Shown here piece by piece: positions 1 through 64,000 of a stretch of 64,000 nucleotides of DNA. This stretch comes from a virus (lineage: Duplodnaviria; Caudoviricetes). The stretch lies in the IMG/VR virus record IMGVR_UViG_3300035661_000005. One strand, written 5' to 3'. Under the pieces are notes generated by a model. The model did no database searches, was not told where the DNA came from, and was given only the letters and a program-made list of their open reading frames with translations. A program made the translations under genes and the position numbers. Within the stretch, counting starts at the first letter, position 1, and each line of letters opens with the position of its first letter.

Positions 1-2
1 AG

Positions 3-833
3 GCGATCCTCGCCAAGTACCTGGAGAAGGTCGAGACGCTCAAGACGGACATCCAGAAGCGGTACCAGCGGGAGATCGACCAGCTCAAACCCTACCCGCA
101 TCTCGCCTTCATGATCCAGGCGGGCGTCAATGCCCTCAAGGAGATGGCGGACGCCGATGCCGCCAAGATCGTCGAGTCGGTCAACTCAATCGAGAGTACC
201 AACACGGTCAACAGGATGGTCCTCGGCAGTTGGACGCTCAAGGGGCCGAGCCTCAACGACTACGGTTTCTCCAACAAGAAGGACAGGAGCACCCTGGTCG
301 CTGGAGCGGACGATGCGCAGCGGATCTACTCCCTCGCCACGGGTCATGCCTTCAACTACGCGGCCGAGTTGATGGTGATGTATCAGCTGCCCAAGGTCCA
401 GGATGTGGCGGGTGTCACGCACGCCATCCTCTCAGCGGCCGACGATGGGGAGATCGACGGCGACAGCCGCACCTGGTTGAGCAACCCCAAGCTCATCGCG
501 CGGTTCGAGGAAGAGGTCGACGAGATCAAGAGCCACCTCAAGGAAGCGCAGGGCCAGAAGGTCTTCGAGGCCATGGGCGCCGACCTCAAGTTCGACGTGC
601 AGAAGTTCTACAAGTGCGTCGAGATGTCGAACGAATGGCTCGTCGGCTTCGGCAAGAGCATCTTCGTCCAGTGGAAGCGGGGGGTGCAGAAGGGCCTGTC
701 GTTCAAGCAGCGGCAGGTCATCGAGCGTGAGATCGGCAAGGGGAAAACCCCCGGCCGGTCCCTCTGGGACGAGATGGAGTCGGAATTCAACAAGCGGAAC
801 CAGGCGAAATTCGCCTACAGCTACGCCCGCTAG
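3..833 (+). CDS. hypothetical protein, 5'-truncated by the window edge
   Basis: Frame is open from position 3 (AILAKYLEKVETLK...) through the 111..833 ORF, with phage-like codon usage. Confidence 0.75.
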   Translation, partial: AILAKYLEKVETLKTDIQKRYQREIDQLKPYPHLAFMIQAGVNALKEMADADAAKIVESVNSIESTNTVNRMVLGSWTLKGPSLNDYGFSNKKDRSTLVAGADDAQRIYSLATGHAFNYAAELMVMYQLPKVQDVAGVTHAILSAADDGEIDGDSRTWLSNPKLIARFEEEVDEIKSHLKEAQGQKVFEAMGADLKFDVQKFYKCVEMSNEWLVGFGKSIFVQWKRGVQKGLSFKQRQVIEREIGKGKTPGRSLWDEMESEFNKRNQAKFAYSYAR

Positions 834-842
834 GGGAACGGT

Positions 843-1133
843 ATGACCAAGGCTCAGTTCGTCGAAGCACTCGCCACCAACCTCGGGATCCCCAAGCCGG
901 AAGCGGCCAATATCGTCGAGTCGTACACCGCCCTCGCCCTCGCCACGCTCAAAGCGGAGGGCGAGATCACCCTACCGGGGCTCGTGAAGATCGTCCTCAA
1001 GGACAAGCCGGCGCAGCCCGAGAAGCAGAAGATGAACCCGTTCACCAAGACCATGGTGACGGTCAAGGCGAAGCCGGCCTCGAAGAAGGTCGTCGCCCGT
1101 CCGGTCGGCCCGCTCAAGAAGGCCATCGCCTGA
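843..1133 (+). CDS. hup: HU/IHF-family histone-like DNA-binding protein
   Basis: MTKAQFVEALA...GEITLPGLVKI...NPFT...VKAKPASKKVVARP matches the HU fold pattern; 96 aa, basic. Confidence 0.9.
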   Translation: MTKAQFVEALATNLGIPKPEAANIVESYTALALATLKAEGEITLPGLVKIVLKDKPAQPEKQKMNPFTKTMVTVKAKPASKKVVARPVGPLKKAIA

Positions 1134-1165
1134 TCGGTAGCCTACTGATACGGTGCCGATCAGGT

Positions 1166-1687
1166 ATGTCCGTCGGACTCATCGTAGCTGCTGACCCCAA
1201 CTGGCTGATTGGGGTCGATGGGAAGCTCCCGTGGCGATATCCCGCCGACCTTCGACGCTTTCGGGCGTTGACGATCGGCGGGACGCTCATTCTGGGCTCC
1301 AAGACCTTCTACTCGCTGCCCAAGCCCTTGGAGGGGCGGACGACGATCATTTTGTCGCGTGGGAGGGGGCCAGCGGTCTGGAAGCACCGGCCAGATGTGC
1401 TAGTAGACAGCCTTGGGGCAGCTTTGGACAAGGCCAAGGATCTGGGGCGCCCTGTGTGGATCGCTGGTGGTGCGGAGATCTACCGCGCTGCTTTGGCCAT
1501 GGACGTGGTGGACTTCATCGATCTGACGATCGTGCCGATTTTTGAGATCACACCACAACCGTACGAGCAGACGTTCACGTACTTTCCCCACAGCCACCTC
1601 GATCGTTTTCGGAGAGTGCAGGTCGAACGCAATGTCGATGACGACCGGCTCACCCATCAACGCTACGAGCGCAGCCGGTACTCATGA
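1166..1687 (+). CDS. folA: dihydrofolate reductase
   Basis: LIVAADPNWLIGVDGKLPWRYPADLRRFRALT, ILGSKTF, RTTIILSR and WIAGGAEIY are DHFR motifs. Confidence 0.93.
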   Translation: MSVGLIVAADPNWLIGVDGKLPWRYPADLRRFRALTIGGTLILGSKTFYSLPKPLEGRTTIILSRGRGPAVWKHRPDVLVDSLGAALDKAKDLGRPVWIAGGAEIYRAALAMDVVDFIDLTIVPIFEITPQPYEQTFTYFPHSHLDRFRRVQVERNVDDDRLTHQRYERSRYS

Positions 1688-2163
1688 GCAACGAGCAGAA
1701 ACGCGCCTCGGTCTTCATCGCGGTCGAGAAGTCCAAGTACGAGACTCCCTACGATGTGGCCAAGGCGGTCATCCGTGCGGGTCAGGAGAAGCGTCGGCTC
1801 TTCAAGGAGCTGGAGCTACTCGACGTGATGTCCTACGGGGGGCGGCAGTTCGTCCGCTTCCGGTGTGACACCAAGGCCCCGCGGACGATCCTACGGCACC
1901 TCTTCACCAGTGAGAGGCGCAACGTAGTCATGCCCGCCAAGGATGGCATGACGTTCGAGGTGTGGATCGGGACTCGGCGTGGATCGGTCTCCAGCTACCA
2001 GATGCACGAAGCCGCGAAGGATGGTTACGGCCGCATCCTCCGGGGACCGTACTTCAAGGACTGGACGAGCCAGTTCAAGCCGAAAGTCTCTTTATCGCAC
2101 CCGCATCAGCAGGGACATGATCAAGGTCGCCGCGGTTCAGTTTTCGCCCAAGTTCAAGGCTAA
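1684..2163 (+). CDS. hypothetical protein
   Basis: 159 aa ORF with ATGA overlap with folA. Confidence 0.6.
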   Translation: MSNEQKRASVFIAVEKSKYETPYDVAKAVIRAGQEKRRLFKELELLDVMSYGGRQFVRFRCDTKAPRTILRHLFTSERRNVVMPAKDGMTFEVWIGTRRGSVSSYQMHEAAKDGYGRILRGPYFKDWTSQFKPKVSLSHPHQQGHDQGRRGSVFAQVQG

Positions 2164-2863
2164 GGAGGAGAACCTCCGCCGGCTCGTCGAATTCGTCTAC
2201 GAGGCATCCAAGGCCGGGGCGAAGCTCGTCGTGTTGCCGGAGCTGGCGACCACGGGCTACTCCTTCATGAGTGCCGAGGAGGCGGAGGAGTTTGCCGAGA
2301 ACGTCGACGTGGATGGGCGGACCTTCCGGGTCATGTCCCGTCTCTCGGCACGCTTGGGTGTTCACATCGTGTGGGGGATGGTCGAGTCCGAGCTGGGCTC
2401 CCATCAGCTCTACAATTCCCAGGTCATCGTGGCGCCAGATGGCAAGTGGGCCAAATACGCCAAGGTCAACCTCTGGGGGAACGACTGGCTCTGGGCCACG
2501 GAGGGGCGTGCGAATCCGTCCATCCTGGAGTGCGACTTTGGCGGAGATACGCGCAAGGTCGGCCTGCTCATCTGCCGGGATGTGCGGGACAAGAAAGATG
2601 ACACCTGGGCCTCCTTCTACGAGAAGGGGGACGCCGACATCGTTTGCCTGTCTGCCAACTGGGGCGATGGCGGGTTCCCGGCGATCACGTGGATCGACTT
2701 CGCCCGGGACAACAAGACCACCCTGGTCGTTTCGAACCGCTGGGGCAAAGAGGTTCCCAACGACTTCGGTGAGGGTGGCGTCTGCGTCATCGAGCCTACG
2801 GCCAAGGTCCACTGCAAGGGGCTCATCTGGAGCCAGGACTGCATCGTCTACGCTGAGGTATAA
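2117..2863 (+). CDS. carbon-nitrogen hydrolase (nitrilase superfamily)
   Basis: Start reassigned to ATG 2117 (MIKVAAVQF). VVLPEL (catalytic E), YNSQV, YAKVNL (K) and GLLICRD (C) give the triad pattern. Confidence 0.9.
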   Translation: MIKVAAVQFSPKFKAKEENLRRLVEFVYEASKAGAKLVVLPELATTGYSFMSAEEAEEFAENVDVDGRTFRVMSRLSARLGVHIVWGMVESELGSHQLYNSQVIVAPDGKWAKYAKVNLWGNDWLWATEGRANPSILECDFGGDTRKVGLLICRDVRDKKDDTWASFYEKGDADIVCLSANWGDGGFPAITWIDFARDNKTTLVVSNRWGKEVPNDFGEGGVCVIEPTAKVHCKGLIWSQDCIVYAEV

Positions 2864-2866
2864 ACC

Positions 2867-3937
2867 ATGATCGCCGCCAACGTCGTACGTCGTTTCCTCG
2901 CCTCAGGCATCCCGGACCTGCAGGGCATCCAAGACAACCTGGAAGCGCTCAAGGAGCTGGATGCGAACCTCACTGGCATCGAGGATGCGTTCGATAACCA
3001 CTTCGATCTGACGGCGGCGAGCGCCCTGGAGCCTGTGGTCGACTCCCAGATCAAGAGCATCTTGAAGGCAAAGGAGGGCCTCAAGGCAGCCCAGGAGATG
3101 GTCAAGCAGACGGACATCATCCTGAACGCCTTCCCGGACGAGAAGGGGGCGCTCAAGACCAAGGCGGAAGCCGTCAAGATGGTCGAGCGCTTCACCAAGC
3201 ACATGGAGGCGGCGCGGAAGATCGTCCGGACCATCTCGAAGAAGGCTCAGCCGGACGCCCTCAAGAAGGAAACGGCCATCGCGGAGAAGCTCATCTCGGC
3301 GCGGCTGGTGAACCCGGCGGCCCTCGACGTGATCCACTGGCAGACGCTGGAGCGAGGCTACATCCCCGGGGCCTACGGCCGTGACCAGAACGTCAAATGC
3401 GTGACCATGCTCTCGATCTTCCGGATCGAGGGCTCGCCCTGGAAGCGCAACGAGGGGGAGCCGACCCTCCGGGAGTCCACGGACGCCCGCCTCCCTGGCG
3501 TTCACTGGACCATCGGCTACGAGCGGTCCGCCGGACCGTCGAGCGGCAAGGACTTCGCCGAGGCGGTCTTCAAGGCGCTCCGTGGGTGGCCTGGCCTCAA
3601 GGGTGAGGCCGAGGCTACCCAAGCGCGAGCGGGCACGGCGGCAGCCATCGCGAAGAAGCTCGACTCGGTCGCCCAAAGGCTCACTCGGCTCGACCACGAC
3701 CGCGTCGAGATCTCGGACGACAAGACGGAGATCTCCACGTCGTACCGCTCGAACCTCCCGAAGGAGGGTGCGTACGATGTGGGTTCGTCCCGTTACGAGG
3801 AGATGGTCTCGGCCGAGATCAATAGGTGTCGGAGGACGTTGGATCCGGAGATCGCCAACTGGAAGGACGCCATCAAGAGCGTCGACGTCCACGACGGCGA
3901 GAAGGGCTGGATCTACATCACGGTCCGGCTGAAGTAG
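2867..3937 (+). CDS. hypothetical protein with N-terminal VVRRFLA motif (putative virion cargo)
   Basis: 356 aa, starts MIAANVVRRFLAS, helical N-terminal half. Confidence 0.7.
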   Translation: MIAANVVRRFLASGIPDLQGIQDNLEALKELDANLTGIEDAFDNHFDLTAASALEPVVDSQIKSILKAKEGLKAAQEMVKQTDIILNAFPDEKGALKTKAEAVKMVERFTKHMEAARKIVRTISKKAQPDALKKETAIAEKLISARLVNPAALDVIHWQTLERGYIPGAYGRDQNVKCVTMLSIFRIEGSPWKRNEGEPTLRESTDARLPGVHWTIGYERSAGPSSGKDFAEAVFKALRGWPGLKGEAEATQARAGTAAAIAKKLDSVAQRLTRLDHDRVEISDDKTEISTSYRSNLPKEGAYDVGSSRYEEMVSAEINRCRRTLDPEIANWKDAIKSVDVHDGEKGWIYITVRLK

Positions 3938-3939
3938 GG

Positions 3940-3967
3940 TTGATCGGGGGCGTGTAGGCCCTGTAGA
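3940..3967 (+). promoter_or_regulatory. class A promoter-like motif TTGATC-N16-TGTAGA
   Basis: TTGATC 3940, TGTAGA 3962, ATG 8 nt after TGTA; same geometry at 10 other sites. Confidence 0.75.
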
Positions 3968-3973
3968 TGGATC

Positions 3974-4222
3974 ATGGCAAAGCTCACGAAGTTCTGGGTG
4001 GTCCGGGACCCGAGCCCCGTCTCCGAGATCAACGACATCCTCTTCGAATCCGATCCGGTCAAGTACGCGGCCTACTGCGTCGGGGCCGGGTACCGCAATG
4101 TCAAGGACGAGCACACCGCGGTATACACGACCGAGGGCGAGGCCAAGAAGGACGCCCTGGCGCGGCTCCAGGCGGAGAAGAAGCCCGTCTCGCCGTACCG
4201 TGCCCCGCCTCCCGAGGGGTAA
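3974..4222 (+). CDS. hypothetical protein
   Basis: 82 aa ORF directly after a class A motif. Confidence 0.7.
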   Translation: MAKLTKFWVVRDPSPVSEINDILFESDPVKYAAYCVGAGYRNVKDEHTAVYTTEGEAKKDALARLQAEKKPVSPYRAPPPEG

Positions 4223-4263
4223 CAAGTACGGACTAACCCCTCCCGGTGTAAAGAGAGGGTGCC

Positions 4264-6522
4264 ATGTCGAGGACGTCCACCCCACACTGCTCGTTCTGCA
4301 ACAAGCCTCGGAACGAGGTGAAGGCCCTCATCGGCAACGACGAGGGTCCGTACATCTGCAACCGTTGCCTGGAGAACGGCTTCCGGGCGCTCTCGAACGC
4401 CCGGAAGGCCGCCGCGCAGACGTCCGCCAAGGACGAGCCCCTCCGCAAGCCGCGGGAGATCAAGGCGACGCTCGACCAGCACGTCATCGCCCAGGACCGG
4501 GCCAAGATGGACATCGCGGTCGCCGTCTACAACCACTACAAGCGGCGCGAGGCGCTCAAAGCGGGCACCGACCTCGGCGGGGTCGAGATCGCCAAATCGA
4601 ATATCCTCTTGATGGGGCCCTCCGGCTGCCATCGGCGGGGCCAACGCATCCTCATGTACGACGGATCGCTTAAAGCGGTCGAAGACGTGCGGGTGGGGGA
4701 CTGTGTGATGGGGCCTGACAGCACCCCTCGCAACGTCCTGGAGCTGCACACCGGCACGGAAGAGATGGTCGAGATCACCCCGACCAAGGGGGCCCCCTGG
4801 GTCGTCAACAAGGGGCACATCTTGACGGTCTTCGAGTACGACAAGGGTCTCGTGGACGTGTCCCTTCGGGAGTGGTTGGGCTGGTCGGAGAAGCGTCGCA
4901 CGGAGTCGAAACTCGTGCGCGTGGGCGTGGACTTCCCCCTCTCCGGGAAGACTCTTCCTATCGAGCCCTACTTTCTCGGGGTTCTGCTCGGAGACGGGTC
5001 GTTGGCCCCCCATGTTCGAGTGACCTCGGCGGACTCTGAGATCGTGGCGGCTGTTCGTGCCTGCGCCCAGGACTTCGGGCTCCAGGTCAACTCTTACGCA
5101 AAGGCCACCACTTCGGCCCGTGACTACGTTCTGGCTGGAACGAAGGGCAAACGGAACCCGGTGGCCGAAGCCCTCGACTCGTTGGGCTTGTGGGGCAGCC
5201 GTAGCGAGAACAAGTTCGTCCCTCAGTCGTACCTCACGGCATCGCGTGAAGATCGCTTGGCTCTTCTCGCTGGTCTGATCGACACCGATGGCTGTTACCG
5301 GGACAAGCCCCCTTGCTTCGATTTCACCAGCAAGTCGGAGAAGCTCGCCCAAGATGTCGCCTTCCTGGCCCGCAGCCTGGGCTTTGCGGCGTATCCCCGG
5401 CCGTTCATGAAAGACGGTACGGCGTACTTCCAGATGAGTATCTCGGGGGACATCGACACGATTCCGGTCAAGGTGGAGCGGAAGAAGGCTCGGGCTCGTC
5501 ACGAAAATGGGCGGGACGTTCTGCGGGTCGGATTCACGACTCGCGACCTCCCGGCTGAGGAGTACTTCGGCTTCGTCCTCGACGGCGACCATCGGTACCT
5601 GCTTGACGACTTCACCGTGACCCACAACACCGGCAAGACGGAGATCGCCCGCACGATCTCGAGGATGCTCCGGGTGCCTTTCTTCGTCGGTGACGCCTCC
5701 CGACTGACCCAGGCGGGCTACGTCGGCGACGACGTGGAGTCCCTCCTCCAGGGGCTCGTGCAGGATGCCGACGGAGACGTGGAACGCGCCCAGTGGGGGA
5801 TCGTCTTCATCGACGAATTCGACAAGCTGGCCCGCAAGTCGGGCCGCGGTGCCACGGGCTACCGTGACGTCTCTGGGGAGGGTGTGCAGCAGGCCCTCCT
5901 CAAGATCCTCGAAGGCTCGAAGATCGTCGTCCCCCGCGGCATGGGGCGGGTCGCGATGGGGTCCGGTAGCGGGGACGTGTTCGACACCTCCAACGTGCTC
6001 TTCATCTGCGCGGGTTCGTTCGCGGGGATCGAGGAGGTCATCGAGAAGCGTGTGAACAACCGGGCGAGCCTCGGGTTCGGCGCCGCGGAGCGGAAGAAGC
6101 TCACCAAGACGGACATCTACCTCCATGTGACCGAGGATGACGTCCTGGAATTCGGCCTCATCCCGGAGCTGATGGGGCGTCTGCCGGTCTTGACGACGGT
6201 CGTGGATCTGACCGAGGATGAGATGGTGCGCATCCTGACGGAGCCGCGGAACGCGATCATCAAGCAGTTTCAGGCGCTTTTCTCAATCGACGGTATCGAC
6301 CTCCAGTTCGACGAGGCAGCGCTCCGGGCCATCGCCCGGGAGGCCAAGATGCGGCCCACGGGCGCCCGTGCCTTGCGCTCCATCGTGGAGAAGGTGCTCC
6401 AACCCTACTGCTTCGACGCCCCGAGCGACCCGACCATCAAAGCGCTCCGGGTGACGGAGGAGACGGTGAACGGGACGGGCAAGGCGATCGTCGTGACCCG
6501 TGAGGCTGCCGCCACGGGTTGA
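4264..6522 (+). CDS. clpX: ClpX AAA+ unfoldase containing an intein
   Basis: N-terminal zinc-binding CSFC...ICNRC, VIAQDRAK, AVYNHYKR, KSNILLMGPSG|TGKT, TQAGYVGDDVE, IVFIDEFDK, RDVSGEGVQQALLK, TGARALR. Confidence 0.95.
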   Translation: MSRTSTPHCSFCNKPRNEVKALIGNDEGPYICNRCLENGFRALSNARKAAAQTSAKDEPLRKPREIKATLDQHVIAQDRAKMDIAVAVYNHYKRREALKAGTDLGGVEIAKSNILLMGPSGCHRRGQRILMYDGSLKAVEDVRVGDCVMGPDSTPRNVLELHTGTEEMVEITPTKGAPWVVNKGHILTVFEYDKGLVDVSLREWLGWSEKRRTESKLVRVGVDFPLSGKTLPIEPYFLGVLLGDGSLAPHVRVTSADSEIVAAVRACAQDFGLQVNSYAKATTSARDYVLAGTKGKRNPVAEALDSLGLWGSRSENKFVPQSYLTASREDRLALLAGLIDTDGCYRDKPPCFDFTSKSEKLAQDVAFLARSLGFAAYPRPFMKDGTAYFQMSISGDIDTIPVKVERKKARARHENGRDVLRVGFTTRDLPAEEYFGFVLDGDHRYLLDDFTVTHNTGKTEIARTISRMLRVPFFVGDASRLTQAGYVGDDVESLLQGLVQDADGDVERAQWGIVFIDEFDKLARKSGRGATGYRDVSGEGVQQALLKILEGSKIVVPRGMGRVAMGSGSGDVFDTSNVLFICAGSFAGIEEVIEKRVNNRASLGFGAAERKKLTKTDIYLHVTEDDVLEFGLIPELMGRLPVLTTVVDLTEDEMVRILTEPRNAIIKQFQALFSIDGIDLQFDEAALRAIAREAKMRPTGARALRSIVEKVLQPYCFDAPSDPTIKALRVTEETVNGTGKAIVVTREAAATG
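4627..5628 (+). mobile_element. intein with LAGLIDADG homing endonuclease (334 aa) in the ClpX Walker A motif
   Basis: Starts with Cys (CHRRGQRILMYDGS), ends with HN followed by Thr+1. Internal LGVLLGDGS and LAGLIDTDG motifs. Removal restores GPSGTGKT. Confidence 0.95.
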
Positions 6523-6546
6523 TCGGCGCCGAGCTGCCCCTGTAGA
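6519..6546 (+). promoter_or_regulatory. class A promoter-like motif
   Basis: TTGATC-N16-TGTAGA, ATG 6553 is 8 nt after TGTA. Confidence 0.75.
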
Positions 6547-6552
6547 TAGGGC

Positions 6553-6837
6553 ATGACCGACAGCGTCTCCCTCCGCGTCGACTACATGGTCCCGGTCCTG
6601 ACGAAGTCGAACAAGCCGAAGACCTACGAGCTTCGGCGGTTCGTCCTGGCGAATCGGATCGGCGTGGACGACTACGCGACGCTCAAGAGCGACGCGAACA
6701 AGCTCTGGGGTATCTTCCGGGCGGGCTTCGAGGCCAAGCTGGCGGAGCCGCTCAAGGGGTGGCCGATCCACTTCCGCGTTCCGAGGATCGTAGCAAGGCC
6801 AAGGCGAACAAATGAGCAAGTCCCGCCGATATTTTGA
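6553..6837 (+). CDS. hypothetical protein
   Basis: 94 aa ORF after a class A motif. Confidence 0.6.
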   Translation: MTDSVSLRVDYMVPVLTKSNKPKTYELRRFVLANRIGVDDYATLKSDANKLWGIFRAGFEAKLAEPLKGWPIHFRVPRIVARPRRTNEQVPPIF

Positions 6838-7738
6838 GGTCACGGATGCCACGTCGCTGATCGGCGAAGTGCTGACGCTCGACTACTTCCATCCGGCGAA
6901 GAACGGCGCCATCCCGATCCCTGCGCACTTCGTCCGCGGTCCGGCGGAGACCCCGCTCGTCCTCGTGGTCGGTGAGAACGCGTCGGGCAAGTCGTTCATC
7001 CGTCGTCTGGTGACGGCAGTCTGCCGCGAGGTTTCCATCGAGTGTATCCACACCTCGATGGAGGGCCGCGGGGGCTCTTACGGTGGACTGCGGGGGTTCA
7101 TCTACGGGGACGAGTCGTGGAAGTCGACGGGGGTGAACTCCGTGGGCACTGTTAGCATGGGGATCCGTACGTGCCTGGCCCGTGAGAAGTCGCACGTGGT
7201 CTTCTGGGACGAGCCTGATCTCGGCCTCTCGGAGAACGGGGCGGCCGGCGTGGGTCAGGCGATCGCGAGCTACGCGATGAGCCCGAACCCGAAGACGGTT
7301 GCGGCCGTCGTCGTGACGCACTCGAAGCCGCTCGTGCAGGAGATCCTGCATCAGTTGACCCCGCACTACCTCCACCTCGGTGTGGGTCCTCTCAAGGCGC
7401 CCGCGACGCTCGCCGACTGGATCAAGATGCCGGTCGTCCCTCGATCGATCGAAGACATCGAGAAGGAGGGCCTTCGTCGCTTCAAGTTGATCCAGGCGAT
7501 CCTGAACAAAAAAGAAAGACTCGTGACTCGCCATCGTGCAGCCAGCTCGTACGGGCACCTCATCCTGCATCTGGGGGCGGGGAGCTTCCGCATCTCGTGG
7601 ACGGTGGATCGCTACTACGCGGGTAGCCGTCTTCGATATCCGCGCGGCTTCGAGCGCGTCACGGATCTGGCGGGCGCGCGGCGGTTCGCGCGCAAGCACG
7701 GTCTCCCGGCCCCTGACTCCAAGGAACATGCGTTATGA
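6812..7738 (+). CDS. P-loop ATPase (ABC/AAA-like), possibly fused to a small downstream ORF
   Basis: VVGENASGKS Walker A, VFWDEPDLGLS Walker B and VVVTHS switch motif. The last ~70 aa, after an A-run near 7505, look like a separate domain. Confidence 0.8.
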   Translation: MSKSRRYFEVTDATSLIGEVLTLDYFHPAKNGAIPIPAHFVRGPAETPLVLVVGENASGKSFIRRLVTAVCREVSIECIHTSMEGRGGSYGGLRGFIYGDESWKSTGVNSVGTVSMGIRTCLAREKSHVVFWDEPDLGLSENGAAGVGQAIASYAMSPNPKTVAAVVVTHSKPLVQEILHQLTPHYLHLGVGPLKAPATLADWIKMPVVPRSIEDIEKEGLRRFKLIQAILNKKERLVTRHRAASSYGHLILHLGAGSFRISWTVDRYYAGSRLRYPRGFERVTDLAGARRFARKHGLPAPDSKEHAL

Positions 7739-9933
7739 CCGACAAGCTGGCGCGCCCCAGGATGGCGGACGAGGTTCTCCGTGGGGACGAACCGGAGATC
7801 GGCCGTTGGTACTGGGTCCGTGACGATGCGGACGATGAGCCGTGTCTCGCGTGCGTTGTCACGATGGGCTCGAACTTCATCGGCCTTGAGGGGGTTGGTT
7901 GCGCCACGCGTATCCACAACGACGACTTCTGGTCCCGTTGTACCTACGAGCCCAACGCCGAGCAGGTCATCCAGGGGAAGATTCGCGGCTACCAGGAGAA
8001 CACGAAGCTCCTGGTGCGTAAGGTGCAGGAGATCACGTCGCGTCTCGCGATCACGCCGGGGCTCGCGCTCTCGGACGGTCAGCCCGAGAAGACGGAGACC
8101 GCACTTGTCGCGATGCGTGGGGAGATGCGTCCGGCGAGCGAGTACAAGGCGGCGCTCATCAAAGCGAAGAAAGAGGATCTCCCGCAGCTCTTCCAAGAGA
8201 TCGAGAGCAACAACACGGCGATGGGCAGGTGGATGAAGGCCACGCTCATCCCGCTTCGGGCGCAGGCGGAGGGCCTGAAGTCCACCATTGGAGCGATCGA
8301 AGAGCGCATCTTCTCGGTCGAGCTGTACGCAGGTCTCGTTGAGACGGTCACGCAGTTCGCGGACGGCGCGCCCGCACCGACCCACGAGAAGATCCATCTC
8401 TTCCAGCGCCGGCACTACATGGACGAAGAGTGCCTCGTCAACTACGAGACGGGTGGGATGGAGTTCGCGAACCTCGGCGAGTTCGATCAGTGGCTCGCGC
8501 GCCCCGTGAACCGTGATCGCATCCTGCCGTACCCGCGCACCATCGCGGCTTTTCAGGTCCGGCGAAACCGGAAGGGACGTGACACGCTTAGCCTCAGTGA
8601 CTTCATCAGTGTCATGGAGTTGGACAAGGCTGACAAGGCGACCTTCCTCTACATCCGCAACGGCGAGCAGCTCTTCCGCCTGGGCACGGAGATCGACTTC
8701 GGGGAGAGACTCTTCCTCGATCTCGATCAGCAGCTCGTCGACCGCGGGACGATCTGGGTCAAGATGTCCTGCGGGAAAGTGAAGCGGATGATCTCCGATC
8801 ACGAGTACCAGGCGATGCTCGAAGAAGAGCGTCGTATTGACGCGGAGTGGGAAAAAGCACCCGAGACAGAGAGGTGGCGGCACTCGCACTTTCACGAGAC
8901 GAGCGAGTACCAGCCCTTCGATCGCTCGAACGTCTACTACGACGAGATCGTGAAGCACCTCGCGGATGAGGCCGCGCGCCACAACCGGCTCGTGCTCGTT
9001 CTCCAGGGGCTCCTCGATCGATCCCCGGTCATGCACCCGCACCCTGCGTGGTCGCTGTGGACGCCGGAAGGCTTCACGGCGGGCCTGACGCTCGTCTACG
9101 ACGATTCTCGTGCTCTGGTCGCGGGGGAGCGCCCGGACTTCGAGGCCTATCGTGCGCGACTGAATGCCTCGTTGAAGGCGGGGTCCATCACGGTCGGGCA
9201 GGACGACGCCTGGGCCCGTGCGGAAGCCGACAAGGAGTACGAGCGCGAGAGCGCGCGGGGACACGGGAGTTACCGCCCGACGCACCACCGGCCCTACGGC
9301 AACCCCGGCCCCGGGATGCTGGCTCGTGTGGTGCGGTACGCGCCGCGTGCGAAGACCTGCACCTACGAATGGGAGCGGCAGCGTCGGACCTACGACGAGG
9401 ACTACTACAAGGGTCGCCGCACGGTCCCCGTGTCGTTCACGACGGAGACCTCGAACATCTTGAACGTCGACGCCTACCGGCCCGGCGACTTCAAGATGTT
9501 CTTCAACGACCCGCGCACGCGTGCGGACTACCTGGAGTGGGCGCCGCTGCTCTTGGAGGCCGAGGAGTACCACGCGGGCAACCGCAAGGTGCAGGAGCCC
9601 CCGGTCCCGACCGTCCGCAAGAAGTCCGAAGAGGGTTCCTGGGAGTACGAGAAGCGCAAGTGTCGTCGAGCCTTGCGAGGGAAGGCGGTGCGCCTTACCC
9701 GCGCCGTCACGACGCGGGGCGGGACCAAGTACGAGGTCGGCTCCCTCTGGCGCGTGACGGGCAGTCACGGCGATCTTTGTACGATCACGGGCATCACGCC
9801 GGACGGCAAGACTGAGATGAACGACGCAGGTTGCGTCGCGCGTCTTGTTTGCAACGTCGACTCCTACTCGTTCGACGTGGACGAGACGATCCCGAAGGCA
9901 CCGAAGGCACCGAAGCACGACGACGAGTCGTAG
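7735..9933 (+). CDS. large hypothetical phage protein
   Basis: 732 aa, strong GC3 codon bias, ATGA overlap, coiled-coil N-terminal part. Confidence 0.8.
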   Translation: MTDKLARPRMADEVLRGDEPEIGRWYWVRDDADDEPCLACVVTMGSNFIGLEGVGCATRIHNDDFWSRCTYEPNAEQVIQGKIRGYQENTKLLVRKVQEITSRLAITPGLALSDGQPEKTETALVAMRGEMRPASEYKAALIKAKKEDLPQLFQEIESNNTAMGRWMKATLIPLRAQAEGLKSTIGAIEERIFSVELYAGLVETVTQFADGAPAPTHEKIHLFQRRHYMDEECLVNYETGGMEFANLGEFDQWLARPVNRDRILPYPRTIAAFQVRRNRKGRDTLSLSDFISVMELDKADKATFLYIRNGEQLFRLGTEIDFGERLFLDLDQQLVDRGTIWVKMSCGKVKRMISDHEYQAMLEEERRIDAEWEKAPETERWRHSHFHETSEYQPFDRSNVYYDEIVKHLADEAARHNRLVLVLQGLLDRSPVMHPHPAWSLWTPEGFTAGLTLVYDDSRALVAGERPDFEAYRARLNASLKAGSITVGQDDAWARAEADKEYERESARGHGSYRPTHHRPYGNPGPGMLARVVRYAPRAKTCTYEWERQRRTYDEDYYKGRRTVPVSFTTETSNILNVDAYRPGDFKMFFNDPRTRADYLEWAPLLLEAEEYHAGNRKVQEPPVPTVRKKSEEGSWEYEKRKCRRALRGKAVRLTRAVTTRGGTKYEVGSLWRVTGSHGDLCTITGITPDGKTEMNDAGCVARLVCNVDSYSFDVDETIPKAPKAPKHDDES

Positions 9934-9951
9934 CTGGTGTACGTGAGCGGT

Positions 9952-10158
9952 ATGACGACTCGTCCTACCCCCACCCTCGCGGAACTGCGCGCGCTCTGTA
10001 AAGTCGTCTCGACCTGGGTTGACGAGAACCACGTCTACGACGCGGAGACTCTCTACCGGCGTACCCTGGAGCGAGGGAAACACCGGGTGCTGGCGAGAGA
10101 GCTGGGATCAAGTTTTACTGCCGATCTTGTGACAGGATTTCGCACGCGGACGTGGTAG
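9952..10158 (+). CDS. hypothetical protein
   Basis: ATG 9952 lies exactly 10 nt after GGTGTA (class B). Confidence 0.6.
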   Translation: MTTRPTPTLAELRALCKVVSTWVDENHVYDAETLYRRTLERGKHRVLARELGSSFTADLVTGFRTRTW

Positions 10159-10722
10159 GAGGGATCAACTTGCTCGGACGTTCCGAGGACAAACAAGTCG
10201 GTCCTGATGATCACCCGTCTGTAGTGAAAGCCATCTTGAGAGAGCGATACCGGATTCGCCGGGACAGTTCCTCAAGGGGTAATTTCGCGCTCGTACCGTC
10301 GAGCCGGAGGCTTACTACCGAGGGATCTCTTTCGAGAGATATCGGCACAGCTTCAAATCAGGTGGCAGCTCATGCATAAGTTTGAGTAACTTCCCGAGTA
10401 CGGTCCCTGCACTACGACCCTACCCCCATGACGATCGATCTCTCCGGGGACGTGCTCGACTTCCGACTCTACGACCGGGACAACGGAGTGGGGGCTGGGG
10501 AGAGCGCCGTGCTCGACGCCCTCACGCGCCCATCCTAACGACTTCTCTTATCGGAGGCCCTGGATAAGACCACCGCCTCGAAAGTCGTTCAGCGGGCGTT
10601 GGGGATCGGTAAGCTGGTTCGGCCCAACTTCCAGCAGATCGCCAGGTTCAGCGTGGGCCTCCCGACAGAAACGCTGAGTACGGTTTCCGGCAGGTCTTCC
10701 TCTATTCCATCTAGGCACGATC

Positions 10723-11517
10723 ATGGACCCCAAGGCACCCAAGGTTATGGCCCGGTTCGCAGCGGCGGTCCTGCCGTTCAAGCCGAAGCCGAAAGTCCCA
10801 ACCACGACGATTCGCGGGGACAAGTACGTCCTCTCGACCTTCGGTGGGATGCTCGGTGACCGGGAGGATGACGAGGCCAGCATGTTCGGCGGGCGTCTCA
10901 TCGGACCGCCCCCGGGTGCGAACAAGTGGTGCTACCTCTGGGTCTACGATACCGAGCGCCAGGTCGTGGCCATGTGGCGGGCTTCGGACGGGGACGAGAA
11001 GTACCACGGGTCCCCCCGTTCCGCGACGAGCTACATCGTCATGCTGGACAAGCGGGGGCAGCTCAACCGCGTCACCAACGCCGAATTCCGGGTCATCGAG
11101 TCCGAGATGCGGCAGCGGGAGGACGCGGCCATCAAGAGCATGCAGCAGACACTCGAAGAGGCCAAGAGCGAGGCCGAGCGTTCGCTCGACGACTACATTC
11201 GGACCTTCTTCGAGAAGTTCGTCCTGCCGAAGCTCCTTCGGGGCCTCTCGGACGTGAAGTCTGGGGCGACGCCGATCGGGTTCCGGCCGTTCGGACCGGC
11301 GGCGGAGGGTGATGCGGCTTGGCTCCTTCGGCAGAAGTCCAGTTACGTCCTCGGGGAGGTGTTCAAGCGCGAGATGGACCCAGAGAAGGTCGTCATGTGG
11401 CTCGAAGGACAGGGCTTCAACGTCGGCATCGTCCACAACCAGGCGATCGATTGGGCGATCGGGGACGTGCGGGACGAGGCTGCGGAGAGGTACTTGCCCA
11501 AGGCGCCGTACGTTTGA
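10723..11517 (+). CDS. hypothetical protein with N-terminal KVMARFA motif (putative virion cargo)
   Basis: 264 aa; TCTATT 22 nt upstream. Confidence 0.75.
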   Translation: MDPKAPKVMARFAAAVLPFKPKPKVPTTTIRGDKYVLSTFGGMLGDREDDEASMFGGRLIGPPPGANKWCYLWVYDTERQVVAMWRASDGDEKYHGSPRSATSYIVMLDKRGQLNRVTNAEFRVIESEMRQREDAAIKSMQQTLEEAKSEAERSLDDYIRTFFEKFVLPKLLRGLSDVKSGATPIGFRPFGPAAEGDAAWLLRQKSSYVLGEVFKREMDPEKVVMWLEGQGFNVGIVHNQAIDWAIGDVRDEAAERYLPKAPYV

Positions 11518-11541
11518 TCGGGCACGCTCCTGGGCTGTAGA
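11514..11541 (+). promoter_or_regulatory. class A promoter-like motif
   Basis: TTGATC-N16-TGTAGA, longer leader with AAGGAG Shine-Dalgarno before ATG 11582. Confidence 0.7.
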
Positions 11542-11581
11542 GGGGCTGTCAGATCCTCCACCCCGCGGGCGTCTAAGGAGC

Positions 11582-12160
11582 ATGCAGAACATCCGCCTCG
11601 CCCACGCCAACATCGTCTCCGCGTTCGACCACGTTACCGTGGGCTCGAAGGTGATCGACCACGACGGCTTCCTCCTGGCCGCGTGCGAGGCGATCCGAGC
11701 GTTCGACTTCGTCAGCCAGAAGGTCCCCGGGCAGGGGTTCATCATGTGCCCGGCCGCGGTCCCCTTCGTCTTGGCCGGCGCCGGCAAGAGGACCAAGGAC
11801 CCGAACGACTTCGTTCTCCGTGTGTACCGGGGGGAGGTCCAGCCCTTCCTCCGCCGGGAGAAGGCGGCGCCGGTCGAGGGCTGCGCCCTGGTGATCTACA
11901 CCAAGGAGGCGTACCTCGCGGCCCCAGATGTCGCTAGGGAGCCCGAGGAGGTCGCCCGCATCCAGGCGGAGGACCCGACCCACGTGGTCGTGGCGGTCCT
12001 GGCGTTCGCCGGCCCGAAGCCCCCGCTGACGCCCTACCGGCTCGTCCACAACCTCGCCGGGGGCAACAAGGAGGCCCTCGTGTGGACGGCGGACGAGATC
12101 CGCGAGAAGGCGGTCGAGTCCCTCGCGTACGACCGCGAGTGGGCGACCGTGGCCGACTGA
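11582..12160 (+). CDS. hypothetical protein
   Basis: MQNIRLAHANIV..., 192 aa, SD AAGGAG. Confidence 0.75.
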   Translation: MQNIRLAHANIVSAFDHVTVGSKVIDHDGFLLAACEAIRAFDFVSQKVPGQGFIMCPAAVPFVLAGAGKRTKDPNDFVLRVYRGEVQPFLRREKAAPVEGCALVIYTKEAYLAAPDVAREPEEVARIQAEDPTHVVVAVLAFAGPKPPLTPYRLVHNLAGGNKEALVWTADEIREKAVESLAYDREWATVAD

Positions 12161-12206
12161 CGGGCGGTTCTACTTGTGAGGGAGGCTTCCGGTAGGAGCA
12201 TCCCTC

Positions 12207-12416
12207 ATGCCGTCTCCGGTCGATCGTTACCACGACGAGGTCAAGAAGAACAACCCGGACTACTCCGAAGAGCAAGCCTGGGCGACCGCGTGGAGCATCT
12301 ACTGCAAGCACAAGAACCCGGGTTCGGACTCGTGCAAGAAGCCGACGTCCGAGTATCTGAAGGGCAAGGAGGCTTCCCTTGCCCTTCGCGTCGTCGCCCG
12401 GTTCACCAGCCGCTAG
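12207..12416 (+). CDS. small protein with ChaB-like helix and C-terminal RVVARF motif
   Basis: YSEEQAWATAWSIY resembles the ChaB-family A-x-x-x-A-W helix; ends SLALRVVARFTSR. Confidence 0.65.
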   Translation: MPSPVDRYHDEVKKNNPDYSEEQAWATAWSIYCKHKNPGSDSCKKPTSEYLKGKEASLALRVVARFTSR

Positions 12417-12559
12417 CGGTCCAGCAGCCACTCGGGGACCGACCCACCCTGCGCCCCGTACTCGGCGCGCTTCTGCGCCCCGTAGGCGGCTGCCGCGACC
12501 CTCTTCGGCTTTCGCCTCGGCGGCTTTCGCCTCGGCGGTCCGCCAGTCGGGAGCGGGCG

Positions 12560-12587
12560 TTGATCAACCGGCCCTCGTCATTGTAGG
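12560..12587 (+). promoter_or_regulatory. class A promoter-like motif
   Basis: TTGATC-N16-TGTAGG upstream of 12621. Confidence 0.65.
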
Positions 12588-12620
12588 TGTCTACGTGGTT
12601 GATCCCGAATGGTGTAAGAG

Positions 12621-13457
12621 ATGAGTGTGCGATCCGGCCGCCTTCTCCGTATGCCGTACTCTCTTTCCCGGTGGACAGACGTCCCTGCGGCGAAGTGGGA
12701 ATGGTTCAAGGATCGGCTGGCCGAGGGCCACATGCTCGCCTTCAACCCCCAGGACGCGATCCCGTCCCGGTGGAGCTTGAAGCCCGCCGAGACGCTCGGA
12801 CTGGTCTTCTGGACCAAGGATCCCTCGAACCTGATCGCGGACGCGGCGATCCTCCAAGACTTCCTCGTAAAGATCCACGTCACCGTGACCGGCTGGGGGG
12901 AGGTCGAGAAGGGTGCGCCGAGCCTTGCGCAAGGAGCACAATTGCTCTGCGAGGCGGCGCGGACGTTCGGAGCCGGGAACGTCACGTGGCGCTTTTCCCC
13001 TGTGCCCCTCGTCCCGGACGTGGTCGATCGGTTCCAGCGGATCGCTGCGATGGCCGAGGACGCGGGTGTGCAGAGCGTCTACCTGAGCTTCTTGCAGACG
13101 AACGACCGCATGGCAGAGACGCGAACCGCCGAGGAGCGTTTCGTCATCCTCCAGGAGATCGCCAAGAGCGCGGGGGGCCGGGGGATCAATGTGCGCCTGT
13201 GCAACGAGGACGGCCTGCTCCGTGGACGGGTGGACCTGTCCCCGAACCTGACCACGGGAATCTGCGCACCCCCCGAGGATTTTGCGTTATCGGGTTCGGC
13301 CAAGGCACCCGCGGAAGGCTGCGGGTGCGTCTTGATGGTGGACCCCTTCACCGTGAACGAGACTTGTTCTATCGGATGCCAATACTGCTACGCTGCGGAC
13401 GAGACGCTTTCACCTCGGAAGCGGAACACGACTCGCAGCCTGCCCGTAGTACCATGA
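12621..13457 (+). CDS. DUF1848-like radical SAM-related protein
   Basis: SLSRWTDVPA, VFWTKDP, WRFSP, CGC and CSIGCQYCYA motifs. Confidence 0.8.
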   Translation: MSVRSGRLLRMPYSLSRWTDVPAAKWEWFKDRLAEGHMLAFNPQDAIPSRWSLKPAETLGLVFWTKDPSNLIADAAILQDFLVKIHVTVTGWGEVEKGAPSLAQGAQLLCEAARTFGAGNVTWRFSPVPLVPDVVDRFQRIAAMAEDAGVQSVYLSFLQTNDRMAETRTAEERFVILQEIAKSAGGRGINVRLCNEDGLLRGRVDLSPNLTTGICAPPEDFALSGSAKAPAEGCGCVLMVDPFTVNETCSIGCQYCYAADETLSPRKRNTTRSLPVVP

Positions 13458-13708
13458 CCGAAGAGGACTCCCCCGACCTATCGGACTCGGACATCGCAAC
13501 CGCCCTCCCGTGCGCAAGTGCATTGGAGCTGGCCTCGAAGATCCACACGCTCGTTTGCTCGACGTGCCAGGCGAAGGTGGCCGTCACGGCTCACGCTCGT
13601 CGAGTCCGGCTCCCGCACACGTACTGGCGGGTTGCCCTCGTGTGTCGGAACGGGCACCATGAGAATCGACACTTCCAAGCGGACTGGGTGAACGGAGTCG
13701 CTGGATGA
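13454..13708 (+). CDS. small Cys/His zinc-binding hypothetical protein
   Basis: ATG 13454, CSTC...CRNGH, 84 aa. Confidence 0.6.
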   Translation: MTEEDSPDLSDSDIATALPCASALELASKIHTLVCSTCQAKVAVTAHARRVRLPHTYWRVALVCRNGHHENRHFQADWVNGVAG

Positions 13709-13725
13709 ACGGAGTCGCTGGATGA
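13689..13725. repeat. perfect 17-bp tandem duplication at a gene junction
   Basis: TGAACGGAGTCGCTGGA x2 spanning the stop at 13708 and the start at 13722. Confidence 0.9.
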
Positions 13726-14156
13726 GCTGCCCCAACTGTCACAAGACCCCCTGCGGCTGCTTCCAGAACGTCCGGCCGGGGAAGGATCCCGTCCCGGCGC
13801 CGACCGTCTGCGACCCATACCCGACGCCGCTCTCCAAGTGCATGCCGCTGAAGGAGCCGAACGTCTGGATCGAGCGGGGGGACAACTCGGGGAGCGAGAA
13901 CGCCCCCGGCATCTGCCTCCTCGACACGATGTCCGAGGAGCAGGTCATCTTCGTCCTCGAACGGGACCAGAAGGCCCGGGTGGACCTCCTCAAGGTGACG
14001 AACGACCCCCGGCTCCTGGAGCTGGCGCGGACGGTCGAGCCTCTCCCGACGCAAGAGGAGATGGACATGCACCAGAAGTGGTTCAACCGTTCCGATTCCC
14101 CGACCTCGATCCCCTTCTACGCCATCTTCCGGGGTCAGCCCCCGTTCGCTCAGTAG
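13722..14156 (+). CDS. hypothetical protein with Cys-rich N-terminus
   Basis: MSCPNCHKTPCGC..., 144 aa. Confidence 0.7.
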   Translation: MSCPNCHKTPCGCFQNVRPGKDPVPAPTVCDPYPTPLSKCMPLKEPNVWIERGDNSGSENAPGICLLDTMSEEQVIFVLERDQKARVDLLKVTNDPRLLELARTVEPLPTQEEMDMHQKWFNRSDSPTSIPFYAIFRGQPPFAQ

Positions 14157-14159
14157 CCC

Positions 14160-14450
14160 ATGTCCATCGCCCGCAAGATCGCCCGGGAGCAAGCCTTTCG
14201 GGCTTCCAAGGTCGACGTAGCCAAGCTCCTGTCGGCCCTCCAAGGGCTTCCGCCGCAGCTTGAGGGGGTAGGGGAGGCCATTGCAGCCATGCAGGGCTTG
14301 CAGGGGATCCTTGGGGAGATGACGACCGGCGTGTCGGCCCTCAAGGCCCGCCTGGATGAGCTGGAATTCATCGTGTCCACGGCCCTCGGGCCGGACAACA
14401 TGGCAGAGCTGCGCGCAGCCCATGCAAAGCAGAAGGGCGATGTCGGATGA
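14160..14450 (+). CDS. hypothetical coiled-coil protein
   Basis: 96 aa, operon packing. Confidence 0.65.
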   Translation: MSIARKIAREQAFRASKVDVAKLLSALQGLPPQLEGVGEAIAAMQGLQGILGEMTTGVSALKARLDELEFIVSTALGPDNMAELRAAHAKQKGDVG

Positions 14451-14674
14451 GCCGGGTACGCACGCTGACGGGGGCGAAGAGGCCGCGCGGTCCGGTGGAC
14501 CCGCAGGGGTGGAACCAGCTCATGCTGCAGGTGATCGCCCGGTGCGAGAAGCTGGGGGCCCCGGACCTACCCGGACTTCGGGCAGCCCTGAGCCAGGGGA
14601 AGGCCGAGCAACTGCTTCGCCGCCTGGGCATCATCAGCCAAGCGGACATCGATCGGGAGTTTCCGCACAGGTAG
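14447..14674 (+). CDS. hypothetical protein
   Basis: 75 aa, ATGA overlap. Confidence 0.6.
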   Translation: MSRVRTLTGAKRPRGPVDPQGWNQLMLQVIARCEKLGAPDLPGLRAALSQGKAEQLLRRLGIISQADIDREFPHR

Positions 14675-14967
14675 ACCCGGGGGACCTTCTCCGGTCATTC
14701 GAGACGGGCGACCCGGCGATCGTCTACCGGGAGGCTCAGCGTCTGGCTCGGGCATACCACGAGCTGACCATCGAGGCCGCGCGGCTTCGATTCAGGCTGA
14801 ATTTCAGTACCCCCATTTGTGAAAATTGCGACGGGCTCAAGGCGGGTCCCGGTGTGGTGGCGACCTGTTACCAGATCCGGCAGTGCCACTTCCGGAACGT
14901 GAGGGAGGGGGACGAGTCGGAGAGGCAGAGACGAATTCTGGCGTCCATTACCCAGAAAGTCTCTTGA
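14671..14967 (+). CDS. hypothetical zinc-binding protein (start uncertain)
   Basis: VDPGDLLRSF...CENC...C...C; no canonical start codon at the junction. Confidence 0.45.
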   Translation, partial: VDPGDLLRSFETGDPAIVYREAQRLARAYHELTIEAARLRFRLNFSTPICENCDGLKAGPGVVATCYQIRQCHFRNVREGDESERQRRILASITQKVS

Positions 14968-15096
14968 CGATCCCATTTCCATGTGTTTCTACTAGAAACC
15001 TAGACGGGGATCAGATCACCTCGGAGCCGACCGCACCTGGTCTGCAGAGCCACCGGCGATCAGATCAACACCCAGATCAAGAAAGAGCAGGATTCC

Positions 15097-15717
15097 ATGT
15101 CGACTCTCAAGGACGCGCGTACGCAGATCTCGGTTCGCATCACGGAGCAGACGGCCACGATCAAGGGGGCGGAAGCCTCGAAGGCGGTCTACGAGAAGGC
15201 GCTCGCGGACATCGACAAGCAGATCGCCCGTTCGGACGCGGCCGAGGCCAAGGCGACTGCGAAGGCGGCCAAGGCGACTGCGAAGGCCGAGGCGAAGGCC
15301 GTCAAGGCGGAGGCGAAGCCCGCCAAGGAGCCCAAGGCGCCGAAGGCCGAGAAGAAGGCGCCCGAGAAGAAGGCGGCCAAGGCGGCCGAGAAGAAGGCGG
15401 TCGGCGAGAAGCTCCCCCCGATGAAGGAGCGCATCAAGAAGGTGCTCGGGTCGAAGTCGATGGACTGCCCGGCGATCATGGACGCGCTCAAGATCAAAAA
15501 CTGGCTGCCGGACGCGAAGGACCCGAAGGCGTACGTGAGTTTCCTCCTCTCGGGGAACCCGAACGACTTCAAGCGCGTCAGCCGCGGCGTCTACTGTGTC
15601 AACACGGACAAGGCCGAGGAGCCGAAGGTCGAGGCGAAGAACTCGAAGTCGTCGAAGTCGTCGGACGAGATCCTCGCGGATGCCGGCGTCCTCGGTGGCC
15701 CGGCGTTCGGCAGCTGA
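15097..15717 (+). CDS. histone-like DNA-binding protein (A/K/E/P-rich linker plus winged-helix domain)
   Basis: AKATAKAAKA/AEKKAPEKKAAK low-complexity region followed by IKKVLG...IMDALK...YVSFLLS...FKRVSRGVYCV, an HTH/wing pattern. Confidence 0.7.
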   Translation: MSTLKDARTQISVRITEQTATIKGAEASKAVYEKALADIDKQIARSDAAEAKATAKAAKATAKAEAKAVKAEAKPAKEPKAPKAEKKAPEKKAAKAAEKKAVGEKLPPMKERIKKVLGSKSMDCPAIMDALKIKNWLPDAKDPKAYVSFLLSGNPNDFKRVSRGVYCVNTDKAEEPKVEAKNSKSSKSSDEILADAGVLGGPAFGS

Positions 15718-15731
15718 TCGTGCCCCAGGCT

Positions 15732-15768
15732 GTCAGACCGAGGCATGTTCGAGCGTCCTCGGTCTGAC
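15732..15768 (+). terminator. GC-rich hairpin after the histone-like gene
   Basis: GTCAGACCGAGG / CCTCGGTCTGAC 12-bp stem; no U-tract. Confidence 0.45.
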
Positions 15769-15790
15769 GCCTCCGGTGTAAGGGCATTAC

Positions 15791-16165
15791 GTGACCCTTA
15801 CCGAAGCGCAAGACAACGCCCTGTGTGTAAGCACCCGCAGGGTCCTGCTCAGCCACTTGATGGGCTTCATCTACGCCGAGAAGGTAAAGGTCGACCCTCG
15901 GTACGAAGCGTCTCTGCGAACGCAGAACGCTTTCTACGATGCAGCCCGGCACGAGTGGCTGAAGGTCGTCCGTGACCTCGGCAACATCTTCGAGCACAGG
16001 TGGCGGACCCACGTGTACGAGACGCTCCTGGGGCTTCGTGCGGGGGCCCTTCTCAAGGCTCGGCAGATGTTGATCGAGCTGGGGGTGGACGGGGAGACGG
16101 AGATCGCGCGGTACATCGAGACGATCGACCTGGGGGACCTCTTGCCCACCGCGGAGTGCCCGTGA
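15791..16165 (+). CDS. hypothetical protein
   Basis: GTG 10 nt after GGTGTA; 124 aa. Confidence 0.7.
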   Translation: MTLTEAQDNALCVSTRRVLLSHLMGFIYAEKVKVDPRYEASLRTQNAFYDAARHEWLKVVRDLGNIFEHRWRTHVYETLLGLRAGALLKARQMLIELGVDGETEIARYIETIDLGDLLPTAECP

Positions 16166-16671
16166 AGCTCGGCGACCTGGTTCGGTTCGAGGATCAATAC
16201 TGGGTGGTCCGTCGGTACGATCCGAAGCGGACCCGGACGGCGCTCCTCTTGGACAAGGACGGGCGGACGCGGGAGATTCCGTTCGACCACCCGGTTCAGG
16301 TCATCGTGAACCCGGGCGAGGCGTGGCCCTTCATCACGGTGAAGGACAACCCGGCTGGACAGCGCATCGAAGGCATCGCCCGAGCCGTGGACATGGAGCC
16401 GGTACCACTGCGCCTCTACGAGGACTGGGTGCCTTCCGACCCTGCTCGGCCAGGCGGTCCGATTTTTCTGAACCCAGCCATGGGGCTGCGTACGGCAGAG
16501 ACGCTGATCGTCACTTGGCGGCGTGGCCGATCCTCGACGGTGACGGTTCCAGCGGGCCTGGCAACGGTCGGTGCCCGCGTAGCACGTGCAGAGGCGGCCC
16601 GCGTTCGGCCGGAGCAGGAGACGAGCTACAACGCCCTCCTGATGGACGCCCTGGGGGACGATGAGACGTAG
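16162..16671 (+). CDS. hypothetical protein (SH3-like beta N-terminus)
   Basis: GTGA overlap; MKLGDLVRFEDQYWVVRRY. Confidence 0.7.
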   Translation: MKLGDLVRFEDQYWVVRRYDPKRTRTALLLDKDGRTREIPFDHPVQVIVNPGEAWPFITVKDNPAGQRIEGIARAVDMEPVPLRLYEDWVPSDPARPGGPIFLNPAMGLRTAETLIVTWRRGRSSTVTVPAGLATVGARVARAEAARVRPEQETSYNALLMDALGDDET

Positions 16672-17275
16672 GCTACCCGTCTACCTGGAGCACTCCATCG
16701 GCGCGGTCACGATGGAGGCGACCCGACTCGCCCTGGAATTCCACCGGGAGATCGAGAAGAAGGCGAAGACGACGTGTACGACAGGCTGTTCGGCCTGTTG
16801 CTCGTTCCCCCTCGACGTCAGCTTCTTCGAGGGGGTCTCGATCTACCGGGCGCTCATCGCCGCAGGTCGGTGGACCCCAGCTCTCAAGGTGAGTCTCCAG
16901 ACGCACGCCAAGGCGACGGGCCTCCTGCCGGCGCACATCTGGATGCTGAGCCGTATTCCCTGCCCGCTCCTCGACAGGTCCGAGTGCATGGTGTACGCGT
17001 CCCGTCCGTTCGCGTGTCGGACGACCTTCTCCAAGGGTGACCCCTATCACTGCGACCCCCACCGCTTCGGTCCGCAGACGGGGCTGTTCCCCAAGGAGGC
17101 GGTCATCGCTCGGTTCGCCGAATTCGAGACGAGGCAAGCTCGGTTGGCCAAGATCCCGAGCTACAGGCTGCCAGTCAGCAAGGCGCTCCTCCTCGTCGAC
17201 CAGGTCGTCCACGGGGAGATCGACGTCGACAACCTGTTCGCAGCCTTCTACGCAAGCTACCAAGAGGCCCGCTGA
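16661..17275 (+). CDS. YkgJ/UPF0153-type Cys-cluster protein
   Basis: CTTGCSACC, CPLLDRSECMVYASRPFACR. Confidence 0.85.
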   Translation: MRRRLPVYLEHSIGAVTMEATRLALEFHREIEKKAKTTCTTGCSACCSFPLDVSFFEGVSIYRALIAAGRWTPALKVSLQTHAKATGLLPAHIWMLSRIPCPLLDRSECMVYASRPFACRTTFSKGDPYHCDPHRFGPQTGLFPKEAVIARFAEFETRQARLAKIPSYRLPVSKALLLVDQVVHGEIDVDNLFAAFYASYQEAR

Positions 17276-17562
17276 TGCTCTGCGCCCTCTGTACCAGGCC
17301 GTGGCCGGACGACAAGTGCGTCGTCGTCGACCTGACACCGGAGGAGACGGCCCATCTGGCGGCGCTCGGTCAGATGGGGACGACGCAGCTCGTCTACTGT
17401 GGCCCGTGTCATCGAGTCCTCGCTGACCCGGTGCGTGGTGCGCAGCTAATCAAGGGGACGCTGATGCTGCAGCTGCGAGCCATGGGCATCCCGAATGCCG
17501 AACAGGTCGCGGACAACTTCGCGAAGAAGCTCTTGGCACTCGCAACGAAGAAGAGGTCGTGA
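17275..17562 (+). CDS. small zinc-finger hypothetical protein
   Basis: CALC...CGPC. Confidence 0.65.
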   Translation: MLCALCTRPWPDDKCVVVDLTPEETAHLAALGQMGTTQLVYCGPCHRVLADPVRGAQLIKGTLMLQLRAMGIPNAEQVADNFAKKLLALATKKRS

Positions 17563-18020
17563 TGGATCAGGCGTTCATGCAGGCGCTTCAGCAGCAGATG
17601 CCGGCGCTCAAAAGCCAGGCGCAGTTCAACGCATTCATGGCCAGCTTCGAGGCCCTTAGGGGGCTCATGAACGGGGTCTTCGCGCAAAACAAGGAAGCGG
17701 AGGCCCTGTACCGGGACGCCCTCGACAAGGCGATCGACGCGGGCCACAAGGTCACGGAGATCACGGTCAAGCTCGAAGATGTGCCGGAGGCGGCGACGTC
17801 GCGCGAGGCCGAACAATTCAAGCAGGCGCCGGTGCAATTCACGGAGTACGACACGCAGCGGGCCTTGTTGACCGAGCTGGAGGGCATCAAGACGGTGGCG
17901 GCTCTCATCGACTGGTGGACTGCCAATCGGGCCCGGATCGATCAGGTCCGGAGTGCCGGTCTGCGCAACCCGCTCCTCGACCTCGTGCGGGAGAAGAGAG
18001 CCCTCTTGGCTCGGGGGTAG
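17559..18020 (+). CDS. hypothetical protein
   Basis: 153 aa, GTGA overlap. Confidence 0.7.
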   Translation: MMDQAFMQALQQQMPALKSQAQFNAFMASFEALRGLMNGVFAQNKEAEALYRDALDKAIDAGHKVTEITVKLEDVPEAATSREAEQFKQAPVQFTEYDTQRALLTELEGIKTVAALIDWWTANRARIDQVRSAGLRNPLLDLVREKRALLARG

Positions 18021-18121
18021 ACATGCCTCTCGAAGAGTCCGCACAAGAGAAGAGTACGACTCGGTGATGTGTGCAACGCGGCGGACCCAACTGGCTGGCC
18101 CGCCTCATGGAGGCCAAAGGC

Positions 18122-18502
18122 ATGAAGGTTCTTGTGTGCGGTTCACGGGATTGGGCCGATAAGAAAGCGATTGAGCGGGAACTCAAGAAGCTCCCCCCAG
18201 GAAGCACCATCATTCATGGTGCTTGCCCTACCGGGGCGGATGCCTTGGCGGATGCCATCGCGATGAAGCTCGGCCTGAAGATCAAGAGGTACCCGGCCGA
18301 CTGGGACGACCCGACGCTGCCGAACAAGAAGGCAGCGGGTCCGATCCGCAACGCCAAGATGATCCGGGAAGAGCACAAGCCGGGCGATCCGATCGCCATG
18401 GGGCTGGCCTTCACCGAGGATCTCACCCGTTCGCGTGGGGCCAAGGACTGCGTCGACCGCGCACGGAGGGTCGGCATCAAGGTCGATGTTCACGCTCAAT
18501 GA
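18122..18502 (+). CDS. SLOG superfamily / DUF2493 protein
   Basis: MKVLVCGSRDW, IIHGACPTGADALA, YPADW, AGPIRNAKM. Confidence 0.85.
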   Translation: MKVLVCGSRDWADKKAIERELKKLPPGSTIIHGACPTGADALADAIAMKLGLKIKRYPADWDDPTLPNKKAAGPIRNAKMIREEHKPGDPIAMGLAFTEDLTRSRGAKDCVDRARRVGIKVDVHAQ

Positions 18503-18684
18503 CGGGCCGTCAGATGGCCCACACGTTCTTCGGGGCGGTGCTCCCCGCCGCCCGCTACCCAACGTGGGCCGCTGCCTGGGTGGGCAAGAACGACGTGTCC
18601 TGCGTCGAGGCCATCTACCAAACCGATCGGGTGCGGGAAGAGCTGCCGGATCTTGCCGAGAAGGTCTGCAAGGTCGTACCGTGA
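18499..18684 (+). CDS. hypothetical protein
   Basis: ATGA overlap, 61 aa. Confidence 0.5.
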   Translation: MTGRQMAHTFFGAVLPAARYPTWAAAWVGKNDVSCVEAIYQTDRVREELPDLAEKVCKVVP

Positions 18685-19136
18685 GGGATCACCGCTGGTC
18701 CGGGTGGCCTGGAGCCTTCTGCCTCGACTGTGGGGCCGAGGACCAGCGGGAGATCTGTGTAGGAGAGCACGACGTCGGGATCTCGTGCATCCACGGTCAC
18801 GTCCAGTGTATGGACCCCACACACCCGCCGCAGAAGTGCTCCGAGCACGTCAACACCGAGTGTCCTGGGAGGCCCATGCCTACGTTCGATCCGGATGCGA
18901 CGATCGCGCACTTGCGCAAGCTCCTCACGAAGTACGACCAGGGCCAGCTGACCGCGGCCGAGGTCGACAGCATGCTCTACACCCAGCAGGTGGTTCCAGT
19001 ACTCGAAGCGGTCGAGCGGGGTGAACGCTACTTGACCAGCTCATCCTGCTGCTGTTCGGCGCACCCGCCCGACCGCTCCTTCACATGCCGTGTGACGATC
19101 CACCCGCACGGACACGAGATCACGCGGATCGACTAG
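18681..19136 (+). CDS. Cys/His-rich hypothetical protein
   Basis: GTGA overlap; multiple CxxC/CxH motifs. Confidence 0.55.
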   Translation: MRDHRWSGWPGAFCLDCGAEDQREICVGEHDVGISCIHGHVQCMDPTHPPQKCSEHVNTECPGRPMPTFDPDATIAHLRKLLTKYDQGQLTAAEVDSMLYTQQVVPVLEAVERGERYLTSSSCCCSAHPPDRSFTCRVTIHPHGHEITRID

Positions 19137-19264
19137 CGGGGGCAGGGGCGTCCGGACGACTCCATCCGGGCCATGTGCTCCTCGTACGCCTGCTGCTCTT
19201 CATCGGGGGAGAGCTTGCCGTCGAACATGCTCTTCATCAGGTCGGGGATGGACGTGTCCATCAT
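19133..19264 (-). CDS. small hypothetical protein (43 aa)
   Basis: MMDTSIPDLMKSMFDGKLSPDEEQQAYEEHMARMESSGRPCPPL; good codon usage; not in the ORF track. Confidence 0.5.
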   Translation of the reverse strand: MMDTSIPDLMKSMFDGKLSPDEEQQAYEEHMARMESSGRPCPR

Positions 19265-19470
19265 GTCAGGAGCTTGATCGCGTCAGGGAGAAGCTCCTTG
19301 ACTCGCTGCACCTGGTTCTTGCAGAGCTTCTTGGCAGAGCTTCTTGGCCTCGGCCAAGTGCGGCTCCATCTTCTCCACGATGAACTCCCCGAACTCGCTG
19401 TAGCGGGGATGGGCTTCATGCTCTCTACAAAAAGCGACCCGGCGGACTTGTTTCGGTGTAAGAGGGGTCC

Positions 19471-37576: not shown

Positions 37577-38143
37577 ATGAAACTGACTAAGCAGATCGAC
37601 ATCGCGGAGGGGCTAGCGCGGGCATGGATGCCCAGCTTCCGCCAAGTCCCTCCAGGGCAGCCTCCACGTCCCGCCTGGGAGCATCCAGCGGACCTGGTGC
37701 GCCTCCTCTCCGAGCGACGGGGGGACTACTCCGAGGCGGAGCAGCTGATGGCCGTGGCGATGGCCTGGACGCACGACCTCATCGAGGACGGCGTCAAGCC
37801 CGATGGGTCCCGCGTCACGGCGGGCGACCTCCGGGCTCACCCTTTCGACGTCCGGATCATCCAGGGAGTCATCCAGCTGACGAACCCACACGGCGTCTCG
37901 AAGACCCGCTACTACGAGACGCTCAAGAACATTGACTACCTCGCGAAGCTCGTGAAGTGCGTAGACCACATCTGCAACCTCCGGGAAGGGAAGGACATCT
38001 TCGAGCCCGCCAGGTGGAAGCAGTACGTCGAGGAGACCCGCACGTACATCCGACCGCTGGCTCAGACGCTCCGGGACGAGACGCGGGACTGGCTCTGGCT
38101 GGAGATGGATCGGGCCATGGCAGCCCGCCCGGTGAACGCATGA
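37577..38143 (+). CDS. HD hydrolase, RelA/SpoT-hydrolase (Mesh1/SAH)-like
   Basis: WEHPADLV, AWTHDLIEDG, IQLT, VKCVDHICNL follow the HP..V / HDxxED / LT / KxxDxxxN pattern. Confidence 0.75.
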   Translation: MKLTKQIDIAEGLARAWMPSFRQVPPGQPPRPAWEHPADLVRLLSERRGDYSEAEQLMAVAMAWTHDLIEDGVKPDGSRVTAGDLRAHPFDVRIIQGVIQLTNPHGVSKTRYYETLKNIDYLAKLVKCVDHICNLREGKDIFEPARWKQYVEETRTYIRPLAQTLRDETRDWLWLEMDRAMAARPVNA

Positions 38144-39825
38144 GACGCGCAAGCATCATCCTCGGCATCCTGCTCCTCGGCCTGGGTGTGGCGATCCTGC
38201 CCCTCTACCTGAGGGCCAAGGTGCGCTCGAAGCTCCCGCAAGGGGTGACCGCCAGCGAGATCAGCCTCGGTGTCTCCGGGGTCACCCTCAAGGGGATCAC
38301 CGTCGACAAGGGCTGGATCAAAGGCGCCGTCGCCGAGATGTGGATCAGCCGGGACGAGCATACGATCCGCGTCACCGGGGGAGACCTGGTCGTCGACCTC
38401 GACAAGCGCCCCAAGGAGGGCGCGGAGGACGCCAAGAAGCGCGACGTGAAGGCTTCCGGGCTCAACGTCTATGTGAACCGGGGGAGGGGCTACGCCACCC
38501 TCAAGAACGTCACGTGGGACGGCGTACCCTACGTCTCCTTCGACTCGGCGGACTTCGGCTATGCGTACGGAACGACCCTCGTGAAGGGGACCGTGACCAA
38601 GGGATACGCGGGGAAGGAAGGCTCCTACATCGTCCGGGCGGACAAGGTGACGGCACACCTCGACGGGGATCTCCCCGGACCCGCGAAGAAGCTCGACATT
38701 CGAGACGTAGAGGTCGAGGGCCTGGACACGATCTACGGCGAGGACCAGTGGACCTTCAACGCGTCCAAGGTGACGGCGGGGCCGTTCGTAGCAACGACCA
38801 TCCGGGCCACGGATGACGACGTCGGCCTGAACGCGACCGTAGAGGGCGTCCGCCTGGACTTCCCGTGGCTCGACGTGAAGCCTGCGACGTTCCCGAAGGC
38901 CACCCTTTGGGCGAACCTCTGGCCGAAGCGCCCATTCGAGAAGCCGTCCGGGTTCGTCACGCTCTCCAAGGGGACGACCTCGGCCACGATCAACTTCAAC
39001 CTCGACGACCAGCGGCTCGAAGGGGCTGCCTCCTGCGCCGAATGGGCAAGCGTGCTTCCGGACACGACGCCGGACGTGCTCAAAAACCTCCGCTTCACGG
39101 GGGACCTGGCCTTCTCGGTGTCCGTGAAGCCCACGCCGCACTTCGGGCTCGACGCCCGATGTAAGGCCGTGTGCGCCAGCCTTCCGAACCTGCGGAGGCA
39201 GTTCACGTACACGGCGTATCGGGCCGATGGCACCCCCTTCCAGCGGCTCTCCGGACCGAACCTGACCGGGTGGCTCTATTATGACTTTGCGGGCCGGATG
39301 CCGATGGCGGTCATCAACATGGAGGACTCGGCGTTCCCCTACCACAAGGGCTACCTCACCGAGGCGTTCCAGAATTCCCTCGTCGACAATCTCGCGAAGG
39401 GCAAGTTTGCCCGCGGTGGTTCGACCATCACGCAGCAGACGGCCAAGAACCTCTGGCTTGGCCGCCAGAAGACCATTCTTCGGAAGGTCGACGAGCTGTT
39501 CCTCGCGCAAGCGCTCGAAAGCTGCCTGACGAAGGATCAGATCCTGGAGACCTACCTCAACATCGTCGAATTCGGCCCGGACATCTACGGGGTCCAGGAG
39601 GGTGCCCGGCATTGGTTCGGCAAGTCACCGGACGCCCTGGAGCCGAACGAGGCCTTCTGGCTCGCGAGCATCCTCCCGGCGCCGAAGCGGGCCACGGCAC
39701 CGACTGACGAGGATCTGAAGCGGGTCGGGCGGATCATGGCTTCCCTGGCGGCACAGGGGAAGATCCCGGACTTCGGCACGGATATCGACGTGTCGGACGT
39801 TCCCGAGTGGGAAGCCCCCCACTGA
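38140..39825 (+). CDS. membrane-anchored peptidoglycan glycosyltransferase (GT51, MtgA/PBP transglycosylase domain, no transpeptidase)
   Basis: N-terminal TM (ATG 38140); EDSAFPYH, RGGSTITQQTAKNL, RKVDE, KDQILETYLN, GVQEGARHWFGK motifs I-V. Confidence 0.9.
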   Translation: MRRASIILGILLLGLGVAILPLYLRAKVRSKLPQGVTASEISLGVSGVTLKGITVDKGWIKGAVAEMWISRDEHTIRVTGGDLVVDLDKRPKEGAEDAKKRDVKASGLNVYVNRGRGYATLKNVTWDGVPYVSFDSADFGYAYGTTLVKGTVTKGYAGKEGSYIVRADKVTAHLDGDLPGPAKKLDIRDVEVEGLDTIYGEDQWTFNASKVTAGPFVATTIRATDDDVGLNATVEGVRLDFPWLDVKPATFPKATLWANLWPKRPFEKPSGFVTLSKGTTSATINFNLDDQRLEGAASCAEWASVLPDTTPDVLKNLRFTGDLAFSVSVKPTPHFGLDARCKAVCASLPNLRRQFTYTAYRADGTPFQRLSGPNLTGWLYYDFAGRMPMAVINMEDSAFPYHKGYLTEAFQNSLVDNLAKGKFARGGSTITQQTAKNLWLGRQKTILRKVDELFLAQALESCLTKDQILETYLNIVEFGPDIYGVQEGARHWFGKSPDALEPNEAFWLASILPAPKRATAPTDEDLKRVGRIMASLAAQGKIPDFGTDIDVSDVPEWEAPH

Positions 39826-39840
39826 ACTAGTGGGGAAGTC

Positions 39841-40129
39841 ATGCCCACGGAACCGAAGCTCACAGACGAAGAGGCCCAGGCGATGTTGGCGCGGCTGCCA
39901 GCTCACGGGCTGGTTCCCCGAGCCAGAGGACGGCGGCAAGCCGCTTCCGGGCGTCCAGGCGGTCAGGCTCATGCCTGCTGGAGAGGGTGAGACGACCATG
40001 GTCCGGGACGTGGACGGGGCGCCGTACAAGCGCGATGGTTGGTTCGCAACTACGACCGCGAGACGACGTGCAGCGGAGCTTTGTCGAAAATCCGGCAGCG
40101 CAGCGAGATCAAGGACGGAGGCCACATGA
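39841..40129 (+). pseudogene. probable frameshifted small gene
   Basis: MPTEPKLTDEEAQAMLARL continues in another frame as QLTGWFPEPEDGGKPLPGV near 39898. Confidence 0.4.
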
Positions 40130-40476
40130 GCGAAGACTACGAATCGGACATCATCGTCACCGGGAGACACCTGCCATTCGTGCAGGTCGGCATGATCGTG
40201 CATCCAGACGACTGCCTGAACTGCGAACGAGACGGCAGTCCTCTGTGGTGCTCTGCGCTGGTCTGCGACATTCACGACGACGAGACTGCTGGGTCCGGCA
40301 TGACGGCGACGCTGCTCTTTCGCAACGGCGAACGCCGCGAGGAGCCGTGCATCGAGTTGCGGCGGATCTGGCGCCTGGCGCGCGATTTCGACCAGACCCG
40401 AGTCTACACCGGGCGATGGGGAGCTATCCCGCGGGGGTCGGTCTGGCCAGTGGCGGAAGTCAACGAGGACGCATGA
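40126..40476 (+). CDS. hypothetical protein
   Basis: GGAGG SD; MSEDYESDIIV... Confidence 0.55.
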   Translation: MSEDYESDIIVTGRHLPFVQVGMIVHPDDCLNCERDGSPLWCSALVCDIHDDETAGSGMTATLLFRNGERREEPCIELRRIWRLARDFDQTRVYTGRWGAIPRGSVWPVAEVNEDA

Positions 40477-40591
40477 GTTCAGGCGGGGCAGGCGGGGATC
40501 CCCGATCGAGATTTCGACTACGTGCTCAACAACGTGCCCACGTTTGGAAGATCTCCGAAGGCTCGCGCTGGTCTTGGTGTAAGAGGAAACC

Positions 40592-40804
40592 ATGGCGAAC
40601 GAACCGACTCAGGAAGTGGGGCCCAAGAAGCGGCGTGGTTTCGCGGCGATGTCTGCGGAGAAGCAGAGGGAGATCGCGAGTCGCGGCGGGAAGGCTGCCC
40701 ACGCGAAGGGCACGGCGCACGTGTTCGATTCCGAAGAGGCCAGGGAGGCCGGTCGGAAGGGCGGCGTGGCGGCGCAGAAGGCCCGAGCCTCCAAGCCTAC
40801 GTGA
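40592..40804 (+). CDS. KGG-repeat general stress protein
   Basis: RGFAAMSAEKQREIASRGG...FDSEEAREAGRKGG; GGTGTA 10 nt upstream. Confidence 0.9.
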   Translation: MANEPTQEVGPKKRRGFAAMSAEKQREIASRGGKAAHAKGTAHVFDSEEAREAGRKGGVAAQKARASKPT

Positions 40805-40829
40805 AGGCTTCTATCACAGCCGGGTAGGT

Positions 40830-41753
40830 ATGACCCTACTCGGCTGTGACGTCTCCAAATGGCAGGGCGTGGTCGACTACAAGGCCGTCGCGGCTGCCGG
40901 TGTGAAGTTTTGCTTCGCGAAGGCCGTCCACGGCACGACGCTCGACCCCCGGTTCGTCCTCAACTGGACGAACATGAACGGGGTGCTCTACCGCGGCGCG
41001 TACGGGTGGTACATCCCTGAGCAGGACGCCACGGAGCAGGCGGACGCCCTCGTGGACGCTATGCGGGATTTCTCGATGAACGACTTGCCCCCGGCGGTCG
41101 ACTTCGAGCAGCCGACCAAGGTCCCCGCAGCGACGCTCCTGGCCAACATCACGACCTACGTGAAGCGGCTGCGTGAGCGAACGGGCCGCAAGCCCTTGCT
41201 TTATACGGGCAAGTGGTACTGGGCGGAATACGTCAAGGACTCCGACTGCCCGGAGCTGATCCAGCTCTGCGACCTGTGGCACGCGGAGTATCCGAACACG
41301 GGCCGGACGGGGGTCGACTACGAGGGTGCTCTGAGCGCCCTGGGGTCTCCGCACCCGCCGTCGCCATGGGCCAAGCGGGGCATCGCGCCGAGGCTCTGGC
41401 AGTTCGACGGGGACAAGGGGCTGACCCTCCCCGGAGGCCAGGACGCCGACTTCAACCGCTTCGACGGGAGCGACGAGGAGTTCGCCGCGTGGAATGCAGC
41501 CTCGATCCTCGTGGAGGGTTCGGCGACCGTCATCGTGGCGCCCCCGTTCAATTCGATCCGCGAGGTCCAGATCGAGCTGCTTGCCCTCGGCTACGACCTG
41601 GGCATCTCGGGCGCGGACAACCTGATCGGGCCGAAGACCACGACGGCGATCAAGGCGTTCCAGACGGCCGCAGGGCTGACCTCGACCGGCATCGTGGGAC
41701 CGGATACGAGGGCAGCCCTGCAGGCAGCGTGGCTACGGCAGAACGGGGGCTAG
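40830..41753 (+). CDS. endolysin: GH25 muramidase plus C-terminal peptidoglycan-binding domain
   Basis: GCDVSKWQG, AKAVHG, RGAY, PAVDFE, LYTG, LWQF, DADFN; tail VQIELLALGY...GPKTTTAIKAFQ..GL..TGIVGPDT. Confidence 0.92.
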   Translation: MTLLGCDVSKWQGVVDYKAVAAAGVKFCFAKAVHGTTLDPRFVLNWTNMNGVLYRGAYGWYIPEQDATEQADALVDAMRDFSMNDLPPAVDFEQPTKVPAATLLANITTYVKRLRERTGRKPLLYTGKWYWAEYVKDSDCPELIQLCDLWHAEYPNTGRTGVDYEGALSALGSPHPPSPWAKRGIAPRLWQFDGDKGLTLPGGQDADFNRFDGSDEEFAAWNAASILVEGSATVIVAPPFNSIREVQIELLALGYDLGISGADNLIGPKTTTAIKAFQTAAGLTSTGIVGPDTRAALQAAWLRQNGG

Positions 41754-42109
41754 GAGGCCTTCTTGGGCTCCGCGGCGGGTTCCGGAGCCACCACGGAGGC
41801 GACAGCAGGCTCGGGGGCAGGCTCCGGAGCCTTCTCGGGTTCCGGAGTGGCTGCCTTGGCCTTCTTCCCGCTCTTGGACTCCGGGGCCTTGACCAGCTCG
41901 GGGAGCTTCTCCGGGGCCTTGGGGGCCAGGGTCGGCTTGCCGGCGTTCGCGATCAGGTGGAGCACATGTTCCGGCGAATTCGCCGCCACGCCGTCCGGAG
42001 GCGCACCCCCACCGAGCTGCTTCACGTAGTCCTCTGCGTAGGCCAGCGAGAAGCCGTGGGTCTGGGCTGCTAGGACGCGCTTCCTAAGTGCTTCGAGGTC
42101 GAGATCCAT
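41750..42109 (-). CDS. hypothetical protein with P/A/E/K-rich tail
   Basis: 119 aa. Confidence 0.65.
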   Translation of the reverse strand: MDLDLEALRKRVLAAQTHGFSLAYAEDYVKQLGGGAPPDGVAANSPEHVLHLIANAGKPTLAPKAPEKLPELVKAPESKSGKKAKAATPEPEKAPEPAPEPAVASVVAPEPAAEPKKAS

Positions 42110-42161
42110 GCTTTCACCGGGGTTGAGGGGTTCTACTCACCTCGGGGGCATAAGAGGAAAC

Positions 42162-42863
42162 CTACTTCTTCACGGCGAGCACAGGGCTCTGCGGCGCGGT
42201 CACGACGACCGGAACCGGGGTGGGCGGGAAGAGGGTCGCGTAGATCGTGTCATCGAACGTGGGCTTGTTGTTCGAGTACCACTTCACCGCGAAGTTCATC
42301 CGGTTGGCCGAGGCATTACCCCCGCCGTCGCAGTTCCCGCTCGTGTAGACCCGGAGCCAGTCCTTCTGAGAGAGGCCCTTGGCCGAGCAGGTCGCGATCG
42401 ACCAGCGGAGGAGACGGACACCGGCCCGGATGCACTTCTTCCGATCTGCGTAGATCTCCTGGGCGTTCCAGCCATCGACCACGTCGGCCTTCGGGTCCGA
42501 GTCGTACGCCGGACGATCGAGGACCGTGTTCCAGCGGGACGTGCGACCGCCGCCGATGTTGAGCTGCATGAGGCAGACGGAGTTGCCGTTGTCGCCCCTC
42601 GACGCCGGGCCTTTGCCCAGATCGATGTCCTTACGGAAACCAGCCTCGAAGTGCATGATGCTCTGGACGAGGATCATCGACTTCAGCTTGCCGTCGCTCC
42701 CGTTGAACATCGACTTCTCGGTCTTGAAGACCTCGACGATGTCGTCCGCGATCGACTCGTAGCGCGCCTCGGCTTCGGGCCTCGTCTCCGGCATGAAGGA
42801 CGGCCGACCGGGGGGCGCGTAGGTGACCATGAACGACATGAGCCAGGTGGTGAGCGCATTCAC
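42162..42863 (-). CDS. lysozyme-fold / lytic transglycosylase-like protein
   Basis: IMHFEAGFR (catalytic E candidate)...GNSVCLMQLN...WLRVYTSG resembles SLT motifs. Confidence 0.55.
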   Translation of the reverse strand: MNALTTWLMSFMVTYAPPGRPSFMPETRPEAEARYESIADDIVEVFKTEKSMFNGSDGKLKSMILVQSIMHFEAGFRKDIDLGKGPASRGDNGNSVCLMQLNIGGGRTSRWNTVLDRPAYDSDPKADVVDGWNAQEIYADRKKCIRAGVRLLRWSIATCSAKGLSQKDWLRVYTSGNCDGGGNASANRMNFAVKWYSNNKPTFDDTIYATLFPPTPVPVVVTAPQSPVLAVKK

Positions 42864-42998
42864 GTTGAAAACCTCCGAGATGACGATTCCAAGCTAAGGG
42901 GTCGATGTAAGTATGAGGCCGAACAATAGTCGGCCTCTTGAGAATGGCAACCCAAGACTACAATCTGAATCCGCCGATCTAGAATCTGAGGTGCGTCT

Positions 42999-43523
42999 CT
43001 ACGGACACACTTCCTGGAAGGACCAGATTCTGAGATCGCTCGTGAGCGCGGCTTTTTCTTCGCCCGTCGGTGCCCTTGGCACGGAAAGCTCCGACCCCGT
43101 GATGATCAGAGTGTTCCTCTTGTGCGGCATGTGAACGAGCAACTCACGGTGAGTCATGACGTGAAAGAGCGCTGCGGATCCGCAGGCCGTGCCATCCGTG
43201 TTGCACCCGAGGTAGATCAGCGTCTTGGCCGCTCGCGCGTGGTTTATCACCGCGAGGTCCGGAACGTTGACAGGCCACGAGAGGAAGAGGGTGTCGACCC
43301 CGAGCGGGATGTCTCGGAAGTACCCGCGTTGGAAGGTCAACCCCGGGATGGGTGGAGGACGCCCCCAGTCCTCCTTGTCGATCGCGAGGACGCTCTTGGC
43401 GCCCAGGGCCATCAGCTGAACGGACAGAGAGAAGTCCCCGCACCCGAAGTCATGGGCGTCCCTGCCCTCGATGTAGGGGCGGAGTGCTTTGAGCTGCTCG
43501 GGGAAGAGGTGGCCGTAGGGCAT
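42999..43523 (-). CDS. class I SAM-dependent methyltransferase-like protein
   Basis: HDFGCGD motif I, VLAIDKE, LFLSWP; start MPYGHL at 43523. Confidence 0.7.
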   Translation of the reverse strand: MPYGHLFPEQLKALRPYIEGRDAHDFGCGDFSLSVQLMALGAKSVLAIDKEDWGRPPPIPGLTFQRGYFRDIPLGVDTLFLSWPVNVPDLAVINHARAAKTLIYLGCNTDGTACGSAALFHVMTHRELLVHMPHKRNTLIITGSELSVPRAPTGEEKAALTSDLRIWSFQEVCP

Positions 43524-43687
43524 CAGCAGTCGACGCCAGCCTTGCGCACGGGCTCCGGCTGGTAGAAATCGGCGAGCTGGTCGACGGTCTGGCTCAGGAG
43601 CCATTCGCGGATGGCACGGAGCAGCTGATCGGCGAATTCGATGGCCAGCCCATCCAGGGCGTTCTTCAGACTCTGCTTCTTCGGCAT
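43523..43687 (-). CDS. small hypothetical protein (54 aa)
   Basis: ATG 10 nt after GGTGTA; MPKKQSLKNALDGLAIEFADQLL... Confidence 0.6.
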   Translation of the reverse strand: MPKKQSLKNALDGLAIEFADQLLRAIREWLLSQTVDQLADFYQPEPVRKAGVDC

Positions 43688-43715
43688 GCGCATCGCTTAC
43701 ACCGAAGGGACGGCT

Positions 43716-44291
43716 CTAGGCCACGCCATCACACGCTCGAACCAGGAAGATCATCGCAACGATGATCACAATCGCGATGAAGCCCGTCCGGAGCATGAGG
43801 ATCTGAATCGACTGGCTCACGGGAGGACTCGCACGCGGCTCTTCGAGGGGATACTCGGGAGCACCTTGAGGGGGGATTGGGTGCCGCTTGTGGATCGCGA
43901 CTTCGTATTCGACCACCTTGTCGTGGCGGCGCTTGTCGAAGATGCACACCTGCCCGAGGGCGATCTCGTTCGGCTTCGGCCATACGAGGGGGTGGCCCAA
44001 CGGCGAAAGCCTGCCGTGGAGGGCGAGCGTCTCCTCATCGAAGGCGCGCTCAACCTTGGGTCGGTAGTCCAGCAGCCGCTCCGCGAATGCCTGCGCCGCT
44101 TCGAGCGTCGGAAATTGGATGGGTCGCCCGGTCAGGCTGACCTGACTCGACGCATCCCATGCGTCGAGTTGGAACAGATCCGGCGCCTTCTCCGTGATCA
44201 CGCAGCTGGCTTCGTCCGTCCGAGCGTATAGCGTCCGTACGGGGTCCTTTTGCCTCTTGGGGGCGACGCTGCGCAGCGACCATGTGAGCAT
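43716..44291 (-). CDS. hypothetical protein with C-terminal TM helix
   Basis: GFIAIVIIVAMIFLV; class B motif upstream. Confidence 0.65.
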   Translation of the reverse strand: MLTWSLRSVAPKRQKDPVRTLYARTDEASCVITEKAPDLFQLDAWDASSQVSLTGRPIQFPTLEAAQAFAERLLDYRPKVERAFDEETLALHGRLSPLGHPLVWPKPNEIALGQVCIFDKRRHDKVVEYEVAIHKRHPIPPQGAPEYPLEEPRASPPVSQSIQILMLRTGFIAIVIIVAMIFLVRACDGVA

Positions 44292-44301
44292 CCTCACCTC
44301 T

Positions 44302-44451
44302 CTACACCGCGGCTTCGAGATCCGCGACCTCGAAAGGCACATCTCCGTTCTCGTCGATGATCCGCTGGGCGTTCGCGATCCATTTGAGACGCTGGGAGAT
44401 GTCGTGTTCGCTGCGTTCGATGTCCGCTTGAGCGATCTTGCGAAATCTCAC
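44302..44451 (-). CDS. small hypothetical protein (49 aa)
   Basis: GTG start; MRFRKIAQADIERSEHDISQRLKWIANAQRII. Confidence 0.4.
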   Translation of the reverse strand: MRFRKIAQADIERSEHDISQRLKWIANAQRIIDENGDVPFEVADLEAAV

Positions 44452-44462
44452 CTGCTTACCGC

Positions 44463-45329
44463 TCAGGGCTTGACGCAGTAAGTCCAGCAATAGAGCCCGC
44501 TGCCGGGGTTCGCCTCCCACTTGCCCGTCGCGAGGTTCAGCTGCCACCACTTGCCGAACGAGTCCGTCGAGACGGAGTTGATGCAGTCGGCCGGGCCAGG
44601 CGTCAGGGCCGGGTACTCGAAGGTCGATCCGAGCGCCCACCCGCATGTGTTCGGCAGACCCGACATCGTGTCGTAGTGGTAGGGCAAGAGGCTGTCGATC
44701 TGAGCCTTCGTCGCCGGCTGCCACCCCGACCCGACCCAGCTCGTACACATCGCCGCCGCGTTGCTGGCCGGCTTGGTCATCGGACTGAGGGCCGGCTTGG
44801 CCGTCCAGTTGATGCCGAGCTTGGCGTCGTGGATGGCCGCGATGGCGGTGGAGGGACCGCTCGGGTTCGGGATGGTCACCGACGAGAACCTGGTCGGTGC
44901 CGTACAGGCGCAGGTCAGGGTGCCGCTGGTGGCGTTGCAGGAGAGCCCACAGGGGTCGGCCACGGCATCCCAGGCAGAGCCCGTCGTGTTGCACTTCTCC
45001 GGGACGAGTCCGTTGCAGCGGACCTCACCCGCCATGCAGGCCGGAGGCGGCTCCGTGTCGACCGTCCCGGTGTCTTTGGCGTCCGGGTCGCTGGTGTCCA
45101 GAAGGCCCGTGTCGGGCGTCTGCGTGTCCGGTTGCTGGGTGTCCGTCCCCGAATCGGCCTGGGGGGCCGTGTCGGTGGAGGTGTCGGTGGAGCCGTCGCT
45201 GGTCTCCGCGGGGCTATCGCTGGTCTCCGCGGGGTCGGCGTCGTTGGGGTTTTGCTGGGGGAACTCGAAGTTGGCGCCGGAGCACCCGACCATCAGGACG
45301 GTCAGCAGGGGGAGGCTGGAGTACTTCAT
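44463..45329 (-). CDS. lipoprotein with D/T-rich linker, Cys-rich module and DUF1566-like C-terminus
   Basis: Lipobox LMVGC; DT-rich linker; CMAGEVRC...; HDAKLGINW...AAAMC...WQPATKAQIDSL. Confidence 0.7.
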   Translation of the reverse strand: MKYSSLPLLTVLMVGCSGANFEFPQQNPNDADPAETSDSPAETSDGSTDTSTDTAPQADSGTDTQQPDTQTPDTGLLDTSDPDAKDTGTVDTEPPPACMAGEVRCNGLVPEKCNTTGSAWDAVADPCGLSCNATSGTLTCACTAPTRFSSVTIPNPSGPSTAIAAIHDAKLGINWTAKPALSPMTKPASNAAAMCTSWVGSGWQPATKAQIDSLLPYHYDTMSGLPNTCGWALGSTFEYPALTPGPADCINSVSTDSFGKWWQLNLATGKWEANPGSGLYCWTYCVKP

Positions 45330-45335
45330 GGCCTC

Positions 45336-45363
45336 CTTACAAGGTCAGAGTATGTCCGATCAA
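45336..45363 (-). promoter_or_regulatory. class A promoter-like motif
   Basis: TTGATC-N16-TGTAAG, ATG 8 nt after TGTA. Confidence 0.75.
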
Positions 45364-45533
45364 CCTGAAAATGTCCGCCTGCTTCTCCGCTGGCTGGTGT
45401 AGTGCCCTTTCAACCCGGCTGAAGGCCCTCGACCGGGTGTCGCAGGTAAGGAGGCAGCAACCCTCCGGGCTCGCTTCGCAAGCGTGGAGCTTCCCACCAG
45501 TGAGAAACCTAGGGGCACCATGTAGGTAAGATA

Positions 45534-46526
45534 ATGTCGAATGTGGTCACCAGTTGGGACGAGTCCGTGGACAGCACCGCCGGTCTACACACGCGGGCGA
45601 CCCAGATCATGCTCCGCGCCTTCGCGGAGGAGTGCGGCCCCGAGGCGACCGCTCGGGTCTGGAACAAGGTCCTCATCGAGTCGGCGAGGGAGGCGGCCCA
45701 GGCGGCGACGCCCTCGGCTCGCAAGCGGCTCCTGAACAACGACACCCGGGCTCGCGGGGCGCTCCGGACGGCGATCCCCGAGATGTGGGGCAGCTTCGAG
45801 ATCGTCGATGGCGGGTGCCTCAAGGCCAAGGCCGCCCTGAGCAGCAAGGTGGCCGATCCGCCGAAGCCCACGGCGCCGAAGCTCACGCCGATGGAACAGA
45901 GCCTCCTCCTGGCCGCGGTCAAGGCGGGTGGCTTCACCTCCGACGCGGTCAATACGGTCAGCCTCGACGCCAACGACGCCGACCTCCTCCGCAAGGCGGC
46001 CGAGGAGTCCGAACAGGAGGCCCGGCACGACGCGGACTTCACCCGGTCGATGTGCCGCAAGGCGGACGAGATGCTCGCCGAGTACAGCAAGCTCGTCGGC
46101 GACGCCCTCTGGTCCAAGCCGATCATCGTCGAGACCGTCACCGGCCCGGACAACAAGGTCCGCCGGATCATCTTCGTCCGCTCGGCGACGGCGCCGCTGT
46201 TCCGGACGCACGGCCCGATCGTCAAGCACGACTTCCGCGCCAACGGTAAGCCGGTCAACATCAACCACGAGAGCGCCTACCCGCAGCTCGACGGCCTCAA
46301 GCTGATCCGGTCGAGCGTCCACGTGAAGAAGACCCATGAGTACTACGTGAAAGGTCTCAAGTACCAGGACGGCATGTACTTCAAGGGCTACTTCGTGGTC
46401 GACGGCCAGGAGATGGAGCATCTCGCCCGTTACTACCAGGTCCGGGGCAACATGGTCTTCGCGATCACCCAGCAGGAGTACCAGGATCTGGTGAACCGCG
46501 TGGCCGGGGGCTACGACAAGACCTGA
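45534..46526 (+). CDS. hypothetical protein (start uncertain)
   Basis: 330 aa, strong codon bias. Confidence 0.75.
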   Translation: MSNVVTSWDESVDSTAGLHTRATQIMLRAFAEECGPEATARVWNKVLIESAREAAQAATPSARKRLLNNDTRARGALRTAIPEMWGSFEIVDGGCLKAKAALSSKVADPPKPTAPKLTPMEQSLLLAAVKAGGFTSDAVNTVSLDANDADLLRKAAEESEQEARHDADFTRSMCRKADEMLAEYSKLVGDALWSKPIIVETVTGPDNKVRRIIFVRSATAPLFRTHGPIVKHDFRANGKPVNINHESAYPQLDGLKLIRSSVHVKKTHEYYVKGLKYQDGMYFKGYFVVDGQEMEHLARYYQVRGNMVFAITQQEYQDLVNRVAGGYDKT

Positions 46527-46545
46527 TCCGGTGTACTGGGTCGAG

Positions 46546-46650
46546 GTGAACACCCTCGACCATCAGCTCGTTCGAGCTACCCGCAAACAGAAGCGGAAGC
46601 CTGCGGACACGTGGGAACGCCTCCTGGCTGACGACCTGGGGAGCCTGTAA
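46546..46650 (+). CDS. 34-aa micro-protein carrying the TWERLLADD motif
   Basis: GTG exactly 10 nt after GGTGTA; MNTLDHQLVRATRKQKRKPADTWERLLADDLGSL; absent from the ORF track. Confidence 0.7.
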   Translation: MNTLDHQLVRATRKQKRKPADTWERLLADDLGSL

Positions 46651-46790
46651 GACGCCCCCGTGCGGGCAGAAGTACCGGACGGCCCGGTGCCATTCATCCG
46701 GGAGGGCCGGATCGAATTCCTGGACGACTCTGAGCACAAGCTAGCGGATCAGACGGTCGATCTGCCCGAGGTCGGTGTAGAATCGAGGGC

Positions 46791-47054
46791 TTGAGCGTCA
46801 AGCCCTGGCCCCGTGAGCCCCGCACCGTCGACTGCTTCTCGGGGGCGACCTACCCGCCCGGGGAGCCTCTGCGGGACACGCCGGGCACCTTATCCAACGT
46901 CCGAACGTACGAGAACCCATGGCCGAGTCCACCGGCCCTCTGCAAGCACGGGGAGGGCTCGTGTGAGGCTTGCGGTACGACGGTCCGCCGGGACACCCTG
47001 CACACGACTGAGGGCGGCCGTGGGGCCGTTGGGCGGATCCTCAAGCGGAAGTGA
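46791..47054 (+). CDS. hypothetical protein
   Basis: TTG 11 nt after GGTGTA; CKH...CEAC. Confidence 0.55.
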   Translation: MSVKPWPREPRTVDCFSGATYPPGEPLRDTPGTLSNVRTYENPWPSPPALCKHGEGSCEACGTTVRRDTLHTTEGGRGAVGRILKRK

Positions 47055-47094
47055 CCCGCGAGGACGAAGGCTTCGATAAGTAGCGAGGTGTAGG

Positions 47095-47262
47095 ATGAAG
47101 ATCGAGCCCGGTCAGATGTGCATGAACTGCTCGGATAGGCCCGCCACGGTGGCGCAGGGCACGGTCCCCCTCTGTGCCGAGTGCGCGGGGGTGGCGGACG
47201 GGCGGGGGGTCAAACTCCGGAAGACGAAGCATCCGAAGCCTGACCTCGTGAAGTGCGACTAG
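47095..47262 (+). CDS. small zinc-finger protein (55 aa)
   Basis: CMNC...CAEC. Confidence 0.55.
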   Translation: MKIEPGQMCMNCSDRPATVAQGTVPLCAECAGVADGRGVKLRKTKHPKPDLVKCD

Positions 47263-47453
47263 GCGGTGCTTGCCACTGCCGCCAGGATCCGCTTCGGCAG
47301 CTCGCGCATGAAGGCGCGACGGGCGGCCGAGAGGAACTGACGGTTCCTCTTCGAGTAGCCGCGCTCGTTCAGGTTGTCCGGGATCCAGCCGCAGAGACCA
47401 CACGTCTCGGTCGCCGTCGTCTGTCCGCAACAGGGGCAAATGGGCATGCTCAT
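47259..47453 (-). CDS. small zinc-finger protein
   Basis: CPCC...CGLC. Confidence 0.6.
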   Translation of the reverse strand: MSMPICPCCGQTTATETCGLCGWIPDNLNERGYSKRNRQFLSAARRAFMRELPKRILAAVASTA

Positions 47454-47472
47454 CCGACGTTCCCTCCTGACA

Positions 47473-47504
47473 AAGGACGACGGTTCGGATCAACCGTCGT
47501 CCTT
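47473..47504. terminator. perfect 13-bp hairpin
   Basis: AAGGACGACGGTT-CGGATC-AACCGTCGTCCTT overlapping the end of 47490..47882. Confidence 0.45.
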
Positions 47505-47882
47505 CGTGAGTCGTTCGAAGTCCGTCTGCGGGGGAGGTTCCGCCTCCGGAGCCGGTGGGGCGGTCTTCTCGATGACCTTGAAGTGGGGTATGGGAGTGGG
47601 CTGGAAGGTCAGCCCGACCGTCTCCTGCAACATCCTCTCTGCAACCTGTCGCTGTACCGCGTGCGCATCTCGAATCGCCTGGACGGCGTTCATGAGCGAA
47701 CGGTTGAGGTCGAGCTGGTTCCGCACCGCCAGCTCAAGCCGCTCGACCCGGTTCGCGAGCTGCGTCACCCGGTTCGGCATGTGATCTGGCATCACGGCGC
47801 GGCTACGCCACACCCAGTACGAAATGAGACCGTAACAGGCGAGCAGGGTGGCGTTGATGATCACCGAGGCGGTGGGGCTCAC
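47490..47882 (-). CDS. membrane protein with coiled coil and C-terminal TDFERL motif
   Basis: N-terminal TM; GTG 10 nt after GGTGTA; ends QTDFERLTKDDG. Confidence 0.7.
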   Translation of the reverse strand: MSPTASVIINATLLACYGLISYWVWRSRAVMPDHMPNRVTQLANRVERLELAVRNQLDLNRSLMNAVQAIRDAHAVQRQVAERMLQETVGLTFQPTPIPHFKVIEKTAPPAPEAEPPPQTDFERLTKDDG

Positions 47883-47985
47883 GGTTCCCTTCTACACCGT
47901 TGATCGCCGGTCTGGTGCCTTGTAGAAAGGGCATGGGCGTCTACCTCTAGAGCTGGATCCGCTTGCGCTGGTGTAAGGGACAGGC

Positions 47986-48567
47986 GTGCTGATCGACCTT
48001 TCACGCAAGCCGATTCTCGTCATTCCGCACGAAAGCCCAGGACATCTCGTGGTTCGGACCATCGGGAACGCCGAGGTCACGGGCCTTGTCTCCAGGCTCT
48101 ACGAAGCGGACAGCCGCTGGACCAAGGCCCTGATGCAGGTGGTCGATCCCGGGGGCACCTTCAACCGGGGCGCGCTCACCTGCTACGAGACCCGCGTCCC
48201 TTGCGAGGTCCCCTTCAACCGGGACGCCGCCAGCAGCGCCGAGCAACCGATCCTCCCGAACCCCTACGAGGTGGCTACTGTTTTCGTAGACGCGGTCACC
48301 AAGTTTCATGGCCTGTGGCGGATCGCGATCCAGATGGAGCCGTGCCGCAACAAGAACGGGCACATCTACGAGTGGGTCTGTACTTGCACCCATATCGGGG
48401 CGCAGGTGGGGACACCGCTCGTGTCCTGCGTCTTGAGGGACCTGGAGACGCTCGGCTTCAGGGAGACGCCGAAGAAGGAAATCTTCCCTATCAACCGGCA
48501 TCTCAAGCAGACGGCAGAGGGCGGTCAACCCGAGACGGACTGGGATCGTCTCAAGAGCGACGAGTGA
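47986..48567 (+). CDS. hypothetical protein with C-terminal TDWDRL motif
   Basis: GTG 10 nt after GGTGTA; ends ETDWDRLKSDE. Confidence 0.7.
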   Translation: MLIDLSRKPILVIPHESPGHLVVRTIGNAEVTGLVSRLYEADSRWTKALMQVVDPGGTFNRGALTCYETRVPCEVPFNRDAASSAEQPILPNPYEVATVFVDAVTKFHGLWRIAIQMEPCRNKNGHIYEWVCTCTHIGAQVGTPLVSCVLRDLETLGFRETPKKEIFPINRHLKQTAEGGQPETDWDRLKSDE

Positions 48568-48604
48568 AGCGCGTGATCCTGACTTCGAAAAACTCCCGAA
48601 GAAC

Positions 48605-48856
48605 ATGACCCCCGAAACGCTCAAGCTGATGATCGAGCGCACGGAGGCCAGTCGGACGTACAAGGAGGCGATGCGGACCGCGTACTACACGAGCGTGATC
48701 AGCTTGATCTGGCTGTGGTTCGGTACGACGACGGGCCAGATCGTCATCGCTATCGTGGGGTCTCTTGTTCTGCAGGCGGCGGGCTGGCGGTACTGGCGTC
48801 TGAATCGCCATCTGACGGAGCTGACGGGCGAGACTGACGAACCAGGTCGCTGGTGA
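48605..48856 (+). CDS. small two-TM membrane protein
   Basis: Two hydrophobic segments. Confidence 0.55.
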   Translation: MTPETLKLMIERTEASRTYKEAMRTAYYTSVISLIWLWFGTTTGQIVIAIVGSLVLQAAGWRYWRLNRHLTELTGETDEPGRW

Positions 48857-49442
48857 CCTGATCGAGAACGCGCTGGCTCGACTCAGCCAAGGGGGTCGGG
48901 CTTGCCAGCTCGGAGGCGAGCCGGTCGATCATCGCCTGGGTCGGCGCGACCTTGTCGGCGTCATCCACGTAAGGCGGGAGGGGGAACGGCGTGCCACCCG
49001 TTTTGAGGACGTGGATGCGGAGGACGCGGGAGCCCTTCTCGTTGTGCGGGGGGAAGACGAGGGAGGCGGTGAGGCCAATGCGCTCCATGAGCACGCGGAG
49101 GCCCTTCGCCTCTTTCGGGTCACCGTCCGGCCAGCCTTTGTCTCTGGGCCACACGCGGCCATCCCAGCCGAGCGAAGCGAGAACGGTCAGGGCATCGCCC
49201 ATGGTCCGCTCGTTGAGCGGGATGGCCCAGTCCATCGATCCCGAGTGCTCGTCCACGTAGGACTTGAGCAGGATCCCCTGGATGAAGAGCTTGCCCTGGA
49301 TGATGTACCCGAGGAGGGGCAGGAGGCGGTAGATGCTCGCCTGCATCACGGCCTTCCCGATCACGGTCCCGTAGGCGCGATCGGACTCCGGGGTGTTCCG
49401 TTGGTAGTCCTTGATCGCCTTCTCGATCTTCTTCGTGATCAT
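48750..49442 (-). CDS. hypothetical protein
   Basis: 230 aa. Confidence 0.65.
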   Translation of the reverse strand: MITKKIEKAIKDYQRNTPESDRAYGTVIGKAVMQASIYRLLPLLGYIIQGKLFIQGILLKSYVDEHSGSMDWAIPLNERTMGDALTVLASLGWDGRVWPRDKGWPDGDPKEAKGLRVLMERIGLTASLVFPPHNEKGSRVLRIHVLKTGGTPFPLPPYVDDADKVAPTQAMIDRLASELASPTPLAESSQRVLDQVTSDLVRQSRPSAPSDGDSDASTASPPPAEQETPR

Positions 49443-49445
49443 CTT

Positions 49446-49727
49446 TCATCTCCTTGCGCGGCGTACGGCTTCGTCGAATCGAGAGTCCTTCTCGCGGCGC
49501 CGTATCAGCCGCACCTCTCGCTGGTCGTAGAATTCCTCATCTTCGTCCTCGATGTCCACGACGACCGGCGGAGGGTCGTACCTCTCCGAGGCGGGGTCAC
49601 CATCGAACGGGGACCACCCGAGAAGGCGGTCGAAAGCAGACGGGATCCGCTTCCGTCCCAGCTCCTTCTTCTTGGCCTTTTCCATCGCCTTGCGCTCGAT
49701 GACCCGGTGGTCCGTGTTGTCGATCAC
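49446..49727 (-). CDS. hypothetical protein with PSAFDRLL motif
   Basis: 93 aa. Confidence 0.6.
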   Translation of the reverse strand: MIDNTDHRVIERKAMEKAKKKELGRKRIPSAFDRLLGWSPFDGDPASERYDPPPVVVDIEDEDEEFYDQREVRLIRRREKDSRFDEAVRRARR

Positions 49728-50197
49728 GGTGGCGTACTGCCAGTACTCGCCCCCTCAAGGCATTTAGGGCAGGTGACCTTCCCGCCAGCCTGCAGCCGAT
49801 CCAGGAAGAAGTCATCCCTGCATGGGGAGTAGGCGCTGGCCCCCTCGACCCCATTGACGACGTGAACCAGGCCGTCCTTGATGGCGGTGGCGATGGGCTT
49901 GTCGACCCGCTCCAGGATGAGGACCCCCTGTCCGGCCTTGGCGCGGTCCAGCGTCACGAGGGGGTAGACGTAGGTCTCGTAGCGGGGGCGCTCGCCGAAA
50001 GACCACATCTCGTACCCCAGCTCGTAGACGGGGACCTTGTCGGGAATGTGTGGGGAACCCGAGCCCGAGGTCAGTCGTATGTAGTCTGGCGGGCCGTACC
50101 GACCGGGGAGCAACGCCGCAACCCGGGACGACCGCTCGAAAACCGTCGATGTCCCCTCCAGGCGGAGCACTATCTGGTAGAGGGGTCGATTGCGCAT
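49724..50197 (-). CDS. hypothetical protein
   Basis: 157 aa; C-terminal C...CPKC. Confidence 0.6.
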   Translation of the reverse strand: MRNRPLYQIVLRLEGTSTVFERSSRVAALLPGRYGPPDYIRLTSGSGSPHIPDKVPVYELGYEMWSFGERPRYETYVYPLVTLDRAKAGQGVLILERVDKPIATAIKDGLVHVVNGVEGASAYSPCRDDFFLDRLQAGGKVTCPKCLEGASTGSTPP

Positions 50198-50227
50198 GGA
50201 ACCAATGGGGCTTTACACCAAGCCCGG

Positions 50228-50255
50228 TTGATCTGGGAGCCCCCCGACCTGTAGA
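50228..50255 (+). promoter_or_regulatory. class A promoter-like motif
   Basis: TTGATC-N16-TGTAGA, ATG 50262 is 8 nt after TGTA. Confidence 0.75.
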
Positions 50256-50261
50256 GAAGCT

Positions 50262-50429
50262 ATGACGACCGAGCGCCCCTACGTCAGCAGTGACGAGCAG
50301 ATCGGTGCCGAGATCGAGGCCGAGATCCAGGAGATGGCGGCCGAGGTCCGCGCCCAGGAGGCGTACGAGGCCGCGAAGGCTGCCGAGCAGGAGCGCATGG
50401 CCGCCGAAGCGAACACCGCCCTCAAATAA
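50262..50429 (+). CDS. small acidic helical protein (55 aa)
   Basis: MTTERPYVSSDEQIGAEIEAEIQEMAAE...; absent from the ORF track. Confidence 0.65.
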   Translation: MTTERPYVSSDEQIGAEIEAEIQEMAAEVRAQEAYEAAKAAEQERMAAEANTALK

Positions 50430-50724
50430 CCGGCTTGCGGGGCGGGGGCTTAAGAGGCTCGGGTTTGCCGAGGAAGTCTTGCCCCATGAGGCTACGATCC
50501 TTGATGGCGACCGGCTTGGCGGCCGGTCGCTCCTTGTCGAGGTCGTGTTTGTCGTAGATTTGGTCAGCCCAGGTCCGCTGCTTCGGCGAGAGTCCGGCGA
50601 CGTTGCCCGAGGCGACCCGATCGTACATCGCCTGGAAGCTGGACCTCTCCGAAGGCGTGAGCATCCCGTCGGGGAGGCTCAACAAGGCCCGGAGCACTTG
50701 GAGGTCGGTCTTCTTCTTGGGCAT
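50422..50724 (-). CDS. hypothetical protein
   Basis: MPKKKTDLQVL...LSPKQR. Confidence 0.6.
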   Translation of the reverse strand: MPKKKTDLQVLRALLSLPDGMLTPSERSSFQAMYDRVASGNVAGLSPKQRTWADQIYDKHDLDKERPAAKPVAIKDRSLMGQDFLGKPEPLKPPPRKPVI

Positions 50725-50849
50725 CACATCACCGGAAGGACAGGTTGAGGTTCGTTCGGATCGTTTCGCTGCGCAGGATCTCATGCAGCCCTGAATCGGT
50801 CACGCGATCGTCTACACCGGAGGGGCTGCCCTCGGTGTAAGAGATCTCT

Positions 50850-52106
50850 GTGGGCTACCTAAACCCCCCGCTGAGCCCGACCAGCTTCCTGCTCTGGCTC
50901 GGGGACACCAGGATCAAGTCTTGGACATGGAAGCACACCCATGTCAACCGAACGGAGGAACCCGTGACCCAACCCGTGACGCCAATGCCGGTGAAAGAGC
51001 CGGAAGTACCAAACCTCCTGCTGGAGGCGTTCAACCGCAAGATCGAAGAGGATGTTCGGCCGACGCTGACCCTCCTGGAGACAATTCGAGATCAGCTCGC
51101 GACCTATGAGGCCAAGGTCAAAGAGGATGCGAAGCAGAAGGCCCTCGGAGCGATGCTCGCGGCCATCGGCCAGCCGATCAAGACGGCGGCTCCGTCCACA
51201 GAGGTCGAGAAGGGCTTGCGGTCGAGCATCTTCTCGCTCCTCGAACAGCTGGGTGGTGCGCCCCCTCTCGTAGAGGCCGTCTCGGACAAGGCTGAGGCCG
51301 AGACGGTCCGTGCGGATGTCAGCCCGGAAGAGGATCAGAGGCAAGCCGACCCCGACCTTCTCAGCGAGGAGCTGGATGCCCAGCTGTACCTCGAAGAGAT
51401 CGATCGGTTCGGTCAGGAGGCCCACCAGCTCGTCAAGGCGCGTGCCGAGTGTGAGCTGCAGTGGCTCGTGGCTTCGGTACGGTTGACGATGTGTCGGCTT
51501 CCCGTGCAGAACGAGTACTACGGCAAGCTCTCGAATGCGATCCCCATCCTGTCCGCCATCCGGCGCCAGATCGGGGTCACGGACTTCACGAAGGGGCTGG
51601 CTCAGGGGCAGACGTTCCCCTGGGAGCAGATCATCCGTGATAGCGCCCAGGCGATGGCCAAGTTCGACGCCATCGCCGAACTTGGCCACGAGCCGAAGCC
51701 GAAACCGAAGACGCAGGGCACCCAGGGACAAGCGGAACCCACGAGCTACGCGTGGCCGAAGCTCCCCTCGCTCCGCTCCAAGCTGCAGGGTAAGACGTTC
51801 GCCATTGTCGGGGGCATCGCGGTCAACGAGAAGACCGCGCTCATCAAGAAGCGCTTCGGCTTCGACGTGGAGTGGCTGGAGATCGACCAGGGGGCCGCCC
51901 GGCAGACCGACGCCATCTCACGGAAGATCCGCAGCGGCACGGTCGGGGCCGTGATTCTGCTGGAGTCCTTCATGCCGCACAAGGCCACGTCGGCCGTCTC
52001 CGACGCGTGCAACGCGGCCCACGTGCCCTGGGTTTACGGTGGTCGTTGCGGCGTCGGAGCGATCGAGGGTGCGCTCAACAGCCTGGAGGACAAGCTGGCG
52101 AGCTAG
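50850..52106 (+). CDS. hypothetical protein with DUF2325-like C-terminal domain
   Basis: FAIVGG...VILLESFMPH...ACNAAHVPWV; GTG 10 nt after GGTGTA. Confidence 0.65.
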   Translation: MGYLNPPLSPTSFLLWLGDTRIKSWTWKHTHVNRTEEPVTQPVTPMPVKEPEVPNLLLEAFNRKIEEDVRPTLTLLETIRDQLATYEAKVKEDAKQKALGAMLAAIGQPIKTAAPSTEVEKGLRSSIFSLLEQLGGAPPLVEAVSDKAEAETVRADVSPEEDQRQADPDLLSEELDAQLYLEEIDRFGQEAHQLVKARAECELQWLVASVRLTMCRLPVQNEYYGKLSNAIPILSAIRRQIGVTDFTKGLAQGQTFPWEQIIRDSAQAMAKFDAIAELGHEPKPKPKTQGTQGQAEPTSYAWPKLPSLRSKLQGKTFAIVGGIAVNEKTALIKKRFGFDVEWLEIDQGAARQTDAISRKIRSGTVGAVILLESFMPHKATSAVSDACNAAHVPWVYGGRCGVGAIEGALNSLEDKLAS

Positions 52107-52795
52107 TCGTCCAATGCGAAGCCTCGGGTGAGGATGCGCATCGACTTCACCGAGGGGGCCTTTTTGCGGCGATCCTTGAGGAGCGGCGCCGGCCATCGGC
52201 CTGGGACCGCCTCCTCGAAGAGTGACGGGGGCTGTTTCAAGTTGGCTACCCCCTCCGTGAAGGCCATTCGTGCCCACACGTCCCCATCAAGAACGGCGAT
52301 CCCGGCCAGGTACTCCTGCTCCACCTTGATGGCGGCCTCGTGGATCGCCTCTGCCTCCTGGAGGGTTCGCTTGCGGAGGTGGATCTTGTTCCGCCCGCCG
52401 GGGATGACCCCAGAGAGGACGATGATCCGGTCGTAGACGGGACTCGTGTCGAGGCTGAAGATCGCCGGGTCCTGCTTGATATTGAATCGCTTGGCCGTGG
52501 TCAGGGTGGCCCCCACAGCCATCGCAGCGGCCCTCTGTGCGTCCCATGTCGTTTCGTCCACCCCTCGGGGCACCCGGGGAGTCCCATCCAACCTAGCGCC
52601 GACAGTGCCGTAGCAATTGTAGCGATCGCAGGCGTAGAAGCGGCCGAAGCGGCCCCTCTCCAGGTGCGTAGGGCCGCCACAGTCGGGGCACGCGACGACG
52701 CCTTGGTAGGTCACCGGCGTGTTGTTCATCTGCCGCCGGATGACGTTCCACCACTTCGTCGAGTACTGCCGTTCTACTGTGACGGCTCCGGGCAT
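52103..52795 (-). CDS. zinc-finger protein (topoisomerase C4 / DUF3268-like)
   Basis: CPDCGG...GRFGRFYACDRYNCYGTVGA..DGTP. Confidence 0.6.
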   Translation of the reverse strand: MPGAVTVERQYSTKWWNVIRRQMNNTPVTYQGVVACPDCGGPTHLERGRFGRFYACDRYNCYGTVGARLDGTPRVPRGVDETTWDAQRAAAMAVGATLTTAKRFNIKQDPAIFSLDTSPVYDRIIVLSGVIPGGRNKIHLRKRTLQEAEAIHEAAIKVEQEYLAGIAVLDGDVWARMAFTEGVANLKQPPSLFEEAVPGRWPAPLLKDRRKKAPSVKSMRILTRGFALDD

Positions 52796-52916
52796 GGTTC
52801 CTCGACCCGGGTGATGGTCGGCAGGGGCGTTCCACTGATCTGCCGTGGATGACTCCGAGCACGGTCCTTATCCATGCCCCGTCTACAGGATGAGTCACGG
52901 CTGGATCGATAAGACC

Positions 52917-52940
52917 AAAGCCCCGCGCGAGCGGGGCTTT
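52917..52940 (-). terminator. intrinsic terminator hairpin
   Basis: AAAGCCCCGC-GCGA-GCGGGGCTTT, 20 nt after the 35-aa gene. Confidence 0.75.
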
Positions 52941-52961
52941 GCATGCTGTCCGGCGACCCGG

Positions 52962-53069
52962 TCAGCTCTTCGCCGCCGACTTCTTGGCAGCGGTCTTCGC
53001 GGGAGCCTTCTTCGCAGCGGGAGCCTTCTTCGCAGCGGACTTCTTCGCGGGAGCCTTCTTCGTGGCCAT
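52962..53069 (-). CDS. 35-aa histone H1-like A/K/P peptide
   Basis: MATKKAPAKKSAAKKAPAAKKAPAKTAAKKSAAKS; strong SD AAAGGAGGTGA, class B motif upstream, own terminator. Confidence 0.8.
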   Translation of the reverse strand: MATKKAPAKKSAAKKAPAAKKAPAKTAAKKSAAKS

Positions 53070-53129
53070 GTGGAATCACCTCCTTTCGATCTGGTTTTCT
53101 ACACCGGGTGTGGAGAACCTGTAAAGCGT

Positions 53130-53552
53130 TTAGTCGTCAGCGAGGAGGCGATCCCAGGCGGTATCCGCCTCCCTGGGCTCCGGACTCGCCTCGATGGGGT
53201 ACCACCTGTGGCCAGCCCTCCGAGCGTCGGCCCAGGCGGTGAACGAGACGACGTGGTAGTCGAGGCCCTCGGATGGCCAGTAGACTCGATCCGGGGGTCC
53301 ACCGACCTCGTCCGGCTCGATGTCCGCGGCGTCGTAGAAGAAGATCCACGCGCCGTTGGTGATCCGGATGAAGACGGGGTTCGCCTCGGCGGGCTTGATG
53401 TTTGCCCTGCCAGCCGCGATCTCGATGAAGCCATCGGTAAACCGTTGGGCCAACTCCTCCGCGGCGATCGAGTTCTTGGTCAGGAACAGGATCGACCGGC
53501 CCAGGAGAAGATCGGCGACGGCTAGCTCGAACAGTTTGCGATCTAGGCGCAC
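53130..53552 (-). CDS. hypothetical protein with C-terminal TAWDRL motif
   Basis: GTG 10 nt after GGTGTA; ends DTAWDRLLADD. Confidence 0.7.
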   Translation of the reverse strand: MRLDRKLFELAVADLLLGRSILFLTKNSIAAEELAQRFTDGFIEIAAGRANIKPAEANPVFIRITNGAWIFFYDAADIEPDEVGGPPDRVYWPSEGLDYHVVSFTAWADARRAGHRWYPIEASPEPREADTAWDRLLADD

Positions 53553-53561
53553 GATCCAGGT

Positions 53562-54173
53562 CTACACCAGGTTGTCGTCCCACCGATCGAGGAAGTCGCT
53601 GTTCGCCAGCCGTTCGAAGTCGGTTGGGATGGATCGACGCTCCAGGGCGTGGGGCACTTCCCTGTTCGCGCTGATACGGCTCGTCCGCGAGGGGTCCTCC
53701 GTGACCCGCATGTGAGGCTCGGGGATCTGCCTGCGAGGCTCCAGTGCTTGCCGCGCACGCTCGGCGGGGGTCATGTCCCGGAAGGCACGAACATTCCCCA
53801 CGACCTGGCCGTCGCTCGGCCCCTCCAGGCGCTCCCGTCGGAACGTGCTCGGCGGCGGGCTCTCCCGATCGACTCGGAAGCGGCCACGGCGTTCGGCTGG
53901 GCCGGCTGCGACATCCAGCCGCAGGTCGTCCATGTCGAAGGAGATCTCGTCGGGCACGGGGGTATCGGGCGGGAAGTTAGTGACGAGGTTGGATACCCAG
54001 GCGTCCTCGCTCATCGGTGGCACACGCCCAAGGTCTTCCCTGGCGGTCACAACTCGGATAGGGACTCCAGGGGTGACGAGGCGCGACTGCTGCATGGCAG
54101 TCGCTGCCGCCAGCTCCCGTTGTGCGGAAGCCGACAGTAGCATCGCTGGATCCAGCGGAGGTAGCTTCGGCAT
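53562..54173 (-). CDS. R/P-rich hypothetical protein with TDFERL motif
   Basis: Start MPKLPPLDP; near the end PTDFERLANSD. Confidence 0.6.
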   Translation of the reverse strand: MPKLPPLDPAMLLSASAQRELAAATAMQQSRLVTPGVPIRVVTAREDLGRVPPMSEDAWVSNLVTNFPPDTPVPDEISFDMDDLRLDVAAGPAERRGRFRVDRESPPPSTFRRERLEGPSDGQVVGNVRAFRDMTPAERARQALEPRRQIPEPHMRVTEDPSRTSRISANREVPHALERRSIPTDFERLANSDFLDRWDDNLV

Positions 54174-54645
54174 ACCCTTCGACCTACGGCACAGGCTGCG
54201 CGAAAGCAACACATAACCTGTGGAAATCGTACACGTTTTCAAGGGTCGGCGTGGAAGGGTGCGAGATCGTTAGTGAAAGTTCTTGGATTCCTCTGGTATG
54301 GAGGTCCCCCGTGCGGCCACCGCCGAATCGGAAACCGAAGTCCTGTCACGGCAACGAGCACATAGGCTATCAGCACTGTGCGGGGTGCAGGAGAGGTCGG
54401 CCTCAATGCGCGGCCATGCGGAAGAAGAACCCCAAGCGAGCGCCATGCGGCTGCGACGCCTACCACTTCCCGCACAGGAAGGGCTCGGGCCGCTGCGGGA
54501 ACCTATTCCAGCAGACGATGGACGCCACGCCCGAGGACGAACGTGGGACGGTCCTAGAGCGGTTCGCGATCGAGTGTCCGGACATGATACCGCACACCCG
54601 CGACGAGTTTGCCGACGTCCCCTTCTGATCGGTGTATAAGGCTTC

Positions 54646-54939
54646 GTGGTCAAGGACGACAAATCCCCGCCGGTCAGCGATCCCCGATGGGCCGAATGGT
54701 CCAAGCCGCTCCTGGAGTACCTAGCGGCCCCGCACACGTGGAAGGAGATGCGGGCGAGCGTCCGCATGCCGGAGGACAAGCTCCGTAACTGCCTTATCTG
54801 GCTAGAGATCTACGGGCTCGTCGTGGACTACGAGATCGAGGGCGTGGCGACGTGGATCAAAACCGGGGGCTGGCGAATTCCAGGATCGCCCGGAGACGCA
54901 GCTGCCCAGCCCGGCCGAGAAAGCTCACGGGGGTCCTGA
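54646..54939 (+). CDS. small winged-helix-like hypothetical protein
   Basis: GTG 9 nt after GGTGTA; TWKEMR...KLRNCLIWLEIYGLV. Confidence 0.55.
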   Translation: MVKDDKSPPVSDPRWAEWSKPLLEYLAAPHTWKEMRASVRMPEDKLRNCLIWLEIYGLVVDYEIEGVATWIKTGGWRIPGSPGDAAAQPGRESSRGS

Positions 54940-55058
54940 CCGCCCAGCCGAGGTCCAGGAGGTGCGCCTCCTTGTCGCCGAGGCTTCGCCTCAGCGCCGC
55001 TGCCATGCCGGGGTACTAGCAGTTCTCGTGGAGCGCCCGTGTGCGTCAGAGGCAGTGG

Positions 55059-55628
55059 TCATCGTCTATGCCATCCAGCGATGCGGATCATGGCACGGAA
55101 GCTCGCCCCCTTGGTCTTCTTCGACCCGAGGCTGAGCGGGAACGTGACGGTGAGCTTGTCGTCGCCGTTGTCCCCGCCCCAGAGTACAAGCTCGGCCACG
55201 GTCCAACCAACCGGATCCATCAGCTGGTCGGTGACTTTTTCCTTCGAGTAGGCCAGGGTGACGTGCGGCACGTACTCCGGGTACTTCTTCGAGTACGCAA
55301 CGCCAGCCTCATCGAGGGCGATCTTGAGCTGCTCCCGTAGCTTGTGCAGCTCGGAGGACTCGACCCTGCAGATGATCGGGTAACCCCCACCCTCGCCGGA
55401 ATCGAAGCATGACACGAGGGAGGTCTCGACGGGGATGGGCTTGCAGCCCTTCAGCACGTTGAAGATGGCGTTCGTAGCGGTCGCGATCTGGTCCACGGGA
55501 ACGTCGTCCCCAAGATCCAAGATCGTGATGTGCATCCGACCGGGGGCCTCTTTCTGGCCCGGAACGGAGATTCCGGAAAGCCGGCGAGCGATCTCCAGGG
55601 GGACGCGAATTCCGAGGAATGCCATCAT
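55059..55628 (-). CDS. 2H phosphoesterase (LigT / T4 57B-Acb1-like)
   Basis: Two HxT motifs: MHITILDLG and PHVTLAY. Confidence 0.88.
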   Translation of the reverse strand: MMAFLGIRVPLEIARRLSGISVPGQKEAPGRMHITILDLGDDVPVDQIATATNAIFNVLKGCKPIPVETSLVSCFDSGEGGGYPIICRVESSELHKLREQLKIALDEAGVAYSKKYPEYVPHVTLAYSKEKVTDQLMDPVGWTVAELVLWGGDNGDDKLTVTFPLSLGSKKTKGASFRAMIRIAGWHRR

Positions 55629-55660
55629 ACCGTGTTTTCTATTGGTAGATCCGTAGGGAT

Positions 55661-56512
55661 ATGACGTTCCCCACGAACCCCACCGAGCGGGATGCCTACA
55701 TCCTTCAGCGCGTCCGGGAAGGCGAATTCAGCCTCGATTGGGCGCCCATCGAGCTGGAGGAGGACGGCTTCAAGGTCATCCTCTACGTCCAGGCGGACGC
55801 ACTGAAGATCGAGGGTGTCCGGATCAACGTGACGGCCGAAATGTCCCAGCAGATCGCGGACATGACGGGCGCCGTGCTTCTGACGCCCAAGGTCGCGGAC
55901 CTCATCTACCACTTCGCGGCCTTCCGGATCGAGCCGCATCCGCAGACGTGGAACAACACCACGCAGGGGATGATCGACCACAGCAAGGCGATCGACGCCG
56001 CCCTCGCTGCGTACACGACCTACGGGATGGCGAACACGCCGCTCATCGGGGTCACGGGGAAGTACTGGACGCTCTCGAACACCCTCCTCGGGTCGGACGG
56101 GAAGCCGCGGATCGCGCAGGGCTTCCCGGTCGCCATGAACTACGGGTGGCACTTCCTCGGTGGGTCGTCCTTCAAGGGGATCCCGGGCTACGAGTGCGTC
56201 TCCCACCTCCGTGACCCGTCGACCAAGGAGGTCTACCACGTCATCCAGGACGCGGCGACGGCGCACAACAGCAAGCACGGGGACTACAGCCAGACGCACC
56301 GTTCGATGGCCGATGTGCTCATCGTGAACGGGGAGAACATGGCGACGGTGGACGCCCTCAGGCACCCGGTCATCGGGAAGATGCTGAGTCACGAGGGGCC
56401 GCTCCACGTGGTTCGGCAACCGGGCGTTCCGGAGCCGAAGGAGAAGGTCATCATCATGCCGGAGATCACGATCACGGCGAGCGCGGAGATCGTGCCCGCG
56501 GGGGGCGGGTAA
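55661..56512 (+). CDS. conserved hypothetical protein (QADALK/LLTPK/NYGWH/HxDYSQ)
   Basis: 283 aa; has a degraded paralogue at 25771; TCTATT 23 nt upstream. Confidence 0.8.
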   Translation: MTFPTNPTERDAYILQRVREGEFSLDWAPIELEEDGFKVILYVQADALKIEGVRINVTAEMSQQIADMTGAVLLTPKVADLIYHFAAFRIEPHPQTWNNTTQGMIDHSKAIDAALAAYTTYGMANTPLIGVTGKYWTLSNTLLGSDGKPRIAQGFPVAMNYGWHFLGGSSFKGIPGYECVSHLRDPSTKEVYHVIQDAATAHNSKHGDYSQTHRSMADVLIVNGENMATVDALRHPVIGKMLSHEGPLHVVRQPGVPEPKEKVIIMPEITITASAEIVPAGGG

Positions 56513-56784
56513 TGCGCCGACTCTCCCGCCTTTGCCTTGCCGCCCGGACGTTGAACGAGAACGCCGAGGTGCTTTTCAGCGCTGTCCCAGGGCCAGCCCA
56601 GCTCTGGATCGTCAAGGTGACCGTGGGGGATATCATCTTCGTCGAGACGGAACCGATGGCCCTGGAGAAGGGCCTCGAAGCTGCCACAACCAAGCTCCGG
56701 AGCCTAAGCCAGCGGACGCTTCGAGCGGTTACGCTGACCCAGCCACTGGACACGGAAGAGGAGCCGCCTTCGTCAGAGCCCTGA
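56512..56784 (+). CDS. hypothetical protein
   Basis: TAATG overlap, 90 aa. Confidence 0.55.
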   Translation: MRRLSRLCLAARTLNENAEVLFSAVPGPAQLWIVKVTVGDIIFVETEPMALEKGLEAATTKLRSLSQRTLRAVTLTQPLDTEEEPPSSEP

Positions 56785-56942
56785 GCCAAGGGCGTTGTAG
56801 ACCCAGATGGGCGGGCGGGGAAGCCACGATTCAGGCTTTTCGGCCCGCCCGTTCTGCCTGTAGTTCAGGCTCGACTTGTTGTGGAACACATGCCGTTTCT
56901 CACCATTCCGAAGAGGCGACCTCTGGTGTAGAGGGGGAGGGG

Positions 56943-57445
56943 ATGTTCGCTCGCGCTTGGGTGGACCACCACCCGTACCTGACGTGGTTTCTCCCGGGCC
57001 TGGTCGTTCTGTTCGTCCGTGCCTTGTGGCGAGCGATGCTGCGCCGAATCGAGGATCTGGTGTGGCGGGCCATCTACACACGATCCTCGACGTCCGCACG
57101 GAGCACCACATCGAGGCCACAGACGCCGAGATCCGTCAGGCGATGCGGGAGATCATGCAGTATGCTCGCTACCGCCACGTCCCGATCAACATCGTGGCGT
57201 GGACGGGGGAGGAGGCTGCGAACCTACGTCAGCTGCTCTCATCCGGGCACGTGACGAACAGGCCAAGCTCCCCGAGGCGGCAACGCAGGGAGGCTGAGGA
57301 AATGGCCCCGGAGGACGTCCCGAGTGCTTGGGACAGGCTTCTGGTAGATGAGACGGAGACGCCCACATGTCCGAAGAACGAAGCCCCACCGAAGCCGCAG
57401 AGGTTGACGCCCCCAGCAAAGCCCAAGAGGTTGAGGAAGGGCTGA
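56943..57445 (+). pseudogene. probable frameshifted membrane protein with PSAWDRL motif
   Basis: MFARAWVDHHPYLTWFLPGLVVLFV... shifts frame at TACACACG (~57077) into TILDVRTEHH...PSAWDRLLVDE. Confidence 0.5.
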
Positions 57446-57891
57446 AAGCCTCCTGGGAGGCTGTCCGAGGGGAACCCGTCGAGTCGCCGGAAGAGCGGAT
57501 CGATCGTCAGCATCCAGGCGACCTGGTCATCGCGACCTCGCACGACCGGATCCTCGTCCGTATCCACCCGGACGGGCAAATGACCTTCGGTCCGGAGTAC
57601 ACACCGGATGAGGCGGCGGAGACTCTTCTGACGCGGATCGCGGTCAAGCGCGTCGCGATGGAAGAACGCCTCACGCACCTCAGCATGATGGAACAGATCG
57701 TCCAGCAGGTAGGTGCAGCCGACCTGCATTACGAGGCGATGCAAACGGCTGCACGTGCGGAGGAGCATACTGCCCATGATGAATTCATGGAGGAGATTGC
57801 CCGCCGCAACCTCGAAGCCCGTGTTCACCAGTTCATCGAATTCGCGAGGGGGGTCGCCTTGGCCCGTCGCCGTGGGAGCCCGACACTATGA
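57367..57891 (+). CDS. hypothetical protein
   Basis: 174 aa, acidic. Confidence 0.65.
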   Translation: MSEERSPTEAAEVDAPSKAQEVEEGLKASWEAVRGEPVESPEERIDRQHPGDLVIATSHDRILVRIHPDGQMTFGPEYTPDEAAETLLTRIAVKRVAMEERLTHLSMMEQIVQQVGAADLHYEAMQTAARAEEHTAHDEFMEEIARRNLEARVHQFIEFARGVALARRRGSPTL

Positions 57892-58811
57892 GCCACATCC
57901 TGACCGCCGCGCAGTTCACCTCGGACGACATCCACGCCACGTTCAACCTGGCCAAGCGCCTCGAATCCGCGAGCGTCCGTGGTCGGGCTACGCACATGAT
58001 CGGCAAGACGCTCGCCTGCGTCTTCTACGAGCCGAGCACCCGTACCTCGTCGAGCTTCATCGCGGCCATGACGAAGCTCGGCGGTGGGGTCATCCCGATC
58101 ACGCAGGGTGTGCAGTTCTCGTCCGTGACGAAGGGTGAGACGATCGAGGACACCGTGGTCACGCTCGGGCAGTACGCGGACGCGATCGTTCTGCGGCACC
58201 CGGAGGTCGGTTCGGTGGCCCGTGCGGCGGCTGTGAGCCCCGTGCCGGTCATCAACGCCGGGGACGGCATCGGGGAGCACCCGACGCAGGCGATGCTCGA
58301 CCTCTACACGATCTACCAGGAGTGCGGGACGCTCGACGGGCTCACGATCACCTTCGTCGGCGACCTGGCGAACGGGCGGACCATCCACAGCCTCGTCCAG
58401 CTCCTCTCCCGGTTCGACGTCCGGTTCAACCTCGTCTCACCGCACCTCCTGCGCCTCGGGAGTCAGGCAGCCTACGGGCTCGACGGGAAGGTCGACGCGG
58501 AGATCTTCACGAAGACCGGCTTGCACGAGGCGGCCGACGTCCTCCGCAACTCCGATGTGATCTACATGACCCGGGTCCAGAAGGAGCGCTTCGCCCACGA
58601 CTACACGTACCAGGAGGTCAAAAACTCCTGCCTCCTGACGCCAGAGCTGGTGGCGGAGATGAAGCCCACGGCGCGCATCCTGCACCCGTTCCCCCGCGTC
58701 AACGAGATCCCCACGGAGATCGACGCGGACCCCCGCGCCGCCTACTTCAAGCAGATCAAGAACGGGCTCTACGTGCGCATGGCCCTGCTGATGCGTACGA
58801 TCGGGAGTTGA
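57888..58811 (+). CDS. pyrB: aspartate carbamoyltransferase catalytic subunit
   Basis: FYEPSTRT, LRHP, NAGDG..EHPTQ, GDL..GRT, YMTRVQKER, HPFPR. Confidence 0.96.
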   Translation: MSHILTAAQFTSDDIHATFNLAKRLESASVRGRATHMIGKTLACVFYEPSTRTSSSFIAAMTKLGGGVIPITQGVQFSSVTKGETIEDTVVTLGQYADAIVLRHPEVGSVARAAAVSPVPVINAGDGIGEHPTQAMLDLYTIYQECGTLDGLTITFVGDLANGRTIHSLVQLLSRFDVRFNLVSPHLLRLGSQAAYGLDGKVDAEIFTKTGLHEAADVLRNSDVIYMTRVQKERFAHDYTYQEVKNSCLLTPELVAEMKPTARILHPFPRVNEIPTEIDADPRAAYFKQIKNGLYVRMALLMRTIGS

Positions 58812-58906
58812 TCGGCGAGCCTCTCGGGCGATCCGCCATGCCGGGAAGGACGAGGCTCGCTGAGGGGCTGAAGGACCTGGAGTGTGCTCCGGTGTAGATC
58901 AGCACC

Positions 58907-59110
58907 ATGGGCATCAAGCACTGGAACACGAACGGGCTGGTCGACGGGAACATCCCGCCAGGTCAGCCTTGCCCGTTTCTGGCCAAATGCGGGCTCAAGG
59001 ACGAACGCTGCCCCGGGCACGAGGGCGGGTTCAAACTGTGGCCATTCTCGTGCGCAGCGGCCCGTGGTTGGTCCATGTGCGCCAACGATGAACGGGGCGA
59101 GGATACCTGA
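58907..59110 (+). CDS. small Cys-rich protein
   Basis: ATG 10 nt after GGTGTA; CPF...C...C...CAAAR. Confidence 0.65.
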   Translation: MGIKHWNTNGLVDGNIPPGQPCPFLAKCGLKDERCPGHEGGFKLWPFSCAAARGWSMCANDERGEDT

Positions 59111-59114
59111 ACCC

Positions 59115-59411
59115 ATGGCGATCCGTGCGTCTGAGGTCCGACCGGGGGCGATCCTCAGGGTCAAAGACCAGGCCCTACACACGTACAACGAGTCTTACCA
59201 GCGGGTCGGGCTCCTACGTGTAGGCCGGGTTTTCCACGTCATCGACCGCGATTTGCAGTACGTCTACGTGAAGCTGTCCGCCGAGAAGACGACCCGGCTC
59301 TACGGAGCAGAGGTCACCAAGTACTGCGAGAAGGCCCTCCCCAAACCGAAGCGCAAGGGGCCGAAGCCGCCAACCGCCTGGGAGCGGATCCTAGAGGACA
59401 AGAATGAATGA
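59115..59411 (+). CDS. SH3/KOW-like protein with C-terminal TAWERI motif
   Basis: MAIRASEVRPGAILRV...; ends PTAWERILEDKNE. Confidence 0.7.
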   Translation: MAIRASEVRPGAILRVKDQALHTYNESYQRVGLLRVGRVFHVIDRDLQYVYVKLSAEKTTRLYGAEVTKYCEKALPKPKRKGPKPPTAWERILEDKNE

Positions 59412-59673
59412 CCTGGCCGAGACGGAATTCGCCGAGCACGGGTGCATCGCCGTGAGGCGGGACGTGAAGGGGCAACGGGTCGTGTGCGCGAGGGACTATC
59501 ACCCGCGATCCGGGGACGAGATCTGGGTGCCCGCGAGGAACGGCTTCAACTGGCCCGTGAAGATCATGAAGGACCACCGGGGGACGCCGATCTTCAAGTT
59601 CGGCACGCAGAAGGTGGCACTGAAGTTCGATCAGAAGCGACAGATGTGGGTGATCCCCGACCTCCTCGGTTGA
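59404..59673 (+). CDS. hypothetical protein
   Basis: 89 aa. Confidence 0.6.
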   Translation: MNDLAETEFAEHGCIAVRRDVKGQRVVCARDYHPRSGDEIWVPARNGFNWPVKIMKDHRGTPIFKFGTQKVALKFDQKRQMWVIPDLLG

Positions 59674-59697
59674 TCAGGACCGCCGTGCCGCTGTAAA
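59670..59697 (+). promoter_or_regulatory. class A promoter-like motif
   Basis: TTGATC-N16-TGTAAA, ATG 8 nt after TGTA. Confidence 0.75.
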
Positions 59698-59703
59698 AAA
59701 GGC

Positions 59704-60018
59704 ATGGCCACCGCCACCGCCACCGCCGCTGCCAAGAACTTCGTTTGGATCGACTGCCCGCGGTGCTCGGGTCACGGGCACCGCCCCGAGTGGCACCCGG
59801 ATCGCGGCATGTGCTACCGCTGCCGCGGGAAAAAGGAAGTCCGCATCTGCGTGGAGAGCCACCTGGCCGCCCTCCGCCACCTCCGCGCGAAGTACGTCTC
59901 GGTGAAGAAGTTGGCGGCCGAGGGCAACGAGCTGGCCGCCGAGTTTCTCCCGTACGTCATCCAGGACGGCCTTCGCGTCCGTCAGGATCTTGAGGCTGCC
60001 GGCATCACGGTGCCGTGA
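59704..60018 (+). CDS. zinc-finger protein (CxxCxGxG)
   Basis: CPRCSGHG...CYRCRG. Confidence 0.7.
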   Translation: MATATATAAAKNFVWIDCPRCSGHGHRPEWHPDRGMCYRCRGKKEVRICVESHLAALRHLRAKYVSVKKLAAEGNELAAEFLPYVIQDGLRVRQDLEAAGITVP

Positions 60019-60400
60019 CGAACCGGGTCCGCCGGACCCCATCGGGCCACACGACCTCTTCGAGGAACATGCGCTCGGGGCGCACCCAGATCCCGCCGCC
60101 CTGCACCGCCTGATAGGCGATCCGGGCTTCGATCGTCTTGGCGTCCCATCCGCGGCAGACGACCAGGTAGTGGGTGCCCTTGAAGTGCTGGTAGCGCCCG
60201 AGTGCGATCTTGAATCGGCCGTCCGGGGTCTTGGGCACGAGCGGCCCATCGGCTTCGAATTCCGCCTTCGGCATGACCAGGTAGGTCGAATGCCCGGTGG
60301 TATAGAGGACGACGTCCTCCTCGGTCTCCGAGTCCTTGCCCTCCGCCACAACGATGCAGGGAATGCCGCTCTTGGCTTGCACGGTGGATCCGACCTTCAT
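60005..60400 (-). CDS. DUF1653-domain protein
   Basis: GRYQHFKGTHYLV...IAYQA...IWVRPERMFLEEV. Confidence 0.85.
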   Translation of the reverse strand: MKVGSTVQAKSGIPCIVVAEGKDSETEEDVVLYTTGHSTYLVMPKAEFEADGPLVPKTPDGRFKIALGRYQHFKGTHYLVVCRGWDAKTIEARIAYQAVQGGGIWVRPERMFLEEVVWPDGVRRTRFVTAP

Positions 60401-60588
60401 GCTACGCTCCTGATGTGGCGGGTCAGCTCTTCCCGCCAGAATTCGTATGTCGCCCCGTCCGTGAAGCGAACGCCGATCATCGGGTCGCCGGGGAACGTCT
60501 GCCCGCACTCATACTCCAGGTACGCGACCCGGCCGAGCCTGTTCTGGTAGACCGTTACCTCGAACCCAGGCCACGGGTCCGAAACCAT
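60397..60588 (-). CDS. small hypothetical protein
   Basis: 63 aa, ATGA overlap. Confidence 0.5.
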   Translation of the reverse strand: MVSDPWPGFEVTVYQNRLGRVAYLEYECGQTFPGDPMIGVRFTDGATYEFWREELTRHIRSVA

Positions 60589-61050
60589 GCTCTTTCGGAA
60601 CGACGCAGAGCCGGTACTTCACGCCCTATACTCTAGGAAGACGTTCATCCCAGAACCCTCGGTCACGAGGTACGTCCGGCCGTCCTTACCCGTCATCGTG
60701 AACTCGTGGAGCTTCCGAAGCGAGTACCGCTGCTCGCGCGTCAGGTAGCGATGAAGCAGCGACCGAACCTTCACCTGCGCCTTGTTGTCCAACCGGCGCT
60801 TGACGCCAGAGGCGGATGATAGAATCACGAGCCTCCGGGATCATCTCCTTGAGGCAGCCGATGTCGATGTTGAACTCTTGCTCGACACCCGAGCACTGGC
60901 ACGTGAAGCCGTACTCTCGCTTGTACACGGACGAATGCACGCGGAAGGTGGCATGGCCGCGGTGCTAGTCGAGCCGCTCCTTCCAGTACCGGAGCCGGTG
61001 GATGCGGGGCATCCGCAGGGCCTCGTAGACCGTGGCGTCGAGAGCGGTGG

Positions 61051-61299
61051 TCATCCGCAGGCCCCCTGGTCCACGGTGACCGTGACGGTCTCGCCTTGCA
61101 TCCGATAGTTGCGAATCATCGTCCAGTCGGCGTTGGCCTCTTTGGTTCCTGCGGCCTTGAGTGCCGCATTCTGCCATCGGGCCACGACGGCAAGCGCGTC
61201 CCGAAGCTCACGAATCTCTTCGGCTGTCGCTTGGAAGGACACGTCCCACTGAGCCGCGACGGCCCCGTTGTACTTCTGCGTAGCGCTGGTGCTCTTCAT
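61051..61299 (-). CDS. hypothetical protein
   Basis: GAGGAG SD, 82 aa. Confidence 0.55.
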   Translation of the reverse strand: MKSTSATQKYNGAVAAQWDVSFQATAEEIRELRDALAVVARWQNAALKAAGTKEANADWTMIRNYRMQGETVTVTVDQGACG

Positions 61300-61389
61300 A
61301 GGGATCTCCTCACCGAGTCAGAATGCCTCGCAATCGAGCAGTTTACACCACGGGTTCGATTCTCCCGTGCGCGGGGGCTCTTCGATCTG

Positions 61390-61680
61390 CTAGTACATCT
61401 GGGCCATGACGTCAGGTTTGATGATCCCAGGGTCGTCGTTGCTGTTGAACATGATCCAGTCCCCGGGCTCGACACGACTCCATCCCCACCGTGGATGGTG
61501 GATGAACGCGTCTCCGTCCCTCGTCGGGTATCGTCGACCGATGTGGTCTTCGTCGTACAGCGGCCCGATGCCGTGCAGAATGTCCACGACAATGACGTGC
61601 GGCACCTCCCGGCCAGGGAATCACTGGTGCGCCTCGTAGGTCGTCCGCGCCCCCTCGATGATGCCTGATTCCCATACCAT
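61390..61680 (-). pseudogene. small phage protein with an in-frame TGA
   Basis: MVWESGIIEGARTTYEAHQ*FPGREV...VEPGDWIM...IKPDVMAQMY; the stop sits where the A-x-Q-W Trp is expected. Confidence 0.65.
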
Positions 61681-61737
61681 GCGGGGACTTACACCAACGT
61701 GGGTTGATCCGGTGTAAGGATCGACTATAGGTGGGGC

Positions 61738-61905
61738 ATGCAGACGGGTCTCAAGAGCCAGGGTCAGGTGCAGTACAGCAAGCTGACCGTCCAGCGCCAC
61801 GGTCACAAACGAGGCGCTTCCCGTCGATCCTACAACGCGGCCGAGAAGGCTGCCGAGACGCGGGTCCGTCAGGCGGGTCGCGAGGCGTGCAAGGAGATCG
61901 AGTGA
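61738..61905 (+). CDS. small basic hypothetical protein (55 aa)
   Basis: MQTGLKSQGQVQY...; class B motif upstream. Confidence 0.55.
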   Translation: MQTGLKSQGQVQYSKLTVQRHGHKRGASRRSYNAAEKAAETRVRQAGREACKEIE

Positions 61906-62159
61906 TGGACCTCTTCATCCTGTTCGGTGTTCGCAAGTCCATCTACGCGGGCGAGTATGGTCCCGAGGCCCTCCTCTGCTGGGAGGAGTACTCGGTGGAC
62001 GAGAACCCCGACGGCTGGGAGAAGGCCCTCAAAGAGGCTAAGGCGAAATACGCCCCCGACATGGAGGCGATGCGCGTCATCAAGATCGCGGTCGACGCCG
62101 ACCGGATCTACAAGCTGCTCGTCGGCACCCCCACCCTCACCGGCACCGTCAAGGAGTGA
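61905..62159 (+). CDS. hypothetical protein
   Basis: TGATG overlap; MDLFILFGVRK... Confidence 0.65.
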   Translation: MDLFILFGVRKSIYAGEYGPEALLCWEEYSVDENPDGWEKALKEAKAKYAPDMEAMRVIKIAVDADRIYKLLVGTPTLTGTVKE

Positions 62160-62266
62160 GCCGATCGAAGTCGTGGCCGGCTGGGACTACCCGGCTTTGC
62201 CTCAAATGATGGCCGTGCCTCAGAAGTCGGGGCGTTGACCTAGAACCCGTCCGGTCACCTGAAAGG

Positions 62267-62530
62267 TCAGAACCACGCGTCCCAGTCGTCGATCCGGAGG
62301 CGCTTGCACACGCCTTCGACGAAGAACGGGCTCACTTGCTCGGGCGTGTTGTCGCGCACGAACTGATAGCTCTGCGTCTTCCCGAACGCGTCCATGCGCG
62401 AGATCGAGCAGGCCGTCACGTACTTCCCAGGCGCCAACTGCGCCTGCTCTTGACGGTACGAGCACCCCTTCTCGACGGTCAACCAGCGGATCAGATCGTC
62501 GAGCGACTTCGTGGGGCGACGTTCGGCCAT
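62267..62530 (-). CDS. small protein downstream of the HicB-like gene (possible toxin partner)
   Basis: 87 aa; synteny only. Confidence 0.45.
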   Translation of the reverse strand: MAERRPTKSLDDLIRWLTVEKGCSYRQEQAQLAPGKYVTACSISRMDAFGKTQSYQFVRDNTPEQVSPFFVEGVCKRLRIDDWDAWF

Positions 62531-62545
62531 GAGTAGGCGGCGAGC

Positions 62546-62890
62546 CTACTCCGCTGAAGCGTGGTGCTCTACCGTCTGCTGGCGAACTCTCGGGCGACGA
62601 GCGACGGGAGCTTCCGAAGCAACAGCCTGCCCGCCCGGTCTCCACTCGGAAGCGTCGTGCTCCCAGATCCACCAGTAACGCGCAGACGCCTTCTCCCAGC
62701 CCTCGAAAGGCTTGCGGCCTTCGCGAGCATCCTCTGCGGCCTGAAGGGTCATCGCGGCGACGAGGTTCTCGACGGCGAAGTCTGCGGTGGTGCCCTGACT
62801 GACGAGCCCGGTCTGGAGCCAGATCGCCACGTAGTGCTTCTCGTCTTCCTCGACGAGCAGAACCTTCGGGGTGTCTTCCTCGGCCATCAC
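62546..62890 (-). CDS. HicB-like antitoxin N-terminal domain
   Basis: EEDEKHYVA...GLVSQGTTADFAVENLVAAM pattern (x-G-x-T-x-x-x-A-x-x-N-L). Confidence 0.6.
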   Translation of the reverse strand: MMAEEDTPKVLLVEEDEKHYVAIWLQTGLVSQGTTADFAVENLVAAMTLQAAEDAREGRKPFEGWEKASARYWWIWEHDASEWRPGGQAVASEAPVARRPRVRQQTVEHHASAE

Positions 62891-63345
62891 GCACCTAACC
62901 CTTGTGGTAGGCCGCGCTTCTCACGCGGCTGCGTACGCGCTCGGGAGAGCGGCACGCTTCCAAGGTTAGCACGAGGTGACCGTTTTCAACTCCGGCCTGG
63001 ACGGAGCCGAACGCCGCCTCAGCATTCGATGCAAGTCACGCGGGGACGAGCCCTTGGTCTTCGGGCTCTTCTCCGACCTGCTCGACCCGCACGAGGGCTT
63101 CTACTTCAGCGCGCCCATCGTCGTAGGTCCACTCGGCCACCACGACGCCGCGCACAGGCTCCCCGTCGCCCCGGAGGCCCACGAACGCCACATGCCCCGG
63201 CCAGTCGCCGTAGACGAATCGGAGGTCATGTAGGTCGAACCCGTGGGCCCGGAGCACGGCGTCCAGCTCGGAGATGACGACGGCGCCGTCCCGAAGAGGA
63301 ACGACGCCGCATCGCTGATCAACCCGCGTCACGAATGCTCAACGG

Positions 63346-63757
63346 CTACTGGCACCAACAGACCGGCGTGGGTGAAGTCTTCCCGTTCGCGGACGTGCCG
63401 CAGATGCCAATGTAGGTCTGACTGTTGCGGGCGCAGATGTCGGTGCAGGAGAAGGTCTCCCCGCCCGAGGTAGTGCAAATCGTGACTTCCGACTGATCGG
63501 CACTGCACGTCGTGGCTGCACACGGAGGGAAGCAGGCGCTCTTGAGCGAAGCCGCAGCCGGGGAGGCCGTAACGTCGGCGCAAGTGGCACTCTGGAAGGC
63601 GGACAGGCCATCGCCGTTAGCAGCTTTCTTGTCCCGCGCCGCGAGGCTCTGACCTCCTGACACGCCAGATTCGGCGAGTGACCGATGCGGTCCCCGACAT
63701 GCTGCGAGGGCCTGCAAGGTTCCCGCATCGCAACTGGTATCGACCGGCCCGGTCGAT
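63346..63757 (-). pseudogene. Cys-rich secreted-type protein truncated at its 5' end by the IS
   Basis: Frame STGPVDTSCDAG...CFPPCAATTC...VCWCQ is open up to 63757, where the CAAG end of the element creates a TGA. Confidence 0.55.

Positions 63758-64000: not shown

Follow-up and report, generated by a model that had tools for sequence, protein, structure and literature searches.

A recurrent short linear motif on unrelated accessory proteins of an uncultured giant phage and its probable role as a docking peptide

A short peptide with the core pattern Thr/Ser-x-Trp/Phe-Asp/Glu-Arg-Leu, followed by acidic residues, was found to recur in eight small unrelated proteins of an uncultured giant phage, all of them encoded in one 64,000-nucleotide stretch of its DNA, which is termed the window hereafter. 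Its consensus is P-x-[TSN]-[A/V/D or R]-[W/F]-[D/E]-R-[L/I]-[L]-x-[D/E]-[D/E], and it behaves as short linear motifs generally do, being 3-10 residues in length, situated in a disordered region, conserved while its flanks diverge and distributed over unrelated proteins. By analogy with known tails built of a linker and a terminal peptide, from which the term docking is taken, the motif is rather probably a portable docking peptide that is read by one conserved partner. An earlier note on this DNA had already proposed a docking motif for a single hub, distinct from an RVVARF-type tag of the same genome; the portable motif and its distinctness from that tag are borne out, whereas the single hub is what we infer. 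The eight carriers, numbered in their order along the window, are the following.

C1, 46531..46650 (+): 39-aa micro-protein from GTG 46531, made of a basic stretch, the motif and little else; core WERL at 46612-46623 (+), 8 residues before the stop.
C2, 47490..47882 (-): protein of 130 aa, hydrophobic in its N-terminal segment and helical in the middle, with a linker rich in Pro; core FERL at 47508-47519 (-), 5 residues before the stop.
C3, 47986..48567 (+): 193-aa protein, from a family of at least 60 clusters, almost all of which share its tail; core WDRL at 48541-48552 (+), 4 residues before the stop.
C4, 49446..49727 (-): 93-aa ORF with an internal motif copy; core FDRL at 49623-49634 (-).
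C5, 53130..53552 (-): 140-aa orphan protein; core WDRL at 53145-53156 (-), 4 residues before the stop.
C6, 53562..54014 (-): mostly Pro/Arg/Glu-rich protein, 150 aa according to an independent gene call; core FERL at 53607-53618 (-), 14 residues before the stop.
C7, 57062..57445 (+): 127-aa protein; core WDRL at 57329-57340 (+), followed by a Pro/Lys-rich tail of 34 residues.
C8, 59088..59411 (+): protein of 107 aa, whose small body is rich in beta structure and whose linker is of the Lys/Pro type; core WERI at 59379-59390 (+), 6 residues before the stop.

All of the eight peptides quoted in the earlier note are present, each in a real coding frame as judged from codon-position GC and from independent JGI gene calls on identical contigs, although the positions attached to them there were mostly ends or starts of ORFs. 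The micro-protein among the carriers is likewise real, but it measures 39 aa rather than 34 aa, the latter size presumably reflecting a start at 46546; its GTG lies 4 nt past the stop of a 330-aa gene (45534-46526). C4 overlaps the stop of the upstream ORF 49724-50197, and the ORF of C6 stays open as far as 54242. The N-terminal segment of C2 is probably transmembrane, as judged by eye solely from a hydrophobic run of about 21 residues. C8 had been described as SH3-like, and five strands are indeed seen in its predicted model, but this low-confidence model (pLDDT 47) is the only basis of the label; in the same model the residues 97-105, which hold the motif, form a helix after a coil.

The clustering of the motif was confirmed, in that all eight copies of [TS][AD][WF][DE]R[LI] fall within 46.5-59.4 kb, and the enrichment check which had been called for gave 8 copies versus 0.11 expected in six-frame translation and 5 versus 0.015 in the crude proteome (2000 shuffles), with a pattern that was defined post hoc from the same data and whose excess recurs in independent genomes. 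Six of the eight carriers have 4-14 residues between the end of the core and the stop, in agreement with the terminal position noticed earlier, and the distances in the remaining two are 34 and 58 residues. The 15 residues upstream of the motif are enriched in Pro (17.5% vs 5.8%), Lys, Arg and Glu and include few hydrophobic ones, a disorder-like composition that supports the flexible linker previously described. The RVVARF tag, searched for as R[VI][VIA]xR[FYW], was found in none of the carriers. Their description as unrelated also holds, since the carriers of the window have zero Pfam or PHROG matches, and homology between carriers was limited to 2 pairs among 40 candidates from six genomes. 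Synonymous codons differ among the copies (CGC, CGA, CGT, CGG and AGG for Arg; TCT, TCG and AGT for Ser), so that they are not recent duplicates at the DNA level, which was the origin that would have spoken against a docking motif.

Besides these eight copies, a ninth had been missed in the earlier count. It reads PSAWDRLLEE-stop at 52187-52225 (+), seemingly in a non-coding frame, and belongs to the following feature.

52134..52225 (+): remnant of a second C3-family paralogue, in which ATG 52134 encodes MRIDFTEGA.

Relative to a run of five G at 52154-52158, the remnant tail RRRPSAWDRLLEE-stop stands in frame -1 (one base back), and the convergent gene 52103-52795 reaches into the feature with its 3' end. 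It looks like the dead remnant of a deleted C3 paralogue.

The motif is also used by five distant jumbo-phage records (G001 to G005) and by further contigs, where it sits on non-homologous carriers. Among ORFs of at least 50 aa in the six genomes, 25 carry the motif within their last 22 residues versus about 0.95 from shuffles, and the ORF-end count lies above the maximum of 200 shuffles in every one of the six; in G003 and G005 the total counts exceed the compositional expectation only modestly (8 vs 5.3-5.4), and the signal there is the position at the ORF end. Two variants can be distinguished, namely [ST]-R-F in three genomes and [ST]-x-W/F in the other three. The aromatic is preceded by R/K in 26 of 31 copies from G002, G003 and G005 versus 0 of 15 from the window, G001 and G004, while the aromatic itself is F in 30 of 31 copies of the former group versus W in 10 of 15 of the latter, a switch that is confounded with phylogeny, as the three R-F genomes may form one clade. 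The variant shifts jointly across the carriers of one genome, although these carriers are different genes; such a joint change could also stem from copying of tails inside a genome.

Within single families the peptide is conserved while the bodies diverge. The tail is kept in 58 of 60 members of the C3 family, in which Trp is present in all 58 tails, Leu/Ile in 57 and Arg in 44, while Asn takes the Ser/Thr position in 18 of the 58; across 34 C3-family sequences of 26-42% identity, the tail Trp is one of five invariant columns. The question raised earlier, whether the motif is conserved where bodies diverge, is answered in the affirmative by C6 and its G001 orthologue, which share 26% identity and both have the motif at the C-terminus. 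It is likewise kept between C4 and its G002 orthologue, a single ORF of 272 aa, at 34% identity. The G003 orthologue of the G002 gene 357469-357870 ends before the tail, the whole of which is absent, and some copies in the relatives are N-terminal. The motif is gained and lost as a module, and it is maintained at the protein level.

A disordered linker rich in Pro, Lys, Arg and Glu tethers the motif to the C-terminus, more rarely to the N-terminus or the interior, of numerous fast-evolving accessory proteins, unrelated to one another, of this uncultured jumbo-phage group; as a docking peptide it would be bound by one conserved reader protein. The arrangement S/T-x-x-D/E is that of a helix N-capping box, and this pair of Ser/Thr and Asp/Glu would initiate a short amphipathic helix presenting Trp/Phe, Leu/Ile and Leu on one face, with the Arg and the acidic run supplying electrostatic specificity. 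The bound form may instead be extended, because several copies in G002, G003 and G005 stop directly at the four-residue core (FERI-stop, FDRL-stop) and leave too few residues for a helix. By such binding the carriers would be brought to one place or machine of the infected cell. A reader encoded by the phage is more likely than one from the host, given that the motif spans phages of 51-66% GC and that its variant switches per genome. One protein of the window, which is not a carrier, may be named as a weak candidate for the reader or for an adaptor.

50422..50724 (-): small core protein of about 100 aa, with a helical N-terminal part, a Pro-rich linker and a conserved PLKPPGR end.

A more elaborate and distinctly speculative version, to which only a slim chance is given, would be a plug-and-socket system private to this large group of phages, whereby a small, strongly conserved phage protein such as this one reads the tails of dozens of accessory proteins and couples them through its own tail to a machine such as the phage ClpX together with host ClpP. 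If this were true, a new gene would acquire regulated localisation or turnover by gaining about ten codons.

Several other explanations were weighed against a docking peptide. The tail might mark early or accessory proteins for timed clearance by phage ClpX and host ClpP, through the ClpX N-domain or an adaptor. The window indeed encodes a ClpX, the only one of the hubs suggested in the earlier note that could be placed; it is interrupted by an intein, its N-domain is of the zinc-finger type, and it has a GYVG pore loop as well as an LGF loop for docking to ClpP. Few genes of the clade are as well conserved as this core gene (57-63% identity); phage ClpP was not found in the complete relative, so that the host ClpP would be used. 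The layout of body, linker and peptide is moreover that of SspB, whose XB tail, like other adaptor tethering peptides, joins a folded body by a long flexible linker to a conserved terminal peptide of 6-10 residues docking on a hub. However, ligands of the ClpX N-domain (LRVVK in SspB) are basic and hydrophobic, and the SspB tail is an L-R-V-V-K-like peptide on one adaptor, whereas the present motif, [WF]-[DE]-R-[LI] followed by acidic residues, is acidic and aromatic and occurs on many unrelated proteins; the RVVARF-type tag of the same genome is much nearer to the SspB peptide. The distance from core to C-terminus furthermore varies from 0 to 58 residues, and certain copies are N-terminal or internal. 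On this evidence clearance by ClpX is considered unlikely. A similarly low probability is assigned to a cargo address, by which the tail would load its carriers into the virion or into a compartment or filament built by the phage. The architecture is that of loading peptides, with unrelated cargo, a flexible linker and a short peptide at the C- or N-terminus, and a core protein of the structural block (about 397 aa) ends in [FY]ERI[TG] in 5 of 5 relatives and could mark a natural ligand of the same site. Yet the carriers lie among small non-structural genes that do not adjoin head or tail genes, the RVVARF-type tag has already been read as the virion address, and the ending of the 397-aa protein has four residues in common only and lacks the Ser/Thr, its predicted model being too poor to interpret.

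Phosphorylation would place the function in the near-invariant Ser/Thr itself, as the acceptor of a phage or host kinase for which the remaining motif is the recognition sequence. S/T-x-x-D/E matches the consensus of acidophilic kinases, and the carriers of G002 include one Ser/Thr kinase, in which the motif precedes the catalytic domain; but this kinase was not found in G003 or G005, where the motif is still in use, and the Ser/Thr is less conserved than Trp, Arg and Leu. Its replacement by Asn in 18 of the 58 C3-family tails tells in the same direction, Asn being a good helix N-cap that is not phosphorylatable, and a phosphorylation site is held to be very improbable. Even less credit is given to the absence of any present function, according to which the copies would be compositional accidents, or remains of a single ancestral gene end that duplication or recombination had distributed. 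Short motifs can spread through illegitimate recombination, and the window itself contains one dead-looking remnant copy. Against this stand the Trp that is invariant across the C3 family at about 30% identity, the synonymous divergence between copies, the recurrence in six genomes and further contigs on non-homologous carriers, and counts which were never reached by shuffles, and the reading is close to refuted.

Short docking motifs organise much of the biology of eukaryotes and of their viruses, while to our knowledge few have been described in phages. The present motif links orphan genes that otherwise defy annotation throughout an uncultured jumbo-phage group and thereby offers a first functional handle on them; once its reader is found, a whole class of dark-matter proteins could be placed in one pathway. 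It is a short, portable peptide with clear loss-of-function positions (Trp, Arg and Leu), and it could be turned into a tag as soon as the partner has been identified.

Among known systems, the clamp-binding C-termini of T4 (gp43, gp33 and gp55 on gp45) and the C-terminal, acidic and aromatic tails of T7 gp2.5 and gp4 are likewise phage-specific terminal peptides, hydrophobic and acidic, that are borne by several proteins, and in these phages different proteins compete for one phage-encoded hub. Their carriers belong to replication and transcription and have a known hub, whereas those considered here comprise orphan accessory proteins together with a probable membrane protein and one kinase, and the consensus is another; identity with these tails was rejected, the carriers being without a Pfam or PHROG family except for the one G002 kinase. 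Encapsulin cargo-loading peptides, microcompartment encapsulation peptides and the T4 capsid targeting sequence resemble the motif as short address peptides that follow a linker at either end of unrelated cargo, and this arrangement is found here too; they differ in consensus, and no shell or capsid gene is adjacent in the present case. The pore degrons of ClpX (LAA, RRKKAI), which are located at the extreme C-terminus and have a non-polar or basic end, were rejected in view of the variable position, the acidic ends and the N-terminal or internal copies. The bacterial beta-clamp-binding motif (Q-L-[SD]-L-F or Q-x-x-L-x-x-F) was dismissed as no copy has the Gln or the terminal Phe pair, and so was the SSB C-terminal tip (D-D-D-I-P-F with a free carboxylate), as the aromatic stands before the acidic run and the ends vary. 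Nor does the motif agree with a class III PDZ ligand (X-[DE]-X-hydrophobic-COOH), copies at a free C-terminus occurring in G002, G003 and G005 and none in the window. The eukaryotic LD motif (LDxLLxxL) and the LIR core ([WFY]xx[LIV]), whose readers, the FAT domain and Atg8, are eukaryotic, show a formal likeness only, consisting of an aromatic or Leu, an acidic residue, a Leu pair and acidic flanks. As a separate observation, BRCT matches were obtained only in ORFs of 618-683 aa, a length that would presumably fit an NAD-dependent DNA ligase.

The short linear motif [TS]-x-[WF]-[DE]-R-[LI], followed by acidic residues, which the earlier note had reported in eight small proteins (C1 to C8, 46531-59411), was borne out, and all eight copies lie in real genes, as judged from codon-position GC and from independent gene calls on identical JGI contigs. 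In a six-frame scan of the window, the core [WF][DE]R[LI] occurred 17 times against 5.1 expected, and the form [TS][AD][WF][DE]R[LI] was enriched far more strongly, with eight observed against 0.11 expected and all eight within 46.5-59.4 kb. The described preference for the C-terminus was confirmed, as the core ends 4-14 residues short of the stop in six of the eight carriers, and 34 and 58 residues short in the other two. The disordered linker was likewise recognizable by its composition: in the 15 residues before the motif, proline is raised three-fold, lysine and glutamate each about two-fold and arginine 1.6-fold, while hydrophobic residues are depleted. The RVVARF-type tag, a separate tag of the same genome, is indeed absent from every carrier in the window.

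The nucleotide versions of the eight copies differ at synonymous sites, including switches between six-fold-degenerate codon sets (Arg CGN/AGG, Ser TCN/AGT). A recent duplication of one gene tail at the DNA level, which had been named among the observations that would overturn the proposal, was therefore not found, and it is the peptide rather than the DNA that is conserved. No match to Pfam or PHROGs was obtained for any window carrier, and nothing on the motif was found in the literature; within the libraries and papers covered it has no earlier description, and the kind of device, a shared terminal docking peptide, is known. Word-based searches with C5 and C8 returned self-matches only, C3 as a single query against viral contigs gave no match, and a nucleotide-level search of viral contigs for P-[ST]-A-W-[DE]-R-L-L gave nine matches, all apparently due to chance.

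Five distant jumbo-phage records (G001-G005; 148-407 kb, 51-59% GC) were found via a conserved 283-aa neighbour of the carriers (55661-56512), with 34-43% identity to this query, and were used as whole records. The motif is present at ORF ends in all five, with examples such as PTAWERL.., PSLWERLADD-stop, PTLWDRLL.., PSRFERILNED-stop, PTRFERI-stop and TRFERLLKDSD... When six-frame ORFs of 50 aa or longer were scored for [TS]x[WF][DE]R[LI] in the last 22 residues, the six genomes gave 6, 3, 6, 3, 3 and 4, a total of 25 against about 0.95 from shuffles, and the count in every genome exceeded the maximum of its own 200 shuffles. The carriers had been called unrelated, which agrees with the detection of body homology in just two pairs among 40 candidate carriers, the majority of which lack homologues in the other genomes; among the carriers of the complete relative G002 is a Ser/Thr kinase. 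Two convergent G002 genes (357147-357488 (+) and 357469-357870 (-)) overlap by 20 nt, and both have the motif at their ends, one copy per strand.

Retention of the motif in homologues with diverged bodies was observed for C6, C4 and the C3 family. C6 (53562-54014, -) shares 26% identity with its G001 orthologue, which still ends in the motif. C4 (49446-49727, -) is 34% identical to a G002 protein that keeps the motif internally, and the motif has decayed in the G003 orthologue of the latter. At this locus (49446-50197, -), ORFs of 157 aa and 93 aa (C4) overlap by four bases, and the C4 part corresponds, at the same 34% identity, to a single 272-aa ORF in G002 (358371-359189), to which the upstream 157-aa ORF also appears linked by a resemblance seen by eye. 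The G003 orthologue of one G002 carrier stops just short of the tail, which implies gain or loss of the entire tail in one piece; in one carrier family the motif is N-terminal.

The strongest evidence that the motif is conserved despite body divergence comes from the C3 family (C3, 47986-48567, +). An exhaustive profile-free search with C3 yielded 61 cluster representatives of 27-46% identity, and the tail P-x-[TNS]-[AV]-W-[DETS]-R-[LI]-x-[DE]-D-[DE] ends 58 of 60 single-domain members (W in 58/58, R in 44/58, L/I in 57/58), with a median of six residues after the core. In a 34-sequence alignment of the family, the motif Trp occupies one of only five invariant columns. The family contigs L131, L133 and L134 (GC 0.59-0.66) also hold other, unrelated tail-bearing genes.

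A ninth copy, PSAWDRLLEE-stop (52187-52225, +), lies antisense to a real gene (52103-52795) in a frame without a start codon of its own, and was assigned to the following feature.

52134-52225, + strand: probable remnant of a C3-family paralogue, overlapping 52103-52795 (-)

From ATG 52134 the window reads MRIDFTEGA over nine codons, and the intact tail with its stop is joined on at a G5 run (52154-52158) in a frame displaced by one base. A frameshift was considered as the origin; inspection by eye of the final ~90 nt of the DUF2325 gene revealed no canonical slippery heptamer. The arrangement is explained by the syntenic contig L131, where the DUF2325 gene is followed by a 161-aa protein (12942-13427) that begins MLIDFTEGA, carries the motif tail at its end, and matches the C3 family over its N-terminal 36 residues (hhalign probability 86%, E 5e-6); its gene overlaps the convergent neighbour by 127 nt. 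The ninth copy is thus read, from this comparison, as a paralogue minus about 130 internal codons; a peptide of 30 residues may still be made by slippage on the G run.

The motif changes in step within each genome. Arg or Lys precedes the aromatic in 26 of 31 copies from G002, G003 and G005, and in 0 of 15 from the window, G001 and G004; in the first group 30 of 31 copies have Phe as the aromatic, in the second 10 of 15 have Trp. Since the carriers differ gene by gene between genomes, this pattern fits one binding partner, or reader, per genome, whose specificity drifts. The same pattern may also result from common ancestry of the three Arg/Lys-Phe genomes, or from the copying of tails within a genome.

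Ser/Thr/Asn at -2 together with Asp/Glu at +1 constitutes an S/T-x-x-E helix N-capping box, and the Trp/Phe (0), Leu/Ile (+3) and Leu (+4) would then share one helical face. A single-sequence model of C8 (59088-59411, +), which is poor, places a helix at residues 97-105 after coil. Some copies in the relatives stop directly after the core, so the essential unit would be the six residues [ST]-x-[WF]-[DE]-R-[LI], and the bound form may need no long helix. The best-supported explanation of the motif is a tethered docking peptide that would be recognized by one putative reader.

Two core genes of the window bear on the search for this reader.

4264-6522, + strand: phage ClpX, with zinc-finger N-domain, GYVG pore loop and LGF ClpP-docking loop kept
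50422-50724, - strand: small core protein of about 100 aa

ClpX is a core gene of the clade and is interrupted by a Hint/LAGLIDADG intein within its Walker A motif; the chemistry of the motif differs from that of known ClpX ligands, no phage ClpP gene was found in the complete relative G002, and ClpX matches in the cultured-phage collection were uninformative. A 69-aa protein (12207-12416, +) has a 67% identical counterpart in G002, and in each of the two genomes it is separated from ClpX by a few kb; it ends ..LALRVVARFTSR, and its layout resembles a miniature SspB-type adaptor.

The small core protein is a candidate reader by association, with orthologues in G002 (334092-334382), G005 (264809-265099), G003 (13576-13875) and L131 (11652-11945). 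It is 70% identical to its L131 counterpart, versus 37-54% for neighbouring genes (PyrB, 64%, left out), and comprises a conserved helical N-terminal part, a Pro-rich linker and a conserved PLKPPGR C-terminal end. In G002 and G005 the gene immediately after its orthologue is a carrier, and in G003 that gene has a motif copy that has decayed; no family, solved relative or PHROG was found for it.

Other candidates were set aside. The Ser/Thr kinase was rejected as a hub since it is confined to G002 and is not core, and the DUF2325 protein of the cluster as a general reader because G001 and G002 are without a detectable homologue. BRCT matches were confined to ORFs of 618-683 aa, with no small BRCT protein among them. 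Complex prediction of C1 (39 aa) with the upstream 330-aa protein (45534-46526; alignment A2), run without controls, gave an ipSAE of 0.00 in both runs, a result that counts neither for nor against binding of this pair.

A protein of about 397 aa (G002 170606-171799), 56-68% identical to its orthologues in G001, G003, G004 and G005, ends [FY]ERI[TG]-stop in 5/5 genomes and shares only the four-residue core with the motif. Its block, with 1171-aa and 1439-aa neighbours, looks structural; no family or solved relative was found for the protein, and its model is poor. A 254-aa protein ending FDRLRIDVG was discarded as a carrier, its match being a chance one inside a beta-sandwich strand.

The window (64% GC) is part of an uncultured jumbo phage, and no DNA or protein match to the region or to the 283-aa neighbour was found in the cultured-phage collection. 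Four contigs of other samples match it exactly or differ by one base, and hence give no information on polymorphism. In the 45.5-60 kb region, short genes in a mosaic arrangement occupy both strands, and only a few of them were assigned to families (2H phosphoesterase, aspartate carbamoyltransferase, DUF1653, DUF2325 and a topoisomerase-type zinc ribbon). Within 45500-60000, sigma-70-like promoters did not exceed background. A GGTGTAGA / GGTGTAAG-like box, probably the element previously termed class B, recurs there on both strands at a distance of 8-16 nt ahead of many start codons, among them those of C2, C3, C5, 54646 and 52962 (-). Between the zinc-ribbon gene and C5, a 35-residue ORF (52962-53069, -) consists almost entirely of Lys, Ala and Pro, a composition like that of histone H1.
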